Assembly: GCA_964467905.1 (NCBI GenBank)
Contig: CAYXSY010000005.1
Span: 9,800 to 73,799 of the forward strand
Direction: 5' to 3'
Length of the DNA stretch: 64,000 nucleotides
DNA from: an uncultured Planctomycetales bacterium
GTDB lineage: Bacteria > Omnitrophota > Gorgyraeia > Gygaellales > Profunditerraquicolaceae
Part shown: positions 1 through 64,000 of the stretch, in pieces
Position numbering within the stretch: the first letter of the stretch is position 1
How the letters are laid out: each line of letters opens with the position of its first letter
Made by a program: the position numbers and the translations under genes
The notes under the pieces: model-generated
What the model was told of the DNA's origin: nothing
Database searches by the model: none
What the model saw: the letters and a program-made list of their open reading frames with translations, nothing else

Positions 1-1613
1 GCAGCGATAACCCCGGATTTAAAAGAAACGGTTGTTCGTTCGGGATAGCCGATCAATATTTGGATATCTCAAGCGTAAATGATAATATAAATTCTGCGCG
101 TGGCACAATTTCTGCATGGGCCTATCCTACGGCCGAAGGCCAGAACCGTTATGTCATTCAGGGGCTTGGGGCTAATACCAATCGCTACTATATTCAATGG
201 AATAACGGCAGTTTTAATGTATGCCGCGGTAATCCCGGAGTATGCAGGAGGCTTATTGCTGATACGCCGTTAAACAGATGGTATGCCTTGGCTATGACCT
301 GGGATACTGTTGGATCGACGCAGGTTATGAAAGGATACCTGAATGGAGAATTGAAAGCAACTGCTAATTTCATAGCGACTAATGGTATAGGCGGGTCTTT
401 TAAAATAGGCACGCAAGGCACAGGCAAGGAATTCTTAGGTTTGATTGATGAGATAAGATTTTATGACCGCGCCTTAAGCGACGAAGAAGTAAGAGATCTT
501 TATGAATATGATAAATTAGCAGGATATCTACCTTTTGATAGAATGATTTCTAATGTAGTAGCAGAAAACTCCGGGTTATTCTCCGGTCAGATTTTCGGAC
601 CGATTGTATCAGATGTGGCAGTCAGGGGTAAGTCTTTCAGTTTTAACGGTAGCCAAGACTACATAGATTTTTATAAACAGCCGTTGCTTGATTTTACCAA
701 TTCCAAAGAATTATCTTTAAGTGTATGGGTAAACCAACGCTCAAGAGGCGATATAAACGATATCTATCAGGTTATTTATAATGATGCTAAAGGTTATGCC
801 GGAGAAAGCATTACTCTGGACATAGCCAAAGACGGGAAGATTTCGTGGGCGTACAACGATGGTTCAAAGCTCTACGGTGGTATATACTCGTGCGTTGTCC
901 CGTTAAATAAATGGACGTATATAGCTTCTACTTTTGGCAAGGATGGGGCCAATGTTTATCTTGATTCTCTAAAGTGCACATTAATCGCGCCTTTTACTAA
1001 AGATGTGCCTAGGAATAAAGGTAATACTCAAATAGGCAAAGTCGGTAATTTCTCTACCAGTTGTTTTGATGGGCTTATCGATGAATTAAAGATATTCAGG
1101 ACAGAGCTAGACCAGCAGCAAATAAAGGATTTGTTCTATGAAAACATAAATGCTGTCTGTGGTAATTTTGTTGACGCAGGTTGTGCTGCTCAATGTAGTT
1201 CAAGCGGCAGATCCGTTATTTTTATAGAAAATGGTAACGGTCCTTTAGCCTTGTCGGAAGATCCGCATGCAGCTAATCGTGATGTTGCCGGATGTTGCCC
1301 TTCTGCTAATATGTGTTTTGACGCAGTTGCCGGATGCGTATCTGCAGGCCAGAGTATAGAAGTTGTATCTACTGATCCCTCTACAGGGATGCAGACTTTT
1401 TATTCCAAGACTTGCCTTGATAATACCAATGTTGACGGAGCCATTGATATTGCAAACGATCTTAGCGCTAATCCTCTTGGTGAAAGCGGGAATCATCCCG
1501 GAGGCATCCCAGTATGGTGTAGCAGCGGGGCAGGTAATGATGGTAACGGGCTGTGTTATGATAAAAATAGAAACTACGGCATTAAATTCTGTGAAAAATT
1601 TGGGTGCAGATGA
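1..1613 (+). CDS. LamG/concanavalin-A-like lectin domain exported protein, 5'-partial, with Cys-rich C-terminal tail
   Basis: The reading frame starting at position 3 has no stop back to the window edge, so the TTG at 60 in the ORF track is probably internal. Two LamG-type modules end in IDEIRFYDRALSDEEVRDLY and IDELKIFRTELDQQQIKDLF. The last ~150 aa are Cys-rich (GCCPSANMC, GLCYDKN, FCEKFGC). Confidence 0.7.
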   Translation, partial: SDNPGFKRNGCSFGIADQYLDISSVNDNINSARGTISAWAYPTAEGQNRYVIQGLGANTNRYYIQWNNGSFNVCRGNPGVCRRLIADTPLNRWYALAMTWDTVGSTQVMKGYLNGELKATANFIATNGIGGSFKIGTQGTGKEFLGLIDEIRFYDRALSDEEVRDLYEYDKLAGYLPFDRMISNVVAENSGLFSGQIFGPIVSDVAVRGKSFSFNGSQDYIDFYKQPLLDFTNSKELSLSVWVNQRSRGDINDIYQVIYNDAKGYAGESITLDIAKDGKISWAYNDGSKLYGGIYSCVVPLNKWTYIASTFGKDGANVYLDSLKCTLIAPFTKDVPRNKGNTQIGKVGNFSTSCFDGLIDELKIFRTELDQQQIKDLFYENINAVCGNFVDAGCAAQCSSSGRSVIFIENGNGPLALSEDPHAANRDVAGCCPSANMCFDAVAGCVSAGQSIEVVSTDPSTGMQTFYSKTCLDNTNVDGAIDIANDLSANPLGESGNHPGGIPVWCSSGAGNDGNGLCYDKNRNYGIKFCEKFGCR

Positions 1614-2980
1614 TTAAAGTAAATACTAAAATGATAATAAAATCGTTTCATAAAGATTTAGGGTTATTTTTTGTTGCCTTATTTATTTTAGTTTTACTTT
1701 TAATGCCAGCAGGAAAATTGACAGCCGGGATAGCGGTAGAGTGTAATCCGGAAACCGAGGACCCTTGCATTTCTACTGATGGCTCGATTTTAAGGTGTGT
1801 GCCTAAGGGAGAGTGTTGTTGGGGGACATGCAGTGATGGAAGTTGCAGGGGCAATGATTTGTGCTGCCCGGAAGATAGAAGGTGTGTTGTTGATAATGGC
1901 CCAGGAGTACCTTCTTCTACATATTGCGTTTCTCCCGATGATTGTTGTGAGCAGGTTCAAAATAATTATACTCCCGGAGAAAGAAAATGTGTCAATGAGG
2001 ATCCCCCGCGATGCATAGAAAGAGGAAGTGGTGAATGTTGCGAGGGAGAAGAATTATGTGATGATGAAGCAAATACCTGTATAGACCCGGAGAAATCATG
2101 TTGTCCCGGAGAGCGTAAATGTGAAGAATCCGGACCTGGTGGTCGACCCATTTGCGTAGACGGTGATACAGGCTGTTGTCCGAATGATGAATTGTGCGCT
2201 GACGGCGTTACTTGTGTTTGCTCTGGCCCGGGTTGCCCGTATAACAGGAGGTGTTGTCCTGGTGAAAGAGTTTGCTACGGAGATGGCGCTTCCGAAGATC
2301 GTTGTGTTGCAGAATGCCAGCCATGTTCTTCTGATTGGAAGATTTGTGTTAGGAACGGAAGATGTGTTGAGATACCCCAAAATGATTGTTGCGAAGAGTG
2401 TGTCGAAGGGGAGCAAGAATGTCTTAAAGGGCAATGTAAAGATATTCTTGTAGATACTGATCCGGATAATGATCCATCTATCCCGGGGGCTATTTATAAT
2501 AAACATACAAAGAACTTTACCGATTCGGATTGGTTTGCTGCTAATAATCCGCCAAGCGGTCCGTCTTATATTATCCGCCAGCATAGAGTCAGGAGAAATT
2601 TAGATGCAGGTAGATACGAAACATACTACGAAGATACATATTGCCCTACGGGGACTTTTGTCCATGGAACAGCTAAGGCGCCCAATGGCCTGCTTATTGC
2701 TGTCTGTGGGGTCTGGAAATGTTCTGACCCTGATTGCCAGGGCCCGGAAGAAGATCCCTGCCGCGGACATCTCTATAAATCAACATCTGCTTCTGCGTAT
2801 TTCCAATTAGCCAACGGCGAAAAGAAATATTCAGCTGTTCTGCCTGACCGTTGCGATGGCCTGAATATCTGGGAAGCCAGGTGTGTTTCCGATAATAACG
2901 GCGGGATGATCGCTGTCCCCTATGTCAGAAGCTGTCCTAATGATGGTCGTGGTTGTTCTGATGGGGCGTGTAATCCGTAA
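1604..2980 (+). CDS. membrane-anchored or secreted cysteine-rich repeat protein (CC-x5-C units), function unknown
   Basis: It has one N-terminal hydrophobic helix (LGLFFVALFILVLLLMPAG). About 8 units follow, built on vicinal Cys pairs (CCPEDRRC, CCEGEELC, CCPGERKC, CCPNDELC, CCPGERVC, CCEECVEGEQEC). I count about 52 Cys in 458 aa by eye. A DTDPDNDP linker leads into a distinct C-terminal domain. The gene overlaps the upstream gene by 10 nt. The start could be 1604, 1610 or 1631. Confidence 0.6.
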   Translation: MQMIKVNTKMIIKSFHKDLGLFFVALFILVLLLMPAGKLTAGIAVECNPETEDPCISTDGSILRCVPKGECCWGTCSDGSCRGNDLCCPEDRRCVVDNGPGVPSSTYCVSPDDCCEQVQNNYTPGERKCVNEDPPRCIERGSGECCEGEELCDDEANTCIDPEKSCCPGERKCEESGPGGRPICVDGDTGCCPNDELCADGVTCVCSGPGCPYNRRCCPGERVCYGDGASEDRCVAECQPCSSDWKICVRNGRCVEIPQNDCCEECVEGEQECLKGQCKDILVDTDPDNDPSIPGAIYNKHTKNFTDSDWFAANNPPSGPSYIIRQHRVRRNLDAGRYETYYEDTYCPTGTFVHGTAKAPNGLLIAVCGVWKCSDPDCQGPEEDPCRGHLYKSTSASAYFQLANGEKKYSAVLPDRCDGLNIWEARCVSDNNGGMIAVPYVRSCPNDGRGCSDGACNP

Positions 2981-3050
2981 ATAACCGCTTTATGTGTAGT
3001 TCTATATATTAGAATAAATAGAATAAGGGATACCCGCGTTAATAATTCGC

Positions 3051-3079
3051 TTGACCGCTATACAGAACCGCAGTAATCT
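3051..3079 (+). promoter_or_regulatory. candidate sigma70-type promoter (TTGACC-N17-TAATCT) upstream of the DsbA-like gene
   Basis: ttgacc lies at 3051-3056, followed by a 17-nt spacer and taatct at 3074-3079. The site is about 57 nt upstream of the ATG at 3136. Confidence 0.35.
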
Positions 3080-3135
3080 ATTAAAACCAACCGCAAAAAT
3101 AATGTTATAAGCTGATTTAGATTAAGGAGGCGTAA

Positions 3136-3891
3136 ATGAATGACAACGCTAAGAATATTTGGATAGCTGTAGCTATGGTTTTGGCAGCTTTGATATTAGG
3201 GAGCTGTTTTATTATCGGCATAACTATGTTAACCAGTACCATTAATAACAAAGAGATAATAATTTCGGATAAGAGCTTAGACAAATTGACTGTTGCTATC
3301 CAGAGCCTTAGGCAGAATCAAGTTGTGCCTCAGCCGAAAATGCCGCAGCCGGGAGAGAAAAGGGTAGAGAATGCGGGTGTCGGCGCAACGCCGATAAGGG
3401 GCAAAAGCAGCGCCAAAGTTCTTATGATTGAGTTTAGCGATTTCCAGTGTCCGTTTTCAAAAAGATTCTACAGCGGTTCATTCCCGCAGCTGCAAAAAGA
3501 CTATATCGATACCGGCAAGGTTAAATTCGCCTACCGCGATTATCCTTTGGGATTCCATCCACATGCAAAACCGGCAGCCATAGCCAGCCGTTGCGCGGAT
3601 AAGCAGGGTAAGTTCTGGCAGATGTATGATAAGCTCATGAGTAATAACGCTGTTGACCAGGATAATATCAAGAGATATGCCCAGGAGATAGGGTTAAACT
3701 CTGCCAGCTTTGAAAAGTGTCTTGCTGATTCTTCAGTGGCTAAAGCAGTGGATAAAGATATGGAAGAGGCTAATAAGCTTGGCGTTCAGGGTACGCCGGC
3801 TTTCTTTATCAACGGCCGTTTTATAGAAGGCGCTTATCCCTACGAGGTGTTCAAGAAGATAATTGATGAAGAACTATCCGGTAAGAAATAG
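3136..3891 (+). CDS. DsbA-family thioredoxin-fold protein, membrane-anchored, with a CPFS (monothiol) active-site motif
   Basis: A strong RBS (aaggagg) precedes the ATG. There is an N-terminal TM helix. The DsbA-like block is VLMIEFSDFQCPFSKRF...GTPAFFINGRF. The second active-site codon is TCA (Ser), where CxxC family members have Cys. Confidence 0.75.
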   Translation: MNDNAKNIWIAVAMVLAALILGSCFIIGITMLTSTINNKEIIISDKSLDKLTVAIQSLRQNQVVPQPKMPQPGEKRVENAGVGATPIRGKSSAKVLMIEFSDFQCPFSKRFYSGSFPQLQKDYIDTGKVKFAYRDYPLGFHPHAKPAAIASRCADKQGKFWQMYDKLMSNNAVDQDNIKRYAQEIGLNSASFEKCLADSSVAKAVDKDMEEANKLGVQGTPAFFINGRFIEGAYPYEVFKKIIDEELSGKK

Positions 3892-3911
3892 ATATCAGCT
3901 GTCCAATTCAG

Positions 3912-3940
3912 TTGACAATTGCTCGCATATATGGTAAATT
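3912..3940 (+). promoter_or_regulatory. sigma70-type promoter TTGACA-N17-TAAATT directly abutting the bamD start
   Basis: ttgaca lies at 3912-3917, followed by a 17-nt spacer and taaatt at 3935-3940. The ATG of the signal peptide is at 3949, only 8 nt after the -10 element. Confidence 0.5.
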
Positions 3941-3948
3941 TGGTTACT

Positions 3949-4893
3949 ATGAAACGTATAGCTATCTTATTAGTTTTATTACTGTTTTGTTTCTCAAATA
4001 ACGCCTATTCTTATTGGATTTGGACGCCTAAGACCAATAAATGGGTTAATCCTAAGACTGCGGTCAAGGCCACGCCTAAGGAACAATTTGAATATGCCAT
4101 GGGGTTCTATGATGCTAAGAGCTACGATGAGGCCAAAAGAGAGTTTAAGAAACTGATAAGGAATTATCCTAAGTCACTTGAGGCAGCAGAAAGCCAGTAT
4201 TATCTTGGGCTTACAGAGGAGAACCAAGGCAACCTATACGAGGCGTTTCAGGCTTACCAGAAAGTCATTGATACCTATCCTTTTTCCAGCAGAATCCAGG
4301 AAATAATCGAGCGTCAATACAAAATAGGCGAGGAGTTTATGTCAGGCTACAAGCGTAAAGCCTTAGGCGTTGCCCTGCCTGTTGAGAATCCTTCCATAGA
4401 AATATTTACCAAGGTCGTCGAGAATTCTACTTATGGCCCTCTGGCAGCCAAGGCCCAGTATAAATTAGGTTTAGTGTTAAAGAGCTTGGGGCGTTATTAT
4501 GAAGCAGAAGATGCCTTTAATAAAGTTATCACTAATTATGCGGACAGCGAGTGGGTTGAAGCAGCTAAATTTCAAATTGCTGCTTGCCGGGCCAGCCTTT
4601 CACGTAGTTCAGACTATGACCAGGGTGCGACAAAGGAGGCTAAGGATAAATTTGAACAGTTTGTCCGGGAGCATCCAGATGCCGTCCTTTCCCGTGAAGC
4701 CGAAAAGAGTATTGATGAACTGAAGGAAAAAGAAGCCCAGAGCAGTTATAATATAGGTTTATTCTATGAGAAGCAGGGCGCTTATGCTTCAGCCAGAGTT
4801 TATTATAATGATATAGTAGATAAATATCCGAGGAGCAAATGGGCTGCTAAGGCATTAGAGCGCCTCGGTATACTGGATAAGAAAAAGAGATGA
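3949..4893 (+). CDS. bamD: outer membrane protein assembly factor BamD (TPR lipoprotein)
   Basis: The signal peptide MKRIAILLVLLLFCFSNNAYS begins at the internal ATG 3949. The ORF-track TTG at 3919 lies inside the promoter. TPR-like repeats are present (YYLGL...G.YEEA, AQYKLGLVLKSLGRYYEAEDAFNKV). The gene sits upstream of lptE-holA. Confidence 0.7.
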   Translation: MKRIAILLVLLLFCFSNNAYSYWIWTPKTNKWVNPKTAVKATPKEQFEYAMGFYDAKSYDEAKREFKKLIRNYPKSLEAAESQYYLGLTEENQGNLYEAFQAYQKVIDTYPFSSRIQEIIERQYKIGEEFMSGYKRKALGVALPVENPSIEIFTKVVENSTYGPLAAKAQYKLGLVLKSLGRYYEAEDAFNKVITNYADSEWVEAAKFQIAACRASLSRSSDYDQGATKEAKDKFEQFVREHPDAVLSREAEKSIDELKEKEAQSSYNIGLFYEKQGAYASARVYYNDIVDKYPRSKWAAKALERLGILDKKKR

Positions 4894-5435
4894 AGAAGGG
4901 TATTTTTGTATTAAGTATTTTTTGTTTGTTTCTTGGCTGCATCGCCGGATGCGGTTATACTACGCGCTCACTGATTGCCGATAAGTATAGCACTATCTAC
5001 GTAGATAATTTTATTAATAAGATAGACATAACCCGCGAGGGTGACGCAGAGATGCGCTATAAGATATATAAGCCTACCCTGGAAGTAGATATTACCCGTG
5101 CTATTATAGACAGGCTTATTTTTGACGGTAATCTGAAGCCGGTTAAGATAGGCGATGCGGATTTGACGCTTAAAGGCGAGTTGGTTGCTTTCGATAGAGA
5201 TCCTCTTAAATACACAAACAATGATGAGGTTGCCGAATATAGAATAAACGTAAGAATAAATATGGTTCTCAAGGATAACAAAGCGGATAAAGAGCTTTGG
5301 CGGGAAAATAACTTTACAGGCAGTAAGGCATATTTTACTACGGGGCCTTATGCGCAATCAGATGATTCAGCAGTGCATGAAGCGGTGGTTGATTTGGGCC
5401 GTAGGGTAGTAGAGCGCATTGTCGAAGAATGGTAG
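4890..5435 (+). CDS. lptE: LPS-assembly lipoprotein LptE-like
   Basis: A lipobox is present (LFLGCIAGCGYTTRS). Size and pattern fit LptE. It lies immediately upstream of a holA-like gene, which is the lptE-holA order known from E. coli. Confidence 0.6.
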   Translation: MKKGIFVLSIFCLFLGCIAGCGYTTRSLIADKYSTIYVDNFINKIDITREGDAEMRYKIYKPTLEVDITRAIIDRLIFDGNLKPVKIGDADLTLKGELVAFDRDPLKYTNNDEVAEYRINVRINMVLKDNKADKELWRENNFTGSKAYFTTGPYAQSDDSAVHEAVVDLGRRVVERIVEEW

Positions 5436-6109
5436 CCAGCCAGGTTGGTAGTCTACACGTTTTCCTGGGGCTTGATATAATCGGCCCTGACGGAAAATCC
5501 AGGAAGCAAATCACACTCAATAATATAAAATCCAGTGTTTTCAGAGCAGGCGCAGATATCTTTAATCTTGATGTCGTGCATTCTAAAGAGCTTACCTTAA
5601 AAGACCTGCAGAAGTTTTTTCTACAGCTGCCGGTTAATTCTCAGAATAGGATTATTGTAATTAAGGATTCGAAACATCTTAAACCAGAGTTAAAAGATTT
5701 TATCTTAGCTGAAGTTGCCAGTGGGCTTAAGAATGGTTTAATTTTGATTTTTGATGTTAACGAATCAAACCCCAAGGATGATTTCTTGGCTAAGATTATG
5801 AGTAAAGCGCGGGTATGGCGTTTCCGTCAGGAAATCCAGAACAATACTTTTACTCTTACCCGTCAGATAGAAGCAAAAAAGAGTGCCTCAGCCCTGAAGA
5901 TATTAAATCAGCTTCTTAAAGACGGAGAAAAGCCGGAAAGAATCTTAGGTGGGTTAAGGTATGCCTGGATGAACGATTTAGCCACTCCTTTAGAGAAGAA
6001 AAAAAGGCTTAAAATGCTTCTTGACTGCGACCTGGAGATTAAGACAGGCAGAGTAAAAGGTGATTTTGCTCTTGAAAGGCTGGTAGTCAGGTTATGCGCC
6101 TCTAGATAA
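5429..6109 (+). CDS. holA: DNA polymerase III delta subunit (HolA)-like, compact (226 aa)
   Basis: The C-terminal pattern ILGGLRYAWMN...LLDCDLEIKTGRVKGDFALERLVVRL resembles HolA domain III. Synteny with lptE supports the call. The protein is about 110 aa shorter than typical HolA. Confidence 0.5.
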   Translation: MVASQVGSLHVFLGLDIIGPDGKSRKQITLNNIKSSVFRAGADIFNLDVVHSKELTLKDLQKFFLQLPVNSQNRIIVIKDSKHLKPELKDFILAEVASGLKNGLILIFDVNESNPKDDFLAKIMSKARVWRFRQEIQNNTFTLTRQIEAKKSASALKILNQLLKDGEKPERILGGLRYAWMNDLATPLEKKKRLKMLLDCDLEIKTGRVKGDFALERLVVRLCASR

Positions 6110-6355
6110 CTTCAGCGTTAGGCGTGATTTCTTTCTGTCCGCCATTCTTTTATGGATAACGTTCTTTTTGGCAGCTTTATCGAGCTGGGAAAAAGCTTTT
6201 TGCAGAAGGGTCTTTGCCTCGGCGATGTTTTTTGCCAGAATTAACTCGTTAAATTTCTTGAGTGTCTTTTTTAAATCGCGCTTAACATTTAGATTTCTTA
6301 TACGTTTCTTTTTGTCCGCGCGTTTTCTTTTTAATGAAGTTCTGCGTCTTGGCAT
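6092..6355 (-). CDS. rpsT: 30S ribosomal protein S20
   Basis: An 87-aa basic protein, MPRRRTSLKRKRADKKKRIRNLNVKRDLKK...KNVIHKRMADRKKSRL. An AAGGAG RBS lies upstream on the minus strand. Confidence 0.9.
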   Translation of the reverse strand: MPRRRTSLKRKRADKKKRIRNLNVKRDLKKTLKKFNELILAKNIAEAKTLLQKAFSQLDKAAKKNVIHKRMADRKKSRLTLKLSRGA

Positions 6356-6422
6356 TTTTTTCTCCTTAAGTTATATATATTGGGTTAAATTAATAGGTCA
6401 CTTATAGCATAATTGGATAAAA

Positions 6423-8003
6423 GTGTCAATACTAAACCCAGCCTCTAAAGAATCCGAGTATCACCACCGTCATATAGCCAAATCCAGCACTTTGATTGGC
6501 ATAGCGACATTTCTGTCCCGTCTTCTGGGATTTATCCGCGATATCGTTATTGCCAGGCTTTTTGGGGTTTATGTTTATGCCCAGGCTTTTGTAGTTGCTT
6601 TTAAAATCCCCAATCTTTTGCGCGATTTTCTGGCAGAAGGAGCAGCTAACGCTGCTTTTGTTCCGGTTTTCAGCGAATACTTATCAAAACGCAGCAAAGA
6701 AGAGTTCTGGGAGTTAGCTAATGTAATCCTCAATCTTCTTTTAGTTTTATTGACCTTAATTACAATAGCCGGTGTGTTGCTGGCGCCGGTTTTAGTGCGC
6801 CTTATCGCTCCCGGTTTTTTGTCCGATCCTTACAAATTAAGCGCAACGATAAACCTGACCCGCGTTATATTCCCTTATATTATGTTAATTGCCCTGGCTG
6901 CATACGCTACGGCAATATTAAATTCGCTGCGGTATTTTTCTCTCCCTGCTTTTGCGCCATGTTTATTAAATATTTCTATCATAGCTTTTGCTTTAGCTTT
7001 CGGGGAGAATACCGCAGGACTGGCATTGGGCGTCTTAGCCGGAGGCCTTCTGCAGCTTTTGATACAGGTTCCGGTCTTGTATAAGAAAGGATTCCGCCCG
7101 TCGTTATTCAGGCGCTTCAGGCATCCTGCGGCATCCGAAGTTGGCAAACTTATGGTTCCGCGGCTTGCCTCAACCTCAATATATCAGCTTAATAACTTTG
7201 TAGACTCTATTTTTGGATCACTGGCTAGAATTGTCGGGGAGGGGGGAGTAGCCGTACTTTACTTTGCTTACCGGCTCATACAATTCCCAATAGGCATATT
7301 CAGCAATGCGCTTTCGCAGGCGATATTACCTACCTTGTCTACGCAGGCAGCCGGTGGTGACAAAGAGAGTATGAAAAATACATTTTTATGGGGCTTGCGG
7401 ATGGTTTTTTTTGTTATGATCCCGGCGCAGGTAGGTTTTATGGTTTTATCCAGGCCGATTATACAATCTTTGTTTGAAGGGGGAAAATTCGATACCTACG
7501 CTACATTACAGACTGCAGACGTACTGTTTTTTTATTCCATAGGGCTTTTTGCTTATGGCTCAACCAAAGTTACTCAGTGTGCTTTTTTTGCACTTAAAGA
7601 TACGGTAACTCCTACTAAGGTGTCGGCCCTTACTTTGGCGCTGAATATAATTTTTAATGCCATATTTATGTTCCCCTTAAAAGTAGCCGGCCTTGCCCTT
7701 GCTACTTCAGTTTCGGGGATTATTTCTTTCTTTGTTTTGCTATCTTTGCTTGAGAAGAAAGTCGGGGATATGGATATGCGGGAGGCTAGTTTTTCCTTTA
7801 TCAAGATGTTAGTGGCCAGTTTAGCTATGGGGCTGATTTGTTCTTTACTTTACAGAAGCCTTAACTTAGGAGCGGGTTATCTCAATAAGCTGCTAGTTTT
7901 GATTATTACCGTTATGACGGCAGCATTATCGTATGTTTTATTTTGTTTTTTATTAAGGGTACAAGAGATACATCAGATACGCAGCTGGATAAAGAGAAGA
8001 TAA
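6423..8003 (+). CDS. murJ: lipid II flippase MurJ (MviN)
   Basis: A 526-aa polytopic membrane protein with the typical MurJ N-terminus (TLIGIATFLSRLLGFIRDIVIARLFG...FVVAFKIPNLLRDFLAEGAANAAFVPVFSEY). It uses a GTG start. Confidence 0.9.
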   Translation: MSILNPASKESEYHHRHIAKSSTLIGIATFLSRLLGFIRDIVIARLFGVYVYAQAFVVAFKIPNLLRDFLAEGAANAAFVPVFSEYLSKRSKEEFWELANVILNLLLVLLTLITIAGVLLAPVLVRLIAPGFLSDPYKLSATINLTRVIFPYIMLIALAAYATAILNSLRYFSLPAFAPCLLNISIIAFALAFGENTAGLALGVLAGGLLQLLIQVPVLYKKGFRPSLFRRFRHPAASEVGKLMVPRLASTSIYQLNNFVDSIFGSLARIVGEGGVAVLYFAYRLIQFPIGIFSNALSQAILPTLSTQAAGGDKESMKNTFLWGLRMVFFVMIPAQVGFMVLSRPIIQSLFEGGKFDTYATLQTADVLFFYSIGLFAYGSTKVTQCAFFALKDTVTPTKVSALTLALNIIFNAIFMFPLKVAGLALATSVSGIISFFVLLSLLEKKVGDMDMREASFSFIKMLVASLAMGLICSLLYRSLNLGAGYLNKLLVLIITVMTAALSYVLFCFLLRVQEIHQIRSWIKRR

Positions 8004-9245
8004 ATGAAAAACCTGAAAGATAAAATATCGCTTCTTCCTAATTCGCCGGGAGTCTACATCTTTAAGGATGCAGGGGGTGAGATTATTTATATAGGCAAGG
8101 CAAGATCGCTTAAGAAGAGGGTATCTTCATATTTTAGCCGCCCTTTAGACGCGAAGACACAGCAATTGGTTTCAAAAATAAACGATATTGAATATAAGAT
8201 TACTCCAAGTGAATCCCAGGCGCAGATTCTTGAAGCTTTTCTGATTAAGAACAACCAGCCTAAATATAACATCAGCCTTAAGGACGATAAATCTTTCCCT
8301 TGGGTTAGAATTAGCCGTGAAGATTTTCCTGTTGTCAGTATCGCGCGCAAAAAGAAGCGCGAAGAAGAAAACGCTGTTTATATCGGTCCTTACACCGACG
8401 CTAAGATGTTAAGGCGGGCGATAAAAATCATCCGGCGCATATTCGGGTACCGTTCCTGTAAGAATATGAGCAATAAAATCTGTCTTTACGGCAGGCTTAA
8501 ACTTTGTCCCGCGCCATGCCAGAATAAGATTAGCAAGGAAGAATACGAGAGCATAATAAATAATATCAGGATGTTCCTTGAATATAAATACTCCGCATTG
8601 ATATCAAAGCTTTCGATGAGGATGCGGGAGTTGTCCGGTTTGCATAGATTCGAGGAGGCAGCTAAGGTGCGAGACCAAATTAATGCATTAAGCGTGTTTT
8701 CTAATATAACCGATGAGAGTTGTGCGTTTTCCCAGGTTGAAGACCTTAAGGTTTTATTGCGATTAAAAGTTCTACCTAAGCGTATTGAATGTTTTGATAT
8801 CTCTAATATATCCGGGCAGGAGGCCGTAGGTTCGATGGTGAGTTTTTATAACGGCTCTGCGGATAAAAATAATTACCGCAGGTTCCGCATAAAGTCCGTC
8901 AGCTCTATAGATGATTATGGCATGATACGTGAAGTGGTCAGGCGCAGGTACCTGCGTCTTAAAAACGAAGCCAAGCCTATGCCGGATTTGATTCTTATTG
9001 ATGGAGGCAAGGCCCATCTTTTAGCAGCTTATAAAGAAATTAAAGAGCTTGGCTTAGGAAGCATACCTTTAGCCAGCATTGCTAAGGAGCACGAGCATAT
9101 TTATATTATTGCCAAGGCTAATCCCATTAAATTAAAAGAAGATACTCCAGCTTTGAATCTCATACGTCACATAAGAGATGAGGCGCACAGGTTTGCGGTA
9201 AGTTACCATCATTTATTAAGACGAAAAAAAATAATCGGTAGATAA
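8004..9245 (+). CDS. uvrC: excinuclease ABC subunit C (UvrC), compact form lacking the C-terminal (HhH)2 domain
   Basis: It has a GIY-YIG N-terminus (LPNSPGVYIFKDAGGEIIYIGKARSLKKRVSSYF) and a UVR-like helix (HRFEEAAKVRDQINAL). The RNase-H-like endonuclease domain ends in IRDEAHRFAVSYHH. At 413 aa it is well short of the usual ~600 aa. Confidence 0.8.
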   Translation: MKNLKDKISLLPNSPGVYIFKDAGGEIIYIGKARSLKKRVSSYFSRPLDAKTQQLVSKINDIEYKITPSESQAQILEAFLIKNNQPKYNISLKDDKSFPWVRISREDFPVVSIARKKKREEENAVYIGPYTDAKMLRRAIKIIRRIFGYRSCKNMSNKICLYGRLKLCPAPCQNKISKEEYESIINNIRMFLEYKYSALISKLSMRMRELSGLHRFEEAAKVRDQINALSVFSNITDESCAFSQVEDLKVLLRLKVLPKRIECFDISNISGQEAVGSMVSFYNGSADKNNYRRFRIKSVSSIDDYGMIREVVRRRYLRLKNEAKPMPDLILIDGGKAHLLAAYKEIKELGLGSIPLASIAKEHEHIYIIAKANPIKLKEDTPALNLIRHIRDEAHRFAVSYHHLLRRKKIIGR

Positions 9246-9338
9246 AATAAATCCTAAATCCGAGACTCAAAAAATTAGTTTGGGTTTATGGTTTTGAGTT
9301 TATTTAGGGTTTAGAGTTTAGTGTTTAGAGTTTATAAG
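9246..9338. repeat. intergenic imperfect inverted repeat built from AAAYYCY-type units; contains two copies of TTTAGAGTTTA
   Basis: aaatcctaaatccgagactcaaaa (9249-9272) pairs imperfectly with ttttgagtttatttagggttt (9292-9312). tttagagttta occurs at 9310-9320 and 9324-9334. It shares aatcctaaatccga with the element at 43845. Confidence 0.7.
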
Positions 9339-9608
9339 ATGACAGAATTCACCAAGAGAGTTTATCAAGCAGTCTTAAGCATACCGCTGGGTGAAGTGCG
9401 TACCTATAAGTGGGTGGCTAAAAAAGCCGGCAGCCCCCGGGCTCATCGGGCAGTGGGACAGATATTAAAGAATAACCCATACCCGCTGATTATTCCATGC
9501 CACCGCGTGGTTGAATCTTGTGGTAAGGCAGGCGGCTATAACCGCGGGAGAAATAAGAAAGAAACCCTTCTAAATCTGGAGAGACAAATCAAAGATTTAA
9601 TGCTATAA
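9339..9608 (+). CDS. methylated-DNA-protein-cysteine methyltransferase catalytic/DNA-binding domain protein (Ogt/MGMT C-terminal domain only)
   Basis: The active-site motif IPCHRVV is present, with a helix-turn-helix-like YKWVAKKAGSPRAHRAVGQILKNNP. The start is uncertain. The GTG at 9321 lies inside the repeat, so I prefer the ATG at 9339. Confidence 0.8.
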   Translation: MTEFTKRVYQAVLSIPLGEVRTYKWVAKKAGSPRAHRAVGQILKNNPYPLIIPCHRVVESCGKAGGYNRGRNKKETLLNLERQIKDLML

Positions 9609-9759
9609 TAAACGAATATCCGCAGGCTCTTTAAGCCTAAGCGGCCTCTTTAAATGAAATACTCAAGCGGTTCATGTTTCGCCCGCGCCATAAACGGCGC
9701 AGTCTTTGGCCGCTAAAGTATAAACTTAATATTAATAAACTAAACCGGAGGTAGCAAAA

Positions 9760-10839
9760 GTGTCGATAACTATTAAAACATTGCTGGAAACAATGGTTAA
9801 GCAGCAGGCCTCGGATTTATTTTATCGCGCAGGCGGTATCCCGCGTTTGAGAATAGACGGTAAGGTTCTTAATGCCGGGGATGAGGTCTTAAGCGTAGAT
9901 GATGTTTTAAAAGCGGTAGATGATTTAACTACGCCTAAGCAGAAAGAAGCATTCCGCAAAGAATTAGATATAGACTTTGGCCTGTATATGCAGGAGCTTG
10001 ACAGAAGATTCCGCGTAAGCATATTCATGCAGCGTAACTGGCCTTCCATTGTTATAAGAAATATCTCCAACACAATATTTAGTTTCGAAGAATTGAACCT
10101 TCCCGCAGATATTTTAAGTAAGCTATCGCAGGAAACAAGAGGCTTGGTCCTTTTGACGGGGACTATGGGTAGCGGTAAATCCACAACCCTGGCAAGCATG
10201 ATTGAGCATATCAACACTAATTGCAATAAGCATATACTTACTGCAGAAGAGCCGATAGAATTTACCTTTAAGGATAAAAATTCGGTTATAAACCAGCGCG
10301 AATTAAAGATCGATGTTTCTTCATATTCAGTAGCCCTGAAAGCTTTTACTTTACAAAGCCCTGATGTTATATTTATCGGAAATATCCGTGATTATGAGAC
10401 AATGTCTGCGGCCCTGACTGCCGCCGAAACAGGGGTTTTAGTGCTTAGCACTTTGCATACGGTTAACGCCCCACAGACGGTTGAAAGGATAGTTAATTTC
10501 TTCCCTCCGCACCAGCATCAGCAGATACGCATACAGCTTTCTTCCCTGCTCAAAGGCGTAATATCGCTTAGGTTAGCGCCTTTTAAGGATAAGCCGGGAA
10601 GGATTCCTGCATACGAAATCATGCTTCTTACTCCTACCGTCAGCCGTCTTATAAGAGAAGGCAGCACCTGGGAGCTACCGAAGTTTATTGAGGAGGGCGG
10701 GATATTCGGCATGAGTTCTTTTAATCAGTCCTTGGTAAAGCTGGTTAAAGAAGGTAAGATCAGCGAGGAAGTCGCAGGAAATCTTGCCGACAACAAAGAG
10801 GAATTTACATTGGCATTAAGAGGTTTTAAGAAAACGTAA
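9760..10839 (+). CDS. pilT: type IV pilus retraction ATPase PilT
   Basis: The N-terminus ASDLFYRAGGIPRLRIDGKV, the Walker A motif GTMGSGKSTTLASM, and the motif GVLVLSTLHT are present. It uses a GTG start with a GGAGG upstream. Confidence 0.85.
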   Translation: MSITIKTLLETMVKQQASDLFYRAGGIPRLRIDGKVLNAGDEVLSVDDVLKAVDDLTTPKQKEAFRKELDIDFGLYMQELDRRFRVSIFMQRNWPSIVIRNISNTIFSFEELNLPADILSKLSQETRGLVLLTGTMGSGKSTTLASMIEHINTNCNKHILTAEEPIEFTFKDKNSVINQRELKIDVSSYSVALKAFTLQSPDVIFIGNIRDYETMSAALTAAETGVLVLSTLHTVNAPQTVERIVNFFPPHQHQQIRIQLSSLLKGVISLRLAPFKDKPGRIPAYEIMLLTPTVSRLIREGSTWELPKFIEEGGIFGMSSFNQSLVKLVKEGKISEEVAGNLADNKEEFTLALRGFKKT

Positions 10840-10860
10840 TTGATTCTTTAAGGAGAGAAA

Positions 10861-11962
10861 ATGTTAGAGGAAATCAGCGCAAAACTTTCGTTAATAAATG
10901 AGCGCCTGGATCAGCTCAGAGGTTATCTTTGACATAGATGTCAGTAAGGCTAAGATAGAAGAATTATCTTCTATGATGTCTGATCCGCATTTCTGGGATG
11001 ATGCAACGAATTCGGCAAAGATTGTAAAAGAACTTAAAGTCTTAAAATCCACGGTAGAACCCTGGCAGAGCGCCTTCCAGAAATATAACGAATTAAAAGA
11101 ATTATCCAGTATATTAGAAAGTAGCGACCAGGAGCTATTGTCGGGCATAGATAAGGACTTAAGCTCTCTTGTCGACAGCCTGGGGCGCCTGGAATTCAGA
11201 ACGCTGCTTGGGGATGAACTTGATAAAAATAGCGCAATCTTAAGCATAAATTCCGGAGCAGGGGGTACCGAATCCTGCGACTGGGCGAGTATGCTTTTTA
11301 GGATGTACTCACGTTTTGCAGAGAATCATAATTATAGCTTCAAGGTTATTGATATACTTCCTGGAGAAGAGGCTGGCATAAAGAACGTTACGGCTTTAGT
11401 TGAGGGTGATTATGCTTACGGATATTTAAAGGCGGAGCGCGGAGTGCATAGACTGGTCCGCATATCGCCTTTTGATTCCAATAAACGCAGGCATACTTCT
11501 TTTGCTTCCGTTGATGTCACTCCGGAAGTTGAAGACGATATAGAGCTGAAATTAGAAGAAAAGGACTTGAAGATAGATGTGTACCGCTCTAAAGGCGCAG
11601 GCGGCCAGAGCGTTAATACTACAGATTCTGCGGTCAGGATAACGCATTTACCGACAGGCATTGTTGCCCAGTGTCAGAATGAACGCTCCCAGCATCAAAA
11701 TAAACAGACTGCACTTAAGATCCTGAAGTCAAGGATTTATGAATTAGAGAGGCGCAAGAAAGAAGATTTGCTTAAATCCAGCTCTGAAGATAAGAAGAAA
11801 ATAGAATGGGGCAGTCAGATACGCTCTTATGTAATGCATCCTTACAGTATGGTTAAGGATCATCGTACCGATTGCGAGACGGGCGATGTAAACAAGATAA
11901 TGGACGGCAATTTAGATGATTTTATCGAGGCCTATTTACGCAAAAGCGCCCAAGAAAAGTAG
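10861..11962 (+). CDS. prfB: peptide chain release factor 2 with programmed +1 frameshift: join(10861..10929,10931..11962)
   Basis: Frame-0 MLEEISAKLSLINERLDQLRGYL ends at an in-frame TGA (10930-10932) in the context AGA GGT TAT CTT TGA C. Skipping T10930 continues as DIDVSKAKIEEL in the long ORF. SPF (RISPFDS) and GGQ (GAGGQSVN) motifs are present. Confidence 0.9.
10918..10933 (+). promoter_or_regulatory. RF2 autoregulatory +1 frameshift site (SD-like AGAGG, slippery CTT, TGA C)
   Basis: The sequence agaggttatctttgac matches the canonical RF2 recoding cassette (SD-like element, then CUU UGA C). Confidence 0.85.
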
Positions 11963-11974
11963 AGGAAAGATAGA

Positions 11975-14908
11975 ATGTTCGGTTTTATAAAAGACAGCAT
12001 GCTTAAACAGAAGCAAAATGCCCTGAAGAATAAATATCCTTCAGTTAATATTGTTCTGCATTCAGATATCCCCAGCCCTTGCGTTAATAAGGTTGTGGAC
12101 GCCGCCCGTACAGTAGAGTTGGTTAATGCTTTCGAGCCGCAGATAAAGAAATTAAGCGATGAGCAGCTTAAAGGCAAGACTTTAGAATTTAAAGAGAAAA
12201 TAAACAGAGAGCATGAATTATTAAAAGATCAGATTGTTCAATTAGAGGATGCAATAGCGGCTTCGGCCTTGCCTCAGGAAAAGGAGAGGCTTAAGGAGCA
12301 GCTCAAGACACTGCGTAATAAGATATTTGAAGGAATACTGCCTGAGGCTTTTGCCGTTGTCAGAGAGGCATCTTTGCGCACAATAGGCCTGCGTCATTTT
12401 GACGTGCAGATAGTAGGTGGTATTGTTTTGCATGAAGGAAGAATAGCAGAAATGGCAACGGGTGAAGGTAAGACCTTGGTTGCTACTTTGCCGGCTTACT
12501 TGAATGCATTATTAGGCAAAGGAGTGCATATAGTTACCGTTAATGATTATCTTGCCCGTCGTGATAGGGAATGGATGGGGCCAATTTTTGAATTCTTAGG
12601 TTTGAGCGTCGGGACAATCCAGCATGAAATGTCTGATGAGCAGCGTAAAGCAGAGTATTCCTGTGATATTACCTACGGCACTAATAACGAGTTTGGCTTC
12701 GATTATCTAAGGGATAATATGAAGTACCGGCTGGATGATTTAGTGCAGAGGCCGTTTTATTATGCGATAGTCGATGAGGTAGATTCTATTCTTGTAGATG
12801 AGGCGCGCACCCCTTTAATTATTTCCGGTCCGGCCGAAGAATCCACCGATAAATACTATACGGTAGATAAGATTATCCCGCGTCTGAAAGGCAGAATTAT
12901 TTTAGAAAAAGACCAGATTGCCGCTAAATATAGAGGCGAAGATATCGGCAAGGGCTTTGATTATATAGTTGACGAAAAAGCCCATACCGCTCATCTTACC
13001 GAGGAAGGTGAAACTAAGGCTTGTTCCCTGCTTAATGTAGATAACCTGCATGATATTGAAACTATGGAATGGAGGCACCATATTATTCAGGCTTTGCGCG
13101 CACATAATTTGTATAAAAAAGACGTTGATTATGTTGTCAGGGACGGCGAAGTAATCATTGTTGATGAATTTACGGGGAGAATGATGCCGGGCAGGCGCTG
13201 GTCTGACGGCCTGCATCAGGCAGTAGAGGCCAAAGAAAATCTAAAGATAGAAAGAGAAAACCAGACCTTAGCCACCATTACCTTTCAAAATTACTTCCGT
13301 ATGTATGAAAAGCTTTCCGGCATGACCGGCACAGCTTATACGGAGGCAAATGAGTTTAAGAATATATATCAGCTAGATGTAGTCGTTATGCCTACCAATA
13401 AAGAACTTGCGCGTGTTAACTATTCAGATTGCGTATATAAGACTAAAGAAGAAAAATTTGATGCAGTTGTCAAAGAGATAGAAGAGCTTTATAAGGCTGG
13501 TCGTCCGGTATTAGTTGGCACTATTTCAATAGAAAAATCCGAGTATATCTCTGCTTTGCTTGCGCGCAAAGGCATAACGCACCAGGTATTAAATGCTAAA
13601 TACCATGAGATGGAAGCACAAATTGTTGCCCAGGCAGGCAGGTTTAAAGCGGTTACCATAGCGACCAATATGGCCGGAAGAGGTACGGATATACTCTTAG
13701 GCGGCAACCCCGACTTTATAGCTAAGAGTATAGCAAAGCAAAGTTTATCTGCCGATGATCCTGCTTATCATGATGAATATGTGAAAATATATAATAAATA
13801 TAAAACCCAGACAGACCAAGAACATAATAAGGTTGTGGAATTGGGCGGCCTGCACGTTATAGGTACCGAACGTCATGAGGCACGCAGAATTGATAATCAG
13901 CTGCGCGGTCGTTCGGGCAGGCAGGGTGATCCCGGATCCTCACGGTTTTATGTTTCGTTGGAAGATGACCTGATGCGGCTTTTTGGATCAGAGAAGATAA
14001 TAAGTATTATGGAGAAACTCGGGCTTGAGAAAGGGCAAGTCATAGAACATCCCTGGGTCAGCAAATCTATAGAAGTGGCGCAGAAGAGAGTTGAGGAGCA
14101 TAATTTTGAAATAAGAAAACAACTGCTTGAATATGATAATGTTATGAATAAGCAGAGAGAGGTTATTTATTCTCAACGCCTCCAGATACTAGAAGGGGTG
14201 TCTTTAGAAGACGAAATACTGTCTAATGCCCAGGAGATACTCGATGGTTTAGTTAATATTTATTTAACCGATAACCAACAGGCAGGGGAATATGACGCTG
14301 CTACTTTCTTAAATAGCATAAAATCCAAATTTAGCCTCGAGCTTAACATTGATGAGATAGAGGGCAAGGCCGACAAAGAGGCGCTAAGGGATTATATATA
14401 TGAAAGGGTAGCTTCTTTATATCATGAGAAAAAGGCTTCAATGGGGCAGGAGTTGTTTGCCCATCTTCAGAGGATTGTATTCTTGCAGATAATAGATACT
14501 AAATGGAAAGACCATCTTTACGCTATGGATAGCCTAAGAGAAGGGATAGGCTTGCGGGCCTATGGGCAGAGAGATCCTTTGGTTGAATATAAACATGAGG
14601 CATTTTCAATGTTCGCGGAAATGAGTTCTAATATTAAAGAGGAAACTACTGAAGCGATATTTAAGCTTGCTCCGGCTAAGGAACATCAGCCGTTTAGAGG
14701 AGTTTTTAGCCAGGTTCGTCAGAACTTATCGCATCCTGAAAGCGCTACTTTTGAAAATGATCAGCCTCGGACAAACGCCACAGCGTTGTCTTTAACCGAA
14801 AATAATACTGCCAAAAACACCCCCCATGTTTCTGGTGATAAAGTCGGAAGAAATGATCCCTGCCCCTGCGGTTCCGGAAAAAAATACAAAAAATGCTGCG
14901 GAAAGTAA
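11975..14908 (+). CDS. secA: preprotein translocase ATPase SecA
   Basis: A 977-aa protein with Walker [19 protein letters not shown]-like [19 protein letters not shown], and the C-terminal zinc motif [14 protein letters not shown]. Confidence 0.95.
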
Positions 14909-16431
14909 TTAACTCAAAGACTAAAAATTCAAGGATTAAGAATAACTCCTTAAGGGATGTAGCCCTGGTTATTTTATCCGCAGTGCTTTTAGCGTTGCCC
15001 TTTAATAACGGGAATCTTTGGGTTTTTGCCTGGTTTGGTTTTGTTCCGTTATTCTTTGTTTTAGAGAATAAGTCTTCTGCCCAGGCTTTTATGTTTTCAT
15101 TTTTATCAGGAGTTATTTTCTGGTTTTTTACTATATATTGGCTGGCTAATGTAACTATTATCGGGCTTATCGTATTTATCTTGTATTTAGGATTGTATTT
15201 CGGTCTTTTCGGTGTGTTGATTAGAAGGTTTTATTTCCCCTTACTTTTTGCCCCTTCTTTGTGGGTTGTCTTAGAATATATACGCAGTTTTTTGTTAACC
15301 GGGTTTCCTTGGGCGCTTTTAGGTTACTCACAGTATAAGAATCTTCCTGCAATACAGATTGCCGATATTACAGGTGTCTGGGGTGTTTCTTTTTTGGTAA
15401 TAATTGTTAATGTTTATATTTATAGATTAATAAGAAACAGGCCGAGACTTCAGCAGGCCGTTATTGTTCCAGTTATTGTTTTAGTATCGTTTGGCTATGG
15501 TTTCTATAAAATAAATTTAGCCCATAGCCATATTTCTTTATCGCAATTAAGGATTTCTGTAGTCCAGGCGAATATCCCACAGGAATTAAAGTGGGACCCT
15601 AAAGCAAAGCATTACATAATGGAAAACTATATTCGCCTGACAGAAACAGTATCAAAAGAAAGGCCGGATTTGATAATTTGGCCGGAAGCCGCCTCTCCGT
15701 GTTATCTGGGGGAAGAAAAGTGGTGTTTTAATGAAATATCAGATTTATCTTACCGCATCCATCGTCCTTTATTGCTTGGTACGGTTACGGTAGATAGAGG
15801 CTCTTATTATAATAGTGTTTTATTCATCAACGGTTTATCACAGGAATACCAGCTTTATCATAAGATACATCTTGTTCCTTTCGGCGAGTATGTACCGTTA
15901 AGGCATATCTTCACTTTCTTAGATACAGTAGTGCCTATCGGAGATTTTTCTGCCGGGAAGGAATACATAGTATTTAATATTCCTGATCCAGCTTCAAGGG
16001 CCAAGGATAAATTCTCTGTTTTAATTTGTTTTGAAGATGTTTTCCCCGGGTTGGCCAGGAATTTTGTAAAGAACGGCGCGCAGTTTTTAGTTAATATCAC
16101 TAATGATGCCTGGTTCGGCCGTACATCAAGCCCCTATCAACATCTTTCTGCTTCGGTTTTCAGGGCAGTAGAGAACAGGGTTTCTCTGGTGCGTTCAGCG
16201 AATACGGGGGTTTCGGCATTTATATCTCCCGAAGGCCGCATCGAAGCGATATTCAGCGATGATAAGGGTAGAAGTATTTTTGTAGAGGGGGCCCTTACCC
16301 GGGAGCTGAAAGTGTTTGCTGCAGGAAAGGCATTTTATACCAGATTCGGTGATATTTTTATTTTTCTATTGTTTATTTTCCTGATTTATAGTATATTTCG
16401 TTTGTTTTATATAGCGAAAGAGAGAAAATGA
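14893..16431 (+). CDS. lnt: apolipoprotein N-acyltransferase Lnt
   Basis: An N-terminal polytopic membrane region precedes a CN-hydrolase domain with the catalytic Cys context [13 protein letters not shown] and the motif WPE(A). The exact start is uncertain. Confidence 0.85.
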
Positions 16432-16916
16432 AAAAAACATTTATATTATTCCTTATTCTTGCTTTAGTTTTTATTCCGCTGACTATATCCTGGGTTAATA
16501 AGGAGAACTTTATCATCCCGGTATGCTATAGCTATGATATTATAATACGTAATGACAGCCGTGGAGATGGCTTTTTTGCTGCCAAGCGCAGCGGCAACAG
16601 AGTGCATAATGGTATCGATTTATTAGCTGATATAGGTACACCTGTTTTGGCGGCGCGTTCAGGCCTGGTTGTCGAAGCTACTTCCAGTAAGGGTATGGGA
16701 AATTATGTTATCCTGAAACACTATGATGGTCTTACTACTATATACGGGCATCTTTCCAGTATTGATACTAGAAAAGGGATGTTGGTAAGGCAGGGCGAGA
16801 TTATTGGCAAAGTAGGCAAGACAGGAAATGCTAACCACCCGGATATGCTGCCGCATCTGCATTTTGAGATTCGCAAAAACAATATCCCGCAGGATCCTTC
16901 CGGATACTTAAGTTAA
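16428..16916 (+). CDS. M23 family metallopeptidase
   Basis: An N-terminal signal or anchor is present. The motifs HNGIDL and HLHFEI match the HxxxD and HxH zinc ligands of M23. The start overlaps the lnt stop by 4 nt. Confidence 0.85.
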   Translation: MKKTFILFLILALVFIPLTISWVNKENFIIPVCYSYDIIIRNDSRGDGFFAAKRSGNRVHNGIDLLADIGTPVLAARSGLVVEATSSKGMGNYVILKHYDGLTTIYGHLSSIDTRKGMLVRQGEIIGKVGKTGNANHPDMLPHLHFEIRKNNIPQDPSGYLS

Positions 16917-16928
16917 TAAATATAAATC

Positions 16929-17804
16929 TTATATTTCGCGCGGTTCGATGTGCACAATCACATCAGTGACTCCGGGAATGCCTTTTTTGATGTTGTCTTC
17001 GATGTCGTATGATATCTGGTGGGCTTTGTCTATGTGCATGTTAGGGTCTACCTGCACATGCAGGTCGATATGTATATCATCACTCCTGCCGCGTGTGCGG
17101 ATCTTATGGCAGGTTTTTACTCCTTTTGTGGAAAGCACGATATCCACTATTTTTTTTGTCTCTACAGGGGCTGCTGAGTCACATAACACTTTGGAGCTTT
17201 CAGCAATAATCTGATATCCGCTGTAGCCTATTAACAGCGCGATAATCATTGTAGCTATCGGGTCAAATACAGGGTAACCTAATTTTATTACAACTAGCCC
17301 TATAATAACTGACAGCGATACAAATATATCAGACTTTGTATGCATTGAGTCGGATATTAATATGTCGCTTTTTAAAGCTTCGCCGCGCCTACGTTCATAT
17401 AACAGGACGAATAAATTTATAATCAGGGTTACTATCATTACTGCGAAACTCTTGATATTTACTTCGGGGGTCACCGGAATAAATATTCTCCCGAGGCCTT
17501 CTTTAAATAAGTTAAAGGCCACGATGAATAATATGGCAGCTATAATAAGCGAGAAGAGGGTTTCGTATTTTTTGTGTCCGTAAGGATGATTGAGGTCTTC
17601 GGGGCGGTAGGCTAAACGTATGCCTATCAGCCCTATGATGTTTGATGCCCCATCTGATAAGGAATGAAAGCCGTCTGCAGTTATGCTTGCACAATTAGTG
17701 ATTATACCGAATACGATTTTTGCCAAGGCCACCAGCCAATTCAATATCAGTACAATAATTAGCACGAAAGTTATTTTTTTATAGCGGATACGCGTATCGT
17801 CCAT
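16929..17804 (-). CDS. cation diffusion facilitator (CDF) family divalent-metal efflux transporter
   Basis: It has six predicted TM segments and the motifs ITADGFHSLSDGASN and DSMHTKSD. The C-terminal cytoplasmic domain reads VHDLHVQ-like (IHIDLHVQVD). Confidence 0.85.
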   Translation of the reverse strand: MDDTRIRYKKITFVLIIVLILNWLVALAKIVFGIITNCASITADGFHSLSDGASNIIGLIGIRLAYRPEDLNHPYGHKKYETLFSLIIAAILFIVAFNLFKEGLGRIFIPVTPEVNIKSFAVMIVTLIINLFVLLYERRRGEALKSDILISDSMHTKSDIFVSLSVIIGLVVIKLGYPVFDPIATMIIALLIGYSGYQIIAESSKVLCDSAAPVETKKIVDIVLSTKGVKTCHKIRTRGRSDDIHIDLHVQVDPNMHIDKAHQISYDIEDNIKKGIPGVTDVIVHIEPREI

Positions 17805-17948
17805 AGCCTTTATTATATCTTAACTGTAGAGACAAGCAATATTTTTTAAGGTGTTCTCCAGGCTTTAGTTGCGTGAATATGAGGAGTTGATTTAGAGTTT
17901 AGCGTATGTTAAAATTATTTTCATACGAGGTTGACAATAAATATAGCC

Positions 17949-19388
17949 ATGAAAAAAATCACGCTGTTAATAATTGTTTTATTATTTTTGTTCGGTTCTG
18001 CCAGCGGCTCCGATATCCCGGAGGCAGGGCTTATAAAGCCAACAGACAGGATTCTTATTATCGCCCCCCATCCTGACGATGAGGCGCTAGGTTGTTCCGG
18101 GGTTATCCAGCGTGCAGTTAGGGCAGGGGCTAAGTTAAGAATAGTATATTTGACTAATGGCGATCATAATGAATTCGCTTTTATAGCTTATAAAAAACGT
18201 ATACCTATATTTAAAAGTGAATTCATAGGCATGGGAGAGATGCGCCGCAGGGAAGCTGTAAGGGCAATGGCCGTTTTAGGACTAAAAGAAGAAAATCTTT
18301 ATTTTCTTGGTTACCCCGATTTCGGGCTTTTTAGTATATTCAGCCAATACTGGCAGACGGATAAGCCGTTTCGCAGTATATTGACCAGGATATCCAGCGT
18401 ACCCTATAAAGATAATTTTTCATTCGGCTCTTCTTATATCGGTGAAAATATACTTCAAGATATTAAGAAAATTATATCTGATTTTAAGCCGAATAGAATC
18501 TTTGTTTCTCATCCTGCGGATGTCAATGGCGATCATAAGGCCGCGTATTTATTTCTTGAGATTGCGTTAGCTGAACTTAAAGATAGTATGGAGCGCCCGC
18601 AAATTAACCTCTACCTTATACATAAAGTAGGCTGGCCACTGCCTCGGCATTATCATCCATATCTGCAGATTTATCCACCACAGGATTTATCGGACTCTGA
18701 TTTAGAATGGAGTCAAATACGCTTAAGCAGCGAGGAGATAAATAAAAAACACCAGGCATTGCTTTGTTATAAGAGCCAAACTAGATCAAGCGCATTTTAT
18801 CTTCTTGCTTTTGCGCGTAATAATGAACTTTTTTCGGTTTATCCGCAGATAGCTATAGGTTTCTTAGGCGACAGTGTTACTCAAACAGAGGCAAGGAGTA
18901 GCTCTTTTATTGATAGCATATCCGCATACTTTAAGTCTTTATTCAGCAGGCCGGTTGAGATTGAAAAGAACAGTTTTACTCTGCGCAGGGCAGGGAATTA
19001 TCTTACTTATTCTGTAAATAAGGACTATTTTACTGTGAGCATCAGTAAGCCGCCGCATATCAAATCAAGATTTTATTCTATGGTTTATCTGTTTGGATAT
19101 AGATATGGAACTGATTTTTCTTCCATGCCTAAAATCCGCCTTGTGATGAAGCCGGATAAGATAGTTATTTTTGACAAAAAGAAGGAGTTATCTCTTTCGG
19201 GCGTGCTATTTAAAAGCGAGAAAGAGGCTTTAACTGTAAGCCTGCCCTGGGCTTTGTTGGATAGCCCGGATTTTATCTTGAGTTTCATGAAGACTTCTGG
19301 TAAAGATATATCCGATAGGAGGGCTTTCCGCAAGATAGACATAGACAGAGCGGCAGCCAAGAAAGGAAGGAATATATGCTGGAACTAA
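17949..19388 (+). CDS. exported PIG-L/LmbE family deacetylase with an uncharacterised ~250-aa C-terminal extension
   Basis: The signal peptide is MKKITLLIIVLLFLFGSASG. The PIG-L motifs APHPDDEALGCSG and HPADVNGDH are present. I do not recognise the C-terminal half. The track TTG at 17931 is an alternative start. Confidence 0.7.
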   Translation: MKKITLLIIVLLFLFGSASGSDIPEAGLIKPTDRILIIAPHPDDEALGCSGVIQRAVRAGAKLRIVYLTNGDHNEFAFIAYKKRIPIFKSEFIGMGEMRRREAVRAMAVLGLKEENLYFLGYPDFGLFSIFSQYWQTDKPFRSILTRISSVPYKDNFSFGSSYIGENILQDIKKIISDFKPNRIFVSHPADVNGDHKAAYLFLEIALAELKDSMERPQINLYLIHKVGWPLPRHYHPYLQIYPPQDLSDSDLEWSQIRLSSEEINKKHQALLCYKSQTRSSAFYLLAFARNNELFSVYPQIAIGFLGDSVTQTEARSSSFIDSISAYFKSLFSRPVEIEKNSFTLRRAGNYLTYSVNKDYFTVSISKPPHIKSRFYSMVYLFGYRYGTDFSSMPKIRLVMKPDKIVIFDKKKELSLSGVLFKSEKEALTVSLPWALLDSPDFILSFMKTSGKDISDRRAFRKIDIDRAAAKKGRNICWN

Positions 19389-19861
19389 AACTTGTTAAGA
19401 TAAATAAGCCTGCTGATGTAAATATAATACTTGGCCAGAGCCATTTTATAAAGACGGTAGAGGACATCTATGAGCTTTTGGTTAATAATGTCCCGGGGAT
19501 AAAATTCGGGATAGCCTTTGTTGAGTCATCAGGGGCCTGCAAGATAAGGTGTGAAGGCAATGACTCTGAATTAACGCATCTTGTTTCAGAGAATATGATG
19601 GCGATAGGCGCAGGGCACAGCTTTCTGGTGTTTATTAAAAATGCCTACCCCATAAACGTTCTCAACGGAATAAAGAATATACCCGAGGTATGTAATATAT
19701 ATTGTGCTTCTGCTAATCCGGCAGAGGTGATAATAGCCCGGAGTGATATGGGCTGTGGTATTTTGGGAGTTATAGACGGCTCTTATCTTAAGGGGCTGGA
19801 AAATGAGGAAGATAAGAAATGGCGGCATGATTTCCTACGCAATATCGGATACAAATTATGA
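19376..19861 (+). CDS. adenosine-specific kinase family (COG1839-like) protein
   Basis: The pattern NIILGQSHFIKTVEDIYELL...FGIAFVESSG...GAGHSFLVFIKNAYPINVLNGIKNIPEV...GILGVIDG...FLRNIGYKL matches my recollection of the Adenosine_kin family. This was not verified by a search. Confidence 0.55.
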   Translation: MLELKLVKINKPADVNIILGQSHFIKTVEDIYELLVNNVPGIKFGIAFVESSGACKIRCEGNDSELTHLVSENMMAIGAGHSFLVFIKNAYPINVLNGIKNIPEVCNIYCASANPAEVIIARSDMGCGILGVIDGSYLKGLENEEDKKWRHDFLRNIGYKL

Positions 19862-19905
19862 TTCGTTTATTTTAAGATATGGTATATCCGATGTAAGAAG
19901 CAGCC

Positions 19906-19933
19906 TTGTATTTAGCGTTATTTCTGTTATAAT
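19906..19933 (+). promoter_or_regulatory. candidate promoter TTGTAT-N16-TATAAT upstream of the acyltransferase gene
   Basis: ttgtat lies at 19906-19911 and tataat at 19928-19933. The ATG at 19949 leaves only a very short leader with no SD. Confidence 0.4.
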
Positions 19934-19948
19934 CTAAAATCAAACCAT

Positions 19949-20863
19949 ATGTTTTCCAAGAAGATAAAACAAAATATTCTTTATTCACTGGGGTTGGTTT
20001 TTTTAAACATTTGCTCTTTTGTAGTAGGAATTATCCCCAGGCGTTATCTGTATAGTTTTGCCAGACAGATATCTTATTTGGCTTATAGATTTAACCGTAA
20101 ACAAAGAGAAATAGCGCTTGAGAGCTTAAGCCTGGCTTTTGGCAAGGAGAAAACAAAAGAAGAGATAGAGAAGATAGCCAGAGATTGTTTTGTTTTTATG
20201 GCCAAGGCGAGTATTGAATTAATGTTTTTGATGGATAGGCCTAAGTTATTGAAGCAGCGTGTTAGTTTTTCGGGTAAAGAGAAGCTTGATTCGGCGTTAA
20301 AAAAAGGTAACGGTGTTATACTGGTAAGTGCGCATTTCGGTAATTTTCCTTTGATGATGGCGCGCCTGAGCCAGGAAGGTTATAAGACGGCCGGTATAAT
20401 GCGGCCGATGCGTGACCCAAAAATAGAAGAGCTTTTTTTAAACAAACGTAACCGTTTAGGAATTATTACTGTGTATGCCCAGCCGCGCAAGGCTTGCGTG
20501 GATAATTCCATACGCGTACTGCGCGATAATGGTTTGTTGTTTGTTCCGATAGACCAGCATTTTGGCACCGGCGGAGTGATGGTAGATTTTTTCGGCAGGA
20601 AAGCTGCTACTGCTACCGGTCCGGTTGTGCTGGCGCAACGGACTAAGAGCGCGATTGTCCCATGTTTTATCGTAAGGCAACCTGATGATTCGCACTTGAT
20701 AATATTTGAAGAGCCTTTGATTTTAGAGGAGGCGGACACCTCCGAGGCTACTATTGTAAAGAATATCCAGAAGTTAACCGGCATTATTGAAACTTACATC
20801 CGCAGATACCCCGCGGAATGGGGTTGGGTTCACCGTCGCTGGAAAAGCGAGATGAAAAAATAG
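19949..20863 (+). CDS. LpxL/HtrB-type lysophospholipid (lipid A late) acyltransferase
   Basis: It has an N-terminal anchor and an H-x4-D/N-like motif (SAHFGNFP). The C-terminal YPAEWGWVHRRWK is typical of lauroyl or myristoyl acyltransferases. Confidence 0.7.
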   Translation: MFSKKIKQNILYSLGLVFLNICSFVVGIIPRRYLYSFARQISYLAYRFNRKQREIALESLSLAFGKEKTKEEIEKIARDCFVFMAKASIELMFLMDRPKLLKQRVSFSGKEKLDSALKKGNGVILVSAHFGNFPLMMARLSQEGYKTAGIMRPMRDPKIEELFLNKRNRLGIITVYAQPRKACVDNSIRVLRDNGLLFVPIDQHFGTGGVMVDFFGRKAATATGPVVLAQRTKSAIVPCFIVRQPDDSHLIIFEEPLILEEADTSEATIVKNIQKLTGIIETYIRRYPAEWGWVHRRWKSEMKK

Positions 20864-20884
20864 CAGGCTAAAAGGAGCCCTATA

Positions 20885-21049
20885 ATGTTTAAGGTTTTAT
20901 TCAAGTTAATATTAGGCCTGGTATTTCTTTCTGCCGGCATCTTGGCGCTTTTAAAATGGAGAGATGCCTTCTGGACTCTTTTTACTGCAAGCTTAGGTTT
21001 GATTTTGATTTTAATAGGAGTGCTTATTTTATCAGTTAGTAAAGATTAA
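20885..21049 (+). CDS. small hydrophobic protein (54 aa, two predicted TM helices), below the ORF-track cutoff
   Basis: ATG at 20885, TAA at 21047-21049. The sequence is MFKVLFKLILGLVFLSAGILALLKWRDAFWTLFTASLGLILILIGVLILSVSKD. It fills an otherwise empty 210-nt gap. Confidence 0.4.
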   Translation: MFKVLFKLILGLVFLSAGILALLKWRDAFWTLFTASLGLILILIGVLILSVSKD

Positions 21050-21075
21050 CCGGGACAAAAATTTAGGAGGCTCGT

Positions 21076-21648
21076 ATGTCAGAATTGGTTTTAAAAAGAG
21101 AAGTCGTAGCAGATAAAACAACCTGCCGTGTAATAGCCGTATTGTTTTTTATAATTATGACTGCTTTGGGCTCTTTTGTGCGCATACCGCTTTTCTTCAC
21201 CCCTGTTCCGCTTACCCTGCAGACTTTCTTTGTGCTTCTTGCAGGAGCTTTCTTAGGCAGGAACTTAGGAGTTTTATCGCAATTAGGCTATATACTTATC
21301 GGGGTCATCGGTCTTCCTGTTTTCAGCGGAGCCCAGGCGGGGTTACTTTATCTGTTCGGCCCCACAGGCGGGTATTTATTCGGATTTCTGGTAGCAGCTA
21401 TTTTTATAGGCCAGTTTATTCATTTATTCGCCAAGAGTATCTTTTCAGTATTCTGTTTGTTATTTGCAGCCGATTTGATTATTTTATTCTGCGGAGCAGT
21501 ATATCTGGCATTCCTTACTAAATTAAGTTTTGCCCAGGCAGTATCCTTAGGGGTTGCTCCTTTTATTGCCGGAGATTTATTAAAGGCTTCAGCTGCAGCA
21601 GGAATATTTTGGAAATTTAAGAACAGAGCAAAAGAAATACTAGATTAA
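21076..21648 (+). CDS. bioY: biotin transporter BioY
   Basis: BioY-like segments are present (PLTLQTFFVLLAGAFLG, GPTGGYLFGFLVAA, PFIAGDLLKA). An RBS (taggagg) precedes the start. Confidence 0.85.
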   Translation: MSELVLKREVVADKTTCRVIAVLFFIIMTALGSFVRIPLFFTPVPLTLQTFFVLLAGAFLGRNLGVLSQLGYILIGVIGLPVFSGAQAGLLYLFGPTGGYLFGFLVAAIFIGQFIHLFAKSIFSVFCLLFAADLIILFCGAVYLAFLTKLSFAQAVSLGVAPFIAGDLLKASAAAGIFWKFKNRAKEILD

Positions 21649-21698
21649 TTTTTTTTAATCCTTCTTTCTCAAGCATCTTATAACAAAAGGAGCTTAAA

Positions 21699-22148
21699 AT
21701 GAAGGTAAAAGATATCATGACAAGTCAGGTAAAAAGTTTTTCTCCTGACTCCAGCGCCAAGGAAGCTTTGGATGTATTAAGAGAGACAGAAATAAGCGGC
21801 CTCCCGGTTATAGATGAACAGGGTAAGCTTGTCGGCATGCTTACAGAGAAAGAAATCTTAGCTTATCTTTTGCCCAGTTATATCGATAAGGTCGGTAGTT
21901 TTGTATATGAAGATAATCCGAAAGCAGTAAAAAAGAAGGCTGCGCTTTTGAGTGGGGTGAAGGTGAGCCAGGTTATGCGCAAGGAAGTGCTTACCATTAA
22001 TGAGGATGCGGCTTTATGCGAGGTAGCTCGTACTATGCTTACTCAAAAAGCCCGGCGCCTTCCTGTTGTAGATAAAAACGGCAGAGTTGTGGGGATTATT
22101 GCCCGCTGCGATATCTTAAAGGCGATAACAAGCGAAATCCAGGATTAA
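21699..22148 (+). CDS. CBS domain pair protein
   Basis: Two CBS motifs are present (GLPVIDEQGKLVGMLTEKEIL and RLPVVDKNGRVVGIIARCDILKAI). Confidence 0.85.
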   Translation: MKVKDIMTSQVKSFSPDSSAKEALDVLRETEISGLPVIDEQGKLVGMLTEKEILAYLLPSYIDKVGSFVYEDNPKAVKKKAALLSGVKVSQVMRKEVLTINEDAALCEVARTMLTQKARRLPVVDKNGRVVGIIARCDILKAITSEIQD

Positions 22149-22202
22149 TTCTTTTTATTATCCATGGTTTATCCCGTTTGATTATGAGTATTAAGGGGGT
22201 GT

Positions 22203-23594
22203 TTGGATAATTTGTTTAAGAAGCTGCTGGTACTTATTGCTGTATCATCCGGTATCGGATTGCTATCTACAAAGATAGGGCTTAATTCTCAACAGGCAAT
22301 CTCCATATCCATATTTTTTGTTTCTATATTAGGAACTTTGCTTTTCTGGAGTTTCAGGCTCACCTTTGTTTTTCTCGGCACCTCAATCCTCCTCCTTACA
22401 AAAACTATAGACTTAGAAAGTGTAATCAAATTTTCTTCCATGGAAGTCATACTTTTCCTTGTGGGTATGATGGTTTTAGTCGGCCTACTCAAGGACGCGG
22501 GTTTTTTTGCCTGGATTGTCAGTCTTATACTAAGAGCTAAAAATCTAAACGCCACCAAATTCCTTTTATTTATTTCTTTTATTTCCGCTTTGCTCTCATG
22601 CGCGATAGATGAGGTTACCTCTATTATATTTATTGTAGCTGCTATATTTGAAATCTGCGATTATTTTGAAGTTGACCCTGTGCCGTTTTTAATCATATCT
22701 ATTCTGGCAACTAATATCGGCTCAAGCGGAACAGTTCTTGGTAACCCGATAGGTATACTTATCGCGACTAAATCAGGGCTGACTTTCGAGGATTTCATTA
22801 CTAAGGCTTTCCCGGTGATGTTAGTTTGTCTTTTGGCAACTATATTAATCGTAAGATTCTGGTATAGGAAGCAGTTGTCTGAACTCGATCATAAAATGAA
22901 AGAATTAGGCGCCAATGATATGTTGATCAAGCTTATTTCCGTGCCGCCGGAACGCGAGTTAAGGATCGGCTTGATTATTTTCGGCTGTACACTTTTCTCA
23001 ATAGCGCTACATCATCGTCTTGAGCTTTTGTTGGGACTGAAAGAAAATACCGTGTTATTGATAATCCCGCTTTTGGCCAGCGGAGGAGTTATGGCCTGGA
23101 AGTGGAAAAAGGCCAGGGAATTTATTGAAAAAGACGTAGAATGGTGGACGCTTTTATTCTTTCTTCTTCTTTTTGCGCAGGCAGGGACCCTTAAATATAC
23201 TGGCGCTACTGATGTCTTGGCAGAGCATCTTGCGCGCATAGCAAGCCACAACCTATCTACGCTTATAGGTATGATTCTTTGGATTGCTACCATAGGTTCC
23301 AGTCTTCTTGATAACGTGGTGTTGGTTGCAGCCTTGATACCGATTGTACAAAGTTTTCAGTCTCTGAATATCAGCCTGCAGCCTTTATGGTGGGCCCTGC
23401 TTTTCGGAGGGTGTTTCGGAGGCAATATTACTTTAGTGGGCTCAACCGCTAATATCGTTGCTTTGGGTATTTTGGAAAAAGAGCGTAATATACACGTAAA
23501 TTTCTTTGCTTGGTTTAAGATAGGGATAGTAGTAGGCCTTATTACCACATTGGTTGTGTGGGCAGTGCTTGTTTTTGTCCCGTATTATCATTAG
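22203..23594 (+). CDS. ArsB/NhaD (SLC13-like) family anion/ion permease
   Basis: A polytopic 463-aa protein with the family-like segments ATNIGSSGTVLGNPIGILIA and GGNITLVGSTANIVALG. It is a paralogue of 32731..33999. It uses a TTG start. Confidence 0.7.
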   Translation: MDNLFKKLLVLIAVSSGIGLLSTKIGLNSQQAISISIFFVSILGTLLFWSFRLTFVFLGTSILLLTKTIDLESVIKFSSMEVILFLVGMMVLVGLLKDAGFFAWIVSLILRAKNLNATKFLLFISFISALLSCAIDEVTSIIFIVAAIFEICDYFEVDPVPFLIISILATNIGSSGTVLGNPIGILIATKSGLTFEDFITKAFPVMLVCLLATILIVRFWYRKQLSELDHKMKELGANDMLIKLISVPPERELRIGLIIFGCTLFSIALHHRLELLLGLKENTVLLIIPLLASGGVMAWKWKKAREFIEKDVEWWTLLFFLLLFAQAGTLKYTGATDVLAEHLARIASHNLSTLIGMILWIATIGSSLLDNVVLVAALIPIVQSFQSLNISLQPLWWALLFGGCFGGNITLVGSTANIVALGILEKERNIHVNFFAWFKIGIVVGLITTLVVWAVLVFVPYYH

Positions 23595-23611
23595 GGCTGT
23601 AAAGACTCGTA

Positions 23612-23640
23612 TTGACATTTATCTTGATAAGTGTTAGATT
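23612..23640 (+). promoter_or_regulatory. sigma70-type promoter TTGACA-N17-TAGATT
   Basis: ttgaca lies at 23612-23617 and tagatt at 23635-23640. A strong RBS (aggagg) and the ATG at 23669 follow. Confidence 0.55.
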
Positions 23641-23668
23641 ATAGCGATTCTTTATTAGGAGGTGTTCT

Positions 23669-24115
23669 ATGAGGAAGATAGGTATTATTGCGTTATTGGT
23701 AGGGTTGATCATGTTTTTTTGCAACGCTTTTGCCTTTTCTCAGGAAACTAGTGCGCCTGCTCAGGAGTACCCTCAGCTTGAATGGCTTTGGGGCGAAGTT
23801 GTTTCAGTTGACCTTGGGAGCAATAAAGTTACCATTAAATATCCTGATTATGAAACAGAGCAGGATAAAGAAATTACTCTTTCGGTAGACGAAAAAACTC
23901 AATATAATAACGTATCTTCCCTGGCTGATATTAAACCGCAGGATACATTGAGTATAGATTACCGGGTTACTGTTACAGGAGATAGTGTTGCCGAAAATAT
24001 CAGCTTAGATAAGCCTGATGAAAATTCCCAGGATGATACAGATAGCATCTCGCCGGATGACATGCAACAGCAGGAGCAACAGGAAGCGGTTTCGCCTGAA
24101 GAATCCAGCCAGTAG
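23669..24115 (+). CDS. secreted hypothetical protein with an acidic, Q/E/D-rich C-terminus
   Basis: It has a signal peptide (MRKIGIIALLVGLIMFFCNAFAFSQE), its own promoter, an RBS and a terminator. I recognise no family. Confidence 0.5.
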   Translation: MRKIGIIALLVGLIMFFCNAFAFSQETSAPAQEYPQLEWLWGEVVSVDLGSNKVTIKYPDYETEQDKEITLSVDEKTQYNNVSSLADIKPQDTLSIDYRVTVTGDSVAENISLDKPDENSQDDTDSISPDDMQQQEQQEAVSPEESSQ

Positions 24116-24141
24116 GCATCAGAGGTAGACTATAATTATTT

Positions 24142-24172
24142 AGGCAGGGTTAAAAGCCCTGCCTTATTTTTA
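24142..24172 (+). terminator. intrinsic terminator
   Basis: The stem aggcaggg (24142-24149) pairs with ccctgcct (24157-24164) around the loop ttaaaag, followed by tatttttatt. Confidence 0.7.
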
Positions 24173-24174
24173 TT

Positions 24175-24831
24175 ATGAAGAAGAGAAAGCTCATTATATT
24201 TGATTTAGATGGGACTTTGGTGGATGCTTATCCGGCAATCATCGGAAGCTTTAATTACGTCATGCGGCAGTTGGGTTTGAGAAAACATAGTGACGCCGTC
24301 ATCAGAAAGGCTGTAGGCTGGGGCGATAAAAATCTTCTGCAACCGTTTGTTCCCGCGGGCATGCTTGACCGCGCCCTGATGTTATACCGTAACCATCATT
24401 CTAAGGCCATATTCAGCGGCTCCAGGCTTTTTACTGCCACCTTAACTTTATTGAAGTTGCTTAAAAAGAGAGGCTGTGCGTTGGCCATAGCCAGTAACCG
24501 TCCGACAAAGTTTACTGTATCTTTGCTTAAGCACCTTAGGCTGGAGAAATATTTTGATTATGTACTTTGCGCGGATAAATTAAGGCAAGGTAAGCCGCAT
24601 CCGGAAATTATATTTAAGATTATGAAAAAGCTTAAGATAGGCGCCAGCGATACTATTTATGTGGGGGATATGACAATAGACGCTCAGGCGGGCAGATGTG
24701 CAGGGGTACGCACATTTATTGTTACTACCGGCTCAAGCTCAAGGAAACAGATAGAAATGCAGAAACCCGATATGATTTTTAAGAATTTGCAGGGCCTAAT
24801 CTCTGTTTTAAAGAAGGGTGTTTTGTCTTGA
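24175..24831 (+). CDS. HAD-superfamily hydrolase (phosphoglycolate phosphatase-like)
   Basis: Motif I is IIFDLDGTLVD, motif II is AIASNR, and motif III/IV is K...YVGDMTIDAQAG. Confidence 0.8.
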   Translation: MKKRKLIIFDLDGTLVDAYPAIIGSFNYVMRQLGLRKHSDAVIRKAVGWGDKNLLQPFVPAGMLDRALMLYRNHHSKAIFSGSRLFTATLTLLKLLKKRGCALAIASNRPTKFTVSLLKHLRLEKYFDYVLCADKLRQGKPHPEIIFKIMKKLKIGASDTIYVGDMTIDAQAGRCAGVRTFIVTTGSSSRKQIEMQKPDMIFKNLQGLISVLKKGVLS

Positions 24832-24856
24832 CAGTAGCTTTGTTTGGTAATATATT
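24828..24856 (+). promoter_or_regulatory. sigma70-type promoter TTGACA-N17-TATATT (overlaps the HAD stop codon)
   Basis: ttgaca lies at 24828-24833 and tatatt at 24851-24856, upstream of the lipoprotein pair. Confidence 0.55.
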
Positions 24857-24910
24857 AATTTAATCTGCCGGCTTCCAAATCCGCAGTTTACCGTCTAAAT
24901 GGAGGATAAG

Positions 24911-25489
24911 ATGAGAAAAATCACGTTTATCATGGCAACATTGGTGGCTGCTGTAGTAGCTTTTGGCTGCGCTGCCGAGCAAAAGGCGCCGGCTAAACCA
25001 AAAGTTATTCTACTTATATCCGAACAAAATATAGAAGGTCCCCAGCGTGCCTGGTGGGCAAGTGAAATAGACTTATCTACCACGGAAGCTAAATTGGCAA
25101 CCAAGCTTATAGATGGCGGTTATGAGGTTCTTGAACCTTCGAATTTGAATAGAATTATCAATCAGGATAAAGCGTTTCGCTTGGTGAATTTCTCGGATGA
25201 TAAGGCAGTGAAGCTGGGAAACTTATCTAAAGCCAATTACGTGATTTTAGGCAAGGCTATTGCTTCCAGCGGAGGCAATGTCCCGCAGTCTAATATGCGC
25301 TCATGTTTTGCAAATATATCTGCTAAGGTAATTAATGTAAAAGACGGTAAGGTATTGGCTTATCTGGATGCTTCAGGAAGTTCTGCACATATGGATGTTA
25401 TAACCGGAGGCAGGGAGGCGCTTTCTGCTGCCGGAGATGATCTTGCATTGAAAGTTCTGGATGTTTTAAATAAGCAGGGAGGGAAATGA
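24911..25489 (+). CDS. lipoprotein of unknown function, partner of the CsgG-like gene
   Basis: A GGAGG at 24901-24905 serves the ATG at 24911. A lipobox is present (VVAFGC). The alpha/beta pattern is loosely reminiscent of the CsgG/LpoB/FlgT-N fold. I recognise no confident family. Confidence 0.45.
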   Translation: MRKITFIMATLVAAVVAFGCAAEQKAPAKPKVILLISEQNIEGPQRAWWASEIDLSTTEAKLATKLIDGGYEVLEPSNLNRIINQDKAFRLVNFSDDKAVKLGNLSKANYVILGKAIASSGGNVPQSNMRSCFANISAKVINVKDGKVLAYLDASGSSAHMDVITGGREALSAAGDDLALKVLDVLNKQGGK

Positions 25490-25490
25490 T

Positions 25491-26231
25491 ATGAAGAAGT
25501 TTCTTTTAGGGTTTTGTATTTTGATGTTATTTATCGGCCTTACCGGTTGTGAGACGATGTCTCAGCCTACGGCCCAGGTGGATAATAATGCTGGTGTGGC
25601 GCCTCTGCCGCCTTATTCCGGGCCAAAGGCGCGTGTGGCAGTTGCTGATTTTGATGTTAAGGCTGCTAAGGCTCACGGAGAAATAGGCACGGGTTTAAGA
25701 GAGATGTTGGTTACAGCCCTTATTAATAGTAATCGTTTTTCGGTTCTTGAGCGTCAGGCATTAAGCGCGGTTATGCAGGAGCAGGAGTTATCTGCCTCCG
25801 GTGCAGCCCAGACCGGCGCAGGTGGCCCGCAGAGAGGTAAGATTAAAACAGCCGATTTAATTATTACCGCAGCTGTCACTGAATTTGAGCCTCAGGCTTC
25901 AGGCGGAGCAGGTGGTATCGGCGGAGGAGGCAGTGTCGGCAGCGGAGTCTTAGGCGGGCTTCTCGGGGCGACGATGAACAAATCCCATATGGCGCTTGAT
26001 ATCAGGATTATAGATTCTTCTACTTCAGAAGTTTTAGCTGCTACCCGCGTGCAGGGGCAGGCTTCGGATGTAAGTGGCGCTATCATGGCGGGATTCTTGG
26101 GAAGTTGGGGTTTAGGCGCAGGATTATCCGGATATGCTAATACTCCGATGGAGAAAGCAATACGAGTTTGTATAATTGAGGCTGTTAGATATATAGCGCA
26201 GACTGTGCCGCCGACTTATTATAAATATTAA
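25491..26231 (+). CDS. CsgG-family lipoprotein (curli-type secretion channel homologue) with a Gly-rich insertion
   Basis: A lipobox is present (IGLTGC). The CsgG-like core reads ARVAVADFDVKA...GTGLREMLVTALINSNRFSVLERQALSAVMQEQEL. An insertion reads GGAGGIGGGGSVGSGVLGGLLG. Confidence 0.65.
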   Translation: MKKFLLGFCILMLFIGLTGCETMSQPTAQVDNNAGVAPLPPYSGPKARVAVADFDVKAAKAHGEIGTGLREMLVTALINSNRFSVLERQALSAVMQEQELSASGAAQTGAGGPQRGKIKTADLIITAAVTEFEPQASGGAGGIGGGGSVGSGVLGGLLGATMNKSHMALDIRIIDSSTSEVLAATRVQGQASDVSGAIMAGFLGSWGLGAGLSGYANTPMEKAIRVCIIEAVRYIAQTVPPTYYKY

Positions 26232-26261
26232 ATATATATTAACTAATATAAGGAAAAAATA

Positions 26262-26342
26262 ATGGGTAAACGTAAAAGAAGAGGGAAGCTTAACTGGCGT
26301 TCCAAAAAAGCTAATAAAGGCAGAAAGCCTTGTTTAGGCTAA
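26262..26342 (+). CDS. 26-aa highly basic peptide (possible Thx-like small ribosomal protein), not in the ORF track
   Basis: The sequence is MGKRKRRGKLNWRSKKANKGRKPCLG. It sits in a 120-nt gap and is preceded by aaggaaaaaataATG. Length, basicity and the RRGK core resemble my recollection of bacterial Thx. Confidence 0.35.
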   Translation: MGKRKRRGKLNWRSKKANKGRKPCLG

Positions 26343-26400
26343 TGATATAGTTTTGCCGGCAGATAAAATTATCCGGCTCCGGAGATTTGGGTGCGTTGTT

Positions 26401-27141
26401 ATGAAATTTGCCTTAATTTTGCTTAGTACTTTTATCGTCAGCCTCATTTCGCTTATCGGCATATTTACTCTGGCGATAAAAGAAGATTTACTACAAAAAA
26501 TCCTTTTTTCTCTTGTTGGTTTCTCCGCCGGAGCTTTAATAGGCGGTGCCTTCCTGCATATTTTGCCTGAAGCCTTAAAAGAAACAAAAAGCGAAGCAGT
26601 ATTTTATTACCTAATTCTCGGTATTATTTTGTTTTTTCTCCTTGAGAGGTATTTCCATTGGCGGCATTGCCATGAAGGTAAATGCGATATACATGCTTTC
26701 ACTTATTTAAATCTGATAGGCGACGGATTCCACAACTTTATCGATGGGATGTTAATCGCGGTAAGTTTTGTTTCTTCGATAGGTTTGGGCATAGTGACTA
26801 CAACGGCGGTAATCCTTCATGAAATTCCTCAGGAGCTTGGTGATTTCGGAGTTCTTGTCTACGGCGGGTTCACTAAGAAGAAGGCGCTGTTTTATAACTT
26901 TCTTTCGGCTATATTAGCGGTAGTAGGGGCTGTAGCCGGGTATTTTATTTCTGATTTAGTTGCCGGGTTTTCGAATTTTATCCTGCCGCTTTCCGCCGGA
27001 GGATTTATTTATATTGCTGCTTCTGACCTTATCCCTGAGATACATAAGGAAAGCGATTTAAAACGTGCTACTGCAGCTTTCATAGCATTCTTATTAGGTA
27101 TTGCTTTTATGGCTGCTGCGCGCGTTTTCTTGGAAGTATAA
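26401..27141 (+). CDS. zupT: ZIP family zinc/divalent-metal transporter (ZupT-like)
   Basis: The ZIP signature HEIPQELGDFGVL is present, along with HNFIDG and a His/Cys-rich loop HWRHCHEGKCDIH. The start is taken at MKFALILL; the track's TTG at 26353 is less likely. Confidence 0.8.
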   Translation: MKFALILLSTFIVSLISLIGIFTLAIKEDLLQKILFSLVGFSAGALIGGAFLHILPEALKETKSEAVFYYLILGIILFFLLERYFHWRHCHEGKCDIHAFTYLNLIGDGFHNFIDGMLIAVSFVSSIGLGIVTTTAVILHEIPQELGDFGVLVYGGFTKKKALFYNFLSAILAVVGAVAGYFISDLVAGFSNFILPLSAGGFIYIAASDLIPEIHKESDLKRATAAFIAFLLGIAFMAAARVFLEV

Positions 27142-27202
27142 TTTTCATCGATCCCATCTTCTATAGTAACAAGTACGCCATTTATTAAAAACAAGGAATA
27201 AA

Positions 27203-27436
27203 ATGAAAAAGTTATCTTTGGTGCAGATGAAGGAAGGCCAAAAAGGCAAGATTATTGAGATAACCGGAGGAGTTAATTTGCGTAACCGGCTTATGAGTAT
27301 GGGCATGTATGAGGATAGGGAAGTTATTAAGTTGAGCCATTTTGCTTTGAAGGGGCCTGTGGCAGTGAAAGTAGGCAGGAGCGTATTCGCTATAGGTCAC
27401 AGTATGGCAGCAAAGATTATTCTGGAGTTAGAATGA
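27203..27436 (+). CDS. feoA: ferrous iron transport protein A
   Basis: A 77-aa SH3-like FeoA pattern (LVQMKEGQKGKIIEI...LRNRLMSMGMYEDREVIKL) lies upstream of feoB and overlaps it. Confidence 0.85.
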   Translation: MKKLSLVQMKEGQKGKIIEITGGVNLRNRLMSMGMYEDREVIKLSHFALKGPVAVKVGRSVFAIGHSMAAKIILELE

Positions 27437-29166
27437 TAAAACGTATTTTGCTTGTAGGTAACCCTAATGTTGGGAAATCGGCGGTTTTTTCGCGCTTAAC
27501 CGGCGTTCAGGTGATTACTTCAAATTATCCCGGTACAACCGTTGAGATAGCCAAGGGATTCTTAAAAATAAGAGAAGAGAAGATAGAGGTTATAGATTTA
27601 CCTGGGACATATTCTCTTGAGCCTAGCTCTCCTGCCGAGGAAGTGGCGGTACGCCTTTTAAAAGAATCCGGCAAGGATGATTCGGTAGTAATTAATGTCA
27701 TTGATGCTACTAATTTAGAAAGGAATCTTTTTTTAAGCCTGCAGCTTATTGAACAAGGATACCCTTTGATCTTATGCCTTAATATGTGTGATGATACCGT
27801 TCATCGCGGCATAGATATAAATATTCAAAAGTTGGAATCATTATTAGGTGTTCCGGTTATTCCTACTTGTGCGGTAACCGGAGTCGGTATAAAAATGCTG
27901 ATAGAGAAGATTAATTCTCCTAAAACTCAAGAAATTGTTGTTGATGCCGGACACCGTAAGCGTTGGGAGAAGATTGGAGAAATAGTTGAGCAGTCTCAAC
28001 ACCTTACTCACCGCCACCATAATTTACGCGAGATATTAGAAGATGCTTCAGTGCGCCCCTTAAGCGGGCTGTTTATGTCAGTAGTAATCATTTTTGCTTC
28101 TTTTAAGTTTGTGCGCTTCTTGGGCGAGTATCTTATAAACACTATATTCGATCCATTCTTTGCAAATCTTTACCAGCCGTTAGTCGAGAAATTGAGTAAT
28201 TTCTTAGGTAGGAGCGGTTTTTTGCACCATCTGCTTATCGGAGACTTTGTTCTGGGGAGTATAGATTTTAAACAGTCAATGGGGCTTTTGACTACTGCCC
28301 CGTATATCGAGTTTGCTATGGTTTTGCCGTATCTGTTTTCTTTTTATCTGGTTTTAAGCCTGCTTGAAGATGTAGGTTACCTACCGCGCTTAGCGATGCT
28401 TTTGGATAATATATTTCATCGTATAGGTTTGCATGGTTTTGCTGTTATCCCGGTTCTCTTGGGGTTCGGTTGCAATGTCCCGGGAATATTGGCTACGCGT
28501 AGCTTAGAATCAAAGAGAGAACGTTTTATCGCCTCGACTTTAATATCAATAGGTGTTCCGTGCGTGCCTCTTCAGGCAATGATATTCGGGCTCTTAGGCC
28601 AATTGGGAGGATTTTATGTAAGCGGAGTATATCTTACTCTTTTTTCAATAGTCATAATACTCGGTGTTATACTCAACAGAACGGTTAAAGGTTATAGCCC
28701 GGAGTTTCTGCTTGAAATCCCACCCTATAGAATACCGCCGCTTGATGCGCTCCTGAAGAAGATTTATATGCGTATAAAAGGTTTTATTGTTGAGGCTGTC
28801 CCCGTTGTTTTATTGGGTGTTTTTATAATAAATATAATGATATATTTTAAAGTTTTTGATCTGGTCACTACTTTGACCAGCCCGATTATTACCGGTTTAT
28901 TCGGGCTCCCGAAAGAGGCAGTAGTTGCTTTGGCCATAGGTTTTTTAAGAAAAGATATAGCAGTAGGTATGCTTGTGCCCTTAGGGATGACTGCCAAGCA
29001 GCTCTTTATTTCTACAACACTTCTGGCAATTTCTTTCCCCTGCATAGCCACTTTTGTTATCCTTTCCAAAGAGCTGGGCCTAAAAGACCTGCTTAAGGCA
29101 ATAGCAATAATGACTTTTATAAGCTTGATAGTCGGCGTTTTGCTTAATTTTTGTATAGTAAGATAA
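27433..29166 (+). CDS. feoB: ferrous iron transporter B
   Basis: An N-terminal G-domain (VGNPNVGKSAVFSRLTG, DLPGTYSL, NMCD) is followed by a polytopic membrane domain. Confidence 0.9.
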   Translation: MIKRILLVGNPNVGKSAVFSRLTGVQVITSNYPGTTVEIAKGFLKIREEKIEVIDLPGTYSLEPSSPAEEVAVRLLKESGKDDSVVINVIDATNLERNLFLSLQLIEQGYPLILCLNMCDDTVHRGIDINIQKLESLLGVPVIPTCAVTGVGIKMLIEKINSPKTQEIVVDAGHRKRWEKIGEIVEQSQHLTHRHHNLREILEDASVRPLSGLFMSVVIIFASFKFVRFLGEYLINTIFDPFFANLYQPLVEKLSNFLGRSGFLHHLLIGDFVLGSIDFKQSMGLLTTAPYIEFAMVLPYLFSFYLVLSLLEDVGYLPRLAMLLDNIFHRIGLHGFAVIPVLLGFGCNVPGILATRSLESKRERFIASTLISIGVPCVPLQAMIFGLLGQLGGFYVSGVYLTLFSIVIILGVILNRTVKGYSPEFLLEIPPYRIPPLDALLKKIYMRIKGFIVEAVPVVLLGVFIINIMIYFKVFDLVTTLTSPIITGLFGLPKEAVVALAIGFLRKDIAVGMLVPLGMTAKQLFISTTLLAISFPCIATFVILSKELGLKDLLKAIAIMTFISLIVGVLLNFCIVR

Positions 29167-29223
29167 TGCTATATGCAGATTATAGTCTATGGTAGCGGAA
29201 CTAGGACATTGAGGTTTTAGTAT

Positions 29224-30216
29224 ATGAAAGCGATAGCTTTGGTTTCCGGAGGGTTGGATAGCGTGTTAGCGGCTTATGTAATGCATAGCCAGAACATAGA
29301 AGTAATCCCAGTTTATTTTCGTATCCCATTTTGCCATGTCTCCAAAAGTGATCCCAATGTCAGCGTTAACAATGTCCGGTCGCTAATCTCCCAGATTGGC
29401 CTAAAGTTAGATGTAGTTGATATATCTTCTGATTTTTTGAGGTTAATAAATTCTCCCACTCATGGCTTTGGCTCTAATATGAATCCTTGTATCGATTGCA
29501 AGATTCTCATGCTCAAGAAAGCAAAGTCTATTATGTCTGATTTCGGCGCCTTTTTTGTAATCACAGGTGAAGTTCTGGGGCAGCGTCCGATGTCGCAAAA
29601 TAAAAGTTCCCTGCGCCTGATTGAAGAAGAGTCTGGTTTGGAAGGATTGCTTGTTCGTCCGCTTTCGGGGAAACTCATGCCTGCTACTATTCCTGAAGAG
29701 AAGGGATGGATAAGAAGGGAAGCGCTACTTAGCATGTCCGGGCGTTCCCGTAAGCCGCAGATTGAATTGGCAAAAAAGATAGGGCTAAACGGATATCCTA
29801 ATCCTGCAGGGGGATGCCTTTTGACTGATCCTGAATTTTCAAAGCGCCTCAAAGAGCTCATTAGAAATGATGATATGAATTTAGAAAATGTCCAACTGCT
29901 TAAATTTGGCAGGCATTTCAGGTTAAGACATGGGACAAAAATAATCGTAGGGCGCGATGAAAGGGAGAGTAATTTGCTTATCTCTTTAGCCAGGCCGGGG
30001 GATTATTTATTTATGCCTCCGGAAGATGTGGCCGGGCCGACTTGTATAGGCAGGGGCTTATTTGATGAGGGTTTGTTAAATACTGCTTTAGGCATTGCTT
30101 CTTATTATTGTGACGATAAGAAAGAAGTCGTATGCAGGAGGTTTGATGAGAATCAAACAAGAGTTTTGCAGGTAGCGCCATTGGATAAGAATGAAATTAT
30201 CCGCTTAAGGATATAA
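29224..30216 (+). CDS. PP-loop ATP pyrophosphatase, ThiI/TtuA-like putative Fe-S-dependent sulfurtransferase (no THUMP domain)
   Basis: The PP-loop is ALVSGGLDSVLAA. The block ITGEVLGQRPMSQ resembles ThiI. Three conserved-looking Cys residues are present (NPCIDCK ... GGCLLTDP). There is a ~120-aa C-terminal extension I do not recognise. Confidence 0.5.
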   Translation: MKAIALVSGGLDSVLAAYVMHSQNIEVIPVYFRIPFCHVSKSDPNVSVNNVRSLISQIGLKLDVVDISSDFLRLINSPTHGFGSNMNPCIDCKILMLKKAKSIMSDFGAFFVITGEVLGQRPMSQNKSSLRLIEEESGLEGLLVRPLSGKLMPATIPEEKGWIRREALLSMSGRSRKPQIELAKKIGLNGYPNPAGGCLLTDPEFSKRLKELIRNDDMNLENVQLLKFGRHFRLRHGTKIIVGRDERESNLLISLARPGDYLFMPPEDVAGPTCIGRGLFDEGLLNTALGIASYYCDDKKEVVCRRFDENQTRVLQVAPLDKNEIIRLRI

Positions 30217-30267
30217 GAATATCTTTTGCAGTTGCACGGTGTTTTTAAGCACGGCAAGGAGAATTGC

Positions 30268-31275
30268 ATGAAAGAGGCCTTGTTGTATAAGAAATTAGAC
30301 GATAAGAAGGTCCAGTGTTATCTTTGCGTCCATAATTGCATTATTAAAGATAATGAGTTTGGTTTTTGCGCGGTAAGGCAGAATAGGGGTGGAGTTCTTT
30401 ATACTTATACTTACGGAAAGTTAGTTGCTGCGCAAATTGACCCTATCGAGAAAAAACCGCTGTATCATTTTCTCCCCGGCTCAAAGAGTTTCTCCATAGC
30501 TACCTTGGGCTGTAATTTCCGTTGTGGATTTTGTCAGAACTGGCAGATATCGCAGGCTGACTTCAAGCAAGTCAATGCCTCTATGGGTGAAGACTACAGC
30601 CCTGCACAGATAGTTGATGCTGCCGTAAAAAGTAAATGCAAGAGCATCTCTTATACTTATACCGAGCCGACCATATTTTTTGAGCTGGCCTTAGATACTG
30701 CAAAAATTGCAAAAAATAAAGGTTTGAACAATGTCTTTGTTACAAATGGTTTTATGAGCAGCGAATGCCTCCAGATGATAGCGCCTTATCTGGATGCGGC
30801 AAATGTAGACCTGAAGTTTTTTAATGATGAGTCTTATAAGAAAATTTGTTCAGGCAGGCTTTCTGCGGTGTTAGACTCAATACGCCTTATGCATAAGTTA
30901 GGTATTTGGGTCGAGTTGACCACTTTAGTAATTCCGGGAGAAAACGATTCTCAACAGGAGCTCGATGGCATAGCCGGTTTTATATCAGAAGTCGATAAAA
31001 ATATACCCTGGCATATATCCCGTTTTCATCCTGACTATAAATTCAGGCAAAAAACATCTACGCCCGAATATATTATCAAAATAGCCCAAGATCTTGGCCG
31101 CAAACGTAAATTAAATTATGTCTATGCCGGCAACGTTACCGGTTGGGGGGCTGATACGTATTGCCCGAAATGTAGTAAGCTTTTAATCGGCAGGGATGGT
31201 TTTTCTGTAGCCAGCAACAATATAAAAGACGGTAAATGCGGATTCTGTTCTTATTCTATAGCGGGAAGGTTTTAG
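30268..31275 (+). CDS. AmmeMemoRadiSam-system-type radical SAM enzyme (AmrS; PFL-activase-like)
   Basis: The radical SAM motif CNFRCGFCQNW is present, with an N-terminal Cys cluster CYLCVHNCIIKDNEFGFC and a C-terminal CPKC...CGFC ribbon. An AAGGAG RBS precedes the ATG at 30268. Confidence 0.75.
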   Translation: MKEALLYKKLDDKKVQCYLCVHNCIIKDNEFGFCAVRQNRGGVLYTYTYGKLVAAQIDPIEKKPLYHFLPGSKSFSIATLGCNFRCGFCQNWQISQADFKQVNASMGEDYSPAQIVDAAVKSKCKSISYTYTEPTIFFELALDTAKIAKNKGLNNVFVTNGFMSSECLQMIAPYLDAANVDLKFFNDESYKKICSGRLSAVLDSIRLMHKLGIWVELTTLVIPGENDSQQELDGIAGFISEVDKNIPWHISRFHPDYKFRQKTSTPEYIIKIAQDLGRKRKLNYVYAGNVTGWGADTYCPKCSKLLIGRDGFSVASNNIKDGKCGFCSYSIAGRF

Positions 31276-31297
31276 TTTTAGGGTAGTTCGTTTGGCA

Positions 31298-31326
31298 TTG
31301 ACATTTTAACCGTGCGGCTTTATATT
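31298..31326 (+). promoter_or_regulatory. sigma70-type promoter TTGACA-N17-TATATT
   Basis: ttgaca lies at 31298-31303 and tatatt at 31321-31326. The ORF-track TTG start (31325) lies inside the -10 element. Confidence 0.6.
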
Positions 31327-31363
31327 GTTTTTACAAGACACCGTAAGAATATATATTAATTAT

Positions 31364-31972
31364 ATGAATTGTCTTAAAGCATTGCTTATCGTTGATTTAC
31401 AGAATGATTTTTGCCCGAAAGGTGCATTGGGGGTGTCTGGGGGCGATACGATCGTGCCGGTTGTCAATAAGTACATAGAAGAATTCTCCAAGCTTTCTTT
31501 GCCGGTATTCGCTACAAGGGACTGGCACCCCAAAGAAACAAAACATTTTAAAGAATTCGGCGGGAAGTGGCCGGCGCACTGTATACAAAATACCCCGGGT
31601 TCAGAGTTTCATCCAGATTTAAAGCTACCCAAGGACGCAATTTTATTGTATAAAGGCATGGATTCTGGTCAAGATGATTATTCCTCTTTTTCTGCTCGCA
31701 ATGATAAAGGTACGACACTGGGAGTTTTATTGAGAGAGCTGAAGATAGAGGAACTTTATATAGCCGGGCTTGCTACTGATTATTGTGTAAAATATACCGG
31801 TTTGGATGCTTTAGGAGCAGGATTAAAAGTTAGAATATTGGTTGATGCAGTTAGGGGGGTCAATTTAAAAACAGACGATTCCAGGGAAGCTCTTAGGCTT
31901 CTTGCCGATTCAGGAGCGCAGCTGGTTGATTTTAAGAAAACACAGGAGGAATTATGCAGCTTGACGACATAA
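31364..31972 (+). CDS. pncA: nicotinamidase/pyrazinamidase (isochorismatase family)
   Basis: The motif [18 protein letters not shown], a metal site (TRDWHP...H) and the catalytic Cys context [11 protein letters not shown] are present. Confidence 0.85.
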
Positions 31973-32727
31973 AGATTTCTAAAGCGATAATTGAGTCTTA
32001 CAATAAAAAATTAATAGACGCCCTGGATGTTGATGTGGCTATAGTCGGGGCCGGCCCTGCAGGCATGGTTTGTGCTTATTATCTTGCCAAAAATAAAGTC
32101 AAGGTAGTTATATTTGAAAGAAAACTATCTGTCGGAGGCGGAATGTGGGGCGGGGGCATCATGTTTAATGAGATTGTGGTTCAGGATAAGGCCAAGACTA
32201 TACTTGATGAATTTTCGGTAAGGACCAGGTTGTATGAGCCCGGATATTATTTAGCTGATTCAATTGAGTCGGTATCTACTATTTGTTCTAAGGCAGTAAA
32301 GGCGGGAGCTAAAGTTTTTAATCTCTTAAGTGCTGAAGACGTCATGATTAGAAAGAACCGGATAAGCGGGTTAGTTTTAAACTGGACGGCAGTTGAGATG
32401 GCGCGCTTGCACGTCGATCCTATTACTATGCAGGCAAAGTTTGTAGTGGATGCTACCGGTCATGATTCGGAGGTTGTAAAAATCGCCGAAAGAAAATCCG
32501 GTTTAAAGTTAAAGACAAAAACCGGAAGATTAGTGGGGGAGCAGTCAATGTGGGCGCAGGTAGGTGAGGAAACAATAGTGCGTAATTCCAAGGAAGTCGC
32601 TCCCGGGCTTTATACCTGCGGGATGTGCTCTAATGCCGTATTCGGCGGGCCGCGTATGGGCCCGGTTTTCGGCGGGATGCTTCTTTCAGGCAAAAAGATA
32701 GCTGCTGATTTATTAAAAAGGCTCTAA
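31954..32727 (+). CDS. thi4: thiazole synthase Thi4 family (sulfide-dependent type, no active-site Cys)
   Basis: The FAD/NAD fold is [18 protein letters not shown]. The motifs [19 protein letters not shown] and [15 protein letters not shown] are present. A strong RBS (aggagg) precedes the start, and the gene overlaps pncA by 19 nt. Confidence 0.85.
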
Positions 32728-32730
32728 ATT

Positions 32731-33999
32731 ATGGAACCAAAAATTACGTCTCTTTTAATATTTATCTTTGCCTATATATTGTTTGTTTTCTTGCCGCACA
32801 GAAGGACCATTGTAGCGGTAGTCGGGTCAATACTGCTTTTGGCATCAGGCACGCTTTCTTTTAGCGATGCGCTATATGCTATTAACTGGAATGTAATGGG
32901 TATTTTTGTAGGGACTCTGGTAGTTGCCAATATATTTATGGAAAGCCGGGTTCCTGCCTATGTTGCTGAAATTATCGTTAATAAGGCTAAGAATACTTCT
33001 TGGGCCATACTTTTTATCTGCATTTTAACCGGATTCATATCCGCCTTTGTAGAGAATGTGGCTACGGTTCTAATCGTTGCTCCGATCGCTCTGTCCTTAG
33101 CCAGAAAATTAAAGATAAACCCGATGAATATGATGATTGCAATTGCTATCTCAAGCAACCTGCAGGGGGCGGCTACTTTGATAGGCGATCCGCCGAGCAT
33201 GCTTTTGGGCGGTTTTGCTAAAATGAACTTTATGGATTTCTTTTTTTATAAAGGCAAAATGAGCATATTTTTTGCTGTTGAAATAGGGGCCGTAGCTTCA
33301 TTTTTTATTCTTTACTATATATTTCGTAAACATAAAGAGAAAGTAAGCGTTGTCTCTGTTGAGAAGATAAAATCATGGGTGCCGACATTAATTTTAGTTA
33401 CACTTATTATAGCTTTAGCTTTGACTTCATTTCTTGACACGGGGTTTTCCTATATGGCAGGCCTCTTGTGTATGATTTTTGCCGTTGTTTCAATGTTGTG
33501 GGAAAAGTTCATTAATAAGACGCCGATATTCGATGGCATAAAGGCTTTGGACTGGGATACTACTTTTTTCCTGATGGGGGTTTTTATATTAGTCGGCAGC
33601 ATTACGCATGCCGGCTGGATTGATGATTTTGCGGTATTTCTTTCATCGCTCATAGGCACTAATATATTCTTAGGTTATACGCTGCTTGTATTTTTAGCAG
33701 TTTTACTTTCGGCGTTCGTAGATAATGTGCCTTTTTTGGCAGCGATGCTTCCGGTTGCCATATCTATGTCGGATAAACTGCAGATCAGCCCTTCATTATT
33801 TCTGTTTGGTTTGCTTATTGGTGCAAGTTTAGGCGGTAATATTACGCCTATTGGCGCATCCGCAAATATTGTTGCCTGCGGGTTGCTAAAAAAAGAGGGG
33901 ATTACGGTAAGATTCAGGGATTTTATGAAAATCGGGATTCCTTTTACTTTGGCTGCTGTCTTAAGCGCATATTTATTTGTTTGGTTAGTCTGGAAATAG
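32731..33999 (+). CDS. ArsB/NhaD (SLC13-like) family permease, second paralogue
   Basis: A polytopic 422-aa protein with the family-like segments SSNLQGAATLIGDPPSMLL and GGNITPIGASANIVACG. Confidence 0.7.
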   Translation: MEPKITSLLIFIFAYILFVFLPHRRTIVAVVGSILLLASGTLSFSDALYAINWNVMGIFVGTLVVANIFMESRVPAYVAEIIVNKAKNTSWAILFICILTGFISAFVENVATVLIVAPIALSLARKLKINPMNMMIAIAISSNLQGAATLIGDPPSMLLGGFAKMNFMDFFFYKGKMSIFFAVEIGAVASFFILYYIFRKHKEKVSVVSVEKIKSWVPTLILVTLIIALALTSFLDTGFSYMAGLLCMIFAVVSMLWEKFINKTPIFDGIKALDWDTTFFLMGVFILVGSITHAGWIDDFAVFLSSLIGTNIFLGYTLLVFLAVLLSAFVDNVPFLAAMLPVAISMSDKLQISPSLFLFGLLIGASLGGNITPIGASANIVACGLLKKEGITVRFRDFMKIGIPFTLAAVLSAYLFVWLVWK

Positions 34000-34009
34000 A
34001 ATTTATTCT

Positions 34010-35167
34010 ATGGCTAAAGATCCTATTTGCGGCATGGCGGTTTCAGAAAAATCGGCCATTAGGGTTACCAGTGATGGCCGGGATTATTTCTTTTGTTCCG
34101 CGCATTGCAAAGATAAATTCCTCAAGGAAAATTCCTTAAGCGAGCAGGCAGTTTGTTATCCCGCAAAAAAAGAGCCCATCTTTAGAAACAAATCCTTTAT
34201 AATTGCCTCTATAATTATAATTATTATTTTTTTATCCTATTTTTTACCAGTTTTGTTGCCTCTAAGAAGTTCTTTATTGAATTATATCAAGGCGATTTGG
34301 TGGGCGGTATTATTCGGGCTAATTTTAGGCGGAGTAATTGATTACTATGTACCAAGAGAATATATTTCCAAGACTCTTGCTAAAAGGAATCCGAAAACTA
34401 TATTGAATGCCGTATTCTTAGGTTTTTTGATGAGTGCCTGCAGTCACGGAATACTTGCTCTTTCTATCCAGCTTCATAAGAAGGGTGCTTCAGGGCCTGC
34501 GGTAGTGAGTTTTCTCTTAGCCAGCCCATGGGCGAATATGGCAGTAACGATGATGTTATTGAGTCTGTTTGGCCTTAGGGGATTATTAATTATTCTTATG
34601 GCTATAATTATCGCGATAAATACCGGGTTTATTTTCATGCTTCTTGAGAAGAAGGGTTTGATTGAGAGAAATAAGCATATCGTAGATGTGCCTGATAGTT
34701 TTTCTATACGTCAAGATATGAAAAAACGTCTCAGGGAATATAAATTTAACCTGAAATCCGATTTTTTGGGTGTGTATAGAGGAATAGTTTCGCTTTCTAA
34801 TATGGTTTTGTGGTGGATTATGCTCGGGGTTTTGTTTGCCAGTATCGCCGGTTCTTACATACCGGTGCATTTCTTCCACCAATATATGGGTCCGACCATC
34901 TTCGGCCTTTTAATTACTTTAGCGCTGGCAACAGTTATCGAAGTTTGTTCTGAAGGCTCATCACCTCTATCATTTGAGATCTATCGGCAAACAGGGGCAT
35001 TAGGCAACAGTTTTGTTTTTTTGATGGCGGGCGTAGTTACTGACTATACGGAAATAGGCCTGCTTTGGACAAACGTAGGCAGGCGTACTGCTTTATGGCT
35101 GCCCGTTATAACTGTGCCACAGGTTGTGTTATTCGGCTACTTGATGAACCTGATTATAAGTCATTAA
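34010..35167 (+). CDS. predicted permease (ArsP/DUF318-like) with an N-terminal YHS/TRASH metal-binding domain
   Basis: The N-terminus DPICGMAVSEKSAIRVTSDGRDYFFCSAHCKDKF is a YHS/TRASH-type domain. The remainder is a polytopic permease with the motif VIEVCSEGSSPL. Confidence 0.65.
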   Translation: MAKDPICGMAVSEKSAIRVTSDGRDYFFCSAHCKDKFLKENSLSEQAVCYPAKKEPIFRNKSFIIASIIIIIIFLSYFLPVLLPLRSSLLNYIKAIWWAVLFGLILGGVIDYYVPREYISKTLAKRNPKTILNAVFLGFLMSACSHGILALSIQLHKKGASGPAVVSFLLASPWANMAVTMMLLSLFGLRGLLIILMAIIIAINTGFIFMLLEKKGLIERNKHIVDVPDSFSIRQDMKKRLREYKFNLKSDFLGVYRGIVSLSNMVLWWIMLGVLFASIAGSYIPVHFFHQYMGPTIFGLLITLALATVIEVCSEGSSPLSFEIYRQTGALGNSFVFLMAGVVTDYTEIGLLWTNVGRRTALWLPVITVPQVVLFGYLMNLIISH

Positions 35168-35172
35168 GGTTT

Positions 35173-35300
35173 ATCCCGCCTTTTCGAAATAACGAAAACA
35201 AAAATCTGTTTAAATGCTTATCACCCAGAAAAGGCGGGATTAATTCGCAGACGTCCGCCTTAGGCGGACTATAATTTACGTCAACTAACGTTGACATAAA
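35173..35300 (+). other. three consecutive hairpins following the permease gene (possible terminator or processing region)
   Basis: A 13-bp stem pairs atcccgccttttc (35173-35185) with gaaaaggcgggat (35228-35240). A second hairpin pairs gtccgcc with ggcggac (35253-35269). A third pairs gtcaac with gttgac around taac. None has a clear T-tract. Confidence 0.4.
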
Positions 35301-35324
35301 TTATCTGCTCATTAAATTTTTTTC

Positions 35325-35352
35325 TTGACAAATGATACTATTATGGTATCAT
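35325..35352 (+). promoter_or_regulatory. candidate promoter TTGACA-N16-TATCAT with an embedded palindrome (atgatac-N7-gtatcat)
   Basis: ttgaca lies at 35325-35330 and tatcat at 35347-35352. The spacer and -10 region form an inverted repeat, a possible operator. A second TTGACA-N16-TAAATT lies at 35291-35318. Confidence 0.45.
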
Positions 35353-35412
35353 TCTAAATAGGAACACAACTTAGCGCTTAGTAAGTTATGCGCTCATTGA
35401 AGGGGGGTGAAT

Positions 35413-35496
35413 ATGGATATAACCATCAGATATATGCTGCGTCCCGTAGCCCATTGCAAAGAAGGCTGCAGTAGCCAGTCCTGGGCACGACATTAA
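35413..35496 (+). CDS. 27-aa small ORF in the hcp-operon leader (MDITIRYMLRPVAHCKEGCSSQSWARH)
   Basis: A very strong SD (aagggggg, G6 at 35402-35407) lies 5 nt before the ATG. A hairpin (aaacccc/ggggttt) begins within the stop codon. The ORF is below the track cutoff. Confidence 0.35.
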   Translation: MDITIRYMLRPVAHCKEGCSSQSWARH

Positions 35497-35574
35497 ACCC
35501 CGCTATAAAAGGGGTTTACTTCGGCATGAAAGGTATTTATAACGGGGTAAACTGCCCACAATTATTTATAAATT

Positions 35575-35610
35575 TATCGGTAGCGGATAAGAGATTGTCC
35601 GCTACCGATA
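35575..35610. promoter_or_regulatory. perfect 13-bp inverted repeat just upstream of the Rrf2 gene's SD (candidate operator or RNA hairpin)
   Basis: tatcggtagcgga (35575-35587) pairs with tccgctaccgata (35598-35610) across a 10-nt loop. The SD aggagg lies at 35614-35619. Confidence 0.5.
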
Positions 35611-35622
35611 ACAGGAGGAGAA

Positions 35623-36033
35623 GTGAAATTAATAACTAGAGATACAGATTATGCTTTACGGGCTATATGCTATATAGCTAAACAGGGTAAAAGAAGGGTG
35701 CCGACCTCTGAATTGGTGCAGAAGCTAAAAATGCCGCGGTCTTTTCTACGTAAGGCCCTTCAAATGCTAGATAAAAAAGGTTTACTTCGTTCTTATAAAG
35801 GTACGGGTGGAGGTTTTGTTATATCTAAGAATACCCGTAATATAAGGTTACTTGATTTAATGGAAGCATTCCAGGGGCCATTGAGCTTAAATGAGTGCTC
35901 TTTTAAAAAGAAGAAATGTCCCGAACAGATAAATTGTCCTTTAAGAAAAAAAATAAACGCATTGGAAGCTTATATTATTTCCCAGCTACGCGATGTAAGT
36001 ATAGCTTCCTTATTAGTTCAAGCAGGAGGTTAG
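35623..36033 (+). CDS. Rrf2 family transcriptional regulator (NsrR/IscR-like, three-Cys cluster site)
   Basis: It has a winged-helix N-terminus (KLITRDTDYALRAICYIAK) and three C-terminal Cys residues (NECSFKKKKCPEQINC). It uses a GTG start behind an AGGAGG and is the first gene of the hcp cluster. Confidence 0.85.
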   Translation: MKLITRDTDYALRAICYIAKQGKRRVPTSELVQKLKMPRSFLRKALQMLDKKGLLRSYKGTGGGFVISKNTRNIRLLDLMEAFQGPLSLNECSFKKKKCPEQINCPLRKKINALEAYIISQLRDVSIASLLVQAGG

Positions 36034-36034
36034 A

Positions 36035-36868
36035 TTGGAGAAAAGAAGTATCATAAGTATAGACCATAATAAATGTAATGGCTGCGGTTTATGTATCCCA
36101 AACTGTCCGGAAGGCGCTATCCAGATTATAGATAAAAAGGCGCATCTGGTTAGTGACTTATTTTGTGACGGCCTAGGCGCTTGTATCGGGCATTGCCCGC
36201 AAGGTGCAATTACTATTGAAGAGAGGCCTGCCCAGGAGTATAGCGAGAAGAAAGTCATGGAGAATATTGTAAAGCACGGTAAAAACGTTATCTTAGCCCA
36301 CCTCAAGCATCTTAAAGACCATAAACAGAACGAATACTTAAAACAGGCTTTGGGATATTTAAAAGAGAATAATATAGACATTAATATAGAAAACAATTCA
36401 GATGCTAATGTGCACGTTCATGGCGGTTGCCCGGGATCTAAAATAATGGACTTAAGGAACCATAAAAAAGCCGAAGTTGCGAGGGGTGTTATGGATCAGG
36501 CTTCGCAATTAGGGCAGTGGCCTGTACAGCTTAAGCTTGTGCCTGTTTTGGCTCCTTATTTTGAGAATGCCGACCTTTTAATCGCAGCCGATTGCGTTCC
36601 TTTCGCGTATGCAGATTTTCACCAGCGGTTGCTTAAAGGAAAGATTTTGCTTGTTGGTTGCCCCAAATTAGATGATCTGGATTCTTATAAGGATAAAATT
36701 ACGCAGATTATAAAGAACAATAAGATACGCTCCGTTGTTTACGCGCATATGGAAGTACCTTGTTGTTTTGGTTTATTACCGATAATCAAAGAGGCTATTG
36801 CATCAACAGATAAAAACATTATCTTTTCTGAAGTTAATATTAGTATTACGGGAGAAAAGATTATATGA
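36035..36868 (+). CDS. 4Fe-4S dicluster domain protein with an uncharacterised C-terminal domain
   Basis: Two ferredoxin motifs are present (CNGCGLCIPNCP and CDGLGACIGHCP). It uses a TTG start 5 nt after an AGGAGG. The C-terminal half contains CVPF...GCPKLDD...VPCCFG. Confidence 0.7.
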   Translation: MEKRSIISIDHNKCNGCGLCIPNCPEGAIQIIDKKAHLVSDLFCDGLGACIGHCPQGAITIEERPAQEYSEKKVMENIVKHGKNVILAHLKHLKDHKQNEYLKQALGYLKENNIDINIENNSDANVHVHGGCPGSKIMDLRNHKKAEVARGVMDQASQLGQWPVQLKLVPVLAPYFENADLLIAADCVPFAYADFHQRLLKGKILLVGCPKLDDLDSYKDKITQIIKNNKIRSVVYAHMEVPCCFGLLPIIKEAIASTDKNIIFSEVNISITGEKII

Positions 36869-37101
36869 GCCAAAAATGCCCCGGACAGGATTCAAGGAAT
36901 ATAAAGGCAGAGAGTATTATTTGTAGTGTATGCGGCTATGAAATAGAAATATTCTCTGATGAGCTAAAGATAAAGTGTCCGAGATGTAAGAGCTTGGCGT
37001 GTCGAGAACTGCTGCCTTCTTGTGTGGCCTGGTGCAAGGCGGCCAAGGATTGTGTGGGTATGGAGAAATGGAAACAATTAAGGAGTTCTGCTACGCTCTA
37101 A
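36865..37101 (+). CDS. small Cys-rich zinc-ribbon protein
   Basis: A 78-aa protein with CSVCG...CPRC plus four further Cys residues. It overlaps the upstream stop by 4 nt. Confidence 0.55.
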   Translation: MSQKCPGQDSRNIKAESIICSVCGYEIEIFSDELKIKCPRCKSLACRELLPSCVAWCKAAKDCVGMEKWKQLRSSATL

Positions 37102-37222
37102 GACATACAAATAATATGGTAGAGCTACGCAGAAACTATTGAATTCCTTCGAAGCCCTACCGTTTGATAGCAAAGTTTAAGGGCGTAGGAGAAATGGAAA
37201 CAGTTAAAAGGAGGATAAAAAT

Positions 37223-38515
37223 ATGTTTTGTTATCAGTGTGAACAAACAGCAGGCGGAAGCGGTTGCACAAAATTAGGTGTTTGCGGCAAGAATGAGGAT
37301 GTCCAAAGCTTGCAGGATTTATTATTATTTGGATTAAAAGGTATTGCTGCTTATGCGTATCATGCCCGCGAACTCGGTGCGCGCGATGAGGAAGTGGATA
37401 GTTTTATGCATGAAGCGCTTTTCAAAACGGTAACTAATGTGAGTTTTGATTTGAGCCAGCATCTTGATTTAGTCTTGAAGTGTGGCAGAGTTAATCTAAA
37501 AACTATGGAGCTTTTGGATAAGGCTCATACCGAGCGTTTCGGCAACCCTATTCCTACTCAGGTTTATATGGGTACCAAGAAGGGGCCGGGTATCCTTGTT
37601 ACAGGGCATGATTTGTTAGATTTATACGAGTTGCTTAAGCAGACTGAAGGCACGGGGATAAATATTTATACCCATTCAGAGATGTTGCCCGCACACGGAT
37701 ATCCTAAGCTCAAATCTTTTAAGCACCTGGTTGGAAATTACGGCGGTGCCTGGCAGGAGCAGAAGAAAGAATTCAATGAATTCAGCGGAGCGATACTAGC
37801 GACTACTAACTGCGTTTTAATCCCACCGGCAAATACTTATTTAGATAGGTTATTTACTATAGGTATTACCGGCGTTCCGGGAGCCGCTCATATTAAAAAC
37901 CGTGATTTTAAAGCCATTATTGAAAAAGCAAAATCATTGCCTTCTCTACAGGAGGTACCGGGTAAAACAATAATGACTGGTTTCCACCATGCGGCGATTC
38001 TTTCTTTGGCTGATAAAATCGTAGGGTTGGTAAAATCAGGTAAAATAAGGCATTTCTTTCTTATCGGCGGTTGTGATGGCGCAAAGCCGGGAAGAAACTA
38101 TTATACGGAGTTTGCAGAGCTTGTGCCTAAGGATTGTATAATTCTTACCCTTGCATGTGGTAAATACCGTTTTAATAAGCTTGATTTCGGAGAAATTGAA
38201 GGAATTCCGCGCTTATTGGATATTGGTCAGTGCAACAATGCCTATTCGGCAATACAGGTGGCCTTAGCGCTATCCAAGGTATTTAATTGTAGCGTCAATG
38301 ATCTGCCATTAACTTTGGTTTTATCATGGTTTGAGCAGAAGGCGGTGGCAATACTTTTGACATTGCTTGCTCTGGATATAAAAAACATACGTATTGGGCC
38401 TACTCCACCGGCATTCATCAGCCCGGGAGTATTTAAGGTTATCCAGGAGAGATACGGGTTAAAGTTAATCACTACGCCGAAGGATGACTTGGCAGATATT
38501 CTAAAGACAAAGTAA
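37223..38515 (+). CDS. hcp: hybrid cluster protein (hydroxylamine reductase), short form
   Basis: The N-terminus MFCYQCEQTAGGSGCTKLGVCGK is the Hcp cubane-binding motif. Downstream blocks are GHDL, NYGGAWQ, LATTNC, GGCDG, ACGKYRF and GQCNNAYSA. At 430 aa it is shorter than the ~550-aa classical forms. Confidence 0.9.
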   Translation: MFCYQCEQTAGGSGCTKLGVCGKNEDVQSLQDLLLFGLKGIAAYAYHARELGARDEEVDSFMHEALFKTVTNVSFDLSQHLDLVLKCGRVNLKTMELLDKAHTERFGNPIPTQVYMGTKKGPGILVTGHDLLDLYELLKQTEGTGINIYTHSEMLPAHGYPKLKSFKHLVGNYGGAWQEQKKEFNEFSGAILATTNCVLIPPANTYLDRLFTIGITGVPGAAHIKNRDFKAIIEKAKSLPSLQEVPGKTIMTGFHHAAILSLADKIVGLVKSGKIRHFFLIGGCDGAKPGRNYYTEFAELVPKDCIILTLACGKYRFNKLDFGEIEGIPRLLDIGQCNNAYSAIQVALALSKVFNCSVNDLPLTLVLSWFEQKAVAILLTLLALDIKNIRIGPTPPAFISPGVFKVIQERYGLKLITTPKDDLADILKTK

Positions 38516-38558
38516 GGAGTATGTAGTAAAATATAATAGAGAGAGGGAGCCAAATATA

Positions 38559-39428
38559 ATGCTGGATGGCAAGATAAAGAGCAGGATTTTAGAGGCTCAA
38601 AAGAATGAGATTACAGAGCATTTTATTTATGCTAGACTTTCTAGCTTGCTTAAAGATAGAGAGAAAGCAGCTATTCTTAAACAGATATCCGAAGAAGAAT
38701 TAAAGCATTATGAGCTTTGGAAGACGTTTAGCGCAGAAGACGTTGCGCCGGATAAGGGTAAGGTTTTCTTTTACGTTTGGCTAGCAAGATTATTCGGCCT
38801 GACTTTTGGTTTAAAGTTGATGGAGTCAGGTGAGGACTCGGCGCAGGATGTATACGAGAAGCTTAAAGTTATAAGCCCACAGGTAGATAAGATTATTGCT
38901 GATGAAAATGCGCATGAGAATCAACTCATCGGCTTAATAGATGAGGAGCGGTTAAAGTATGTAAGCTCTGTAGTCTTAGGGCTGAATGATGCCTTAGTTG
39001 AGCTAACGGGTGCTCTTGTAGGATTTACCCTTGCTTTGCAGAATGCGCGCCTGGTGAGTATAGTCGGTTTAATCACTGGTATTGCTGCATCATTATCCAT
39101 GGCTGCTTCAGAATATTTATCTACCCGCCAGGAAGATACAGGTAAGGATCCAGTTAAGGCCTGCATATATACCGGTATTGCCTATGTTGGCACAGTTATT
39201 GTTCTGGTAAGCCCATATTTTATTTTTAAGAATATTTATTTGGCTTTAAGCCTTGTGTTGCTCGCTGCAGTTTCAATAATTTATATTTTTACTTATTATA
39301 TTTCTGTGGCCAAAGAGCTGAACTTTAAGAAGAGGTTTTTGGAGATGGCCGGGATTAGCTTAGGGATTGCTGCCATTAATTTTTGCATAGGTTTAGCTGT
39401 AAGAAAAGTTTTTGGTATCGATGTATAA
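38559..39428 (+). CDS. ferritin-like (rubrerythrin-type) domain fused to a VIT1/CCC1 iron transporter domain
   Basis: The N-terminal four-helix-bundle motifs are EITEHFIY, EEELKHYELW and ADENAHENQL. The C-terminal VIT1 pattern reads VVLGLNDALVELTGALVG...SMAASEYLS and is followed by TM helices. Confidence 0.8.
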   Translation: MLDGKIKSRILEAQKNEITEHFIYARLSSLLKDREKAAILKQISEEELKHYELWKTFSAEDVAPDKGKVFFYVWLARLFGLTFGLKLMESGEDSAQDVYEKLKVISPQVDKIIADENAHENQLIGLIDEERLKYVSSVVLGLNDALVELTGALVGFTLALQNARLVSIVGLITGIAASLSMAASEYLSTRQEDTGKDPVKACIYTGIAYVGTVIVLVSPYFIFKNIYLALSLVLLAAVSIIYIFTYYISVAKELNFKKRFLEMAGISLGIAAINFCIGLAVRKVFGIDV

Positions 39429-39445
39429 AAGAAAGGGGGGGGCAT

Positions 39446-39508
39446 ATGAGTTGCGGAAGATGTGGGGCAAAGAAACCTAAGAAAAAAGGCAAGAAGAAAA
39501 AGAAGTAG
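39446..39508 (+). CDS. 20-aa small ORF MSCGRCGAKKPKKKGKKKKK preceded by a G8 Shine-Dalgarno
   Basis: A G8 run at 39435-39442 lies 3 nt upstream of the ATG at 39446, and a TAG lies at 39506-39508. The peptide has a CxxC followed by a poly-Lys tail. It is out of frame with the track's GTG 39462 korA start. Confidence 0.35.
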   Translation: MSCGRCGAKKPKKKGKKKKK

Positions 39509-39572
39509 ATTTATAATCTGGCGGCAGGGTGCTATGCGCTCTGCCGCTTTAATATTTCAGAAAATTAAAGAA

Positions 39573-41240
39573 ATGGATAATTTTTCTGTTTTAATCGCGG
39601 GTAAGGCCGGATTCGGGATAGACAGGTCAGGTAGCATAATTGGTAGGTTGCTTGCCGGAGCCGGACGCCATATCTATATATATAGGGATTATCCTTCTAT
39701 TATAAGGGGCGGTCACACATTTTCAATCATAAGGGCTTCTTTAGAAAAGAGATTAGCTTGTTTAAATAAGATAGATTTTCTTTTAGCGCTGGATCAGGAA
39801 GCCTTTGATTTGCATAAAGAGAGAATAAAGGATACAACCGTTATTATTTATGATAGCGATATCGTAGAGATAAGCGGGTTTGATGGAAACAAGAAAATAG
39901 CCATCCCTATATCTTCTGTTGTCAAAGAAGAGAATGCTCCTGAGATAATGCGTAATAGTTCTATTGTGGCGGCATTCTGTCACGTAATCGGGTTGCCTTG
40001 GGAAAACCTGGAAAAAGTTTTACATAAAGAATTCTCTTCGGCTTTAGAAATAAACCTTAAGGTCGCACGCCGTGGGTGGGATGCTTCTCAGGAGCTACAA
40101 AAAATAGGTATTTTAAATCCCAATACTTCTCCTCTTATAACGGGGAATGAAGCTATCGCTTTGGGATTAGCTAACGGTGGGTTGCAGGAATACATTGCTT
40201 ATCCTATGACGCCGTCTTCTCCGGTATTGCATTTTTTGGCACAACATGCGCAAAAATTATCTATAAACGTTACGCATCCGGAGAGCGAAATTGCAGTCGT
40301 ACTTATGGGATTAGGTTTTGCTTATTCAGGCAAAAGGGCAGCAGTAGGAACTTCCGGAGGGGGGTTTTGTTTAATGACTGAAGGCTTAAGCTTCGCGGGG
40401 ATGGCGGAGCTGCCTTTAGTTTTTGTCTTGGGGCAAAGGCCCGGACCAAGCACAGGCCTGCCTACATATTCTGCCCAAACAGAATTGTTTTTTGCTCTAT
40501 ATGCCGGCCAGGGTGAATTTGCGCGCCTTGTAGTTGCCCCCGGAGATCTGGAAGAATCATATTTCTGGTCTACGGTTGCCATGAATATGAGTTGGAAATA
40601 TCAGATTCCCAGCATTATTCTAACTGATAAGAATTTAGGAGAAGGAGTTTTAAACTTTGATATTAATTCCGTAGATACTATAAACCGGGAAGAGTTGTCA
40701 GTATACAAAGGCACAAGGCCTTATAAAAGATACGCCTTTAGTGATACAGGAATTTCTCCTTTGGCATTTGCACCGTATCCGGGCATAACCATTAAAGTAA
40801 ATAGCTACGAGCATGATGAATATGGTATTACTACCGAAGACCCCGGGATTACGATGTTAATGCAGGAAAAGCGTCTGCGCAAAGAGAATCATCTAAGAGA
40901 AGAGCTTAAGAATTATCAACAGGTTAATATTTACGGCAATCAAGAAAGTCCCATTGCGTTGCTTTGCTGGGGGTCTAATAAAGGCGTTTGCCTTGAAGTA
41001 GCCGAGCGTCTCAAGCTTAAGGTCATTCAGCCGGTAGTACTTTGGCCTTTTCCTCAGGAAGAGTTTACTAAGGATGTGTTGGGGGCAAAGAGAATAATCT
41101 GTGTAGAGAATAACGCCACTGCCCAGTTGGCCCAGTTGGTTAATATGCACGGCATTAAAGTAGACGAGAAGATTTTAAAATATGACGGAAGGGCATTTTT
41201 TGTAGATGAGTTAGAGGAGAGGATAAAAAAGATTATATGA
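39573..41240 (+). CDS. korA: 2-oxoacid:ferredoxin oxidoreductase alpha subunit with a fused N-terminal gamma domain
   Basis: The gamma-like block is LIAGKAGFGIDRSGSIIG...YPSIIRGGHT. The alpha block is GNEAIALGLANGGLQEYIAYPMTPSS. The start is uncertain (39534 or 39573). I consider the track start at 39462 unlikely. Confidence 0.8.
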   Translation: MDNFSVLIAGKAGFGIDRSGSIIGRLLAGAGRHIYIYRDYPSIIRGGHTFSIIRASLEKRLACLNKIDFLLALDQEAFDLHKERIKDTTVIIYDSDIVEISGFDGNKKIAIPISSVVKEENAPEIMRNSSIVAAFCHVIGLPWENLEKVLHKEFSSALEINLKVARRGWDASQELQKIGILNPNTSPLITGNEAIALGLANGGLQEYIAYPMTPSSPVLHFLAQHAQKLSINVTHPESEIAVVLMGLGFAYSGKRAAVGTSGGGFCLMTEGLSFAGMAELPLVFVLGQRPGPSTGLPTYSAQTELFFALYAGQGEFARLVVAPGDLEESYFWSTVAMNMSWKYQIPSIILTDKNLGEGVLNFDINSVDTINREELSVYKGTRPYKRYAFSDTGISPLAFAPYPGITIKVNSYEHDEYGITTEDPGITMLMQEKRLRKENHLREELKNYQQVNIYGNQESPIALLCWGSNKGVCLEVAERLKLKVIQPVVLWPFPQEEFTKDVLGAKRIICVENNATAQLAQLVNMHGIKVDEKILKYDGRAFFVDELEERIKKII

Positions 41241-42091
41241 GCGATATATTGAAGCTTGAAACATCCGCTAAGAATACATGGTGCCCGGGCTGCGGGAATT
41301 TTGCCATACTAAATGCAATAAAGGCGGTGTTGCAGGATTTGCATAAAGAGGGTACGCAAATAGAGAATGTAGTGTTAGTTTCTGGCATTGGCTGCCATGC
41401 GAAAATCGTTGATTACATAAATGTTAACAGTTTTTATTCTATACACGGCAGGGTTGTGCCGGTAGCTGAGGCAATAAAAATGGCTTCTCCTGAAGTTAAG
41501 GTTATTGGTTTTGCAGGAGACGGCGATGCTTACGGGGAAGGTATGGAACATCTTATATTCGCTGCTAAGCGCAATATAGATATTACCATGATCATACATG
41601 ATAACCGGGTATATGGACTGACTACCGGCCAATATACCCCTACATCGCCGTTGGGTTTCCGTGGCCGCTCAACTCCTTTAGGCACAAAAGAAGCTCCCTT
41701 AAATCCTTTGGAGGTAATGTTTTCAGCGGGCGCTACTTTTATCGGCCGCGGCACATCACACGGCATCGATTTATTAAAGACTTTATTCAGACAGGCAATT
41801 TTACATAAAGGTTTTTCTCTGGTAGATGTATTGCAGGTATGCGTTACTTATTATAATATGTATGAATATTACGATAAGCGGGTTTATGAGCTAAAAGGGC
41901 ATGACCCTGAAGATTACAATCAGGCCTTGCTAAAGATAAGGGAATGGGATTATAATATTGACAGTAGAATAGCTCTAGGTTTGTTGTATAATAAAGACGC
42001 CCCCGCCTTTGAAAGACAAGCCTTTCAGGAGCGTATATTAGCTTCCGAATGCAACACAAAAATAAAAGAGCTGCTGCAGGGTTTAGTTTAA
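41237..42091 (+). CDS. korB: 2-oxoacid:ferredoxin oxidoreductase beta (TPP-binding) subunit
   Basis: The motifs WCPGCGNFAIL, GIGCH, GDGDAYGEG and DNRVYGLTTGQ are present. The start overlaps the korA stop. Confidence 0.9.
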   Translation: MSDILKLETSAKNTWCPGCGNFAILNAIKAVLQDLHKEGTQIENVVLVSGIGCHAKIVDYINVNSFYSIHGRVVPVAEAIKMASPEVKVIGFAGDGDAYGEGMEHLIFAAKRNIDITMIIHDNRVYGLTTGQYTPTSPLGFRGRSTPLGTKEAPLNPLEVMFSAGATFIGRGTSHGIDLLKTLFRQAILHKGFSLVDVLQVCVTYYNMYEYYDKRVYELKGHDPEDYNQALLKIREWDYNIDSRIALGLLYNKDAPAFERQAFQERILASECNTKIKELLQGLV

Positions 42092-42122
42092 ACCAGGATT
42101 TCATCAATAGAAGGAGATAGCT

Positions 42123-42281
42123 ATGGAAAAATACAGATGTACGGTTTGTGGTTATGTTTATGATCCGGCAGTAGGCGACCCGGATCACGGGGTAAATGCC
42201 GGGACTAAATTCGTAGATTTGCCTGCGGATTGGGTTTGTCCGGAATGCGGCGTGGGTAAAGACATGTTCGAGAAGGTTTAA
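42123..42281 (+). CDS. rub: rubredoxin (52 aa; below the ORF-track cutoff)
   Basis: The sequence [52 protein letters not shown] carries both CxxCG knuckles. An RBS (aaggag) is present. The stop overlaps the next ATG (TAATG). Confidence 0.95.
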
Positions 42282-43147
42282 TGATTATGAGCAGACAAGT
42301 TAAATTTAAAGGCTCTCCTCTTACTTTGGTTGGCAGATATTTAAGCCGGGGAATAGTGGCTCCGGATTTTAAGGTTATATCGGCTGAATTAAAAGAAGTT
42401 TGTTTATCAGAGTTTAAGGATAAAATCAAGATTGTAAACTTTTTCCCTTCCCTTGATACGCCGGTATGCGATTTGCAGGTAAAGGAATTTAATAAGAAAG
42501 CAGCCGGTATTTCTGCGGATATAGTTGTAATCGGAATAAGCAAAGATTTACCTTTTGCCCAGGCAAGATTCTGCCATGAAAACGAAATTAAGAATGAGTT
42601 AGTATTTTCAGATTATAGATATTCTTCCTTTGGCATCAACTACGGAGTTTTAATTAAAGAACTTAATCTTCTCGCACGCGGAGTAGTTATTATCGACAGT
42701 AATAACATTTTAAGATACATCCAAATAGTAGATGAAGTAACGAATGCGGTTAATTATGAGCAAGCACTTAAAGAGCTGGAGGCTGTAATTAGTGCCACAG
42801 CGTCTTTAAGGCCACAAGAAGAGCTGTCTTCTCACTGCAAGCCTTGCGAAGGGCAAGTTGCTTCTTTGCCTCAAGATAAGATCAATAGATTAATCGCCGC
42901 CTACCGCGGTTGGGAACTTATTGACGGTAAAAAAATAGTGAAGGAATTTAAGTTTAAAGATTTTATCGAGGCAAAATATTTTATCGATCTTATTTCGGTT
43001 ATCGCTGAAGAGCAAGGGCATCACCCTACCATAACCGTAATTTATAATAAAGTCAGGCTAACGCTTAGCACTCACGCAGCAGGAGGCCTGACTGATAACG
43101 ATTTTATTATGGCTAAATTAATTGATGGATTAGGATATGCCGGTTAA
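42281..43147 (+). CDS. fusion protein: thiol peroxidase (Tpx, atypical 2-Cys) + pterin-4a-carbinolamine dehydratase (PCD/DCoH)-like domain
   Basis: The Tpx part is FFPSLDTPVCDLQ (peroxidatic Cys) and ARFCHENEI (resolving Cys). After an ~25-aa linker comes HCKPCEG...YRGWELIDGKKIVKEFKFKDFIEAKYFIDLISVIAEEQGHHPTITVIYNKVRLTLSTHAAGGLTDNDFIMA, a typical PCD. Confidence 0.8.
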   Translation: MIMSRQVKFKGSPLTLVGRYLSRGIVAPDFKVISAELKEVCLSEFKDKIKIVNFFPSLDTPVCDLQVKEFNKKAAGISADIVVIGISKDLPFAQARFCHENEIKNELVFSDYRYSSFGINYGVLIKELNLLARGVVIIDSNNILRYIQIVDEVTNAVNYEQALKELEAVISATASLRPQEELSSHCKPCEGQVASLPQDKINRLIAAYRGWELIDGKKIVKEFKFKDFIEAKYFIDLISVIAEEQGHHPTITVIYNKVRLTLSTHAAGGLTDNDFIMAKLIDGLGYAG

Positions 43148-43841
43148 TCTAGAACTAAGAGTAAAAGAGATAATCCAGCGTACTTATAACGTAAAGAGTT
43201 TCCGTTTAGAGCCAGCCGCTAATATAGATTATAAGGCGGGCCAATTCTTAAGCGTTACATTGAGGAAGGATTCTAATCTAAAGCGTTATTTATCAATATC
43301 CAGTTCGCCTACCGAGAAATGCTACATTGAATTCACCAAAAAGCTTACTAACAGCGATTTTTCTAAGTCTTTGAATGAATTAAAAGCCGGGGATACGGTT
43401 GAAGTTCAGTATCCTATGGGTAATTTTACGCTAAAAGATGGTTTTAACAAAATAGCCTTTATTTCCGGAGGTATCGGCATTACTCCTATTCGTAGCATAG
43501 CCAAGTATGTAGTAGATAATAATATGGGCGTTGATATGATTTTAGTTTATGCCAACCGCTCAATTAAGGATATAGTTTTTAAAGATGATTTCGATTATAT
43601 GCAGAAAGCCTATTCTAAATTAAAGGTTTCGCATGTGTTGTGCGAAGCGGAGCCGGGGTTTAAATGCACCGTAGGATTGATTAACGCAGCGATAATCAAG
43701 AATGAAGTAAGCGATTACCAGCAGCGTAAATTCTATCTCTGTGGCCCTCCAGCGATGGTAGACTCGATGAAAAAAATATTGACTGGGGAGTTAGCGTTAG
43801 CGGAAACAAATATTATCACAGAGAATTTTCAGGGGTATTAA
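43137..43841 (+). CDS. ferredoxin-NADP reductase-type FAD/NAD(P)-binding oxidoreductase (no Fe-S domain)
   Basis: The FAD motif is RYLSISSSP and the NAD(P) motif is FISGGIGITP, with a C-terminal YLCGPPAMV. It overlaps the Tpx-PCD gene by 11 nt. Confidence 0.75.
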   Translation: MPVNLELRVKEIIQRTYNVKSFRLEPAANIDYKAGQFLSVTLRKDSNLKRYLSISSSPTEKCYIEFTKKLTNSDFSKSLNELKAGDTVEVQYPMGNFTLKDGFNKIAFISGGIGITPIRSIAKYVVDNNMGVDMILVYANRSIKDIVFKDDFDYMQKAYSKLKVSHVLCEAEPGFKCTVGLINAAIIKNEVSDYQQRKFYLCGPPAMVDSMKKILTGELALAETNIITENFQGY

Positions 43842-43842
43842 T

Positions 43843-43982
43843 GTTAAATCCTAAATCCGAAATTCTAAACTCTAAACAAATCCAAAATTCCAAATTACAA
43901 ATTCCAAACTATAATGTTTGGAACATTGGAATTTAGGATTTAGAATTTGTTTAGGATTTCGATATTAGGATTTAGAGTTTAA
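43843..43982. repeat. ~135-nt imperfect palindrome made of degenerate AAAYYCY heptamer-like units (largest member of the TTTAGAGTTTA element family)
   Basis: The left arm (43846-43909) reads aaatcct aaatccg aaattct aaactct aaacaaatcc aaaattcc aaattac aaattcc aaac. The centre is tataat. The right arm (43916-43980) is its imperfect reverse complement. The element fills the whole gap between two genes. Confidence 0.8.
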
Positions 43983-43993
43983 GGGAGGTAAAT

Positions 43994-45190
43994 ATGTCTG
44001 TTGTTAAAGTATTACCCGGCATTTACTCAGTAGGCGTAGTGGATTGGAACGTACGTAATTTCCACGGGCATACCTATTCTACAAGCAGGGGGACCACCTA
44101 TAACGCTTACCTGATAGTAGACGAGAAAATAGCTTTGGTCGATACCGTCTTAGGCGCGTTTTCTCATGAGCTCATTGATAATATACGTAAGATTGTCCCG
44201 GTCGAGAAAATAGATTATGTTATTGCCAATCACGTAGAAACCGATCATTCTGGCGCGCTGCCTGCAATTATGAAGTTATGCCCTAAAGCTAAGGTAGTCG
44301 GTACTCAAAAATGCAAAGACGGCCTGTATAAACACTATTATGGTAATTGGGATTTTCAGGTAGTAAAGACAGGTGATCAAATAAAACTGGGCAGGCGTAC
44401 TTTGAATTTTATAGAAGCCCCGATGATACATTGGCCGGATAGCATGTTTACTTATTGCCCCCAAGAGCAGCTTTTGATGCCTAATGATGCTTTCGGGCAG
44501 CATTATGCCACAACCGAGCGTTTTGACGATGAGACTGACCATTGTGCGCTTATGGATGAAGCGGCAAAATATTATGCTAACATTTTATGGCCGCTGGGTT
44601 CGGTTATTTTGAGAAAGATAGAAGAAGTACAGAAGATGAATTTAGCGATTAAAATGATAGCGCCCAGTCACGGGATTATCTGGAGGAAAGACCCGGCCAA
44701 GCCTATAAATTCTTATTTATCCTGGGCTAAGAATACCACTTCACCAAAAGTGGTCATAGTCTATGAGACTATGTGGGGCTCAACAGAGAAGATGGCAAGG
44801 GCGATGCTGGATGGTATAACTGATAGCGGAGTTCAGGCAAAACTTTTTGATATCGCGGTATCTGACCGCACCGAGGTTATAAAAGAAATGCTGGATGCTA
44901 AGGGTTTTATATTCGGATCCTCTACTCATGACAATGATATGTTGCCTAATATTGCGTCTTTTCTTGAGCTTGTAAAGGGTTTGCACACCAAAAACAGGCT
45001 TTCTTGTGTTTTTGGTTCTTTTGGATGGGCAGGCGGTGCTGTGGGAGAGATTGAGGGGCTGCTTAAGGAAAGTGGCATAGAGGTAGCGCAGGCAGGATTG
45101 GGCATAAAGTATGTCCCCGATGTTAATGAACTTAAAAGTTGCTATGATTTCGGCAAGAGTTTTGCCGAAAGGATAAAAGGAGGTAAATGA
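43994..45190 (+). CDS. fprA: flavodiiron protein (FprA / rubredoxin:oxygen oxidoreductase type A)
   Basis: A metallo-beta-lactamase-like domain carries NHVETDHSGA. The C-terminal flavodoxin domain reads VVIVYETMWGSTEKMA. Confidence 0.9.
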   Translation: MSVVKVLPGIYSVGVVDWNVRNFHGHTYSTSRGTTYNAYLIVDEKIALVDTVLGAFSHELIDNIRKIVPVEKIDYVIANHVETDHSGALPAIMKLCPKAKVVGTQKCKDGLYKHYYGNWDFQVVKTGDQIKLGRRTLNFIEAPMIHWPDSMFTYCPQEQLLMPNDAFGQHYATTERFDDETDHCALMDEAAKYYANILWPLGSVILRKIEEVQKMNLAIKMIAPSHGIIWRKDPAKPINSYLSWAKNTTSPKVVIVYETMWGSTEKMARAMLDGITDSGVQAKLFDIAVSDRTEVIKEMLDAKGFIFGSSTHDNDMLPNIASFLELVKGLHTKNRLSCVFGSFGWAGGAVGEIEGLLKESGIEVAQAGLGIKYVPDVNELKSCYDFGKSFAERIKGGK

Positions 45191-45585
45191 TGGCAGAACT
45201 TAAAGATTTATTGCAAAGCGCAGACTGGAAAACCGAGAAGCATGTGCCTGTAATTGATGCCCCGGATGAGGCTAAGAAAGGCGAGTGGATCAAGGTCGCC
45301 TTGAGCGTAGGCAAAGAAATACCACATCCTAATACAACCGCACACCACATACGTTGGGTTGCATTACATTTTCTTGCTGATGGCGAGAAATTTCCATATG
45401 AGATAGCCAGAGTTGAATTTAGCTCACACGGTGAATCAACCCAGGGGCCTGATACTAGTACTGTTTTTACGCATCCTTTAGCCGCTGTAAATTTCAAAAC
45501 CGATAAACCGGGAACGATTTTTGCTGCCTCATATTGCAATATCCATGGGTTTTGGCAAAACAGTAAAAAAATATCTATAAAGTAA
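45187..45585 (+). CDS. sor: superoxide reductase, 1Fe neelaredoxin type
   Basis: The motifs EKHVPVI, HPNTTAHHIRW and the Cys/His ligand motif YCNIHGFW are present. There is no N-terminal desulforedoxin domain. Confidence 0.9.
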   Translation: MMAELKDLLQSADWKTEKHVPVIDAPDEAKKGEWIKVALSVGKEIPHPNTTAHHIRWVALHFLADGEKFPYEIARVEFSSHGESTQGPDTSTVFTHPLAAVNFKTDKPGTIFAASYCNIHGFWQNSKKISIK

Positions 45586-46043
45586 TGAACCTACCTAAAC
45601 AGGCAATAGATTTCTTTCGTAACCAGGGCTGTGTAATTGTTTCTACCTTGGATAAGAACGGTTACCCGCACAGCGCTTGTAAGGGGATTGTAAAGATTGA
45701 ACCCGAAGGGCGGGTTTATCTACTGGATATTTACAAAGCTGTAACCCACGCTAACTTAATCCGTAATGCATCTTTTAGCATTACCGCTGTTGATGAGCAT
45801 AAATTTAGCGGATACTGTTTAAAGGGCAAGGCTAGAATCATTAAAGCCGAAGAGTTAAGCCCGGATATTATCAAAGCTTGGGAGGACAGGGTTACTTCTA
45901 GGATAACCCAGAGGATGGTAAAGAATATATTGGATAAAAAGGGGCATCCTAAACACCCAGAAGCCCTTTTCCCTAAACCTAAATATATGATTGTTATGGA
46001 CGTGGAAGAGGCGGTGGATTTGACGCCACCTCATCTTAAGTAA
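45585..46043 (+). CDS. pyridoxamine 5'-phosphate oxidase-like FMN-binding split-barrel protein
   Basis: A 152-aa protein with the pattern FFRNQGCVIVSTLDKNGYPHSACKG...SFSITAVD, typical of the PNPOx-like family. It sits within the O2-stress cluster. Confidence 0.6.
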   Translation: MNLPKQAIDFFRNQGCVIVSTLDKNGYPHSACKGIVKIEPEGRVYLLDIYKAVTHANLIRNASFSITAVDEHKFSGYCLKGKARIIKAEELSPDIIKAWEDRVTSRITQRMVKNILDKKGHPKHPEALFPKPKYMIVMDVEEAVDLTPPHLK

Positions 46044-46051
46044 ATGAAGCC

Positions 46052-46078
46052 CGAACTTATTGAGCGAACATAAGTTCG
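46052..46078 (+). terminator. hairpin after the PNPOx-like gene (weak terminator candidate)
   Basis: cgaacttat (46052-46060) pairs with ataagttcg (46070-46078) across a 9-nt loop. No strong T-tract follows. Confidence 0.3.
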
Positions 46079-46151
46079 TTGGCTGAATTTACCTCGCTAT
46101 TTTGGGTTGATAATTTTTCTAAAATGACGGGTTTTATCAAAGGAGGTTTTT

Positions 46152-46628
46152 ATGGGTAATATATTTGCCGCAAGCGAGGTCGTGGAGTTAGGGGTGCAGA
46201 TTGAAAAGAACGGCCGTGATTTCTATAATACCTTGGTTACTCAGGCCTATGACCAGAGATCGAAAGACCTTTTTCAATATTTAGCTAAGGAAGAGGAAAA
46301 GCATATTGTAGTTTTTCAGAAAATTCTTGGTACACTTGATAAATACGAGCCTCCGCAGGTTTATGCAGATGATTATATGGCCTATATGAAGTCTTTGGCA
46401 GGAGAACATATTTTTACTCAAGCTAACAAGGGGGTAGAAATAGCCAAGAAAGTAAAAAGCGAGAGAGAGGCAGTGGATTTAGGCATAAAATTTGAGCAGG
46501 ATTCCATAGTTTTTTATGAGGGGATGAAGAAGGTGGTCCCGGAATTTGACCAAAAGGCAGTTAATGAGCTGATCGCGCAGGAAGAATTACATTTGAAAAA
46601 GCTACTTGAAATAAAGAGCGCTTTATAG
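46152..46628 (+). CDS. rubrerythrin-family ferritin-like diiron protein (no rubredoxin domain)
   Basis: Two E...ExxH pairs are present (EKNG...EEEKH and FEQDS...QEELH). An RBS (aaaggagg) precedes the start. Confidence 0.75.
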   Translation: MGNIFAASEVVELGVQIEKNGRDFYNTLVTQAYDQRSKDLFQYLAKEEEKHIVVFQKILGTLDKYEPPQVYADDYMAYMKSLAGEHIFTQANKGVEIAKKVKSEREAVDLGIKFEQDSIVFYEGMKKVVPEFDQKAVNELIAQEELHLKKLLEIKSAL

Positions 46629-46637
46629 GGAGGAACC

Positions 46638-46874
46638 ATGGCTAAAAGTGTTAAGGTTTATAGTACGCCGACTTGTCCGTATTGCATAAGAGTGAAACAA
46701 TTCCTCAATGATAATAATATAGCATTCGAAAATTATGATGTTTCAGCTGATCAGGCTAAAGCCGAAGAGATGATTCAAAAGACCGGCCAGATGGGCGTGC
46801 CGGTGATTGATATTGAGGGAGAGCTGATTGTAGGTTTTGATAAGGAAAAGATAAAGCAATCTTTAGGAATATAA
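46638..46874 (+). CDS. glutaredoxin-like protein (NrdH/YruB type)
   Basis: A 78-aa thioredoxin fold with CPYC and GVPVI motifs. It lies directly upstream of a thioredoxin-reductase-like gene. Confidence 0.85.
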   Translation: MAKSVKVYSTPTCPYCIRVKQFLNDNNIAFENYDVSADQAKAEEMIQKTGQMGVPVIDIEGELIVGFDKEKIKQSLGI

Positions 46875-46875
46875 A

Positions 46876-46952
46876 TTACATAATTAGTAATCGGTAATCA
46901 GTAAATAGTAATCCGTAATTCAAAACAAAAATTACCGATTACGAATTACGAA
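46876..46952. repeat. heptamer-built imperfect inverted repeat (AATNNGT units, then complementary ACNNATT units)
   Basis: The left arm reads aattagt aatcggt aatcagt aaatagt aatccgt aattc. The centre is aaaacaaaa. The right arm reads attaccg attacg aattacg aaaacg. The architecture matches the 43843 element but the unit sequence differs. Confidence 0.7.
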
Positions 46953-46957
46953 AACGT

Positions 46958-47863
46958 ATGTATGACCTTATTATAATTGGTGCTGGGCCGGCAGGGATTA
47001 CGGCAGCTGTGTATGCTGCGCGCAAGAAATTGAATATTCTTGTTATCAGCCGTGACATCGGCGGACAGGCTGCCTGGAGCGGTGATATTGAGAATTATAC
47101 CGGATATCAATTTATTACCGGTCTGGAGCTGGCAGCTAAGTTTGAAGAGCATATGCGTAAATACGGTATTGCCCTGAAGGAAAATGAAGCAGTTATAGAT
47201 TTAAGTAATAAACCCGAAGTACAAACAGTCAAAACGGATAAAGGTATTTATGAATCACGAGCGGTTATTGTCGCTTCAGGCAAGCGTTCGCGAGAGCTGG
47301 GGGTACCGGGTGAAAAAGAGTTTAAAAATAAAGGGCTTACTTATTGCGCTACTTGTGACGGGCCGTTGTTTTCGGGAAAGGATGTTGCGGTTATCGGCGG
47401 AGGAAATTCTGCTCTTGATGCCGCTTTGCAGCTTGTGCGTATAGCCAATAAGGTTTATATTATAAACATAGCCGCGCATTTGTCTGGCGATGAAATTATG
47501 CTTGAGAAACTCAATAGTAGTTCCAATGTTAAAATCTATAATGAATCTCAGGTGAGTGCAATCTTAGGTGATAAAATGGTTACAGGCCTTAAATTTAGGC
47601 ATGGTCAGAAAGAAGAGTTGCTTTCTGTAGCAGGGATTTTTGTCGAGGTAGGTCTTATGCCTAATTCTGAATTCGCGCGCATTATTGATAGAAACGAACG
47701 CCAGGAGATAAAGGTAAATTCCTACAATGAGACGAATATCCCGGGTATATTTGCCTCCGGAGATGTTACTGATGTACCGGAAAAACAAATAATCATCGCC
47801 GCCGGAGAAGGCTCAAAAGCCGCATTAAGCGCTTTCCGCTATCTATCTTCCCACAAATTTTAA
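46958..47863 (+). CDS. trxB: thioredoxin-disulfide reductase family flavoprotein
   Basis: The motifs IIIGAGPAGITAAVYAAR, the redox-active CATCDG, VIGGGNSALDAA and GIFASGDV are present. Confidence 0.9.
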   Translation: MYDLIIIGAGPAGITAAVYAARKKLNILVISRDIGGQAAWSGDIENYTGYQFITGLELAAKFEEHMRKYGIALKENEAVIDLSNKPEVQTVKTDKGIYESRAVIVASGKRSRELGVPGEKEFKNKGLTYCATCDGPLFSGKDVAVIGGGNSALDAALQLVRIANKVYIINIAAHLSGDEIMLEKLNSSSNVKIYNESQVSAILGDKMVTGLKFRHGQKEELLSVAGIFVEVGLMPNSEFARIIDRNERQEIKVNSYNETNIPGIFASGDVTDVPEKQIIIAAGEGSKAALSAFRYLSSHKF

Positions 47864-47884
47864 TAGCTCTCCAGTAATTTTTGG

Positions 47885-47912
47885 TTACAATCCGCGTAAC
47901 TTTATGTATAAT
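47885..47912 (+). promoter_or_regulatory. candidate promoter TTACAA-N16-TATAAT upstream of trpB2
   Basis: ttacaa lies at 47885-47890 and tataat at 47907-47912. An RBS (taggagg) precedes the ATG at 47983. Confidence 0.45.
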
Positions 47913-47982
47913 AGAGGAAATGTCAAATCTTTGTTAAAGATATCCCGTTCATATTGTTCTAAAGATTAGGAGGTAAGTAATT

Positions 47983-49341
47983 ATGTTAAAAGATGCTAAG
48001 ATTATGCTCGCCGAGAGAGACATTCCTAAGGAATGGTATAATGTTGTTGCTGATTTGCCTTTTAAGCTTTACCCTCCGATTAACCCGGCTACAGGCAAAC
48101 CTTTAAAGAAAGAAGATTTGATGCCGATTTTTCCCTCTAGTCTTATTGAACAGGAAATAAGCTCCCAGCGGTGGATTGGAATACCGAATCCGGTAAGGGA
48201 TATATACCGTCTCTGGCGTCCTACCCCTTTAAAGAGGGCAGAGAGGCTCGAGAAGCTTTTAAAAACCAAATGCAGGATTTATTACAAGGATGAGAGCGTT
48301 TCTCCTACAGGGTCTCATAAGACCAATACTGCCGTAGCCCAGGCCTATTATAATAAGAAAGAAGGTGTTAGGCGTCTGACTACAGAAACGGGGGCCGGAC
48401 AGTGGGGTATGGCTCTGAGTTTTGCTTGCAATGTTTTTTCGATGAAATGCCGTGTCTATATGGTTAAGGTGAGCTTTCATCAGAAACCTTTACGTAAAAT
48501 CCTGATGCGGATTTGGGGGTCTGAAGTTATAGCTTCTCCATCCGATATTACTGCTGCCGGCAGGGATATCTTAAAGAACGATCCGCATTGCCAGGGTAGC
48601 TTAGGCATCGCTATTTCTGAAGCAGTTGAAGATGCTGCGAAAAACAAAGATACGAAATATTCTTTGGGCAGCGTTTTAAACCATGTTCTTCTACATCAGA
48701 CCGTAATAGGACTGGAGACTAAAAAACAGCTTAAGCTTGCCGGAGAGAAACCGCATTATTTAATTGGTTGCGTCGGAGGAGGAAGCAATTTTGGCGGTTT
48801 TGCCTTCCCCTTTATCAAAGATAAGCTTAAAGATGATAAATTAAAAATTATTGGAGTCGAGCCGACTGCATGCCCGAGTTTAACCCGGGGTATATTTGAT
48901 TATGATTTCGGCGATACACAGTCACTTACGCCTCTGTTAAAGATGTTTACTCTAGGGCATAGATTTATGCCTGCAGGGATTCATGCCGGAGGCCTGCGTT
49001 ATCACGGCTGTTCCCCTTTGGTAAGCGCCTTGTGTAAGGAGGGGTTAGTAGATGCTAAGGCTTATCATCAGATAGAGGTGTTTAAGGCAGCGGTAATGTT
49101 TGCGAAGACTGAAGGGATAATCCCTGCCCCTGAAACATCCCATGCTATTAAGGCGGCGATTGATATTGCTACGAAAGAAAAGAAAGCAAAGTGTATTGTT
49201 TTGAATTTCAGCGGACACGGTTTTCTGGATTTATCCGCTTATGATAAATATTTGTCAGGAGAGCTTAAGAACTACGCACATCCAGCCCATGAGATAAAGA
49301 AAGCATTGAAAGACTTACCAAAAGTAGACTTTAAACTCTGA
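47983..49341 (+). CDS. trpB: tryptophan synthase beta chain type 2 (TrpB2), stand-alone
   Basis: A 452-aa protein with the PLP-Lys motif [11 protein letters not shown], the block [12 protein letters not shown] and the block GLRYHG. No other trp genes lie in the window. Confidence 0.85.
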
Positions 49342-49353
49342 TTTATCCACAGA

Positions 49354-49379
49354 GTAGGGGAGGTTTAAACCTCCCCTAC
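49354..49379. terminator. perfect 26-nt palindrome, bidirectional terminator between convergent genes
   Basis: gtaggggaggttt pairs with aaacctcccctac (49354-49379). It lies between the trpB2 stop (49341) and the GDT1-family stop (49391). Confidence 0.7.
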
Positions 49380-49390
49380 ATTGTTAATAA

Positions 49391-49663
49391 CTAAAGTATT
49401 TTGAACAGCATCAAAGCGCCGATAACAATAAAGAGTACGGCTCCAGCATAACGTATGGCCTCCGGATTAATATATTTAGCCAGAATCGCCCCCAGAAAAA
49501 CAGATAGCAAGGTTACAATTGCGTAACCGGCTATTGAACCCAGGAAGACAGTTATGGGTTTACCGGATTTTGCAGCCATGCCTATCCCAACCAGCTGGGT
49601 TTTATCAGCCAGTTCCGCTAGAAATACAGCGCTTAAGGTAGCAAAAAAAACTTTTAAGTCCAT
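49391..49663 (-). CDS. GDT1/TMEM165 (UPF0016) family cation transporter, single-repeat half-size protein
   Basis: The signature ELADKTQL is present, with three hydrophobic helices. A GGAGG 5 nt upstream supports the ATG at 49663 over the track start at 49705. Confidence 0.7.
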   Translation of the reverse strand: MDLKVFFATLSAVFLAELADKTQLVGIGMAAKSGKPITVFLGSIAGYAIVTLLSVFLGAILAKYINPEAIRYAGAVLFIVIGALMLFKIL

Positions 49664-49686
49664 TTTATCCTCCATGGTTAAGATAT

Positions 49687-50109
49687 ATGAAGAAATATAA
49701 CACAAAATTCACGCAATTAAAGAATATTTTTCGCATACTGCACGGGAAGCGCGGCTGTATTTGGGATAAAGAGCAGACGCATAAGTCTCTAATTCCATAT
49801 TTGAAAGAAGAAGCAGACGAGCTAATTGAGGCAATAAACAATAATGACTTTCCGCACATGAAAGAGGAGCTCGGTGATTTACTTATCCAGGTGATGTTTC
49901 ATTCACAGATTGCCTCTAAAGAAGGACACTTCGACGTCGAAGATGTTATTGATTATTTGATAAAGAAGCTCAAGCGGAGGCATCCGCATGTATTCGGCAA
50001 GACTAAGGTGCGTTCAGCCAAAGAAATAATTGTTAATTGGGGCAAAATCAAACGTAAAGAAAGAAAAGGATTTTATGAGAGAAGAACGAAGAAGAATAAA
50101 AATAGGTAA
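49687..50109 (+). CDS. mazG: MazG family nucleoside triphosphate pyrophosphohydrolase
   Basis: The motifs GCIWDKEQTHKSLIPYLKEEADELIEAI, EELGDLLIQV and RRHPHVFG are present. Confidence 0.85.
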   Translation: MKKYNTKFTQLKNIFRILHGKRGCIWDKEQTHKSLIPYLKEEADELIEAINNNDFPHMKEELGDLLIQVMFHSQIASKEGHFDVEDVIDYLIKKLKRRHPHVFGKTKVRSAKEIIVNWGKIKRKERKGFYERRTKKNKNR

Positions 50110-50371
50110 AGGCCAATATATAGATGTTTATTTAATCTGCCTGCAGAGAAAGAACCTTATCCTATTGAAAGGCAGAAAAGGCTATATAATGTGTGGCTAT
50201 ATTAATTTAGCGGTTGCTGAAAAGTTTAAAGATGCGGCGATTAAAATAATCGGCGTCGCTAGTATTAAAGAAGCTTTGAAGACGAAAGTGCATTCTTGTA
50301 CGTCATTTGCCAGGCGCCTTGGGGTATATAAAGAGCAGCCCGTGGGAGAGGCCTTAGAAATAATCGCCTAG
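50075..50371 (+). CDS. YunC/DUF1805 family protein
   Basis: The pattern NLILLKGRKGYIMCGYINLAVAEKF...AAIKIIGVASIKEAL fits my recollection of DUF1805. The start is taken at MREERR. It overlaps the mazG 3' end. Confidence 0.55.
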   Translation: MREERRRIKIGKGQYIDVYLICLQRKNLILLKGRKGYIMCGYINLAVAEKFKDAAIKIIGVASIKEALKTKVHSCTSFARRLGVYKEQPVGEALEIIA

Positions 50372-50387
50372 CTATTTATAAAAACAA

Positions 50388-50416
50388 TTGACGCTTTTGA
50401 TATAGAGGTTTAAAAT
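50388..50416 (+). promoter_or_regulatory. sigma70-type promoter TTGACG-N17-TAAAAT driving the TPP riboswitch
   Basis: ttgacg lies at 50388-50393 and taaaat at 50411-50416. The riboswitch begins about 12 nt downstream. Confidence 0.6.
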
Positions 50417-50427
50417 ATCTACATAAA

Positions 50428-50522
50428 ATACGGGGAGGTCGTATATACGGCCTGAGAGTTTCGTTTGTTCCAAACGAATTACCCGAAGAACCTGATCTGG
50501 ATAATGCCAGCGGAGGGAGAGG
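50428..50522 (+). promoter_or_regulatory. TPP (THI-box) riboswitch aptamer
   Basis: It contains the conserved CUGAGA (50452-50457) and ACCUGAUCUGGAUAAUGCCAGCG (50490-50512), with a P3 hairpin tttcgtttg/caaacgaa. It lies upstream of a thi4 gene. Confidence 0.9.
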
Positions 50523-50534
50523 AGGTTGAATTAT

Positions 50535-50567
50535 AAGCTCTTATGCGCTAGGCATAAGAGCTTTTTG
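50535..50567 (+). terminator. intrinsic terminator forming the riboswitch expression platform
   Basis: A 12-bp stem pairs aagctcttatgc (50535-50546) with gcataagagctt (50552-50563), followed by ttttg. Confidence 0.8.
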
Positions 50568-50666
50568 CTGTAGTAGGCAGCACACCAGCGCATCATTTAG
50601 CGCCGGGTGTATATTGCTCTTATGGTTGTTATCCTCTTTGGGCAACATAACAACAGGAGGATAAAT

Positions 50667-51467
50667 ATGTTTAGTAGTATAAAAGAAGCGCAAATCAGCC
50701 GGGCGATTGTCGGTGAGTTTAGTAAATGGTTTGAGGATTATATCATTTGCGATGTGATTATTGTTGGCGGCGGGCCAAGCGGATTGATGGCAGCTAGAGA
50801 TTTGGCCAGCAGTGGATTAAAAACGCTGGTTATCGAAAGCAACAATTATATCGGAGGCGGTTTTTGGGTAGGGGGTTATTTTATGAATACCCTGACTTTT
50901 CGCTCTCCGGCAGAAGAGATCCTGGACGAGCTGAGTATCCCATATAGAGAATTAGAGAAAGGTCTTCTGGTTGCTGATGGGCCGAGTGCTTGCTCTAAGC
51001 TTATTTTTGAAGCTTGCCAAGCAGGGGTTAAAATATTAAATCTTACCAAATTTGACGATGTCATCTTGCGGAACAAGCGTGTGGAAGGAGCAGTTATCAA
51101 TTGGGCCGCAGTTTCTGCTTTGCCACGGCAAATTACCTGTGTTGACCCTATTGCTATTGAATCCAAGATAGTAATTGATGCTACTGGACATGACGCTTGG
51201 GTAGCCAGGAGCCTGGAGAAGAGGGGTTTGTTAAAGATACAACATTTTGGACCTATGGATGTTAATTCTTCAGAGGATGCAGTGGTAGAAATGACAGGAG
51301 AGATTTTCCCGGGATTGTTGGTTTGCGGAATGAGTGCAGCTACAGCTTATGGTTTGCCACGCATGGGCCCGACCTTCTCTGGCATGCTTTATTCAGGAAG
51401 AAAGGCAGCTAAAGTAGCAATGGGTATTCTTGAAAAGAAGTCCGAATTAATCGGCAGCCTATCTTAG
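50667..51467 (+). CDS. thi4: thiazole synthase Thi4 family, second divergent paralogue (riboswitch-controlled)
   Basis: The motifs DVIIVGGGPSGLMAARDL, GGGFWVGG, VIDATGHDAWV and LPRMGPTFSGMLYSG are present. A strong RBS (caggagg) serves the ATG at 50667. The track GTG at 50607 lies in the leader. Confidence 0.85.
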   Translation: MFSSIKEAQISRAIVGEFSKWFEDYIICDVIIVGGGPSGLMAARDLASSGLKTLVIESNNYIGGGFWVGGYFMNTLTFRSPAEEILDELSIPYRELEKGLLVADGPSACSKLIFEACQAGVKILNLTKFDDVILRNKRVEGAVINWAAVSALPRQITCVDPIAIESKIVIDATGHDAWVARSLEKRGLLKIQHFGPMDVNSSEDAVVEMTGEIFPGLLVCGMSAATAYGLPRMGPTFSGMLYSGRKAAKVAMGILEKKSELIGSLS

Positions 51468-51482
51468 GTAATCTGATTTTAG

Positions 51483-51524
51483 AACCTGTGTCTTGAGATA
51501 ACAGGTCTTGAGGCACAGGTTTTA
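51483..51524 (+). terminator. terminator candidate after thi4-2
   Basis: aacctgtg (51483-51490) pairs with cacaggtt (51514-51521), followed by tttaa. The loop contains a direct repeat of gtcttgag and an alternative inner stem. Confidence 0.45.
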
Positions 51525-51578
51525 ATAGACAAACTTGGTTAAAAAGTGATAAAATATAGTCTTTAAGGAGAAACAAAG

Positions 51579-52772
51579 ATGACATTTGGCAGAAAACATA
51601 AAGTTTATCTTGATCATAATGCTACTACGCCGCTCCATCCGGAAGTAAAGAAGGCTATTCTTGAAGCTGCGGAGGTGTTCGGTAACCCCTCTAGCCTCCA
51701 TGAGTTTGGCAGGACCGCGCATAAACTGCTGGAGGATTCACGCGAAATAATCGCTAATTTTATCGGAGCGCACTCTGATGAAGTTATTTTTGTAGGTAGC
51801 GGATCAGAGGCAAATAATACGATAGTAAATCTGCTTTCCTGCCCCGGGGCATCCAGCTGCACACATCCTATTTTTGGTAAAGTAAGAAATCAGATTATTA
51901 CTACTAAGATAGAGCATCCTTGTGTCTTAGAGTCTGTTGCCTGTGCACAAGGCAGGGGCATTAATGTTACCTATATAGGCGTTGATAAATACGGAAAAAT
52001 AGATTTTGAAGAATTAAAAAGCAACTTATCCGAGAACACAGCTTTTATTTCGGTAATGATGGCAAATAATGAAATCGGTACCATCCAGGATATTAAGAAA
52101 ATTACCCAGCTTGCCCACGAGCACGGCATATTAATGCATACCGACGCAGTGCAGGCAGTAGGCAAGATTCCGGTTGATGTAAATGATCTCGGAGTTGATT
52201 ATCTTTCTTTCTCGGCACATAAGATTTACGGGCCCAAAGGAGTAGGTGCTCTTTATGTACGTAAGGGTAGCTCTTTTTGTCCTTTTATCCGCGGTGGACA
52301 TCAGGAAAAGGGTAGGCGCGCAGGGACTGAAAATACCTTAGGTGTCGCCGGCTTTGCCAAGGCTATCCAGATGCGAAAAGTTGAAATGGATGATGAAGCA
52401 AGAAGATTACTAGTCTTAAAAAATAAACTTAAGGATGGCATTACTAAAAATATCACTGATATTGAATTTAACGGTCATCCTATTGATTGTCTTGTCACTA
52501 CCTTAAATGTCTCTTTTAACGGTGCAGAAGGAGAATCGATCTTGCTTTATTTGGATCTAGAAGGTATTGCTGTGTCTACCGGCTCTGCCTGTGCTTCTGG
52601 TTCACTTGATCCCTCACACGTACTTATTGCTACAGGGATTTCTGCAGGGCAGGCGCATGGCTCAGTTAGGATGAGCTTAGGTAGAGACACGAATGAAAAA
52701 GATATCGACTATGTAATTAAAACCTTAACCAAGGTTATAGAGAAAGTAAGAAAGATATCTAGCGTTAGCTAA
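51579..52772 (+). CDS. nifS: cysteine desulfurase NifS/IscS
   Basis: The motif YLDHNATTP, the PLP-Lys motif SAHKIYGPKG and the catalytic loop STGSACASGS are present. Confidence 0.9.
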   Translation: MTFGRKHKVYLDHNATTPLHPEVKKAILEAAEVFGNPSSLHEFGRTAHKLLEDSREIIANFIGAHSDEVIFVGSGSEANNTIVNLLSCPGASSCTHPIFGKVRNQIITTKIEHPCVLESVACAQGRGINVTYIGVDKYGKIDFEELKSNLSENTAFISVMMANNEIGTIQDIKKITQLAHEHGILMHTDAVQAVGKIPVDVNDLGVDYLSFSAHKIYGPKGVGALYVRKGSSFCPFIRGGHQEKGRRAGTENTLGVAGFAKAIQMRKVEMDDEARRLLVLKNKLKDGITKNITDIEFNGHPIDCLVTTLNVSFNGAEGESILLYLDLEGIAVSTGSACASGSLDPSHVLIATGISAGQAHGSVRMSLGRDTNEKDIDYVIKTLTKVIEKVRKISSVS

Positions 52773-52781
52773 AAGGCATAT

Positions 52782-53393
52782 ATGGATAAACCTGTTGATT
52801 GGCTGTATACCGAGAAAGTAAAAGATCATTTCATGCATCCGCGCAATCTCCTGATGGATGAGTCGAGCTTTGCCGCTGATGGCCGGGGTGTAATCGGAAA
52901 TATTAAATGCGGTGATGAGATGGTAGTATTAATTAAGGTAGATAAAGAAAAAGGGGTTATTACCGATTGCAAGTGGAAAACCTACGGCTGCGCCAGCGCA
53001 ATCGCCTCGACTTCGGTTCTATCGGAAATGGCAATAGGTAAAACCTTGGATCAGGCCTATCAGATTTCTTCACATGATATTGCCCGCGAACTGGGAAGCT
53101 TGCCTGAACATAAGATCCATTGTTCGGTGTTAGGGGATAAGGCGCTTAGGGCAGCCATTGAAGATTATTACCAGCGTAATGGGATGACTGATAAGATTAA
53201 AAGTCAAAAAGAGCACATTATCTGCCAGTGTTTAGGGATTACCGATGCTGATATAGAGAATGCAGTATTGGAAGGAGTAAGGGATTATCTCCAGCTACAA
53301 GAACATACCAAAATTGGCACTGTCTGCGGCAAATGCAAAGATAAATCAATCCAAGTCATGGAGCAGTATATCCAGAAGTATTTCAATAAATAA
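52782..53393 (+). CDS. nifU: NifU-like Fe-S scaffold (IscU-type N-domain + BFD-like [2Fe-2S] domain; lacks the C-terminal Nfu domain)
   Basis: The scaffold Cys residues are in GNIKCGDEM, TYGCASAIAS and HCSVLG. The BFD-like motif is ICQCLGITD...GTVCGKCK. Confidence 0.85.
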   Translation: MDKPVDWLYTEKVKDHFMHPRNLLMDESSFAADGRGVIGNIKCGDEMVVLIKVDKEKGVITDCKWKTYGCASAIASTSVLSEMAIGKTLDQAYQISSHDIARELGSLPEHKIHCSVLGDKALRAAIEDYYQRNGMTDKIKSQKEHIICQCLGITDADIENAVLEGVRDYLQLQEHTKIGTVCGKCKDKSIQVMEQYIQKYFNK

Positions 53394-53427
53394 CTTTCTA
53401 GTGGCAAACCTCTTTTTTAAAAAAACC

Positions 53428-53457
53428 TTGACATAGGGTAGGGGGGTATGGTATATT
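53428..53457 (+). promoter_or_regulatory. promoter TTGACA-N18-TATATT with an embedded G-tract CsoR-type operator candidate
   Basis: ttgaca lies at 53428-53433 and tatatt at 53452-53457. The spacer ATAGGGTAGGGGGGTATGGTA resembles, from memory, the GC-rich pseudo-palindromic CsoR boxes (TACCC-N-GGGGGTA). Confidence 0.5.
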
Positions 53458-53480
53458 GCATGGTGGAGGTTAAAAGAACT

Positions 53481-53756
53481 ATGCATCAGCATGCTACTCA
53501 TGAGGAACAATTAGAGTTTTTAAAGAAGATAGAAGGTCAGGTGCGCGGTATCGAAAGGATGATTACAGAAAAAAGATATTGCGTGGATATTATTACTCAA
53601 CTTTATTCTGTTATTGGTGCCCTGCGTAAGGTAAAAGACGGCATATTCAAGAAGCATATCGAAAGTTGTGTAGTCGGGGCGCTACAAGGAAGATCAGAAG
53701 CAGAGAAACAGAAAAAGATTTCCGAGGTTATGGAGCTTATTTCTAAGCTAAGGTGA
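53481..53756 (+). CDS. csoR: CsoR/RcnR family metal-sensing repressor (C-H-C ligand set, copper type)
   Basis: The block GQVRGIERMITEKRYCVDIITQLYSVIGALRKV...KKHIESC carries Cys, His and Cys at the expected ligand positions. The start is moved to 53481, because the track ATG at 53448 lies inside the promoter. Confidence 0.8.
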   Translation: MHQHATHEEQLEFLKKIEGQVRGIERMITEKRYCVDIITQLYSVIGALRKVKDGIFKKHIESCVVGALQGRSEAEKQKKISEVMELISKLR

Positions 53757-53773
53757 TCTATATAGAGGACAGG

Positions 53774-55045
53774 ATGGCAGCCTTATTCAAAAGTACTCTG
53801 AAGGTAGTGATTATATTAGGTGCGGTATTTTTGTTAAATAGATATGCTGCTGCGCAAAGTTCTTCTCAAGGCCTAACCAGTCTTATTGAAGAAGGTCTAA
53901 AGAATAATCCTCAGATTCAGGCTGCTTACAATAATTGGCAGGCTGCCAGATACAGAATAGCGCAGGTATCGAGTTTGCCGGATCCGATGGTAAACTATTC
54001 CTATTTCGGTGAAAATATAGAAACAAGGGTCGGACCGGAAAAAGATAAGTATGGAGTTTCTCAAAAAATTCCCTTTCCCGGTAAACTTGATCTTAAGGCA
54101 AAATCACAGATAAAGAATGCCCAAATGTTTAAGGAAGGCTATGAAGCGGCAAAGAGGGAGCTGATAAAGAATATTAAATTTACCTATTATGATATTTTCT
54201 GGATCGATAAAGCCATAGAAATAACCGAAAGCGAAAAGGCTATACTTGAGAATCTGGAACAAGCTGCAAGCAAGAGATATGAGACTAACCTTAGCCCTCA
54301 GCAGGATGTTATCAAAGCCCAGGTTGAGATTACCAAAATGATTAACAAGATTTTTGTTCTTGAAGAAAATAGGAATAATCTGGTGGCAAAGTTAAATAGT
54401 CTTCTGAATCGTCCCGAAGGTACACCTTTAGATAAGCTTGCATCATTTAAGCTAACCACTTTTGATTATGACAAACAGGGATTGGAGGAAATGGCTAAGC
54501 AATCACGCCAGGAATTATTGGCTGCGGGGCTTGCCGTCCAACGCGCAGAATACGAAAGGTCCCTGGCAAAATTAGATTATTTTCCCGATTTAACTCTCGG
54601 CTTCGATTATTTTAATATAGAAAGCGGCCATACTAATGCCCATAATGACGGCCAAGATGCCTGGTCCGGAACCATTGCTTTTAATGTCCCGCTTTGGTTC
54701 GGAAAATTGTCTGCTCAGTTAAAAGAGAAAAAGGCAATGCTTGAGGCGAGTAAAAATGATTACCAGAATATCGAAAATAGCGTTTCTTATGAGTTAGATG
54801 ATGTTTATTTCAAGATCAAAACCTATAAAGAAATAGTTTTACTCTATGAAACTGCGCTTATCCCTCAGACCGAACAGGCCTTTGATGCCGCTAAAACCGC
54901 CTATGAAACACAAAAGGTGGATTTCTTAAGTTGGTTAGATTCTGAGCGCGTGCTGTTACAGACCAGGCTTGCTTATTACAAATCGATAGTTGATTATGAA
55001 AAGTCTATTGCTTATCTGGAAAGAATAGTCGGCAGGGATTTATAA
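53774..55045 (+). CDS. TolC-family outer membrane efflux protein (CusC-like)
   Basis: It has a signal peptide (AALFKSTLKVVIILGAVFLLNRYAAAQ) and two OEP repeats. It is the first gene of an RND tripartite operon. Confidence 0.8.
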   Translation: MAALFKSTLKVVIILGAVFLLNRYAAAQSSSQGLTSLIEEGLKNNPQIQAAYNNWQAARYRIAQVSSLPDPMVNYSYFGENIETRVGPEKDKYGVSQKIPFPGKLDLKAKSQIKNAQMFKEGYEAAKRELIKNIKFTYYDIFWIDKAIEITESEKAILENLEQAASKRYETNLSPQQDVIKAQVEITKMINKIFVLEENRNNLVAKLNSLLNRPEGTPLDKLASFKLTTFDYDKQGLEEMAKQSRQELLAAGLAVQRAEYERSLAKLDYFPDLTLGFDYFNIESGHTNAHNDGQDAWSGTIAFNVPLWFGKLSAQLKEKKAMLEASKNDYQNIENSVSYELDDVYFKIKTYKEIVLLYETALIPQTEQAFDAAKTAYETQKVDFLSWLDSERVLLQTRLAYYKSIVDYEKSIAYLERIVGRDL

Positions 55046-55062
55046 TAGAAGAGGAGCCGTAA

Positions 55063-56253
55063 ATGAAGAAAAAGATAGCCTTTCTGATCCTAGTCCCGAT
55101 TTTTATTATTGCCGTAGCTGTTATTTTCTGGAAAACGGCTCAAAAACCAGAAGCTGCCATTTGGGGATCTTCGGATGGGGCAGACAAGAGCAGGCAGGCA
55201 GAGAATGATGGGACTAAGGCAAGAAAAATAATTTTTTATCGTAATCCAATGAATCCATCTATTACCTCTAAGGTCCCGGCAAAAGACCAGATGGGCATGG
55301 ATTACATTCCCGTTTATGAAGAGGAAGAGACAGTCGTAGCATCAGATCGGGTAATTAGCAAAGTAAAAATAAAGAAAGCAGAGGCACAGCTTGCAGACGT
55401 AGAGACGCAGCCTGTTGCCAAGGGCAGGCTCTATAAAGAAATCCGCACTGTGGGCAAGGTTGCTTATGACCCTGCTCTTACTATCGCCGAGGAGGAGTTT
55501 GTTTCAAGCTTAAAGGCTTACGATAAGATTAAGCAAGGAGATATTGCTGAAATAAAAGAAAGGGCAACCAATCTTGTTGATGCGGCAAAGAAAAAGCTTA
55601 TGTTGCTAGGTCTAAGCGAAGAGCAGATTGTTGAATTAGAAGATACCAGGCAGCTGCATTCAAATTTGGTCTTGCCTCAAAGTAAGATGTGGGTTTATGG
55701 AGAGTTATATGAATACGAGCTGGGTTGGGTAAAAAGAGGAGAGAAGGTAAAGATAACTACTTTGAGTCTCCCGGGTGAGGAATTCGAAGGGATAATTGCT
55801 TCTTTGAACCCTGTGCTTGATCCTAAGACACGCTCTGTTACCTTCCGCGTAGAAGTAGAAAACCCCGGATTAAAATTAAAGCCCGAAATGTATGTCGACG
55901 TGGATATCATGAGTGCTTACTTGGGTCCAGAGGGTCAAGAGGAGAACTTATTTATTCCCAAAAATGCAGTTTTGGATACAGGGAAAAGAAAGATTGTTTG
56001 GGTTGATAAAGGCGATGGAGAATACGAAGGTATAGAGGTGGCCGTTGGCCCAGAAGCCATATTTGAAAAAGATAATATGAAGATGAATGTTTATCCTGTG
56101 TTAAATGGGCTCAAAGAAGGTGTTTTAGTAGTTAGCAAAGCCAATTTTCTCATTGATTCTCAGAGTCAGATTTCCGGGGTGGCAGCTTCGGCTTATGGTG
56201 GAGCACTCGGTGCCGGAGATAAAGAAGTAAAAGGTGCTGGATCCGAAGATTAA
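55063..56253 (+). CDS. cusB: RND efflux periplasmic adaptor, CusB-like
   Basis: The N-terminal motif YRNPMNPSITSKVPAKDQMGMDYIPVY parallels the PM-x-P...M-x-M-D-L-x-P segment I recall from CusB. The lipoyl and beta-barrel MFP domains follow. Confidence 0.75.
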   Translation: MKKKIAFLILVPIFIIAVAVIFWKTAQKPEAAIWGSSDGADKSRQAENDGTKARKIIFYRNPMNPSITSKVPAKDQMGMDYIPVYEEEETVVASDRVISKVKIKKAEAQLADVETQPVAKGRLYKEIRTVGKVAYDPALTIAEEEFVSSLKAYDKIKQGDIAEIKERATNLVDAAKKKLMLLGLSEEQIVELEDTRQLHSNLVLPQSKMWVYGELYEYELGWVKRGEKVKITTLSLPGEEFEGIIASLNPVLDPKTRSVTFRVEVENPGLKLKPEMYVDVDIMSAYLGPEGQEENLFIPKNAVLDTGKRKIVWVDKGDGEYEGIEVAVGPEAIFEKDNMKMNVYPVLNGLKEGVLVVSKANFLIDSQSQISGVAASAYGGALGAGDKEVKGAGSED

Positions 56254-56274
56254 TATTCCCCAGAGGATAATAAT

Positions 56275-59200
56275 ATGATCAATAAGGTAATTGAGATATG
56301 TCTTAAGAACAGGTTTCTTGTGATTGCGACATTTGTCTTGGTTATCTTTTGGGGTTTCAATGCAATGGAAGAAACGCCAGTTGATGCCATCCCTGATATC
56401 GGAGAGCTGCAGGTTATAGTTTATGCTGATTGGCCAGGCAGGAGTCCTAGGGATGTAGAAGATCAGGTTATTTACCCATTAACTACTGGCCTCATGGGTA
56501 CGCCTAAAGTAAAAGTAGTGCGTTCTATTTCAAGCTTCGGTTTTGGCTTGGTTAATATGATCTTTAAAGAAGGGACAGATTTCTACTGGGCAAGAACCAG
56601 GGTTCTAGAAAGGCTTAATTTTGCCACTAAAGATATTCCGAAAGATACGGTTGTAACCTTAGGCCCGGATGCTACTGCTTTAGGTCAGATATTCTGGTAT
56701 ACGCTAGAGGGGAAAGGCTACAGTTTAGATGAACTGCGTTCAATCCAGGATTGGTATGTTCGTTATCAGCTTACCTCAGTTGAAGGGGTTGCAGAAGTTG
56801 CTTCGGTAGGGGGGTATGTCAAACAATACCAGATTGATATCGATCCCAACAAGCTTCTTGCCTATGATGTAAAACTAAACGAAGTAATCAATGCTGTCAG
56901 GCGTTCCAATATAGATGTGGGGGCTAAGGTATTTGAGGAGGCAGGACAAGAATTTATTGTCAGGGGCTTAGGATTTATAAAAAATATACCGGATATAGAG
57001 AATATTGTAGTAGGCAGTAAAAATGGCGTGCCTATTTATATTAAGAATATTGCTAATGTATCTTTAGGTCCGGAGTTCAGAAGAGGAGCCCTTGATAAAA
57101 ACGGCAAGGAAGTGACTGGTGGCGTGGTATTGATGCGTTATGGGCAGAATCCTCTTAGGGTTATCGAAAATGTAAAAAATAAAATAAAAGAGTTATCTGT
57201 TGGGCTCCCGCCCGGAGTAAAGATTGTTCCGTTTTATGACCGTACTGGGCTCATTGAGCGCGCCATAGGCACCTTAAAAACTGCTTTAACCCAGGAAATA
57301 ATTATTACGGTTTTTATTATTATTATTTTTCTCTTACATCTCTGGGGGAGTGTCGTAATTTCTATAGTTTTACCTATCGGCATCCTGATCGCCTTTATAT
57401 TAATGCGTTTAGTTGGGGTGGATGCCAATATTATGTCTCTGGGGGGCATTGCCATAGCTATCGGTGTAATGGTTGATTCAGGGTGTGTATTAGTTGAGAA
57501 TATCTATCGTAAGATTGCCGAAAGAAGAGAGGAAAAAAGAGTAAATAAGCTTCCTGCCGAAGAACGACTTAGTGTCTGTACTAGCGCAGCTCAGGAGGTA
57601 GGCAAGCCTGTTCTCTTTGCATTGTTGACGACTATAATTGGCTTTGTTCCCGTTTTTGTCTTAACCGGACAGGCGGGGAAACTTTTTAGGCCACTTGCCT
57701 TTACTAAGACATTTGCTATGGTGGGAGCAGCAATAATTGCGCTTACCTTAATGCCTACGCTTTGCTATCTTCTCTTAAAGGGAAGGCTGCGGCCGCTTGA
57801 CCAGAACAAAACAGCCAAGCTGCTCCATAAGATTTATAAGCCGATTATAGGTTGGTCGCTAATTCATAAGTCCAAGATAATCATTATTTCCATAGCTATA
57901 GTAATTTTAGGGCTTGTTTGTGGTTCATTAATGAAACAGGAATTTATGCCGCCTTTAAATGAAGGCGATCTTTTGTTCATGCCTGTGCTTTTGCCAGGGG
58001 CATCTTTAACTGAAGTCACAGAGATTGTTAAAAAACAAGATATCGTTATCAAGAATGATTTTCCTGATGAAATAGAATGGGCGGTAGGTAAGGTTGGGCG
58101 CGCAGAAACAGCAACCGATCCTGCCCCTGTGGTGATGATTGAAACAATAGTGCATCTTAAGGACAAGAAATACTGGCGCAAGGGGTTAACTCGCGAGAAG
58201 CTCATTCAAGAAATTCAGGAAAAGACGCGCATGCCGGGCGTTAGTCCGATTATGACCCAGCCGATTAGAAACAGAATCGATATGCTTGCTACGGGTATAC
58301 AGACGCCGGTGGGAATTAAAGTTTTTGGCCCTAATTTGAATAAGATTGTTGAAATTGCCTCAGAGATCGAAAAGATTGTTAGCAATGTTAAGGGGGCGGT
58401 AAGTCCATATGCAGAGAGAATTTCTAACCGGCCATATTTCGAGATAGAAATTGACCGGCAGCAAGCTGCAAGATACGGTTTGAAAGTTGAAGATATCCAG
58501 GATATCGTGATGACAGCAATAGGAGGTATGAACCTTACCACTACTGTTGAAGGTAGAGAACGTTATCCGGTAAGGGTAAGGTATTTAAGAGAGCTCAGGG
58601 ATAGTCCGGAGGCCTTGGAGAGGATTTTTGTCCCCACCCCTAAAGGAGAGCATATTCCTTTGGTGCAGTTAGCTAAGTTAAGAAAAGTCCCGGGTCCAGC
58701 GGTGATTAATTCCGAAAACACGCTTACCTACGCGCGTATTTTTGTCAATGTTAACCAGGAGAAAGTCGGCCTGATAGATTTTGTAAAAAATGCCCAAAAG
58801 GCGGTGCAGGATAAAATTAAGAGCAAAGAACTAGTGCTTCCTGCGGGTTACTTTATCAGCTGGTCTGGGCAGTTTGAATCAGAAATGGAATCAAGAAAGA
58901 GGCTCCTGCCTTCTTTATTGATAGCCCTTACGGTTATTCTTATTTTATTATATATGGCATTTAAGAAAGTGAGCACTCTTTTTATACTTTCGACTGGTCT
59001 GCCCGTTTCCTTGATGGGTGGCATTATCCTGCTTTATCTGCTTAATTTCAGGTTCTCAACTGCGGTATGGGTGGGATTTATCGCTTTGTTCGGAGTAGCT
59101 ACCGATAATGCAGTAGTATTGGTTGCTTTTTTAGATGATTTGTTCGCAAAAAAAGTTCCGCAGTCAGTGGAAGAGATACGTCAGACAGTTATCGCAGGTT

Positions 59201-59436
59201 GCCTTTTAAGGATCAGGCCGATTATGATGACAACCATGACCACGATCATTGCTCTTATCCCAGTTATGCTTTCTACCGGTACAGGCTCAGAAATCATGAA
59301 GCCCATGGCTTCTCCTACAGTCGGAGGCTTGGTTACTGCTACGTTATCAAACTTGCTTCTTGTGCCTTCATTGTATTGTTGGGTTAAAGAAAGGGCATTT
59401 GGCAAAGCGTTGGTAAAAGAAAAAAGGGGGATATAA
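56275..59436 (+). CDS. cusA: heavy-metal efflux RND transporter, CusA/CzcA family
   Basis: A 1053-aa, 12-TM RND protein. The TM4 motif GGIAIAIGVMVDSGCVLVENI resembles the CusA-type AIG-x-MVD. Confidence 0.85.
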   Translation: MINKVIEICLKNRFLVIATFVLVIFWGFNAMEETPVDAIPDIGELQVIVYADWPGRSPRDVEDQVIYPLTTGLMGTPKVKVVRSISSFGFGLVNMIFKEGTDFYWARTRVLERLNFATKDIPKDTVVTLGPDATALGQIFWYTLEGKGYSLDELRSIQDWYVRYQLTSVEGVAEVASVGGYVKQYQIDIDPNKLLAYDVKLNEVINAVRRSNIDVGAKVFEEAGQEFIVRGLGFIKNIPDIENIVVGSKNGVPIYIKNIANVSLGPEFRRGALDKNGKEVTGGVVLMRYGQNPLRVIENVKNKIKELSVGLPPGVKIVPFYDRTGLIERAIGTLKTALTQEIIITVFIIIIFLLHLWGSVVISIVLPIGILIAFILMRLVGVDANIMSLGGIAIAIGVMVDSGCVLVENIYRKIAERREEKRVNKLPAEERLSVCTSAAQEVGKPVLFALLTTIIGFVPVFVLTGQAGKLFRPLAFTKTFAMVGAAIIALTLMPTLCYLLLKGRLRPLDQNKTAKLLHKIYKPIIGWSLIHKSKIIIISIAIVILGLVCGSLMKQEFMPPLNEGDLLFMPVLLPGASLTEVTEIVKKQDIVIKNDFPDEIEWAVGKVGRAETATDPAPVVMIETIVHLKDKKYWRKGLTREKLIQEIQEKTRMPGVSPIMTQPIRNRIDMLATGIQTPVGIKVFGPNLNKIVEIASEIEKIVSNVKGAVSPYAERISNRPYFEIEIDRQQAARYGLKVEDIQDIVMTAIGGMNLTTTVEGRERYPVRVRYLRELRDSPEALERIFVPTPKGEHIPLVQLAKLRKVPGPAVINSENTLTYARIFVNVNQEKVGLIDFVKNAQKAVQDKIKSKELVLPAGYFISWSGQFESEMESRKRLLPSLLIALTVILILLYMAFKKVSTLFILSTGLPVSLMGGIILLYLLNFRFSTAVWVGFIALFGVATDNAVVLVAFLDDLFAKKVPQSVEEIRQTVIAGCLLRIRPIMMTTMTTIIALIPVMLSTGTGSEIMKPMASPTVGGLVTATLSNLLLVPSLYCWVKERAFGKALVKEKRGI

Positions 59437-59798
59437 TGGGAAAGTCATATTTAGTATTAGTAGGATTAATTGTAGTTTTTAGTTTAGTTATCTTAGATAA
59501 TAGCTACAGCGCGCAGAGTAATAATGAGAGTGATGACAAAAATGTTTCTCAAGAGAAAGCGGTAAATGTGGGGAATAAAATTTGTCCGGTTTCCGGAGAT
59601 AAGATAAATGAAAAAACAAAGGCCACCTATGAATACAAGGGTAGGGTTTATAATTTCTGTTGTCCAGCTTGTATTGAAGAATTCAAAAAATATCCCGAGA
59701 AATACATCAAGAAGATAGAGGATGAACTGCAGCAAAATACCGAAGAGAAAATCAAGCCAGCCCCTCATATGCAGATGAATAGAGAAGAAGAACAATAG
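59436..59798 (+). CDS. exported YHS/TRASH-domain metal-binding protein (occupies the CusF position)
   Basis: It has a signal peptide (MGKSYLVLVGLIVVFSLVILDNSYSAQ). The YHS motif is CPVSGDKINEKTKATYEYKGRVYNFCCPACIEEFKKYPEKY. The start overlaps the cusA stop. Confidence 0.75.
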   Translation: MGKSYLVLVGLIVVFSLVILDNSYSAQSNNESDDKNVSQEKAVNVGNKICPVSGDKINEKTKATYEYKGRVYNFCCPACIEEFKKYPEKYIKKIEDELQQNTEEKIKPAPHMQMNREEEQ

Positions 59799-59841
59799 CA
59801 TTAAGAATTATTACTCACCCTGAAATAAATAAAGATTTTTC

Positions 59842-59869
59842 TTGACAGATTGTTATTTTCTTGTATACT
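59842..59869 (+). promoter_or_regulatory. promoter TTGACA-N16-TATACT followed by the palindrome ctcta-N9-tagag
   Basis: ttgaca lies at 59842-59847 and tatact at 59864-59869. The inverted repeat ctctactatatcaatagag (59868-59886) overlaps the end of the -10 element and the likely transcription start. It may be an Rrf2 operator. Confidence 0.5.
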
Positions 59870-59902
59870 CTACTATATCAATAGAGATTATAGAGAAAGA
59901 CT

Positions 59903-60343
59903 ATGCATATCACCTATAAGGGCGATTATGCCCTAAAGACAATATTAGATTTATCCGTGCATTATGGAAGGGGGCCGGTGACTATCCATGAGCTTGCTCG
60001 CCGCGCAGATATTCCTACAAAATTCTTAGAGCAGATACTGCTTGATTTAAAGCGCGGAGGCTTTGTGCAAAGTAAGCGCGGTAAAGTTGGCGGATATCTT
60101 TTGGCCAAGAAGCCATCACAGATAAGATTAGGAGAGGTGATTCGTTTTATCGACGGGCCGATAGAGCCAGTCAGCTGTGTAAATAAGAATTACCGTGGCT
60201 GTGTAGATGTCCCCGGCTGTGTCTTAAGAAAGGTATGGATTAAGGTCGCTGAGGCCACTTCTAGTATCGTAGATAATATAAGTTTTGAAGATTTAGCCAA
60301 GAAGGCAAGAGGCCCTAAGGAGGTCTTGGTTTATCAAATATGA
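59903..60343 (+). CDS. Rrf2 family transcriptional regulator (CymR/IscR-like)
   Basis: The N-terminus [31 protein letters not shown] is present, with three Cys residues in [18 protein letters not shown]. It heads the cysK cluster. Confidence 0.85.
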
Positions 60344-61260
60344 AAATAGCTAAAGACATTACAGAATTAATCGGTAATACTCCCCTAGTGCGTTTAAATA
60401 AACTTACACAAGGTTGTCTTGCTACCGTGGTAGCAAAACTAGAATTTTATAATCCTTGTTCTTCTATCAAGGATAGGATTGGTTTGGCTATGATAGAGGC
60501 CGCAGAAAAAACAGGTCGGATAAATAAGGATACGATATTTATCGAGCCGACTTCGGGGAACACAGGTATTGCTTTGAGTTTTGTTTGTGCGGTTAAGGGT
60601 TATAAATTGATTTTGACTATGCCGGAAACTATGAGTGTTGAGCGCAGGAAGTTATTAAGTGCATTTGGTGCCGAAATTGTACTTACCCCTGGATCGGAAG
60701 GGATGAGTGGGGCGGTGCGTAAGGCCGAAGAATTAGCCAAAAGCAATAAGCGCTTTGTGATGTTGCAACAATTTAAAAACCCGGCTAATCCTGAGATACA
60801 TCGCCGTACTACTGCCAACGAAATATGGGTTGATACAGACGGTAAAGTTGATATTTTGGTTGCTGGCGTAGGTACAGGCGGAACGATTACAGGAATAGCC
60901 GAGGCGCTTAAGAAAAAGAAACCGGGTTTTCAAGCAATAGCAGTTGAACCAAAAGATTCTCCTGTTTTATCCGGAGGCAAAGCGGGTCCTCATAAGATAC
61001 AGGGTATAGGCGCTGGGTTTGTGCCGGATATCTTAAATACAAAAATAATCGATGAGATTATTCAGGTTGCCAATGAAGATGCAATTGCTACGGCAAGGGC
61101 TCTGGCGAAAGAAGAAGGCATATTGGCGGGTATTTCATCGGGCGCCGCGGTTTTTACGGCTTTGAAGGTAGCCCAGAGAAAGGAAAATAGGGATAAGCTT
61201 ATTGTGGTAATATTGCCCGATACAGGGGAGCGTTATCTAAGCACGGAGTTATTCACTTAA
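60340..61260 (+). CDS. cysK: cysteine synthase A (O-acetylserine sulfhydrylase)
   Basis: The motif [10 protein letters not shown], the PLP-Lys motif NPCSSIKDR, and the blocks [19 protein letters not shown] and ISSGAA are present. Confidence 0.9.
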
Positions 61261-61278
61261 ATCAAGGAGGGTTTTAAA

Positions 61279-61500
61279 ATGAGAGAAAAAGTCGAAGCAG
61301 CATTAAATAAAATTCGTCCTATGCTACAGGCAGATGGTGGTAATATTGAGCTTGTCGATATTAGTAGCGATGGAGTAGTCAAGCTAAAACTTACAGGAGC
61401 CTGCGGATGTTGTCCTATGTCACAAATGACGCTTAAAATGGGAGTTGAGCGTATATTGAAACAGGAAGTGCCGGAAGTAAAAGAAGTTGTAGCTGTTTAA
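61279..61500 (+). CDS. NifU C-terminal (Nfu-type) domain protein
   Basis: A 73-aa protein with the pattern IRPMLQADGGNIELVDISSDGVVKLKLTGACGCCPMSQMTLK. Confidence 0.85.
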   Translation: MREKVEAALNKIRPMLQADGGNIELVDISSDGVVKLKLTGACGCCPMSQMTLKMGVERILKQEVPEVKEVVAV

Positions 61501-61530
61501 CAATAGGTTTGCTTGAAGAAAGGTTTAGAA

Positions 61531-62733
61531 ATGAGAACAATCAAAGAGATAAATCAAAAGATAAAAAAGGGCGAAGCAGTAGTTGTTACTGCCGAAGAGA
61601 TTATTGATTTAGTAGATAAGAAGGGGATTAAGAAAGCGGCAGAAGAAGTTGACGTAGTTACAACCGGGACCTTTGGCCCGATGTGTTCATCAGGTGCCTA
61701 CTTTAATATAGGTCATTCCAAGCCGCGCATAAAATTAGGAGGCGGTGTTTGTAAGTTAAATGATATCCCTGTCTACACCGGGTTTGCCGCTGTGGATATT
61801 TATCTGGGTGCTACAGCTATGCCGGATGATGATCCGCGTAATAAAGTCTTTCCCGGAGAGTTCAAATACGGCGGTGCGCATGTAATTCAGGATTTGGTTG
61901 CCGGACGTGATGTTCGCCTTGAGGCAACGGCTTATGGTACGGATTGTTATCCACGCAAAAAATTAGATACCTATATTAATATAAAGGATCTTAATGAGGC
62001 GGTGCTTTTTAATATCCGTAACTGCTATCAGAATTATAACGTAGCGGTAAATCTTTCAGACAAGATTATCTATACTTATATGGGCACATTAAAGCCGAAT
62101 TTAGGCAATGCTAATTATTGTTCGGCGGGGCAACTTTCCCCGCTTTTAAAGGACCCATGCTATAAGACTATCGGTATCGGCACTAAGATATTCTTAGGAG
62201 GCGGTATTGGTTATGTGGCTTGGCAGGGAACCCAGCACAATCCTTCTGTAAAAAGAAAGGATAACGGTATACCTCAGGCACCGGCTGGTACTTTAGCTGT
62301 AATCGGAGATTTAAAACAGATGAAAGCCGAATGGCTGCGTGGGGTGAGTATGACTGGATACGGGGTAACTTTAACCGTAGGGATAGGAGTGCCTATTCCT
62401 ATTTTAAATGAGGAAATCTTAAAGTTTGCCGCGGCCAAGGATAAAGAGATTTTTACCCAGATTGTTGATTATAGTAGTGATTATCCGAATATGATTTCCC
62501 GCAGCCTCGGAGAAGTTAGCTACGCAGATTTAAAATCAGGCAAGATTAAAGTTGAAGGTAAGGATGTGCCAACAGGAAATCTCTCAAGTTATTCTAAGGC
62601 GCGCGAGATTGCCGAAGAGTTAAAGTATTGGATTAAAAAAGGTGATTTTTCGCTGACCGAAGCCGTTGCGCCTTTGCCGGGTCCAGAATCAGGATATTCT
62701 TTTAAGGCACTTAAAGAAAGGCCGATAGTTTAA
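61531..62733 (+). CDS. COG1900/DUF39 homocysteine biosynthesis protein (sulfide-dependent, methanogen type)
   Basis: The N-terminus is MRTIKEINQKIKKGEAVVVTAEEI...VDVVTTGTFGPMCSSGA. The protein is about 400 aa and is followed by a NIL-ferredoxin gene, the pairing known from methanogens. Confidence 0.7.
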   Translation: MRTIKEINQKIKKGEAVVVTAEEIIDLVDKKGIKKAAEEVDVVTTGTFGPMCSSGAYFNIGHSKPRIKLGGGVCKLNDIPVYTGFAAVDIYLGATAMPDDDPRNKVFPGEFKYGGAHVIQDLVAGRDVRLEATAYGTDCYPRKKLDTYINIKDLNEAVLFNIRNCYQNYNVAVNLSDKIIYTYMGTLKPNLGNANYCSAGQLSPLLKDPCYKTIGIGTKIFLGGGIGYVAWQGTQHNPSVKRKDNGIPQAPAGTLAVIGDLKQMKAEWLRGVSMTGYGVTLTVGIGVPIPILNEEILKFAAAKDKEIFTQIVDYSSDYPNMISRSLGEVSYADLKSGKIKVEGKDVPTGNLSSYSKAREIAEELKYWIKKGDFSLTEAVAPLPGPESGYSFKALKERPIV

Positions 62734-62756
62734 GTTAAGAACAAAGGGGAGATAAA

Positions 62757-63164
62757 ATGATTTCTAAAAAAATAGTCCTGCATTTCCCGCATCGCTTAGT
62801 CGATCAGCCGATCGTATATAAGCTGGTCAAGGATTTTGATTTAAAATTCAATATCCTCAAGGCTTATGTAACGCCTCAGGAAGAAGGGCTGATGGTGCTA
62901 GAGCTAAGCGGCAAGAAGGAAGAATTCGAGAAAGGCATGCAATATTTAGAGTCTTGCGGGGTGAGGATTCAACCTTTAAGCCAGGATGTAATACGTAATG
63001 AGGCTAAGTGTACCGATTGCGGAGTTTGTGTGCCGATTTGTCCGACTGGGGCGTTAGTAGTTGATCCCTTAACGCGCAAGGTACATTTCTACGATAATAA
63101 ATGTATTGCCTGCGAGCTTTGTGTAAAAGTTTGCCCTACCCAGGCCATGGAAGTGCATTTTTAG
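62757..63164 (+). CDS. NIL domain + 2x[4Fe-4S] ferredoxin protein (partner of COG1900)
   Basis: The N-terminal NIL-like block is LHFPHRLVDQPIVYKLVKDFDLKFNILKAYV. The ferredoxin motifs are CTDCGVCVPICP and CIACELCVKVCP. Confidence 0.75.
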   Translation: MISKKIVLHFPHRLVDQPIVYKLVKDFDLKFNILKAYVTPQEEGLMVLELSGKKEEFEKGMQYLESCGVRIQPLSQDVIRNEAKCTDCGVCVPICPTGALVVDPLTRKVHFYDNKCIACELCVKVCPTQAMEVHF

Positions 63165-63179
63165 ATAGATGATATCCGG

Positions 63180-63965
63180 ATGAGCAAATTAGATAAACTG
63201 AAGAAGATATTAAAGGGCATGGGTTCCGTGCTTATCGCTTATTCGGGAGGGGTAGACAGCACTTTTTTATTAAAAGTAGCTTTTGATGTTTTAGGCAATA
63301 GAGCACTGGCAGTTACCGCAAAATCACCTACCTATCCGCAAGAAGAATTAGATTCAGCCATAAAAATAGCAGCCGCTATCGGCAGCAGGCATATTTTGGT
63401 TAGAACGAATGAATTCTCCGATAACAAATTCCTTGTTAATTCATCGCAAAGGTGTTATTTTTGTAAGAAAGGGCTTTTTGCTATCTTAAAAAAGATAGCA
63501 ATGGAAAAAGGCTTTCGCTACATTGTCGAAGGAAGCACATTGTCGGATACAAAAGATTTCCGCCCCGGTAATAGGGCAAAAAAGGAATTTAAAATCCGCT
63601 CTCCTTTGGTGGAAGCCGGTTTTACCAAGCCGGATGTGCGCAGGGCAAGCAAAGCCATAGGATTAGATACCTGGAATAAGCCGCCCCTGGCTTGTTTAGC
63701 ATCTAGAATCCCCTACGGCAGGAAAATAACAGTATCTTTACTGAAAAAAATAGAAAAAGGTGAGTCATCCTTAAGAAGTATTGGTTTTTCTCAAATACGT
63801 TTGCGTAGCTACGATGATATATGCCGTATAGAAGTGGATAAAAAAGAGCTTACAAAAGTTATACATAAGCGCAAAGCAATAGTTTCTGAATTGAAAAAAA
63901 TAGGCTATAAATATATAACCGTTGATTTAGAGGGGTATCGCACAGGGAGCATGAATTTAGCTTAA
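63180..63965 (+). CDS. larE: LarE-family PP-loop ATP-dependent sulfurtransferase, three-Cys (Fe-S cluster) subtype
   Basis: The PP-loop is AYSGGVDSTFLL. The motifs RCYFCKK and PLACLASRIPYG supply CxxC plus a third Cys. Confidence 0.7.
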   Translation: MSKLDKLKKILKGMGSVLIAYSGGVDSTFLLKVAFDVLGNRALAVTAKSPTYPQEELDSAIKIAAAIGSRHILVRTNEFSDNKFLVNSSQRCYFCKKGLFAILKKIAMEKGFRYIVEGSTLSDTKDFRPGNRAKKEFKIRSPLVEAGFTKPDVRRASKAIGLDTWNKPPLACLASRIPYGRKITVSLLKKIEKGESSLRSIGFSQIRLRSYDDICRIEVDKKELTKVIHKRKAIVSELKKIGYKYITVDLEGYRTGSMNLA

Positions 63966-63967
63966 CT

Positions 63968-64000
63968 ATGCAGGATAAAATTATTTCTTTTCTTAAAGGC
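63968..64000 (+). CDS. 3'-truncated ORF of unknown identity (MQDKIISFLKG...)
   Basis: An ATG lies 2 nt after the larE-like stop, and the frame runs open to the window edge. The fragment is too short to identify. If the LarE call is right, a LarB-like gene would be expected here, but that is speculation. Confidence 0.3.
   Translation, partial: MQDKIISFLKG

Follow-up and report, generated by a model that had tools for sequence, protein, structure and literature searches.

A DsbA-like protein with a CPFS active site

The monothiol DsbA-like gene lies at 3136..3891 on the + strand of the window, by which we mean the whole 64-kb stretch of DNA that was analysed. It consists of an intact open reading frame of 251 aa, preceded by the ribosome-binding site AAGGAGG (3124-3130, +), whose translation contains MIEFSDFQCPFSKRF around the active site. 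The protein falls in the BdbD/MdbA/alpha-DsbA1 class and passes the Pfam family thresholds of both Thioredoxin_4 (PF13462; 2.5e-36, 125.8 bits for a cutoff of 23.2) and DSBA (PF01323; 6.8e-22, 78.6 bits for a cutoff of 25.6). The AF2 model (mean pLDDT 88.3, above 95 over residues 80-248) displays a thioredoxin fold with a helical domain, helices 144-214 being inserted between strands 129-135 and 222-225. The best Foldseek matches of this model are 4pwo, 3eu3, 3f4r and 7unn (E 1e-13 to 1e-14), with a probability of 1.00 for the first three. At the N-terminus, DSSP assigns on the model a hydrophobic helix (aa 3-40; 3142..3255, +) that may be a membrane anchor or an uncleaved signal, and a linker of low confidence follows at aa 41-83 (pLDDT below 50 at 39-47 and 60-65). 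This predicted anchor would place the protein outside the cytoplasm. A lipoprotein attached through Cys24 (LGSC) was considered and rejected because this cysteine is not conserved across the clade described below, whose consensus keeps a hydrophobic N-terminus without a conserved lipobox cysteine.

The active-site tetrad C105-P106-F107-S108 is encoded by TGT CCG TTT TCA (3448..3459, +), with C105 at 3448-3450 (TGT) and S108 at 3457-3459 (TCA). In phmmer alignments against the PDB, CPFS matches column for column the CPFC of C. diphtheriae DsbA (4pwp) and of TsdA (7unn), and the best match of all is 7uno, the engineered C129S mutant of TsdA, which itself reads CPFS. Hence, of the redox-active CxxC dithiol that the family is expected to carry where helix alpha1 begins, only the first cysteine is present here, the second being a serine, and it follows from CPFS in place of CPFC that the intramolecular redox-active disulfide of BdbD-class oxidases cannot form. 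C105 is found in 78/78 single-domain proteins, where position 108 is Ser in 63, Thr in 13 and Cys in 2. T220-P221 (ACG CCG; 3793..3798, +), predicted to form the Thr-cisPro loop that characterises class II DsbA proteins, is likewise invariant (78/78), and the position of T220 is also Thr in 564 of 579 dithiol relatives; together with C105 and T220-P221, about 20 further positions do not vary. The original prediction, made from the letters of the sequence, that the protein belongs to the DsbA family and naturally carries CxxS, with serine at the position of the resolving cysteine, is thus borne out by the Pfam matches, the PDB alignment and the conservation in the clade. S108 falls exactly on the second cysteine of CPFC in the solved relatives, which speaks against an active site located elsewhere.

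One may ask whether the serine codon is a sequencing or assembly error, whether the gene is a pseudogene, or whether a selenocysteine is hidden at the fourth active-site position. The last idea is suggested by the best NCBIfam match, NF041057 (Rcas_1661 family thioredoxin-like (seleno)lipoprotein), although its 116.2 bits stay below the cutoff of 190 and the protein is therefore not a member. An independent assembly (L092, SRR15237811) encodes the identical sequence of 251 aa, again with the same genes around it, the reading frame is intact with its ribosome-binding site, and 75 clade members carry CxxS/T. Across 12 loci, codon 108 is TCA, TCC or TCT (Ser) or ACT (Thr), never TGY (Cys) and never TGA (Sec), so that selenocysteine was rejected. 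The chance that an artefact accounts for the motif seems to us practically nil.

Three other family assignments were also dismissed. The GST-kappa/HCCA-isomerase branch, which is characterised by a catalytic serine instead of the first cysteine, a cytosolic or organellar location and dependence on glutathione, does not fit since the first position is an invariant cysteine and the protein carries an export anchor. A monothiol glutaredoxin of the CGFS type is excluded by the lack of a Glutaredoxin Pfam match, the proline at motif position 2 and the DsbA fold. Membership of the eukaryotic CxxS PDI family (ERp44/AGR2) is ruled out as the listed sequence and structure matches are all bacterial and of the DsbA class. 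Source annotations of such proteins read "DsbA family protein", "thioredoxin domain-containing protein" or "protein-disulfide isomerase", and the missing cysteine goes unmentioned.

Conservation and evolution of the monothiol motif

Textbooks present DsbA as the disulfide oxidase, with the CxxC dithiol as its defining feature, and CxxS is known mainly from laboratory trapping mutants. In the searchable literature we came across no report of a DsbA that naturally reads CP[FY][ST]. In the present case, 75 of the 76 closest homologues, all at a domain identity of at least 53%, carry C-x-x-S/T, whereas those at 52% or less are all CxxC, which draws a sharp boundary. The 76 tips form a monophyletic clade in a neighbour-joining tree, and its named members all belong to Omnitrophota. 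The possibility that orthologues would uniformly read CPFC, which would have spoken against a natural variant, is contradicted by these counts.

The 80 outgroup loci among the matches listed in a scan of a genome collection with the clade alignment, taken from other phyla only, cover many bacterial and archaeal phyla, and where a motif can be recognised in them it is CP[FY]C or a similar CxxC. The search of representative homologues was dominated in its ranking by tandem DsbA proteins of 3-6 domains, since domain scores are summed, and served for the background ratio of the two motifs rather than for the limits of the clade; these multi-domain relatives contain 374 CxxC domains against 27 with CxxS/T. 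The ancestral state was probably CxxC, in the form C-P-[FY]-C. Wherever in the whole family the second cysteine was lost and the first one kept, the replacement is Ser or Thr (113/113 domains), never Ala or Gly, which argues for a functional hydroxyl rather than decay.

The switch to Ser/Thr108 goes along with clade-specific changes elsewhere in the protein, namely T96L, A/G109K and H164F/Y. L96 (3421..3423, +), which replaces a threonine nine residues before the active-site cysteine, is found in 96% of the clade, against Thr in 82% of 579 dithiol domains. Y164 (3625..3627, +) replaces a histidine; this position is Phe in most of the clade, and F/Y overall, against His in 507/579 dithiol domains. 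Judging from these alignments, the clade-wide monothiol state is one fixed by selection, and the protein a conserved enzyme variant.

A second pair of cysteines, non-catalytic and located in the helical domain, consists of C153 (TGC; 3592..3594, +), present in 75/75 clade proteins, and C195 (TGT; 3718..3720, +), present in 70/75 and lying in helix H189-196 of the model. Equivalents of both occur together in 25% of dithiol relatives. The alignment register sets C153 on Cys97 of Wolbachia alpha-DsbA1, in which the second disulfide is C97-C146 (PMC3839904; also the title of 3f4t), and the pair of our protein probably matches that disulfide. Its conservation implies that disulfides do form in the periplasm, and therefore that some oxidant must exist.

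Genomic context

Downstream, dsbA is tightly packed with bamD, lptE and holA (3919..6109), all on the + strand. bamD (3919/3931-4893) is identified by Pfam YfiO/TPR and NCBIfam BamD, lptE (4890-5435) through the LptE recognised in the orthologous locus L001, and holA (5429-6109) by NCBIfam holA. The order is kept in L001-L005 and L090, so this is the probable operon context of dsbA in close relatives, and in the window organism dsbA is probably co-transcribed with bamD-lptE.

Upstream lies a Cys-rich exported protein (1604..2980, +; 458 aa, 52 Cys, 11.4%), a variable neighbour outside the conserved unit. A conserved block stands between the two genes (3040..3104, +), with TTGACC at 3051-3056, a 17-nt spacer and TAATCT at 3074-3079. 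This block of about 60 nt is nearly identical in L001, which is devoid of the upstream cassette. A consensus promoter scan did not call this block, whose -10 hexamer has only 3/6 matches; by its conservation, and given its position between the Cys-rich gene and dsbA, it may be dsbA's own promoter.

The original prediction suggested that the monothiol protein is dedicated to the adjacent 52-Cys protein as its partner in folding, tethering or quality control; on this reading it would form long-lived mixed disulfides in the manner of ERp44 or AGR2. Co-occurrence is seen locally. A Cys-rich gene is found directly upstream of dsbA in 3/4 of the closest lineages, i.e., the window (with L092), L090 and L004, and is confined to this subgroup; these genes have about 11% Cys, those of the window/L092 and L090 are orthologous, and the one in L004 encodes 44 Cys. 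The two proteins of the window and L004 have no detectable similarity to each other, which speaks against a dedicated partner. In the 96%-identical orthologue (L001-L003) comEC lies directly upstream and neither LamG nor Cys-rich genes are present, while the seven more distant orthologues have unrelated housekeeping genes around dsbA. No neighbour family is common to three or more of 10 further metagenome loci, and across the 11 lineages and these 10 loci no conserved neighbour or partner of the clade dsbA was found; a Cys-rich neighbour is absent from the seven distant orthologues and from the 10 loci alike. The outgroup background is uninformative in this respect, 54/80 listed loci being positive for a Cys-rich ORF among untrimmed stop-to-stop ORFs, of which some are probably spurious. 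To this one may add the block, possibly a promoter, that separates the Cys-rich gene from dsbA. Finally, the monothiol trait is common across the clade and the cassette is limited to one subgroup, which makes the protein a conserved variant rather than a helper made for its Cys-rich neighbour. The synteny thus largely refutes the dedicated-partner reading, which we consider very unlikely. The Cys-rich neighbour could still be one substrate of the monothiol DsbA, and, with a Cys-rich gene directly upstream in three of the four closest lineages, a functional link to substrates of this type may exist.

Redox partners and proposed function

The absence of a DsbB- or VKOR-like reoxidase, pointed out in the original prediction, holds for the window: DsbB, VKOR and DsbD are all missing from the 39 ORFs scanned with Pfam, although 64 kb says little on the genome. 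Around 10 orthologues, neither DsbB nor VKOR turned up in the flanking 7-8 kb or so. The window, which is from Omnitrophota, includes a gene set typical of anaerobes, with rubrerythrin, prismane/Hcp, a flavodiiron protein and a peroxiredoxin.

We propose, with a probability of about 50%, that the protein is a membrane-anchored periplasmic DsbA-fold catalyst of general disulfide exchange, acting as a shuffling enzyme/isomerase or as a holdase through mixed disulfides, and that it is a housekeeping factor of the envelope. On active-site chemistry only, the isomerase/holdase role is the most likely one. A hydroxyl residue, Ser or in some relatives Thr, has taken the place of the buried resolving cysteine of an ancestral C-P-[FY]-C, while the exposed Cys105 thiolate would remain, as would the helix dipole, Pro106 and the invariant Thr-cisPro loop. 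The hydroxyl of Ser/Thr108 might stabilise this thiolate, which would attack substrate disulfides, or Cys105 might itself become thiolated, giving in either case a mixed disulfide. Such a mixed disulfide would be irresolvable within the enzyme and released by a second cysteine of the substrate or by a small thiol, which makes a general exchange catalyst more plausible than a self-contained oxidant. Single-Cys variants of PDI are known to keep isomerase activity.

Unlikely, in our view, is a one-cysteine oxidase in which Cys105 would be charged by a small oxidant (cystine, other low-molecular-weight disulfides, polysulfide/persulfide, or H2O2 by way of a sulfenic acid) and would pass the oxidising equivalent on through a mixed disulfide, replacing the DsbA-DsbB/VKOR couple in quinone-poor anaerobes. 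Streptococcus gordonii SdbA, an exported oxidoreductase of an organism without a DsbB-type partner, oxidises with one cysteine of its CXXC, as cited in PMC12453122, and polysulfides have been found to drive disulfide formation anaerobically with no need for DsbB (PMC11921322). The anaerobe gene content of the window and the lack of DsbB/VKOR among its 39 ORFs and beside any orthologue examined are in line with such an oxidase, as are the C153/C195 pair and the Cys-rich exported neighbours, which imply that disulfides are made, and the same switch having arisen independently in Melainabacteria. On the other hand, the cysteine retained here is the N-terminal one, whereas the active single cysteine of SdbA is reportedly the C-terminal one of CXXC. 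CPR and DPANN-type lineages are generally regarded as fermentative, and yet Saccharibacteria and Woesearchaeota, which are of this type, keep CxxC among the outgroup matches listed, so that an anaerobic way of life does not by itself account for the switch.

Other chemistry on the DsbA scaffold, whether that of a redox-inactive chaperone or pseudo-enzyme, of sulfenic-acid/peroxide handling, of ScsC-like copper binding or of a thiol transferase akin to GST-kappa/HCCA isomerase, appears quite improbable. The DSBA superfamily does contain proteins that are not oxidases, GST kappa for one (PMC2757866), copper-resistance proteins of the ScsC type figure among the structural neighbours, and the surroundings of the active site are remodelled in the clade. 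Nonetheless, the invariant Cys105 and Thr-cisPro together with the strict S/T108 favour thiolate chemistry over a pseudo-enzyme, a single thiol would be a poor Cu(I) site, and there is no Pfam or NCBIfam match to GST-kappa/HCCA isomerase, ScsC-type or similar subfamilies. Proteins of the GST-kappa type lack the first cysteine and are cytosolic, and the conserved first cysteine and export anchor set our protein apart from them.

Besides the general exchange catalyst that we prefer, it is tempting to imagine that Omnitrophota and, independently, one branch of Melainabacteria abandoned the CxxC DsbA-DsbB/VKOR system altogether and rely on a single-Cys DsbA as their main periplasmic catalyst, charged by polysulfide or cystine or purely shuffling. 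This scenario is distinctly doubtful; if true, bacteria would have a mode of oxidative protein folding that has so far escaped recognition and that goes with a quinone-poor, anaerobic and possibly host-dependent lifestyle. Be that as it may, a monothiol DsbA that is natural and selected in the clade holding all named Omnitrophota homologues found offers a natural experiment on one-Cys DsbA. It raises a testable question about how envelope disulfides are formed and repaired in anaerobes possibly devoid of DsbB/VKOR and quinones. The clade-specific T96L, K109 and H164F/Y provide concrete targets of mutagenesis.

Comparison with known systems

The closest known proteins are the class II DsbA oxidases of the Thioredoxin_4 family, anchored or lipoproteins, i.e., BdbD of B. 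subtilis (3eu3), DsbA/MdbA of C. diphtheriae (4pwo), TsdA (7unn) and alpha-DsbA1 of Wolbachia (3f4r), to which the window protein is 30-34% identical, with an rmsd of 1.8-2.5 A over about 171-185 columns. It shares with them the inserted helical domain, the F-S-D-F-x-C-P-F context, the Thr-cisPro loop and the N-terminal anchor, and differs by Ser/Thr at the second cysteine and by T96L, A/G109K and H164F/Y. The trapping mutant TsdA C129S has the same CPFS tetrad on the same fold, but it is an engineered protein, whereas the CPFS of the window protein occurs in nature, extends across the clade and goes with compensating changes.

Eukaryotes, too, have thioredoxin-fold proteins with a single active-site thiol. 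These are the CxxS proteins of the PDI family, ERp44 (CRFS), AGR2 (CPHS) and yeast Eug1p, which work in an oxidising or export compartment and use mixed disulfides for retention, isomerisation and mucin handling. Their likeness to the window protein is a functional analogy only: their thioredoxin fold is plain and lacks the helical insertion of DsbA, our searches detected no relationship in sequence, and their origin is independent.

A bacterial parallel is offered by a CPFS family of Melainabacteria. Only ordinary local synteny was seen around its genes, in metagenome loci. Like the window protein, its members are of about 240-260 aa with an N-terminal anchor, an FSDFQCPFSK motif and mostly one functional cysteine; they too are devoid of the threonine nine residues upstream (M/K/Q there), which is kept in 19/19 of their CPFC sister group. 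They are, however, only ~35% identical to the window protein, lack the alpha1 insertion and the C153/C195 pair, keep H164 and have Val at the buried-acid position. As this family stands beside its own CPFC sister clade, its origin is independent, and the switch from CxxC to a single active-site cysteine has evolved at least twice.

A DsbA scaffold with Ser at the resolving position

The 251-aa ORF (3136-3891, forward strand) is intact, lies just behind the ribosome-binding site AAGGAGG and matches the Pfam families Thioredoxin_4 (2.5e-36) and DSBA (6.8e-22). Its translated active-site stretch reads VLMIEFSDFQCPFSKRF, with Cys105 encoded by TGT (3448-3450, forward strand) and Ser108 by TCA (3457-3459, forward strand). 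In a phmmer search of PDB sequences, CPFS occupies the same columns as the CPFC of C. diphtheriae DsbA (4pwp) and TsdA (7unn), so that Ser sits where the second, resolving Cys would be, as the original prediction had it; the top match, 7uno, is an engineered C129S mutant of TsdA that likewise bears CPFS. In the AlphaFold2 model built from 76 homologues (mean pLDDT 88; >95 across the catalytic domain), a long hydrophobic helix at the N-terminus (aa 3-40) is joined by a low-confidence linker to a thioredoxin fold into which a helical domain is inserted. Foldseek matches the model to DsbA of C. diphtheriae, BdbD of B. subtilis, Wolbachia alpha-DsbA1 and TsdA (E 1e-13 to 1e-14; rmsd 1.8-2.5 Å). 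The scaffold is that of a DsbA which keeps the cis-Pro loop and its exposed nucleophilic Cys and has Ser/Thr in place of the buried Cys.

The monothiol motif as a clade trait

A sequencing error at TCA was ruled out, since the same 251-aa protein, with the same neighbours, was found in an independent assembly (L092) and codon 108 at 12 loci from relatives encodes Ser (TCA, TCC, TCT) or Thr (ACT) and is never TGY or TGA. Among the best 120 homologues, single-domain proteins of about 250 aa read C-P-[FY]-[ST] and longer tandem-domain proteins CPFC. The expectation that CPFS is natural and that orthologues do not carry CPFC was borne out on a 714-domain alignment, where all domains at least 53% identical to the query are CxxS/T (63 Ser, 12 Thr) but one, P0096 (CSYC), and all those at or below 52% are CxxC. 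Exactly the same 76 domains form one clade in an NJ tree, outside which 38 monothiol domains are scattered among multi-domain proteins. Clade members named at source are all Candidatus Omnitrophota/Omnitrophica, and the release factor of the window is 70-73% identical to proteins named almost all Omnitrophota/Omnitrophica.

Judging from an outgroup panel (80 loci listed, from many bacterial and archaeal phyla), in which recognisable DsbA-type motifs follow CP[FY]C or a CxxC akin to it, the dithiol is the ancestral state. Where family domains retain the first Cys, the fourth position is Cys in 579, Ser in 95, Thr in 18 and never Ala or Gly, a replacement pattern that argues for selection for a hydroxyl rather than for loss of function. 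The sole dithiol within the clade is that of P0096 (257 aa, from a 2370-bp Logan contig), which shows the alpha1 features of the clade, yet has S96 and L164, and has thus probably reverted secondarily. Many of the tandem proteins P0121-P0270 carry 3-6 DsbA (Thioredoxin_4) domains (e.g., P0121, 1163 aa), mostly CPFC, with about 7% CxxS/T mixed among dithiol domains of the same chain; P0148 reads CPFS-CPFC-CPFS, and all three domains of P0149 are monothiol.

Loss of the Cys is accompanied by further clade-specific changes: position 96 is Leu in 96% of the clade and Thr in 82% of dithiol domains, position 108 is Ser/Thr against Cys, position 109 Lys against Ala/Gly/Ser, and position 164 Phe/Tyr against His (88%). 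The nearest dithiol relatives (e.g., L010, L011, P0006) already have the alpha1 region lengthened by three residues, sharing F111, Y112, P117, I124 and T126 with the clade, and the extra Cys pair. Besides Cys105 and the Thr220-Pro221 loop, about 20 positions are invariant. C153 is present in 75/75 clade members and C195 in 70/75, while both occur together in only 25% of dithiol relatives. Since C153 corresponds in alignment register to Cys97 of Wolbachia alpha-DsbA1, whose non-catalytic disulfide C97-C146 lies in the helical domain (PMC3839904; 3f4t title), the pair probably represents an inherited disulfide with a structural or regulatory role rather than a stand-in for the resolving Cys.

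In metagenomes, a DNA pattern for FSDFQCPFSK matched 32 loci, about half of which (L096-L098, L104, L105, L108, L109 [e.g., 2232-3011], L112, L113, L115, L120, L122-L124) encode another protein of 240-260 aa, which has an N-terminal anchor, shares about 35% identity with the query and mostly contains a single Cys over its whole length. Named members of this CPFS family (93 clusters) and of its CPFC sister group (19 clusters at 50-55% identity) belong to Candidatus Melainabacteria. Unlike the query, this family has Val at the buried-acid position, retains His164 and lacks the alpha1 insertion and the C153/C195 pair. Both families have lost the Thr nine residues ahead of the active-site Cys, which is M/K/Q in the Melainabacteria CPFS group and Thr in 19/19 CPFC sisters. 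On this sequence comparison, the Cys-to-Ser switch is convergent.

Gene neighbourhood

The gene is followed after 27 nt by bamD and then by overlapping lptE and holA, and the order dsbA-bamD-lptE-holA-rpsT is retained in relatives at 96%, 77% and 65% identity. Upstream lies, as predicted, a Cys-rich ORF (1604-2980, forward strand; 52 Cys in 458 aa), which led to the proposal that the query is its dedicated partner. This proposal conflicts with synteny and is improbable: the LamG and Cys-rich pair is variable, occurring in the window (60-2980), L092 (957-4162) and, as orthologues, L090 (1-708), while in L004 (4690-7860) the LamG gene precedes a 44-Cys protein without detectable similarity to that of the window, and in the 96%-identical relative (L001, 5631-5833) the pair is absent and comEC lies directly upstream of dsbA. 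Seven more distant orthologues sit amid unrelated housekeeping genes (gltX, lexA, ackA, [FeFe]-hydrogenase, histidine kinase and others), with no DsbB/VKOR nearby and a DsbD_2 gene 4 kb away in one; among 10 further clade loci from metagenomes, no neighbour family recurred in at least three. The query is under purifying selection and has no conserved partner gene; the Cys-rich neighbour may be one of its substrates.

As a side observation, the variable cassette, with its exported protein of about 11% Cys, sits between comEC and dsbA in 3/4 close lineages. Downstream of it, a block of about 60 nt (TTGACC-17 nt-TAATCT; 3040-3104, forward strand) is nearly identical between the window and L001 and may thus hold a separate promoter for dsbA; a consensus promoter scanner did not call the block. 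Between block and RBS, L001 contains an additional insert (about 60 nt; ~5735-5800), absent from the window, whose long inverted repeat GGGGACAGTTCTATTTTC...GAAAATAGAACCGCCCC could denote a small mobile element or regulatory hairpin. In L006 (56% identity), dsbA is preceded by the gene for a 503-aa protein with a Hint/PT-HINT domain and 19 Cys (5275-6786), and about 4 kb upstream there is a gene for a membrane protein of the DsbD_2 (CcdA-like) type (2623-3276).

The absence of DsbB and VKOR from the window, noted earlier, holds for the 39 ORFs scanned with Pfam, among which neither DsbD nor a second periplasmic thiol-disulfide oxidoreductase turned up. Envelope biogenesis is represented in the window by SecA, Lnt, a lipid A acyltransferase and MurJ, and the response to oxidative stress by a set of anaerobe type (rubrerythrin, prismane/Hcp, flavodiiron protein, peroxiredoxin, and Grx-like plus thioredoxin-reductase-like flavoprotein). 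A 288-aa ORF (42281-43147) fuses peroxiredoxin (Redoxin/AhpC-TSA) and pterin-4a-carbinolamine dehydratase domains. A YHS domain fused to an ArsP-type permease (34010-35167) and a small exported YHS-domain protein (59436-59798), right after an OEP-HlyD-RND-type efflux cluster (53753-59436), suggest metal (perhaps copper) handling. Two adjacent CsgG-family lipoprotein genes (24899-26231; curli-type secretion channel family) also occur in this Omnitrophota genome.

Possible function and comparison with known systems

Since an intramolecular disulfide would be impossible in the query, any redox chemistry would have to pass through a mixed disulfide of Cys105 (or its sulfenate or persulfide), to be resolved by the substrate or a small thiol. 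We favour, with a probability of about 0.5, the reading that the query serves the envelope as a general catalyst of the disulfide-exchange or isomerase type; in the window organism outer-membrane biogenesis genes adjoin its gene. The main rival, in which small oxidants would charge a one-Cys oxidase, seems rather unlikely, even if it has precedents in SdbA (PMC12453122) and in polysulfide-driven anaerobic disulfide formation (PMC11921322), and the conserved C153/C195 pair and Cys-rich exported proteins imply that some oxidant exists.

The natural monothiol state is a solid and, by comparison with Melainabacteria, convergent observation; its function we infer, and the cargo-partner idea is unsupported. 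Searchable papers on natural CPFS/CPYS/CPFT, on monothiol or CXXS DsbA and on Omnitrophota disulfides describe no such natural family. The available portion of the thioredoxin-fold atlas reports that exceptions to the motif are widespread; its treatment of Cxxc motifs concerns glutaredoxins and glutathione peroxidases rather than BdbD-like DsbAs (PMC2757866). By homology and fold, the query belongs to the BdbD/MdbA/alpha-DsbA1 class, but it lacks the CxxC that defines this class and should therefore be called a monothiol DsbA-like protein rather than a DsbA oxidase. To the eukaryotic CxxS PDI relatives it is unrelated, and any working likeness to them would be by analogy only.

Follow-up and report, generated by a model that had tools for sequence, protein, structure and literature searches.

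A conserved single-promoter stress operon in which an FNR-like flavoprotein is the candidate rubredoxin reductase

Positions 35325-47863 of the window (the 64-kb stretch of DNA that was analyzed) constitute one conserved, single-promoter stress operon whose enzymes detoxify O2, peroxide and NO. The window derives from the genome of an uncultured anaerobe of Candidatus Omnitrophota. Within this operon, a small flavoprotein of the FNR superfamily probably replaces the enzyme that usually passes electrons from NADH to rubredoxin, judging from comparative evidence. Our best explanation comprises the operon, its control by an Rrf2-family regulator, an electron-transfer arm from the FNR-like protein to rubredoxin, and a thiol arm. 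On the strength of the sequences, we regard this explanation in its entirety as moderately likely.

An earlier note on this DNA had described an eleven-gene island for O2 and ROS detoxification at 42123-47863, in which the FNR-like protein might be an unusual rubredoxin reductase. Its view of the function holds for the island, with NO detoxification to be added, and the nine genes that it named are all present on the + strand, with the coordinates and domains that it gave (Pfam, NCBIfam). However, these nine are the only genes in that interval, and a count of eleven is reached only by adding the upstream KorA and KorB genes. It is also true that the genes share a strand, but this is not distinctive, as nearly all genes in the window are on the + strand. 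Moreover, a start at 42123 truncates the island, which really begins about 6.8 kb upstream with a promoter-operator and an Rrf2 gene, and which closes with a TrxR-like gene. Overall, the observation was thus partly confirmed and its interpretation partly supported. We checked the domain content and motifs of every island gene against Pfam, NCBIfam and sequence motifs, with the following features as the result.

35325..35352, + strand: sigma-70-like promoter (TTGACA, 16-nt spacer, TATCAT, with TG)
35332-35352: perfect palindrome ATGATAC-N7-GTATCAT, overlapping the promoter
35623..36033, + strand: Rrf2-family transcriptional regulator, the first island gene (Pfam Rrf2, 100.9 bits)
36035..36868, + strand: ferredoxin-like protein (N-terminal 2x[4Fe-4S] domain plus AF_0155-type domain)
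36865..37101, + strand: small Cys-rich ORF (78 aa, 10 Cys)
37223..38515, + strand: Hcp, hybrid-cluster protein of the prismane family, short 430-aa form (Pfam Prismane, 465 bits)
38559..39428, + strand: erythrin-VIT1 (MbfA-like) iron exporter (ferritin-like N-terminus with two ExxH, then VIT1 membrane domain)
39534-41240 by the public gene call (ORF open from 39462), + strand: KorA, 2-oxoacid:ferredoxin oxidoreductase subunit
41237-42091, + strand: KorB, 2-oxoacid:ferredoxin oxidoreductase subunit, ending 31 nt 5' of rubredoxin
42123..42281, + strand: rubredoxin (52 aa, pI 4.5; NCBIfam NF045768, 95.5 bits, cut-off 90; Pfam, 89 bits)
42281..43147, + strand: Tpx-PCD fusion (public gene call starts at 42287), overlapping the FNR-like gene by 11 nt
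43137..43841, + strand: FNR-superfamily flavoprotein (234 aa, pI 8.9; FAD_binding_6 and NAD_binding_1)
43844..43982: heptamer inverted repeat 1, an imperfect palindrome (TAAATCC and similar, paired with GGATTTA)
43994..45190, + strand: class A flavodiiron protein, FDP (metallo-beta-lactamase-like diiron and flavodoxin domains, none extra; HVETDH)
45187..45585, + strand: 1Fe-superoxide reductase (SOR), neelaredoxin type (Pfam Desulfoferrodox, 106 bits; TIGR00332, 97 bits, cut-off 62)
45585..46043, + strand: PNPOx-like FMN-binding split-barrel protein (Pfam PNPOx_N, 39.9 bits; 55/74 loci)
46152..46628, + strand: rubrerythrin-like diiron four-helix-bundle protein (Pfam Rubrerythrin, 36 bits; 17/74 loci)
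46638..46874, + strand: YruB/Cp9-type glutaredoxin-like (Grx-like) protein (CPYC; TIGR02196, 100 bits, cut-off 88.55; 54/74 loci)
46876..46953: heptamer inverted repeat 2 (TAATCNG paired with CGATTAC)
46958..47863, + strand: low-molecular-weight TrxR-like flavoprotein (CATC; nearest to the AhpF C-terminal module; 50/74 loci)

Counts out of 74 refer to a set of GTDB species loci for which the FNR-like gene served as the anchor, with gene presence counted per locus.

The promoter agrees with the sigma-70-like pattern at 11 of 12 positions, and the palindrome that overlaps it occurs as a single perfect copy within the 64-kb window. Upstream of the Rrf2 gene, the arrangement CTTGACAAA-ATGATAC-N7-GTATCAT is found in 51 of 56 species loci, with about one palindrome per locus; the palindrome is a probable Rrf2 operator. 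The Rrf2 gene stands at the head of the cluster in 59/74 loci, and its product has the C-x7-C-x5-C motif of the Fe-S-binding type. The operon would probably be repressed by this first product, which would bind the palindrome over the -10 region and be released once O2, NO or ROS damages its Fe-S cluster. Such a scheme resembles the NsrR, IscR and RsrR regulators in the winged-helix Rrf2 domain with three C-terminal Cys, and in the autoregulatory layout, with a palindromic operator over the promoter and genes for NO and oxidative stress, e.g., Hcp and FDP. What sets it apart from these systems is the operator sequence, ATGATAC-N7-GTATCAT, and the regulon of 16 genes, both specific to Omnitrophota.

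Hcp is encoded in 51/74 loci, and the ferredoxin-like gene, whose orthologues carry the precomputed Pfam assignment PF27217, in 30/74. The ferredoxin-like protein is likely the electron donor of Hcp, and this pair would be an accessory to the operon that acts on NO or hydroxylamine. Another accessory would be the erythrin-VIT1 iron exporter, which is uncommon in the island (3/74 loci). At the position of the Cys-rich ORF, relatives keep an ORF of about this size, as in loci L005, L087 and L088, with genes of 75-89 aa.

We propose that the detoxifying enzymes are served by two electron-transfer arms, one of iron and flavin and the other of thiols. In the first, the FNR-like flavoprotein would take electrons from NADH onto FAD, NADH being the presumed preference, and pass them one at a time to rubredoxin. 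Rubredoxin would in turn reduce the class A FDP, which turns O2 into H2O or NO into N2O, the 1Fe-SOR, which converts superoxide to H2O2, and possibly also the rubrerythrin-like peroxidase. The motifs of these proteins are intact: CxxCG and CPxCG in rubredoxin, and EKHVP, HPx4H and CNIHG in SOR, whose single Cys indicates the 1Fe type. Two ExxH motifs, but no Cys and no rubredoxin domain, are present in the rubrerythrin-like protein, whose nearest PDB entry is TM1526 (1vjx).

The FNR-like protein would thus substitute for a canonical NAD(P)H:rubredoxin oxidoreductase (NROR), with rubredoxin as a detachable one-electron centre that stands in for the fused 2Fe-2S domain of the related reductases Hcr, BenC and MmoC. 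The chain from NAD(P)H through NROR and rubredoxin to FDP is an established paradigm (PMC6033852), and in vitro a rubredoxin domain accepts electrons from an enzyme of the FNR type (PMC6697814). The NROR systems of Clostridium acetobutylicum, Desulfovibrio and Pyrococcus, and NorW-NorV of E. coli, share with the island a class A FDP, a 1Fe-SOR, a rubrerythrin-like protein, a small rubredoxin carrier and, encoded next to them in the operon, an NAD(P)H-dependent flavoprotein; the chain follows the same logic in both (PMC6033852). The difference is in the flavoprotein, a 26-kDa member of the FNR superfamily here rather than an enzyme of about 40 kDa with Pyr_redox_2 and Rubredoxin_C domains. Other known wirings from NAD(P)H to FDP are the flavin-reductase::rubredoxin fusion Hrb of Moorella thermoacetica, which works with FprA, and the class C and F FDPs with built-in reductase domains. 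In contrast to all of these, the reductase and rubredoxin are separate here and the fold of the reductase differs; to the flavin-reductase domain, the PNPOx-like split-barrel protein that follows FDP has only a distant relationship.

The earlier note's account of the reductase as a 234-aa protein with an FNR fold and no Fe-S domain was borne out, since only FAD_binding_6 and NAD_binding_1 were detected. However, its label "plant-type" is imprecise; the nearest relatives are cytochrome b5 reductase, in the first place, and FNR-like modules such as Fre, the FAD domain of NqrF and the reductase domain of Hmp. By curated cut-offs, the protein is not PyrK, AsrB, Hcr or Fre, with scores far below threshold for Fre (94 bits, cut-off 230) and for Hcr (107 bits, cut-off 383), whose defining 2Fe-2S domain is absent. 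The AF2 model has the FNR-superfamily fold (pLDDT 89.7), and Foldseek ranks 2eix, a cytochrome b5 reductase, first among its matches (E 5e-20, 28% identity). Cytochrome b5 reductase reduces a small one-electron metalloprotein, and the FNR-like protein would likewise pass single electrons to a small, separate metalloprotein. It shares with this group a fold of two domains and the motifs GGxGxxP and CGPxxM, which appear as GGIGITP and CGPPAM and are invariant across 20 homologues. Its D145 aligns with the Asp conserved in NADH-specific b5 reductases (LVYANRSIKD vs LIFANVNEDD), which suggests a preference for NADH. The protein is basic and rubredoxin is acidic.

There are also differences from this group. 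Identity to b5 reductase is only 28%, with neither a membrane anchor nor a cytochrome b5 partner; Cys62, Cys169 and Cys177 are conserved; and the gene sits in a stress operon of anaerobes. In addition, the flavin-stacking Tyr of RxYS is replaced (RYLSISS), a variant FAD motif that we count against our explanation. The FAD/NAD module is homologous to that of Hcr, BenC, MmoC, PDR, PyrK and AsrB. Hcr gives the best NCBIfam match, and the island itself encodes Hcp. Unlike those enzymes, the FNR-like protein has no fused Fe-S domain, and all its scores fall well short of the curated cut-offs; the separate rubredoxin may act as the missing one-electron centre.

The proposal that the FNR-like protein is where electrons from NAD(P)H enter toward rubredoxin has comparative backing in synteny, the lack of a nearby NROR, displacement and one fusion. 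In the FNR-like-anchored set, rubredoxin is present in 68/74 loci and FDP in 66/74. Across 70 related loci, the gap between the FNR-like and FDP genes is 25 nt at the median and holds only a ribosome-binding site; in the window it is 152 nt. Apart from TrxR, which is thiol-specific, the FNR-like protein is the island's only NAD(P)H flavoenzyme. None of the 74 species loci has a canonical NROR within 10 kb of the FNR-like gene, and neither the window nor the 10-kb neighbourhoods of 80 loci contain a Pyr_redox_2 paralogue besides TrxR. The canonical NROR, missing from the island in 74/74 species loci, holds the equivalent place in sister operons. In metagenome loci anchored on FDP, the neighbour of FDP and rubredoxin is the FNR-like gene in 8 cases, a canonical NROR in 3 and a Flavin_Reduct::rubredoxin fusion in 3, although these counts are small. 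Three more such fusions lie in short FDP-anchored loci (Hrb-type fusions adjoin FDP in L160, L148, L116, L102, L101 and L142). The NROR carries a Rubredoxin_C domain, and in L109, one of the three loci that have it, FDP is 69% identical to that of the window. No two of these three kinds of reductase occur together in the FDP-anchored loci, and this mutually exclusive displacement supports the candidate.

Further cases extend the picture in both directions. A second Omnitrophota subfamily of FNR-like proteins (~37% identical) lies in the same kind of Rrf2-headed island; its gene adjoins FDP and rubredoxin in L087, and FDP is ~7 kb downstream in L088. One natural rubredoxin::FNR-like fusion was found (P0186), on a single 1.4-kb contig with unrelated context, and it could be an artefact of assembly or stop loss. 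More distant homologues (47-50% identity), from Bathyarchaeia and other groups, lack both rubredoxin and FDP as neighbours, so the family as a whole is not dedicated to rubredoxin. In the Omnitrophota loci L063, L073, L074 and L078, the FNR-like gene is without a detectable rubredoxin or lies outside an island.

Two of these, L074 and L078, have no detectable rubredoxin, as might be expected if the protein were instead a general enzyme of the Fre type that uses NAD(P)H to reduce flavin or ferric iron, with rubredoxin not its physiological acceptor. Such an enzyme would supply reduced free flavin, reduce FDP directly or return the diiron centres in the rubrerythrin-like protein to their reduced state. 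The length and architecture match E. coli Fre (PRK08051 aligned over 4-230 of 233; TM 0.78-0.81 to 1qfj), and a Hydrogenobacter FNR directly reduces a rubrerythrin-like protein that has no rubredoxin domain (PMC3317640). We nevertheless consider this reading unlikely, given the low Fre score, the presence of the rubrerythrin-like gene in far fewer loci than rubredoxin, and the rubredoxin-specific nature of the replacements in sister operons.

A different partner is suggested by the PCD gene or domain, which in roughly one locus in four stands directly 5' of the FNR-like gene, often with an overlap (20 nt in L087, with a stand-alone PCD). The FNR-like protein could be a quinonoid-dihydropterin reductase that repairs O2-damaged reduced pterin, with Tpx converting the 4a-hydroperoxide to the 4a-carbinolamine, PCD converting this to quinonoid dihydropterin, and the FNR-like protein restoring tetrahydropterin. 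Consistent with this, Tpx-PCD fusions are widespread in Omnitrophota, the PCD domain scores above the NCBIfam equivalog cut-off, and its residues EEQGHHP...Y...H...D fit what we take to be the PCD catalytic motif; moreover, Hmp of E. coli shows dihydropteridine reductase activity in its FNR-like module. However, PCD is present in 19/74 loci and Tpx in 40/74, whereas the FNR-like gene accompanies rubredoxin and FDP in nearly all, and in many loci rubredoxin is directly beside it with no PCD. The adjacency could merely follow from Tpx having been inserted between rubredoxin and the FNR-like gene, and we give the pterin role only a slim chance.

Rubredoxin might also receive its electrons from 2-oxoacids through KorAB, or from an NROR encoded elsewhere, leaving the FNR-like protein with an unrelated redox role in stress; this, too, seems improbable. 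KorAB lies directly upstream of rubredoxin in the window and recurs beside FDP and rubredoxin in FDP-anchored loci, 5 times without another nearby reductase. Pyruvate:ferredoxin oxidoreductase reduces rubredoxin in Chlorobaculum. The NROR search covered the window and 10-kb neighbourhoods, so an NROR may exist elsewhere in the genome. However, KorAB is not a general donor, because it is present in just 4/74 FNR-like-anchored loci; it is found alongside the FNR-like gene or NROR and excludes neither; and there would be no explanation for why the FNR-like gene is coupled to FDP almost everywhere. In our main reading, KorAB may give a second electron input from 2-oxoacids in this genome.

That the protein is an Hcr-type NADH reductase of the island's Hcp is very unlikely: despite its best match to Hcr (PRK10684, E 7e-31), the frequency of Hcp and an FNR-like gene directly after Hcp in L088, it lacks the 2Fe-2S domain and scores far below the cut-off, loci without Hcp (L009, L010, L014, L017 and L049) keep it with rubredoxin and FDP, SOR, rubredoxin and Tpx usually intervene, and Hcp has its own adjoining ferredoxin-like gene.

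In the thiol arm, electrons would pass from NAD(P)H to the TrxR/AhpF-like reductase, the YruB-type Grx and Tpx, which would reduce peroxides, by analogy with the Cp34/Cp9/Cp20 peroxidase system of Clostridium pasteurianum (PMC3720550). In that NADH-dependent system, encoded near a rubredoxin gene, Cp34 is TrxR-like, Cp9 is a Grx-like protein of the YruB family and Cp20 is a peroxiredoxin. The island similarly has a YruB-family Grx followed by an AhpF-like TrxR, a peroxiredoxin in the cluster and rubredoxin nearby, and the Grx-like protein is probably reduced by the TrxR-like flavoprotein. Unlike Cp20, however, the peroxiredoxin here is not of the AhpC type but Tpx, an atypical 2-Cys thiol peroxidase, in fusion with PCD, a pterin-4a-carbinolamine dehydratase, and rubredoxin-dependent enzymes stand between it and Grx and TrxR. 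Both domains exceed their cut-offs (NF001808, 178 bits, cut-off 123; NF002017, 84.7 bits, cut-off 80), and the peroxidatic and resolving Cys are intact. Among the best 120 matches (90%-identity clusters), all have both domains and every source name is Omnitrophota.

The PNPOx-like gene is kept directly after FDP, and its product has no PDB relative by sequence; our explanation leaves it without a role.

The heptamer-repeat elements that had been noticed near 43843 and 46876 are present, as imperfect inverted repeats with heptamers at 43845-43981 and 46881-46952, but a role for them as meaningful or conserved dividers of the island is not supported. They are hairpin insertions into tight junctions, restricted to this strain-level lineage and without terminator T-runs. 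Repeat 1 forms a long hairpin (dG -49.7 kcal/mol, z -7.9) with the FDP ribosome-binding site directly after it and no T-run, and it is absent from the FNR-like/FDP junction in other species. Repeat 2 forms a modest hairpin (dG -14.6 kcal/mol, z -3.1). In the 98%-identical strain L089, both are nearly identical, with 1-2 substitutions in repeat 1 and 1 in repeat 2.

Strict anaerobes defend themselves against oxidants mainly by rubredoxin-dependent detoxification of O2, NO and superoxide. To our knowledge, the entry of NAD(P)H electrons to rubredoxin has so far been assigned only to the NAD(P)H:rubredoxin oxidoreductase (NROR) family or its fused variants. The 234-aa FNR-like protein, encoded at 43137-43841, is a two-domain FAD/NAD(P) module of the FNR superfamily. 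Its N-terminal part is an FAD-binding beta-barrel (PF00970, 43.1 bits; Pfam cut-off 21.1), and its C-terminal part binds NAD(P) through a Rossmann-like domain (PF00175, 70.9 bits; cut-off 22). Its AlphaFold (AF2) model has a pLDDT of 89.7, and its best match by both structure and sequence is the NADH-cytochrome b5 reductase of Physarum, 2eix (Foldseek E 5e-20, 28% identity; phmmer 9e-23). This is followed by NqrF FAD domains, by GcoB, by human CYB5R3 and by Fre, with Foldseek TM values of ~0.8 for b5 reductase, NqrF and Fre.

The superfamily motifs that we checked are the FAD motif RxY(S/T), the NAD(P) pyrophosphate motif GGxGxxP, and CGPxxM. The last two, present as GGIGITP and CGPPAM, show no variation across 20 homologues. 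The FAD motif is aligned as R50-Y-L-S, with Leu where RxY(S/T) usually has Tyr or Phe. Since D145 aligns with an Asp that is conserved in NADH-specific b5 reductases, we infer a preference for NADH. The computed pI is basic for the FNR-like protein (8.9) and acidic for the rubredoxin (4.5). The window is part of a metagenome-assembled genome of Candidatus Omnitrophota; the FNR-like protein has a 100% identical counterpart in NCBI/Logan, and all of its closest named relatives are from Omnitrophota. Apart from the Cys of CGPP, residues C62, C169 and C177 are invariant, or nearly so, among the 20 homologues.

Several established classes were considered and rejected. We defined a canonical NROR as a Pyr_redox_2 flavoprotein of ~380-400 aa with a C-terminal Rubredoxin_C domain (PF18267); Pfam finds neither domain in the FNR-like protein, which is therefore not a canonical NROR, RubB, AlkT or NorW. 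A classification as PyrK or a sulfite-reductase subunit, which by the earlier note would refute its idea, is not borne out by NCBIfam: the best PyrK model scores 67.2 bits (cut-off 224) and AsrB 62.7 bits (cut-off 288.6), and the C-terminal 2Fe-2S Cys cluster of these proteins is missing. The Hcr model reaches 107.3 bits against 383 and aligns at its positions 11-238 of 333 only, and the C-terminal 2Fe-2S ferredoxin domain of Hcr has no counterpart in the FNR-like protein. The NCBIfam scores for Fre and LuxG, a class in which flavin is a substrate and not a tightly bound cofactor, are 94.1 and 77.4 bits (cut-offs 230 and 340). Domain searches found no Fe-S domain in the FNR-like protein, and its C-terminus (...TENFQGY) has no Cys cluster.

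The earlier note described an island of eleven genes at 42123-47863, all on the same strand. We count nine genes there, although each gene label was confirmed by Pfam and NCBIfam, and the translations have intact catalytic motifs. All nine are indeed on the + strand, but this is not special, as nearly all genes of the 64-kb window are. Moreover, the island extends further upstream:

35325-35352, sigma-70-like promoter with an extended -10 (11/12 positions), overlapped by the perfect palindrome ATGATAC-N7-GTATCAT
35623-36033, + strand, Rrf2 regulator (PF02082, 100.9 bits; C92-x7-C100-x5-C106)
following genes, in order: ferredoxin-like, 78-aa Cys-rich ORF, Hcp, erythrin-VIT1 (MbfA-like) iron exporter, KorAB
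39534-42091, KorAB, a two-subunit 2-oxoacid:ferredoxin oxidoreductase, ending 31 nt before the rubredoxin gene

Genes overlap by 1-11 nt at KorA/KorB, Tpx-PCD/FNR-like, FDP (flavodiiron protein)/SOR (superoxide reductase) and SOR/PNPOx, which suggests translational coupling. The 78-aa ORF (36865-37101), with 10 Cys, separates the ferredoxin-like gene from Hcp; ORFs of 75-89 aa take its position in other Omnitrophota loci.

To establish how general this arrangement is, we scanned one genome per GTDB species, which yielded 80 loci; 74 have the close family (54-71% identity), nearly all of them labelled Omnitrophota, and these were annotated using the window's own proteins as queries. The usual order is Rrf2 (59/74 loci), ferredoxin-like, Hcp (51/74), SOR (45/74), rubredoxin (68/74), in some loci Tpx or Tpx-PCD (40/74, 19 as the PCD fusion), FNR-like, FDP (66/74), PNPOx-like (55/74), in some loci rubrerythrin-like (17/74), Grx (54/74) and TrxR (50/74). 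KorAB (4/74) and VIT1 (3/74) are rare. Gene absences mostly fall at contig ends. The FNR-like and FDP genes are separated by a median of 25 nt, holding only a ribosome-binding site. A second FNR-like subfamily of Omnitrophota (236 aa, ~37% identical) occurs in a similar Rrf2-headed island at two loci. At one of these, L087, its gene adjoins FDP and rubredoxin; at the other, L088, FDP is ~7 kb downstream and rubredoxin was not called.

Of 56 species-level loci, 51 have the sequence CTTGACAAA-ATGATAC-N7-GTATCAT upstream of their Rrf2 gene. Each locus has about one palindrome, and the median distance from it to the gene is 152 nt; no second copy of the operator palindrome occurs inside the island. 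Such noncoding constancy at 65-70% protein identity implies selection, and we therefore interpret the sequence as a putative promoter that serves the entire unit and carries the operator for Rrf2. The regulator, by its three C-terminal Cys, fits the Fe-S NsrR/IscR type and would be a similar kind of Rrf2 protein. Unlike in known systems, up to 16 genes are grouped behind a single conserved promoter-operator, which together with the Rrf2 gene defines a regulon in a phylum without genetics. The leader that follows the promoter-operator is ~150 nt in relatives and 270 nt in the window, where a 17-bp stem (35574-35611) immediately precedes the Rrf2 ribosome-binding site. In the 5' leader (35100-35700), Rfam gave chance-level matches only.

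The rubredoxin of the island matches NF045768 (NCBIfam) at 95.5 bits (cut-off 90) and its translation has the CxxCG and CPxCG motifs. The FDP is of class A (PF19583 and PF00258, 398 aa, HVETDH, no further domain); it scores 484 bits against the flavorubredoxin equivalog models, below 635, as expected because it has no rubredoxin domain. The SOR is of the 1Fe type (neelaredoxin), a ferrous-iron domain with His4Cys ligands and no desulforedoxin domain at the N-terminus, and has a single Cys (TIGR00332, 97.2 bits against 61.9; 37 bits for the full-length desulfoferrodoxin model, whose cut-off is 147). The rubrerythrin-like protein has no Cys. The PNPOx-like split-barrel protein (45585-46043) directly follows FDP in the 55 loci that have it, and has no PDB relative by sequence.

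Class A FDPs and 1Fe-SORs depend on an external one-electron donor, and the chain from NROR through rubredoxin to FDP is established (PMC6033852). The island would work like this classical defence, in which rubredoxin also serves SOR and rubrerythrin; one difference is that the putative rubredoxin reductase has another fold. Among the island's proteins, just two are NAD(P)H-dependent flavoenzymes, the FNR-like protein and a thiol-specific TrxR. A rubredoxin domain has been reduced in vitro by an FNR-type enzyme (PMC6697814), which makes the same activity biochemically plausible for the FNR-like protein. Our literature searches brought up nothing on rubredoxin reductases of the FNR fold in anaerobes, nor on rubredoxin systems of Omnitrophota.

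We also approached the question from the FDP, by scanning metagenomes for FDP genes and retaining 36 loci with readable flanks. The FNR-like protein adjoins FDP in 8/36 (rubredoxin being present in 7 of the 8), and a canonical NROR does so in 3/36 (L109, L112 and L156, all three with rubredoxin). In these three NRORs, Pfam recognizes both Pyr_redox_2 and Rubredoxin_C, and they have no counterpart within the 64-kb window. At L109, where the FDP is 69% identical to that of the window, the operon order is KorAB, FDP, rubredoxin, NROR, rubrerythrin. Flavin_Reduct::rubredoxin (Hrb-type) fusions adjoin FDP in another 3/36, and in three more loci that are short. KorAB is the sole partner in 5/36, and no partner is recognizable in 17/36, mostly with distant FDPs. 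Among the 36 loci, the FNR-like protein never occurs together with NROR or Hrb. Although the counts are small (8, 3 and 3), this pattern supports non-orthologous displacement among the three. The six Flavin_Reduct::rubredoxin fusions, of the type known as 'high-molecular-weight rubredoxin' in Moorella, are from uncultured relatives (L160, at 6261-6947, and L148, L116, L102, L101 and L142).

A single natural rubredoxin::FNR-like fusion, P0186 (295 aa), lends weak support to a rubredoxin-reductase role; it is a singleton on a 1.4-kb contig with an unrelated gene context. Other observations count against that role. Homologues at 47-50% identity (L080 and L082, in Bathyarchaeia and others) have unrelated housekeeping genes as neighbours, and in a few loci the FNR-like gene lacks rubredoxin or lies outside an island.

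Taken with synteny, the displacement and the one fusion indirectly support the prediction that the FNR-like protein is an NAD(P)H:rubredoxin oxidoreductase, and we consider it more likely than not that it is the physiological entry of NAD(P)H electrons to rubredoxin. A phylum-wide FNR-fold NROR is plausible. The fuller proposal is more tentative, at slightly less than even chances: that a hitherto unrecognized class of 26-kDa, b5-reductase-like, FNR-fold NADH:rubredoxin oxidoreductases displaced the canonical Pyr_redox_2 NROR in Omnitrophota as the first step of the rubredoxin, FDP, SOR chain, with Tpx-PCD perhaps repairing pterins, possibly through the same reductase. If the proposal is true, an unrelated fold would join NROR, Hrb-type fusions and self-sufficient FDPs as a fourth wiring solution, and would explain how Omnitrophota, a large uncultured phylum, power their rubredoxin-dependent enzymes. 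Such a reductase, small and easy to express, could also be used to reconstitute rubredoxin-dependent systems. Should the FNR-like protein prove inactive towards rubredoxin, what remains is an ordinary anaerobe stress operon, if an unusually complete one.

The least improbable alternative is that the FNR-like protein is a general flavin or iron reductase resembling Fre, or that it reduces FDP or the rubrerythrin-like protein directly. Direct reduction has a precedent in ferriperoxin, whose reduction depends on FNR (PMC3317640).

A further alternative concerns the gene directly upstream, which encodes a Tpx-PCD fusion (42281-43147). Its Tpx half (residues 5-167) matches NF001808 at 178.1 bits (cut-off 123) and its PCD half (residues 194-284) matches NF002017 at 84.7 bits (cut-off 80). 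Among its best 120 matches (90%-identity clusters), all have both domains and are labelled only 'thiol peroxidase'. The fusion may link peroxide reduction to the repair of oxidized reduced pterins: Tpx would reduce a pterin hydroperoxide and PCD would dehydrate the resulting carbinolamine, the FNR-like reductase possibly being shared. The FNR-like protein could then work with the PCD domain as a quinonoid-dihydropterin reductase, as the PCD sequence directly precedes and overlaps its gene both here and in L087. However, PCD is present in just 19/74 loci. We found no paper on Tpx-PCD fusions, and the fusion is one of the features that set the island apart from known systems. It is widespread in Omnitrophota and points to an undescribed connection between peroxide reduction and pterin chemistry. 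In L087, the PCD that overlaps the FNR-like subfamily gene is a stand-alone protein (6667-7020).

The true donor to rubredoxin might instead be KorAB or a distant NROR. However, KorAB is too rare in FNR-like-anchored loci to be a general donor. As to NROR, no Pyr_redox_2 paralogue besides TrxR was found in the window, nor within 10 kb of the FNR-like gene in the 80 loci (~20-kb flanks). KorAB could be a direct input from 2-oxoacids to rubredoxin, or an O2-tolerant replacement enzyme under stress. It consists of a fused gamma-alpha subunit and a beta subunit, without the delta ferredoxin subunit, and is immediately beside FDP and rubredoxin in several lineages (L096, L102, L109, L115, L150, L162 and L168). 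Least convincing is an Hcr-like role in reducing Hcp, since the FNR-like protein has no Fe-S domain and its gene keeps the company of rubredoxin and FDP where Hcp is missing.

Besides the predicted rubredoxin pathway, the island has a putative thiol arm, in which electrons would pass from NAD(P)H through the TrxR-like and Grx-like proteins to Tpx. The Grx-like protein is of the YruB/Cp9 type (TIGR02196, 100 bits against 88.55; CPYC). The TrxR-like protein has CATC but falls under the cut-offs of both TIGR01292 (289.9 bits against 343.45) and AhpF (337 against 502.9, with only the C-terminal module matched and not the N-terminal double thioredoxin fold). Given its CATC redox disulfide, it is a TrxR-like enzyme of the Cp34/AhpF-C type and not a typed TrxB. 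A YruB-type Grx, an AhpF-like TrxR and a peroxiredoxin are the same arrangement as Cp34/Cp9/Cp20 of Clostridium pasteurianum, which is linked to a rubredoxin locus (TIGR02196 description; PMC3720550).

The earlier note also proposed that heptamer elements divide the island. The elements are real, and are imperfect palindromes of heptamer units that fold as hairpins:

43842-43988, heptamer element 1 (dG -49.7 kcal/mol, z -7.9), stopping 5 nt short of the FDP ribosome-binding site
46875-46957, heptamer element 2 (dG -14.6, z -3.1)

However, they do not define conserved blocks. We rejected a role as terminators or dividers, since they have no T-run and are missing from the FNR-like-FDP junction in 69 other loci. 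In other species this junction is ~25 nt without heptamer elements, and in one locus, L047, it holds a heptamer-type insert that differs from these. Both elements are near-identical (1-2 substitutions) in a 98%-identical strain. They are lineage-specific REP-like insertions, with at most a possible influence on the stability of the mRNA or on the relative expression of the genes. A third element of the same repeat kind, with TTTAGGG/TTTAGAG units, lies at 9275-9334, downstream of a UvrC-like gene.

Another structured element, of ~62-71 nt, is common to the window (35247-35308) and to a locus of a second species (L077, 8571-8641), in different places: in the window it separates a permease gene from the island promoter, and in L077 it separates the FNR-like gene from FDP. 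Its pattern is GCAGACGyCCGCC..GGCGG..TTACGTCA..TGACGTAA..TCTGC, forming two hairpins inside an outer stem, and it has no Rfam match.

In the wider neighbourhood, the UvrC-like ORF (8004-9245) is short, with 413 aa where UvrC proteins usually have ~600, and its match to UvrC is split into two stretches. A 93-nt tRNA-Ser(GGA) predicted by ARAGORN (8595-8687) lies within this ORF in the same orientation. Probably either the ORF or the tRNA call is spurious, or the gene is unusual. Many genes related to metals and sulfur surround the island (16929-35167 and 50421-63965). Examples are a CDF transporter (among the few genes on the - strand), MamN-like and ZupT-like transporters, FeoB, a YHS-domain permease, a CusABC-like RND system, NifS, NifU, CysK and LarE, as well as two sulfide-dependent thiazole synthases; a TPP riboswitch (50421-50535) precedes one of these two.

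Follow-up and report, generated by a model that had tools for sequence, protein, structure and literature searches.

The FNR-fprA intergenic region

The stretch of DNA analysed here (the window, 64 kb in length) carries on its plus strand a gene for an FNR-like FAD/NAD-binding oxidoreductase (43137-43841), followed by the ORF of a flavodiiron protein (FprA, 43994-45190). Both are oxidative-stress genes. The two ORFs are 152 nt apart, and an AT-rich imperfect palindrome of 141 nt, termed W-A (43842-43982; neither the element nor the parts described below are assigned to a strand), fills this gap from stop codon to ribosome-binding site. The TAA stop codon of the upstream gene (43839-43841) directly adjoins the element. 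At the other end only the GGGAGG ribosome-binding site of fprA (43983-43988, plus strand), which begins 1 nt past the element, and a spacer lie outside the palindrome. Among Omnitrophota this junction mostly spans ~10-18 nt, with a median gap of 17.5 nt and a length of ≤ 18 nt in 47 of 93 gaps. Hence W-A is best regarded as an addition to a gene pair that was once tightly coupled.

The GC content of the element is 25.5% compared to 41% for the window. The two arms of the palindrome (43844-43900 and 43926-43982) comprise 57 nt each and are 77% complementary. They follow a scaffold common to the whole repeat family, in which each arm is composed of four degenerate AAATYCN heptamers, AAAC, four further heptamers and again AAAC. 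The left outer arm (43844-43877) is the part best conserved across the family and consists of TT, the units AAATCCT, AAATCCG, AAATTCT and AAACTCT, and AAAC. It is followed by the left inner arm (43878-43909; AAATCCA, AAATTCC, AAATTAC, AAATTCC and AAAC), which repeats the outer arm directly over 32 nt (78% identity). The centre of the palindrome, corresponding to the hairpin loop, is TATAAT (43910-43915); a promoter scan gave as few hits as in shuffled sequence. The right arm mirrors the left one, with GTTT, GGAACAT, TGGAATTT, AGGATTT and AGAATTT in its inner part (43916-43948) and GTTT, AGGATTT, CGATATT, AGGATTT, AGAGTTT and AA in its outer part (43949-43982). The outer arms are TAAATCCTAAATCCGAAA ... 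TTTAGGATTTA.

A period of 7 was called by TRF on both arms. In a scan of the 64 kb window for periods of 4 to 12, 7 alone passed, and the periodicity is thus not due to chance. An earlier note on this DNA, made from the sequence alone, had described the gap as one palindrome assembled from heptamer repeats. The single imperfect palindrome is indeed present (43842-43982); the run of units, in contrast, is not continuous since it is broken twice per arm by AAAC. The note's statements that the element is non-coding and no CRISPR array agree with our data as well, as stop codons occur in all six frames and the units are only 7 nt long, contiguous and devoid of spacers. The idea that the heptamers form a three-frame stop array and are retained for their stop codons was rejected, because the stop density of 0.074 equals that expected from base composition (0.078).

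Secondary structure prediction

The RNA fold prediction that the earlier note had proposed as a check yields a long hairpin for W-A with -49.8 kcal/mol. Dinucleotide shuffles reach -24.6 +/- 3.9 kcal/mol (z = -6.4), and none of 200 shuffles folds as well. In this predicted fold the ribosome-binding site of fprA stays unpaired. The opposite strand folds with -48.2 kcal/mol, and as DNA the element reaches -30.8 with the same z-score of -6.4. Each member of the family described below is likewise predicted to fold into one long hairpin.

Two analyses looked for selection on the hairpins at the RNA level, and neither gave an RNA-specific signal. The sense strand is the more stable one in only 11 of 21 hairpin gaps (p = 0.75), and hence no asymmetry between sense and antisense is seen. 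Complementarity of the arms is 0.63 within elements and 0.64 between elements, which gives no indication of element-specific compensatory evolution. Searching the whole window against Rfam 15 at the gathering threshold returned only a TPP riboswitch (50421-50535). A relaxed search on W-A found nothing near threshold, the only matches being generic long-hairpin miRNA models far below it. We know of no ERIC model in Rfam.

A dispersed family in Omnitrophota and phages

A family HMM matches W-A at 43845-43981 (E = 1e-27). Using W-A as query, nhmmer detected full-length matches at the loci L034 (E = 2e-9), L054, L117, L068 and L135, and the HMM marked 8 sites in 2.0 Mb of Omnitrophota loci. Further full-length copies (E down to 1e-24) were found with the HMM in L165 and in at least three contigs from a viral collection, L170, L171 and L168, these three having first been identified through an exact 18-mer of W-A. 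The homologues are ~130-150 nt long and have the layout [4 units]-AAAC-[4 units]-AAAC-loop-mirror image in common (alignments A1-A3). Irregular units such as GAAGCAC recur across genomes and loci. Moreover, where subfamilies differ, both arms show the difference in mirror image (CGAAAC/GTTTCG, CTAAAC/GTTTAG or CCAAAT/ATTTGG). The central TATAAT of W-A is not conserved among the other members.

In other Omnitrophota genomes the copies sit at non-orthologous loci, and the genes hosting them are unrelated (uvrC, glnA, grx, rbr and phage capsid genes). The element ends of L054 and L165 are identical at 35 of 40 positions, with both FprA proteins being only ~70% identical to that of the window. Copies in the viral-collection contigs have 30-35% GC within surrounding DNA of 53-55% GC, so their composition is independent of the host. 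Phage status is shown for L170 and L171 by a portal gene in both and a capsid gene in L170. Copies are dense in these contigs, with at least three in 13.7 kb of L171 and three to four in 10.4 kb of L168, and a copy in L170 lies directly upstream of the ribosome-binding site of the major capsid gene.

Judged by these sequence alignments, W-A belongs to a real dispersed family and is no low-complexity artefact. The earlier note had offered a dispersed REP/MITE-like family as one of three readings and had conceded that the family view fails if no further copies exist and low-complexity AT-rich composition explains the similarity. Full-length homologues at non-orthologous loci and in phage contigs, together with a relative that has an empty site and carries the family elsewhere (see below), support this reading more strongly than the window sequence alone could. 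The AT-rich, heptamer-built palindromic family is previously undescribed, and a search of the literature for such repeats in Omnitrophota yielded no paper. As a bacterial hairpin element of the "junk or regulatory" sort it is ordinary; what is new is the family.

Other copies and related sites within the window

Three further places in the window had been named as related to W-A. One of them is a shortened family member, W-B (9246-9338, no strand assigned), which is located between uvrC and an MGMT-like gene and is matched by the family HMM with E = 3e-6. It has AAATCCTAAATCC and TTTAGAGTTTAG in common with W-A, and its ends match those of W-A as well (5' AAATCCTAAATCCGA, 3' TTTAGTGTTTAGAGTTTA). 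A fuller orthologue of W-B is present in L165. The second place holds an exact 12-mer, the two-unit fragment TTTAGAGTTTAG on the plus strand (17891-17902), which may be the remnant of a family copy. Overall the unit pattern has 7 matches in the window where 0.87 are expected.

The third place, W-C (46875-46957, no strand assigned), is a heptamer palindrome with the unit GTAATCN in the Grx-TrxR gap (z = -3.3); it is absent from the close relative L163. Here only the likeness in architecture holds up. No homologue of W-C turned up in the 2 Mb of sampled Omnitrophota loci, and going by its sequence its membership in the W-A family is not established. Copy number of the family is modest, with two copies and one fragment in the 64 kb window and 8 sites in the 2 Mb of sampled loci.

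Filled and empty sites in close relatives

The close relatives were obtained by protein search only; FprA scans of genomes and metagenomes gave none closer than 78%. Comparing presence and absence in such relatives had also been proposed in the earlier note. In L161 and L162 (98% DNA identity) the element is present at the FNR-fprA site, and its length is equal among these 98% identical strains. L164, with an FprA 88% identical, has a diverged copy at the orthologous site. This copy folds weakly (z = -2.0), indicating that the hairpin is not strictly maintained. In L163 (~89-91% DNA identity), the site is empty and reads TAC-TAG-GGAGG, leaving no spacer between stop codon and ribosome-binding site. 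The stretch absent from L163 corresponds exactly to 43842-43982.

The genome of L163 does carry a copy elsewhere (L165, site B). The L165 copy agrees with W-A at 37 of 39 positions across its left 40 nt and with the copy of L164 at every position across its right 27 nt. Parsimony suggests that the element was lost in L163 and not gained in the lineage of the window. Hence the filled and empty sites do not demonstrate recent mobility at the FNR-fprA junction.

Signals of mobility

Neither a target-site duplication nor a target motif is consistent across 12 copies. A TA or TAA flank fits W-A, W-B, the site B copy of L165 and the L034 copy, where the ends are TA-rich regardless. The copies in L170, L171 and L168 lack flanking duplications. 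Near arrays or copies in the sampled loci there was no sign of a partner gene, be it a transposase or RAYT-like, whose ends match. Several candidates for such a gene were rejected: the genes flanked by the arrays of L075 encode DUF167 and HAD proteins, the arrays of L117 lie inside hisH and hisF, and the small gene between two copies in L171 encodes an HTH protein. Pairs of matching ends in the sampled sequence are spaced 0.5-4 kb apart; in the pair of L054, one end is located within a gene.

Comparison with known repeat systems

MITEs are smaller than 200-300 bp, typically generate a TA target-site duplication and have a parent IS or transposase with the same termini (PMC2229807). With respect to the features listed there, W-A is small, non-coding and A+T-rich (141 nt, 25.5% GC) and possesses terminal inverted repeats with a long stem-loop (57-nt arms, predicted fold), and its family is dispersed in multiple copies, with orthologous sites found both filled and empty. 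The Correia/NEMIS elements of Neisseria and the RUP elements of pneumococcus resemble the W-A family in being shorter than 200 bp, AT-rich and free of ORFs, with inverted-repeat ends, long stem-loop transcripts (predicted in our case) and filled and empty sites. Correia RNA is a substrate of RNase III (PMC2229807). In contrast to Correia and RUP elements, the W-A family shows no consistent target-site duplication and no parent IS or transposase with matching ends in the sampled loci, and its complementarity extends along the full arms instead of the termini alone.

The ERIC (IRU) elements of enterobacteria are imperfect palindromes of 127 bp. Like W-A they are of similar size, non-coding and palindromic from end to end, lie in intergenic gaps of operons that are transcribed (in the case of W-A, presumably so) and are present or absent at orthologous sites. 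ERIC sequences are co-transcribed and alter mRNA stability through RNase E (PMC2229807). The W-A family is presumably unrelated to ERIC in sequence and differs by being much more AT-rich, by arms built on a 7-nt periodic scaffold, by its host phylum and by its occurrence in phage genomes, and it does not clearly show the TA duplication described for ERIC. W-A is treated here as an element that would work like ERIC, not as a member.

Heptameric arrays are a further point of reference. The (GGGAATC)n inverted pairs of Xanthomonas have in common with W-A the period of 7, the intergenic location and the arrangement as convergent pairs capable of forming stem-loops. Arrays of the same period occur in Nostoc (GGGGAYT, STRR), Beggiatoaceae (TAACTGA) and Chloroflexus (GATAGRA). 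The position of heptameric arrays is conserved between relatives, and they are transcribed (PMC4692102, PMC4679880, PMC6749651). They consist of near-identical units with strain-variable copy number, whereas W-A has degenerate units in fixed number and order. Tandem 7-nt units are present in both arms of W-A according to TRF; near-identical units and copy-number variation are not, although shortened derivatives exist. Moreover, elements of the W-A type align as a whole across genomes, as expected for a discrete element and not for a microsatellite, and W-A, being AT-rich, has no G-quadruplex potential, unlike those arrays. Small dispersed repeats inside the heptamer arrays of cyanobacteria were reportedly described by Elhai et al. 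in 2008.

REP and REPIN sequences are dispersed extragenic palindromes, as are the members of the W-A family. The REPIN is a hairpin of ~100 nt made of two inverted units, for which no target duplication is expected (PMC3116915; PMC3733652). REPs have short GC-rich stems with a GTAG or CGTC head. W-A is instead AT-rich with heptamer periodicity and has no such head, and no Y1 transposase occurs in the loci examined, which sets it apart from REP/REPIN-RAYT systems. Finally, the RNase III sites in the early mRNA of phage T7 are long imperfect intercistronic hairpins, several per genome. The repeated copies in L171 and L168 as well as the L170 copy upstream of the capsid gene resemble this arrangement. 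The T7 sites, however, are not known to belong to a dispersed family that host chromosomes carry too, and they lack heptamer periodicity.

Interpretation

We consider W-A to be, with fair probability, an ERIC- or MITE-like non-coding palindromic insertion that is co-transcribed in its operon as a self-contained hairpin. According to this model an ancestor of the lineage would have gained the element, which one close relative lacks or has precisely lost. W-A would be transcribed within a polycistronic oxidative-stress mRNA and fold back on itself over its entire length, giving an imperfect hairpin whose arms measure ~57 nt. Since the stop codon of the FNR-like gene and the ribosome-binding site and start codon of fprA would be left single-stranded, the insertion may have been tolerated. 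By analogy with ERIC and Correia elements, the hairpin could act as an exonuclease barrier or as a target of RNase III or RNase E, and so might uncouple the stability of the prx-fnr segment from that of the fprA-sor-rbr-grx-trxR segment. A role as a hairpin controlling mRNA stability is plausible, as it fits the position and the predicted fold.

An alternative that we rate as clearly less likely is that W-A is a selected cis-acting RNA module, the family being kept because an intercistronic hairpin has a job. It might serve as a processing site for RNase III or RNase E, stabilise 3' ends or preserve translational coupling by keeping stop and start codon close to each other. The heptamer-phased motifs might be recognised by a protein of host or phage, and phages would use the module to set ratios of structural proteins. 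Several observations speak for this. Across distant genomes the outer arms are better conserved than nearby genes, subfamily differences are mirrored in both arms and the elements stay AT-rich inside GC-rich phage genomes. The density of copies in the viral-collection contigs and the L170 copy directly before the capsid ribosome-binding site point in the same direction. Moreover, expanded gaps are hairpins in 13 of 17 cases at the Grx-TrxR junction, where TrxR has no ribosome-binding site of its own, and in only 2 of 19 cases at the FNR-fprA junction, where fprA has one (Fisher p = 1e-4), but phylogeny, and differences in where an insertion can survive, confound this contrast. Selection on an RNA is also at odds with the symmetric stability of sense and antisense strand, the absence of element-specific compensatory evolution, the decay of the orthologous L164 copy and the absence of the element from three junctions of this operon in a close relative; furthermore, there is no match to an Rfam family.

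The broader claim, that the whole family is a functional, sequence-specific intercistronic RNA module common to Omnitrophota and their phages and not merely selfish DNA, appears unlikely to us. If it were true, a dedicated RNA-binding protein or nuclease would read the heptamer-phased hairpin arms and set the expression of neighbouring cistrons, e.g. capsid versus scaffold in phages and fprA versus fnr in the present operon. Spacers could then enter translationally coupled pairs with the coupling unbroken. Signatures of such a module would be the conservation of outer arms above that of nearby genes, persistent AT-richness in GC-rich phages and the near-exclusive occurrence of hairpin spacers at the junction without its own ribosome-binding site.

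Returning to the single locus, the element could also have arisen in place, as an inverted pair of heptameric SSR arrays generated by replication slippage and inverted duplication, the copies having become alike by convergence, as AT-rich sequence of low complexity. Over-representation of heptameric repeats is known from many bacteria, and of ~185 arrays in Xanthomonas 70-75 form convergent inverted pairs (PMC4692102). In Omnitrophota, 23 arrays of period 7 were counted, which occur repeatedly at the same junctions with units specific to a lineage, compared to 0-2 intergenic arrays at each of the other periods from 4 to 13 and five at period 14, a multiple of 7. W-C with its GTAATCN unit has no homologue, and the shortened copies resemble slippage deletions. 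Nevertheless, a local origin is quite improbable for W-A. It does not account for full-length homology with conserved unit number and conserved AAAC/GTTT phase breaks, for irregular units such as GAAGCAC common to different genomes and loci, or for an identical run of 27 nt and a 37/39 nt match between copies at non-orthologous sites, and the length does not differ between strains that are 98% identical.

Still further down in probability, and indeed very low, we place a function at the DNA level, by which a nucleoid protein or regulator with heptamer-spaced binding, A-tract curvature or a cruciform would act on transcription of the oxidative-stress genes. The palindrome is equally stable on either strand and stable as DNA too, and the arms hold to the family consensus rather than to mutual pairing, as a protein-binding motif would. 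AT-rich heptad arrays reportedly bind regulators, e.g. TTTTGAT at the ctx promoter (preprint 10.1101/2021.05.14.444153). The 7-bp spacing of the A-tracts is, however, out of helical phase, with normalised vector sums of 0.17 (left arm) and 0.37 (right arm) for a helical repeat of 10.5 bp; the phased bending or nucleoid sites considered in the earlier note, which would need ~10.5 bp, are not supported. W-A also lies inside an operon between stop codon and ribosome-binding site, which is no promoter position, its copies have unrelated host loci, and promoter-like matches occur at chance level. A transcription signal is the least probable of the readings considered. It would be either an AU-rich terminator or attenuator after the FNR-like gene or an fprA promoter using the central TATAAT. 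The perfect central TATAAT, a 9/12 promoter-like match (TTGGAA-17-TAGAAT at 43918-43946) and arms that are A-rich 5' and T-rich 3' in the manner of a bidirectional terminator would suit it. Against it, the plus strand has no GC-rich stem followed by a U-run, in line with the earlier view that this is no classical terminator, and promoter- and terminator-like matches in the region are as numerous as in shuffles. TATAAT is not kept in other members, and in the relative without the element the FNR-like gene and fprA are directly coupled.

Taken as an ERIC/MITE-like insertion, W-A belongs to one more family of an otherwise ordinary kind. In uncultivated and poorly annotated Omnitrophota, the family HMM may nonetheless provide a marker with which to type strains and to connect phages with their hosts. 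The family provides an annotation track for intergenic DNA and accounts for sporadic spacers of 80-220 nt in compact operons. Finding almost exclusively hairpin spacers where the downstream gene lacks its own ribosome-binding site leads to a testable idea on which insertions are tolerated in operons. In the ~150 orthologous operons compared, junctions between stop codon and ribosome-binding site have repeatedly been colonised by hairpin elements and heptamer arrays.

A heptamer palindrome separates the FNR-like gene and fprA

The gap between the FNR-like gene (stop codon TAA at 43839-41) and the flavodiiron gene fprA (start at 43994) is filled by a single imperfect palindrome (43842-43982). 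Its arms (43844-43900 and 43926-43982, 57 nt each) are 77% complementary and enclose a central TATAAT (43910-15). The palindrome leaves out only the ribosome-binding site GGGAGG of fprA (43983-88) with its spacer. The left arm consists of AAATCCT AAATCCG AAATTCT AAACTCT AAAC / AAATCCA AAATTCC AAATTAC AAATTCC AAAC and is mirrored by the right arm; within each arm, a 32-nt stretch is directly duplicated. TRF assigns period 7 to both arms, and when the whole window was scanned for periodicity, 7 alone of the periods from 4 to 12 passed. The GC content is 25.5%, compared to 41% in the window.

The element was folded in silico. The plus strand RNA reaches -49.8 kcal/mol versus -24.6 +/- 3.9 for shuffled sequences (z = -6.4), the minus strand -48.2 kcal/mol and the DNA -30.8 kcal/mol (z = -6.4). 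In the predicted fold, neither the ribosome-binding site nor the start codon of fprA is paired. Promoter-like and terminator-like matches around the element occur at chance level only, and no similar family was found in Rfam. Phased A-tract bending, one of the functions suggested earlier, is not supported, as the A-tracts are spaced by 7 bp and hence are not in helical phase.

The earlier note had described the whole gap as one heptamer palindrome with a tataat centre, which agrees with these data. It had also listed related sequence at 9246-9338 and around 17889-17902, and both indeed have unit sequences in common with the element (a 12-mer at 17891-17902 in the latter case). The site reported at 46876-46952 as having the same architecture with a different unit is a heptamer palindrome at 46875-46957 with the unit GTAATCN.

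The element belongs to a dispersed family

The closest FprA and UvrC relatives all derive from Candidatus Omnitrophota MAGs. We fetched 160 fprA loci, resulting in 149 non-redundant loci (2.0 Mb including the window). Using 43842-43982 as query, nhmmer returned full-length matches of ~135 nt in the Omnitrophota loci L034 (E = 2e-9), L054, L117, L068 and L135, which occupy different positions including the glnA-ANTAR, Grx-TrxR and Rbr-Grx gaps. A family HMM built from six copies identified 8 sites in 2 Mb, among them the second copy of the window and that of the relative L164.

The alignments keep one layout, in which two blocks of four heptamers, each followed by AAAC, lead to the loop and then to the mirror image. 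Irregular units such as GAAGCAC are common to family members, thus simple degeneracy does not explain the similarity. Every member examined folds into a single hairpin, and differences between subfamilies are mirrored in both arms. Arm complementarity is not higher within one element (0.63) than between elements (0.64) and hence reflects the palindromic consensus of the family, not pair-by-pair compensation. No asymmetry in hairpin stability between sense and antisense was seen (sense more stable in 11/21 hairpin gaps). Judged by sequence, the element is part of a discrete family and more than a mere repeat type.

Filled and empty sites in close relatives

Close relatives were obtained by protein search. 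L161 and L162 (98% DNA identity to the window) carry the element at FNR-fprA with one substitution. L164 (FprA 88% identical) has a diverged 111-nt copy with the same ends at the same site. In L163 (about 89-91% DNA identity) the site is empty, with the sequence TAC-TAG-GGAGG. The Grx-TrxR element is likewise absent from this relative, as is the third, non-heptamer spacer of the PNPOx-like/rubrerythrin gap (window 46044-46139, 96 nt, with a hairpin CGAACTTAT...ATAAGTTCG); here L163 has a ribosome-binding site directly after the stop codon, and all three operon spacers are therefore missing.

The L163 genome does carry the family. Its uvrC-MGMT locus (L165) contains a copy orthologous to window 9246-9338 and fuller than the latter. 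The left 40 nt of this copy match the element at 37/39 positions, and its right 27 nt recur without change in the L164 copy. Long, near-identical termini are thus common to non-orthologous copies, and one site is polymorphic. As the element is present in the more distant L164, the simplest history would be that an old insertion was later lost precisely in L163.

Copies in viral contigs

An exact 18-mer of the left arm matches six IMG/VR contigs. The HMM built from Omnitrophota sequences detects full-length copies in the viral-collection contigs L171 (E = 1e-24; at least 3 in 13.7 kb), L170 (E = 2e-19) and L168 (3-4 copies). Both L170 and L171 have a gene for an SPP1-type portal, and L170 has one for an HK97-type capsid as well. 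L168 yielded no phage-specific Pfam match and is called viral only because of its presence in IMG/VR and its similarity to L171. In L170 the element has a 171-aa ORF on one side and, on the other, the ribosome-binding site of the major capsid gene. The elements have 30-35% GC inside contigs of 53-55% GC. Moreover, the outer arms of L054 and L165 are identical at 35/40 positions, with FprA in both only about 70% identical to that of the window. Together, phage copies, low GC and arm conservation point to horizontal spread, sequence constraint, or both. The proposal of a dispersed REP/MITE-like family is thereby supported, with full-length homologues at different Omnitrophota loci and in phage contigs and an empty site in L163.

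In L168 (5290-5480) and L171 (8700-8900) a second, inner heptamer array (CAGTCAG/TAATCAG) is nested between AAATCCN arms; the TAATCAG unit also occurs in the window at 46881-46919. L169, a viral contig of 62% GC, has a non-palindromic half-element GAAAGCACGAAGCACTAAATYCTAAATYCGAAAC 8-10 nt before the start codons of three genes (9055-9090, 9600-9640, 11780-11830), similar to the Beggiatoaceae TAACTGA repeats upstream of start codons.

Operon junctions and a putative role

The element resides in a co-directional oxidative-stress cluster: pyruvate:ferredoxin oxidoreductase, rubredoxin (placed according to the L161 gene table), peroxiredoxin-PCD, FNR-like, FprA, superoxide reductase, PNPOx-like, rubrerythrin, glutaredoxin and thioredoxin reductase. 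Junctions in this operon are as a rule very short, with a median of 17.5 nt at FNR-fprA and 8 nt at Grx-TrxR; they are expanded (40 nt or more) in ~10-15% of genomes. Strong hairpins (z < -3) are found in 21/44 expanded gaps, and 7 is the top periodicity in 18/44. Across ~150 loci, 13/17 expanded Grx-TrxR spacers form hairpins versus 2/19 at FNR-fprA (Fisher p = 1e-4; confounded by phylogeny). TrxR lacks its own ribosome-binding site at this junction whereas fprA has one. The contrast is suggestive of an RNA-level constraint, with phylogeny confounding the comparison.

Purine-rich, non-palindromic heptamer arrays with units like (C/T)AGTAGG or GTAGGTN are present in the FNR-fprA gaps of L155, L030, L114, L149, L014, L120 and L026, immediately 5' of the fprA ribosome-binding site. 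They do not fold (z >= -1.4) and resemble the TAG-stop/ribosome-binding-site junction itself, copied in degenerate form.

The element is best interpreted as a non-coding palindrome of the ERIC/MITE-like kind. It would be an addition to a junction whose stop codon and ribosome-binding site were once tightly coupled, and be co-transcribed with the operon. We propose that it is tolerated because it folds wholly on itself, leaving both translation signals free. ERIC sequences cause RNase E-dependent destabilisation of mRNA, and RNase III cuts the RNA of Correia elements (PMC2229807); by analogy, the element may change how the operon mRNA is processed or how stable it is. ERIC, MITEs and REPINs behave in a similar way, but their defining traits (consensus, target-site duplication, partner transposase, GTAG/CGTC tag) are either lacking or not clearly seen here. 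Twelve copies revealed no consistent target-site duplication or target motif, and no transposase linked to arrays or copies was found in the loci examined.

Heptameric intergenic repeats are known from Xanthomonas (GGGAATC, with 70-75 convergent inverted pairs per genome; PMC4692102), Nostoc, Beggiatoaceae (TAACTGA) and Chloroflexus (PMC4692102, PMC4679880, PMC6749651). Those are variable microsatellite-like arrays, whereas the present element is discrete with a fixed layout. The family is new, its kind already known.

Period-7 arrays and further repeats

Period-7 arrays are a feature of the phylum Omnitrophota. Scanning 2.0 Mb gave 23 arrays (17 intergenic), compared to 0-2 intergenic arrays for each other period from 4 to 13 and 5 for period 14, a multiple of 7. 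Units vary by genome (AAATYCN, GTAGGTN, CATAGCT, GTGTAAT, GCAAAAC and others). CCACAGT-type arrays lie in frame within hisH and hisF of L117 (39-81 and 788-820) and encode SPQSTVH-like repeats; the unit is similar to CCCCAGT and CAACAGT, which are STRR units of cyanobacteria.

A GC-rich 20-nt micro-palindrome, CCTGCCT(G/A)CCGGCAGGCAGG, occurs scattered among Omnitrophota, at about 14 or more loci (L006, L008, L012, L021, L030, L054, L086, L132, L149 and others), often exactly between stop codon and ribosome-binding site. In L165 (6439-6458) it is nested within the heptamer element; the orthologous window copy lacks it. This resembles the small dispersed repeats that lie within heptamer arrays of cyanobacteria. 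Two more palindromic intergenic families with conserved ends, TTTTGCGGG...CCCGCAAAA and ATAACTTACG...CGTAAGTTAT, occur in different Omnitrophota genomes (L163 6955-7092 and 7940-8020; L037 2510-2697; L149 11934-12029; L055 2703-2874).

Just upstream of the hybrid-cluster-protein gene, the window has a 107-nt insertion (37082-37187) that is missing from the 98% identical L161 (3197-3216). It is flanked by a direct duplication of ~20 nt, GGAGAATGGAAACA(A/G)TTAA, and shows no heptamer periodicity. The palindrome GTAGGGGAGGTTTAAACCTCCCCTAC between convergent genes (49343-49390, GC-rich, z = -5.9) looks like an ordinary bidirectional terminator. The sole Rfam match above threshold in the window is a TPP riboswitch at 50421-50535 (RF00059, 63.1 bits). 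Window 51547-55204 is 97.8% identical to L163 8077-11741 with flanks of 80-91%, which suggests recent recombination or transfer.
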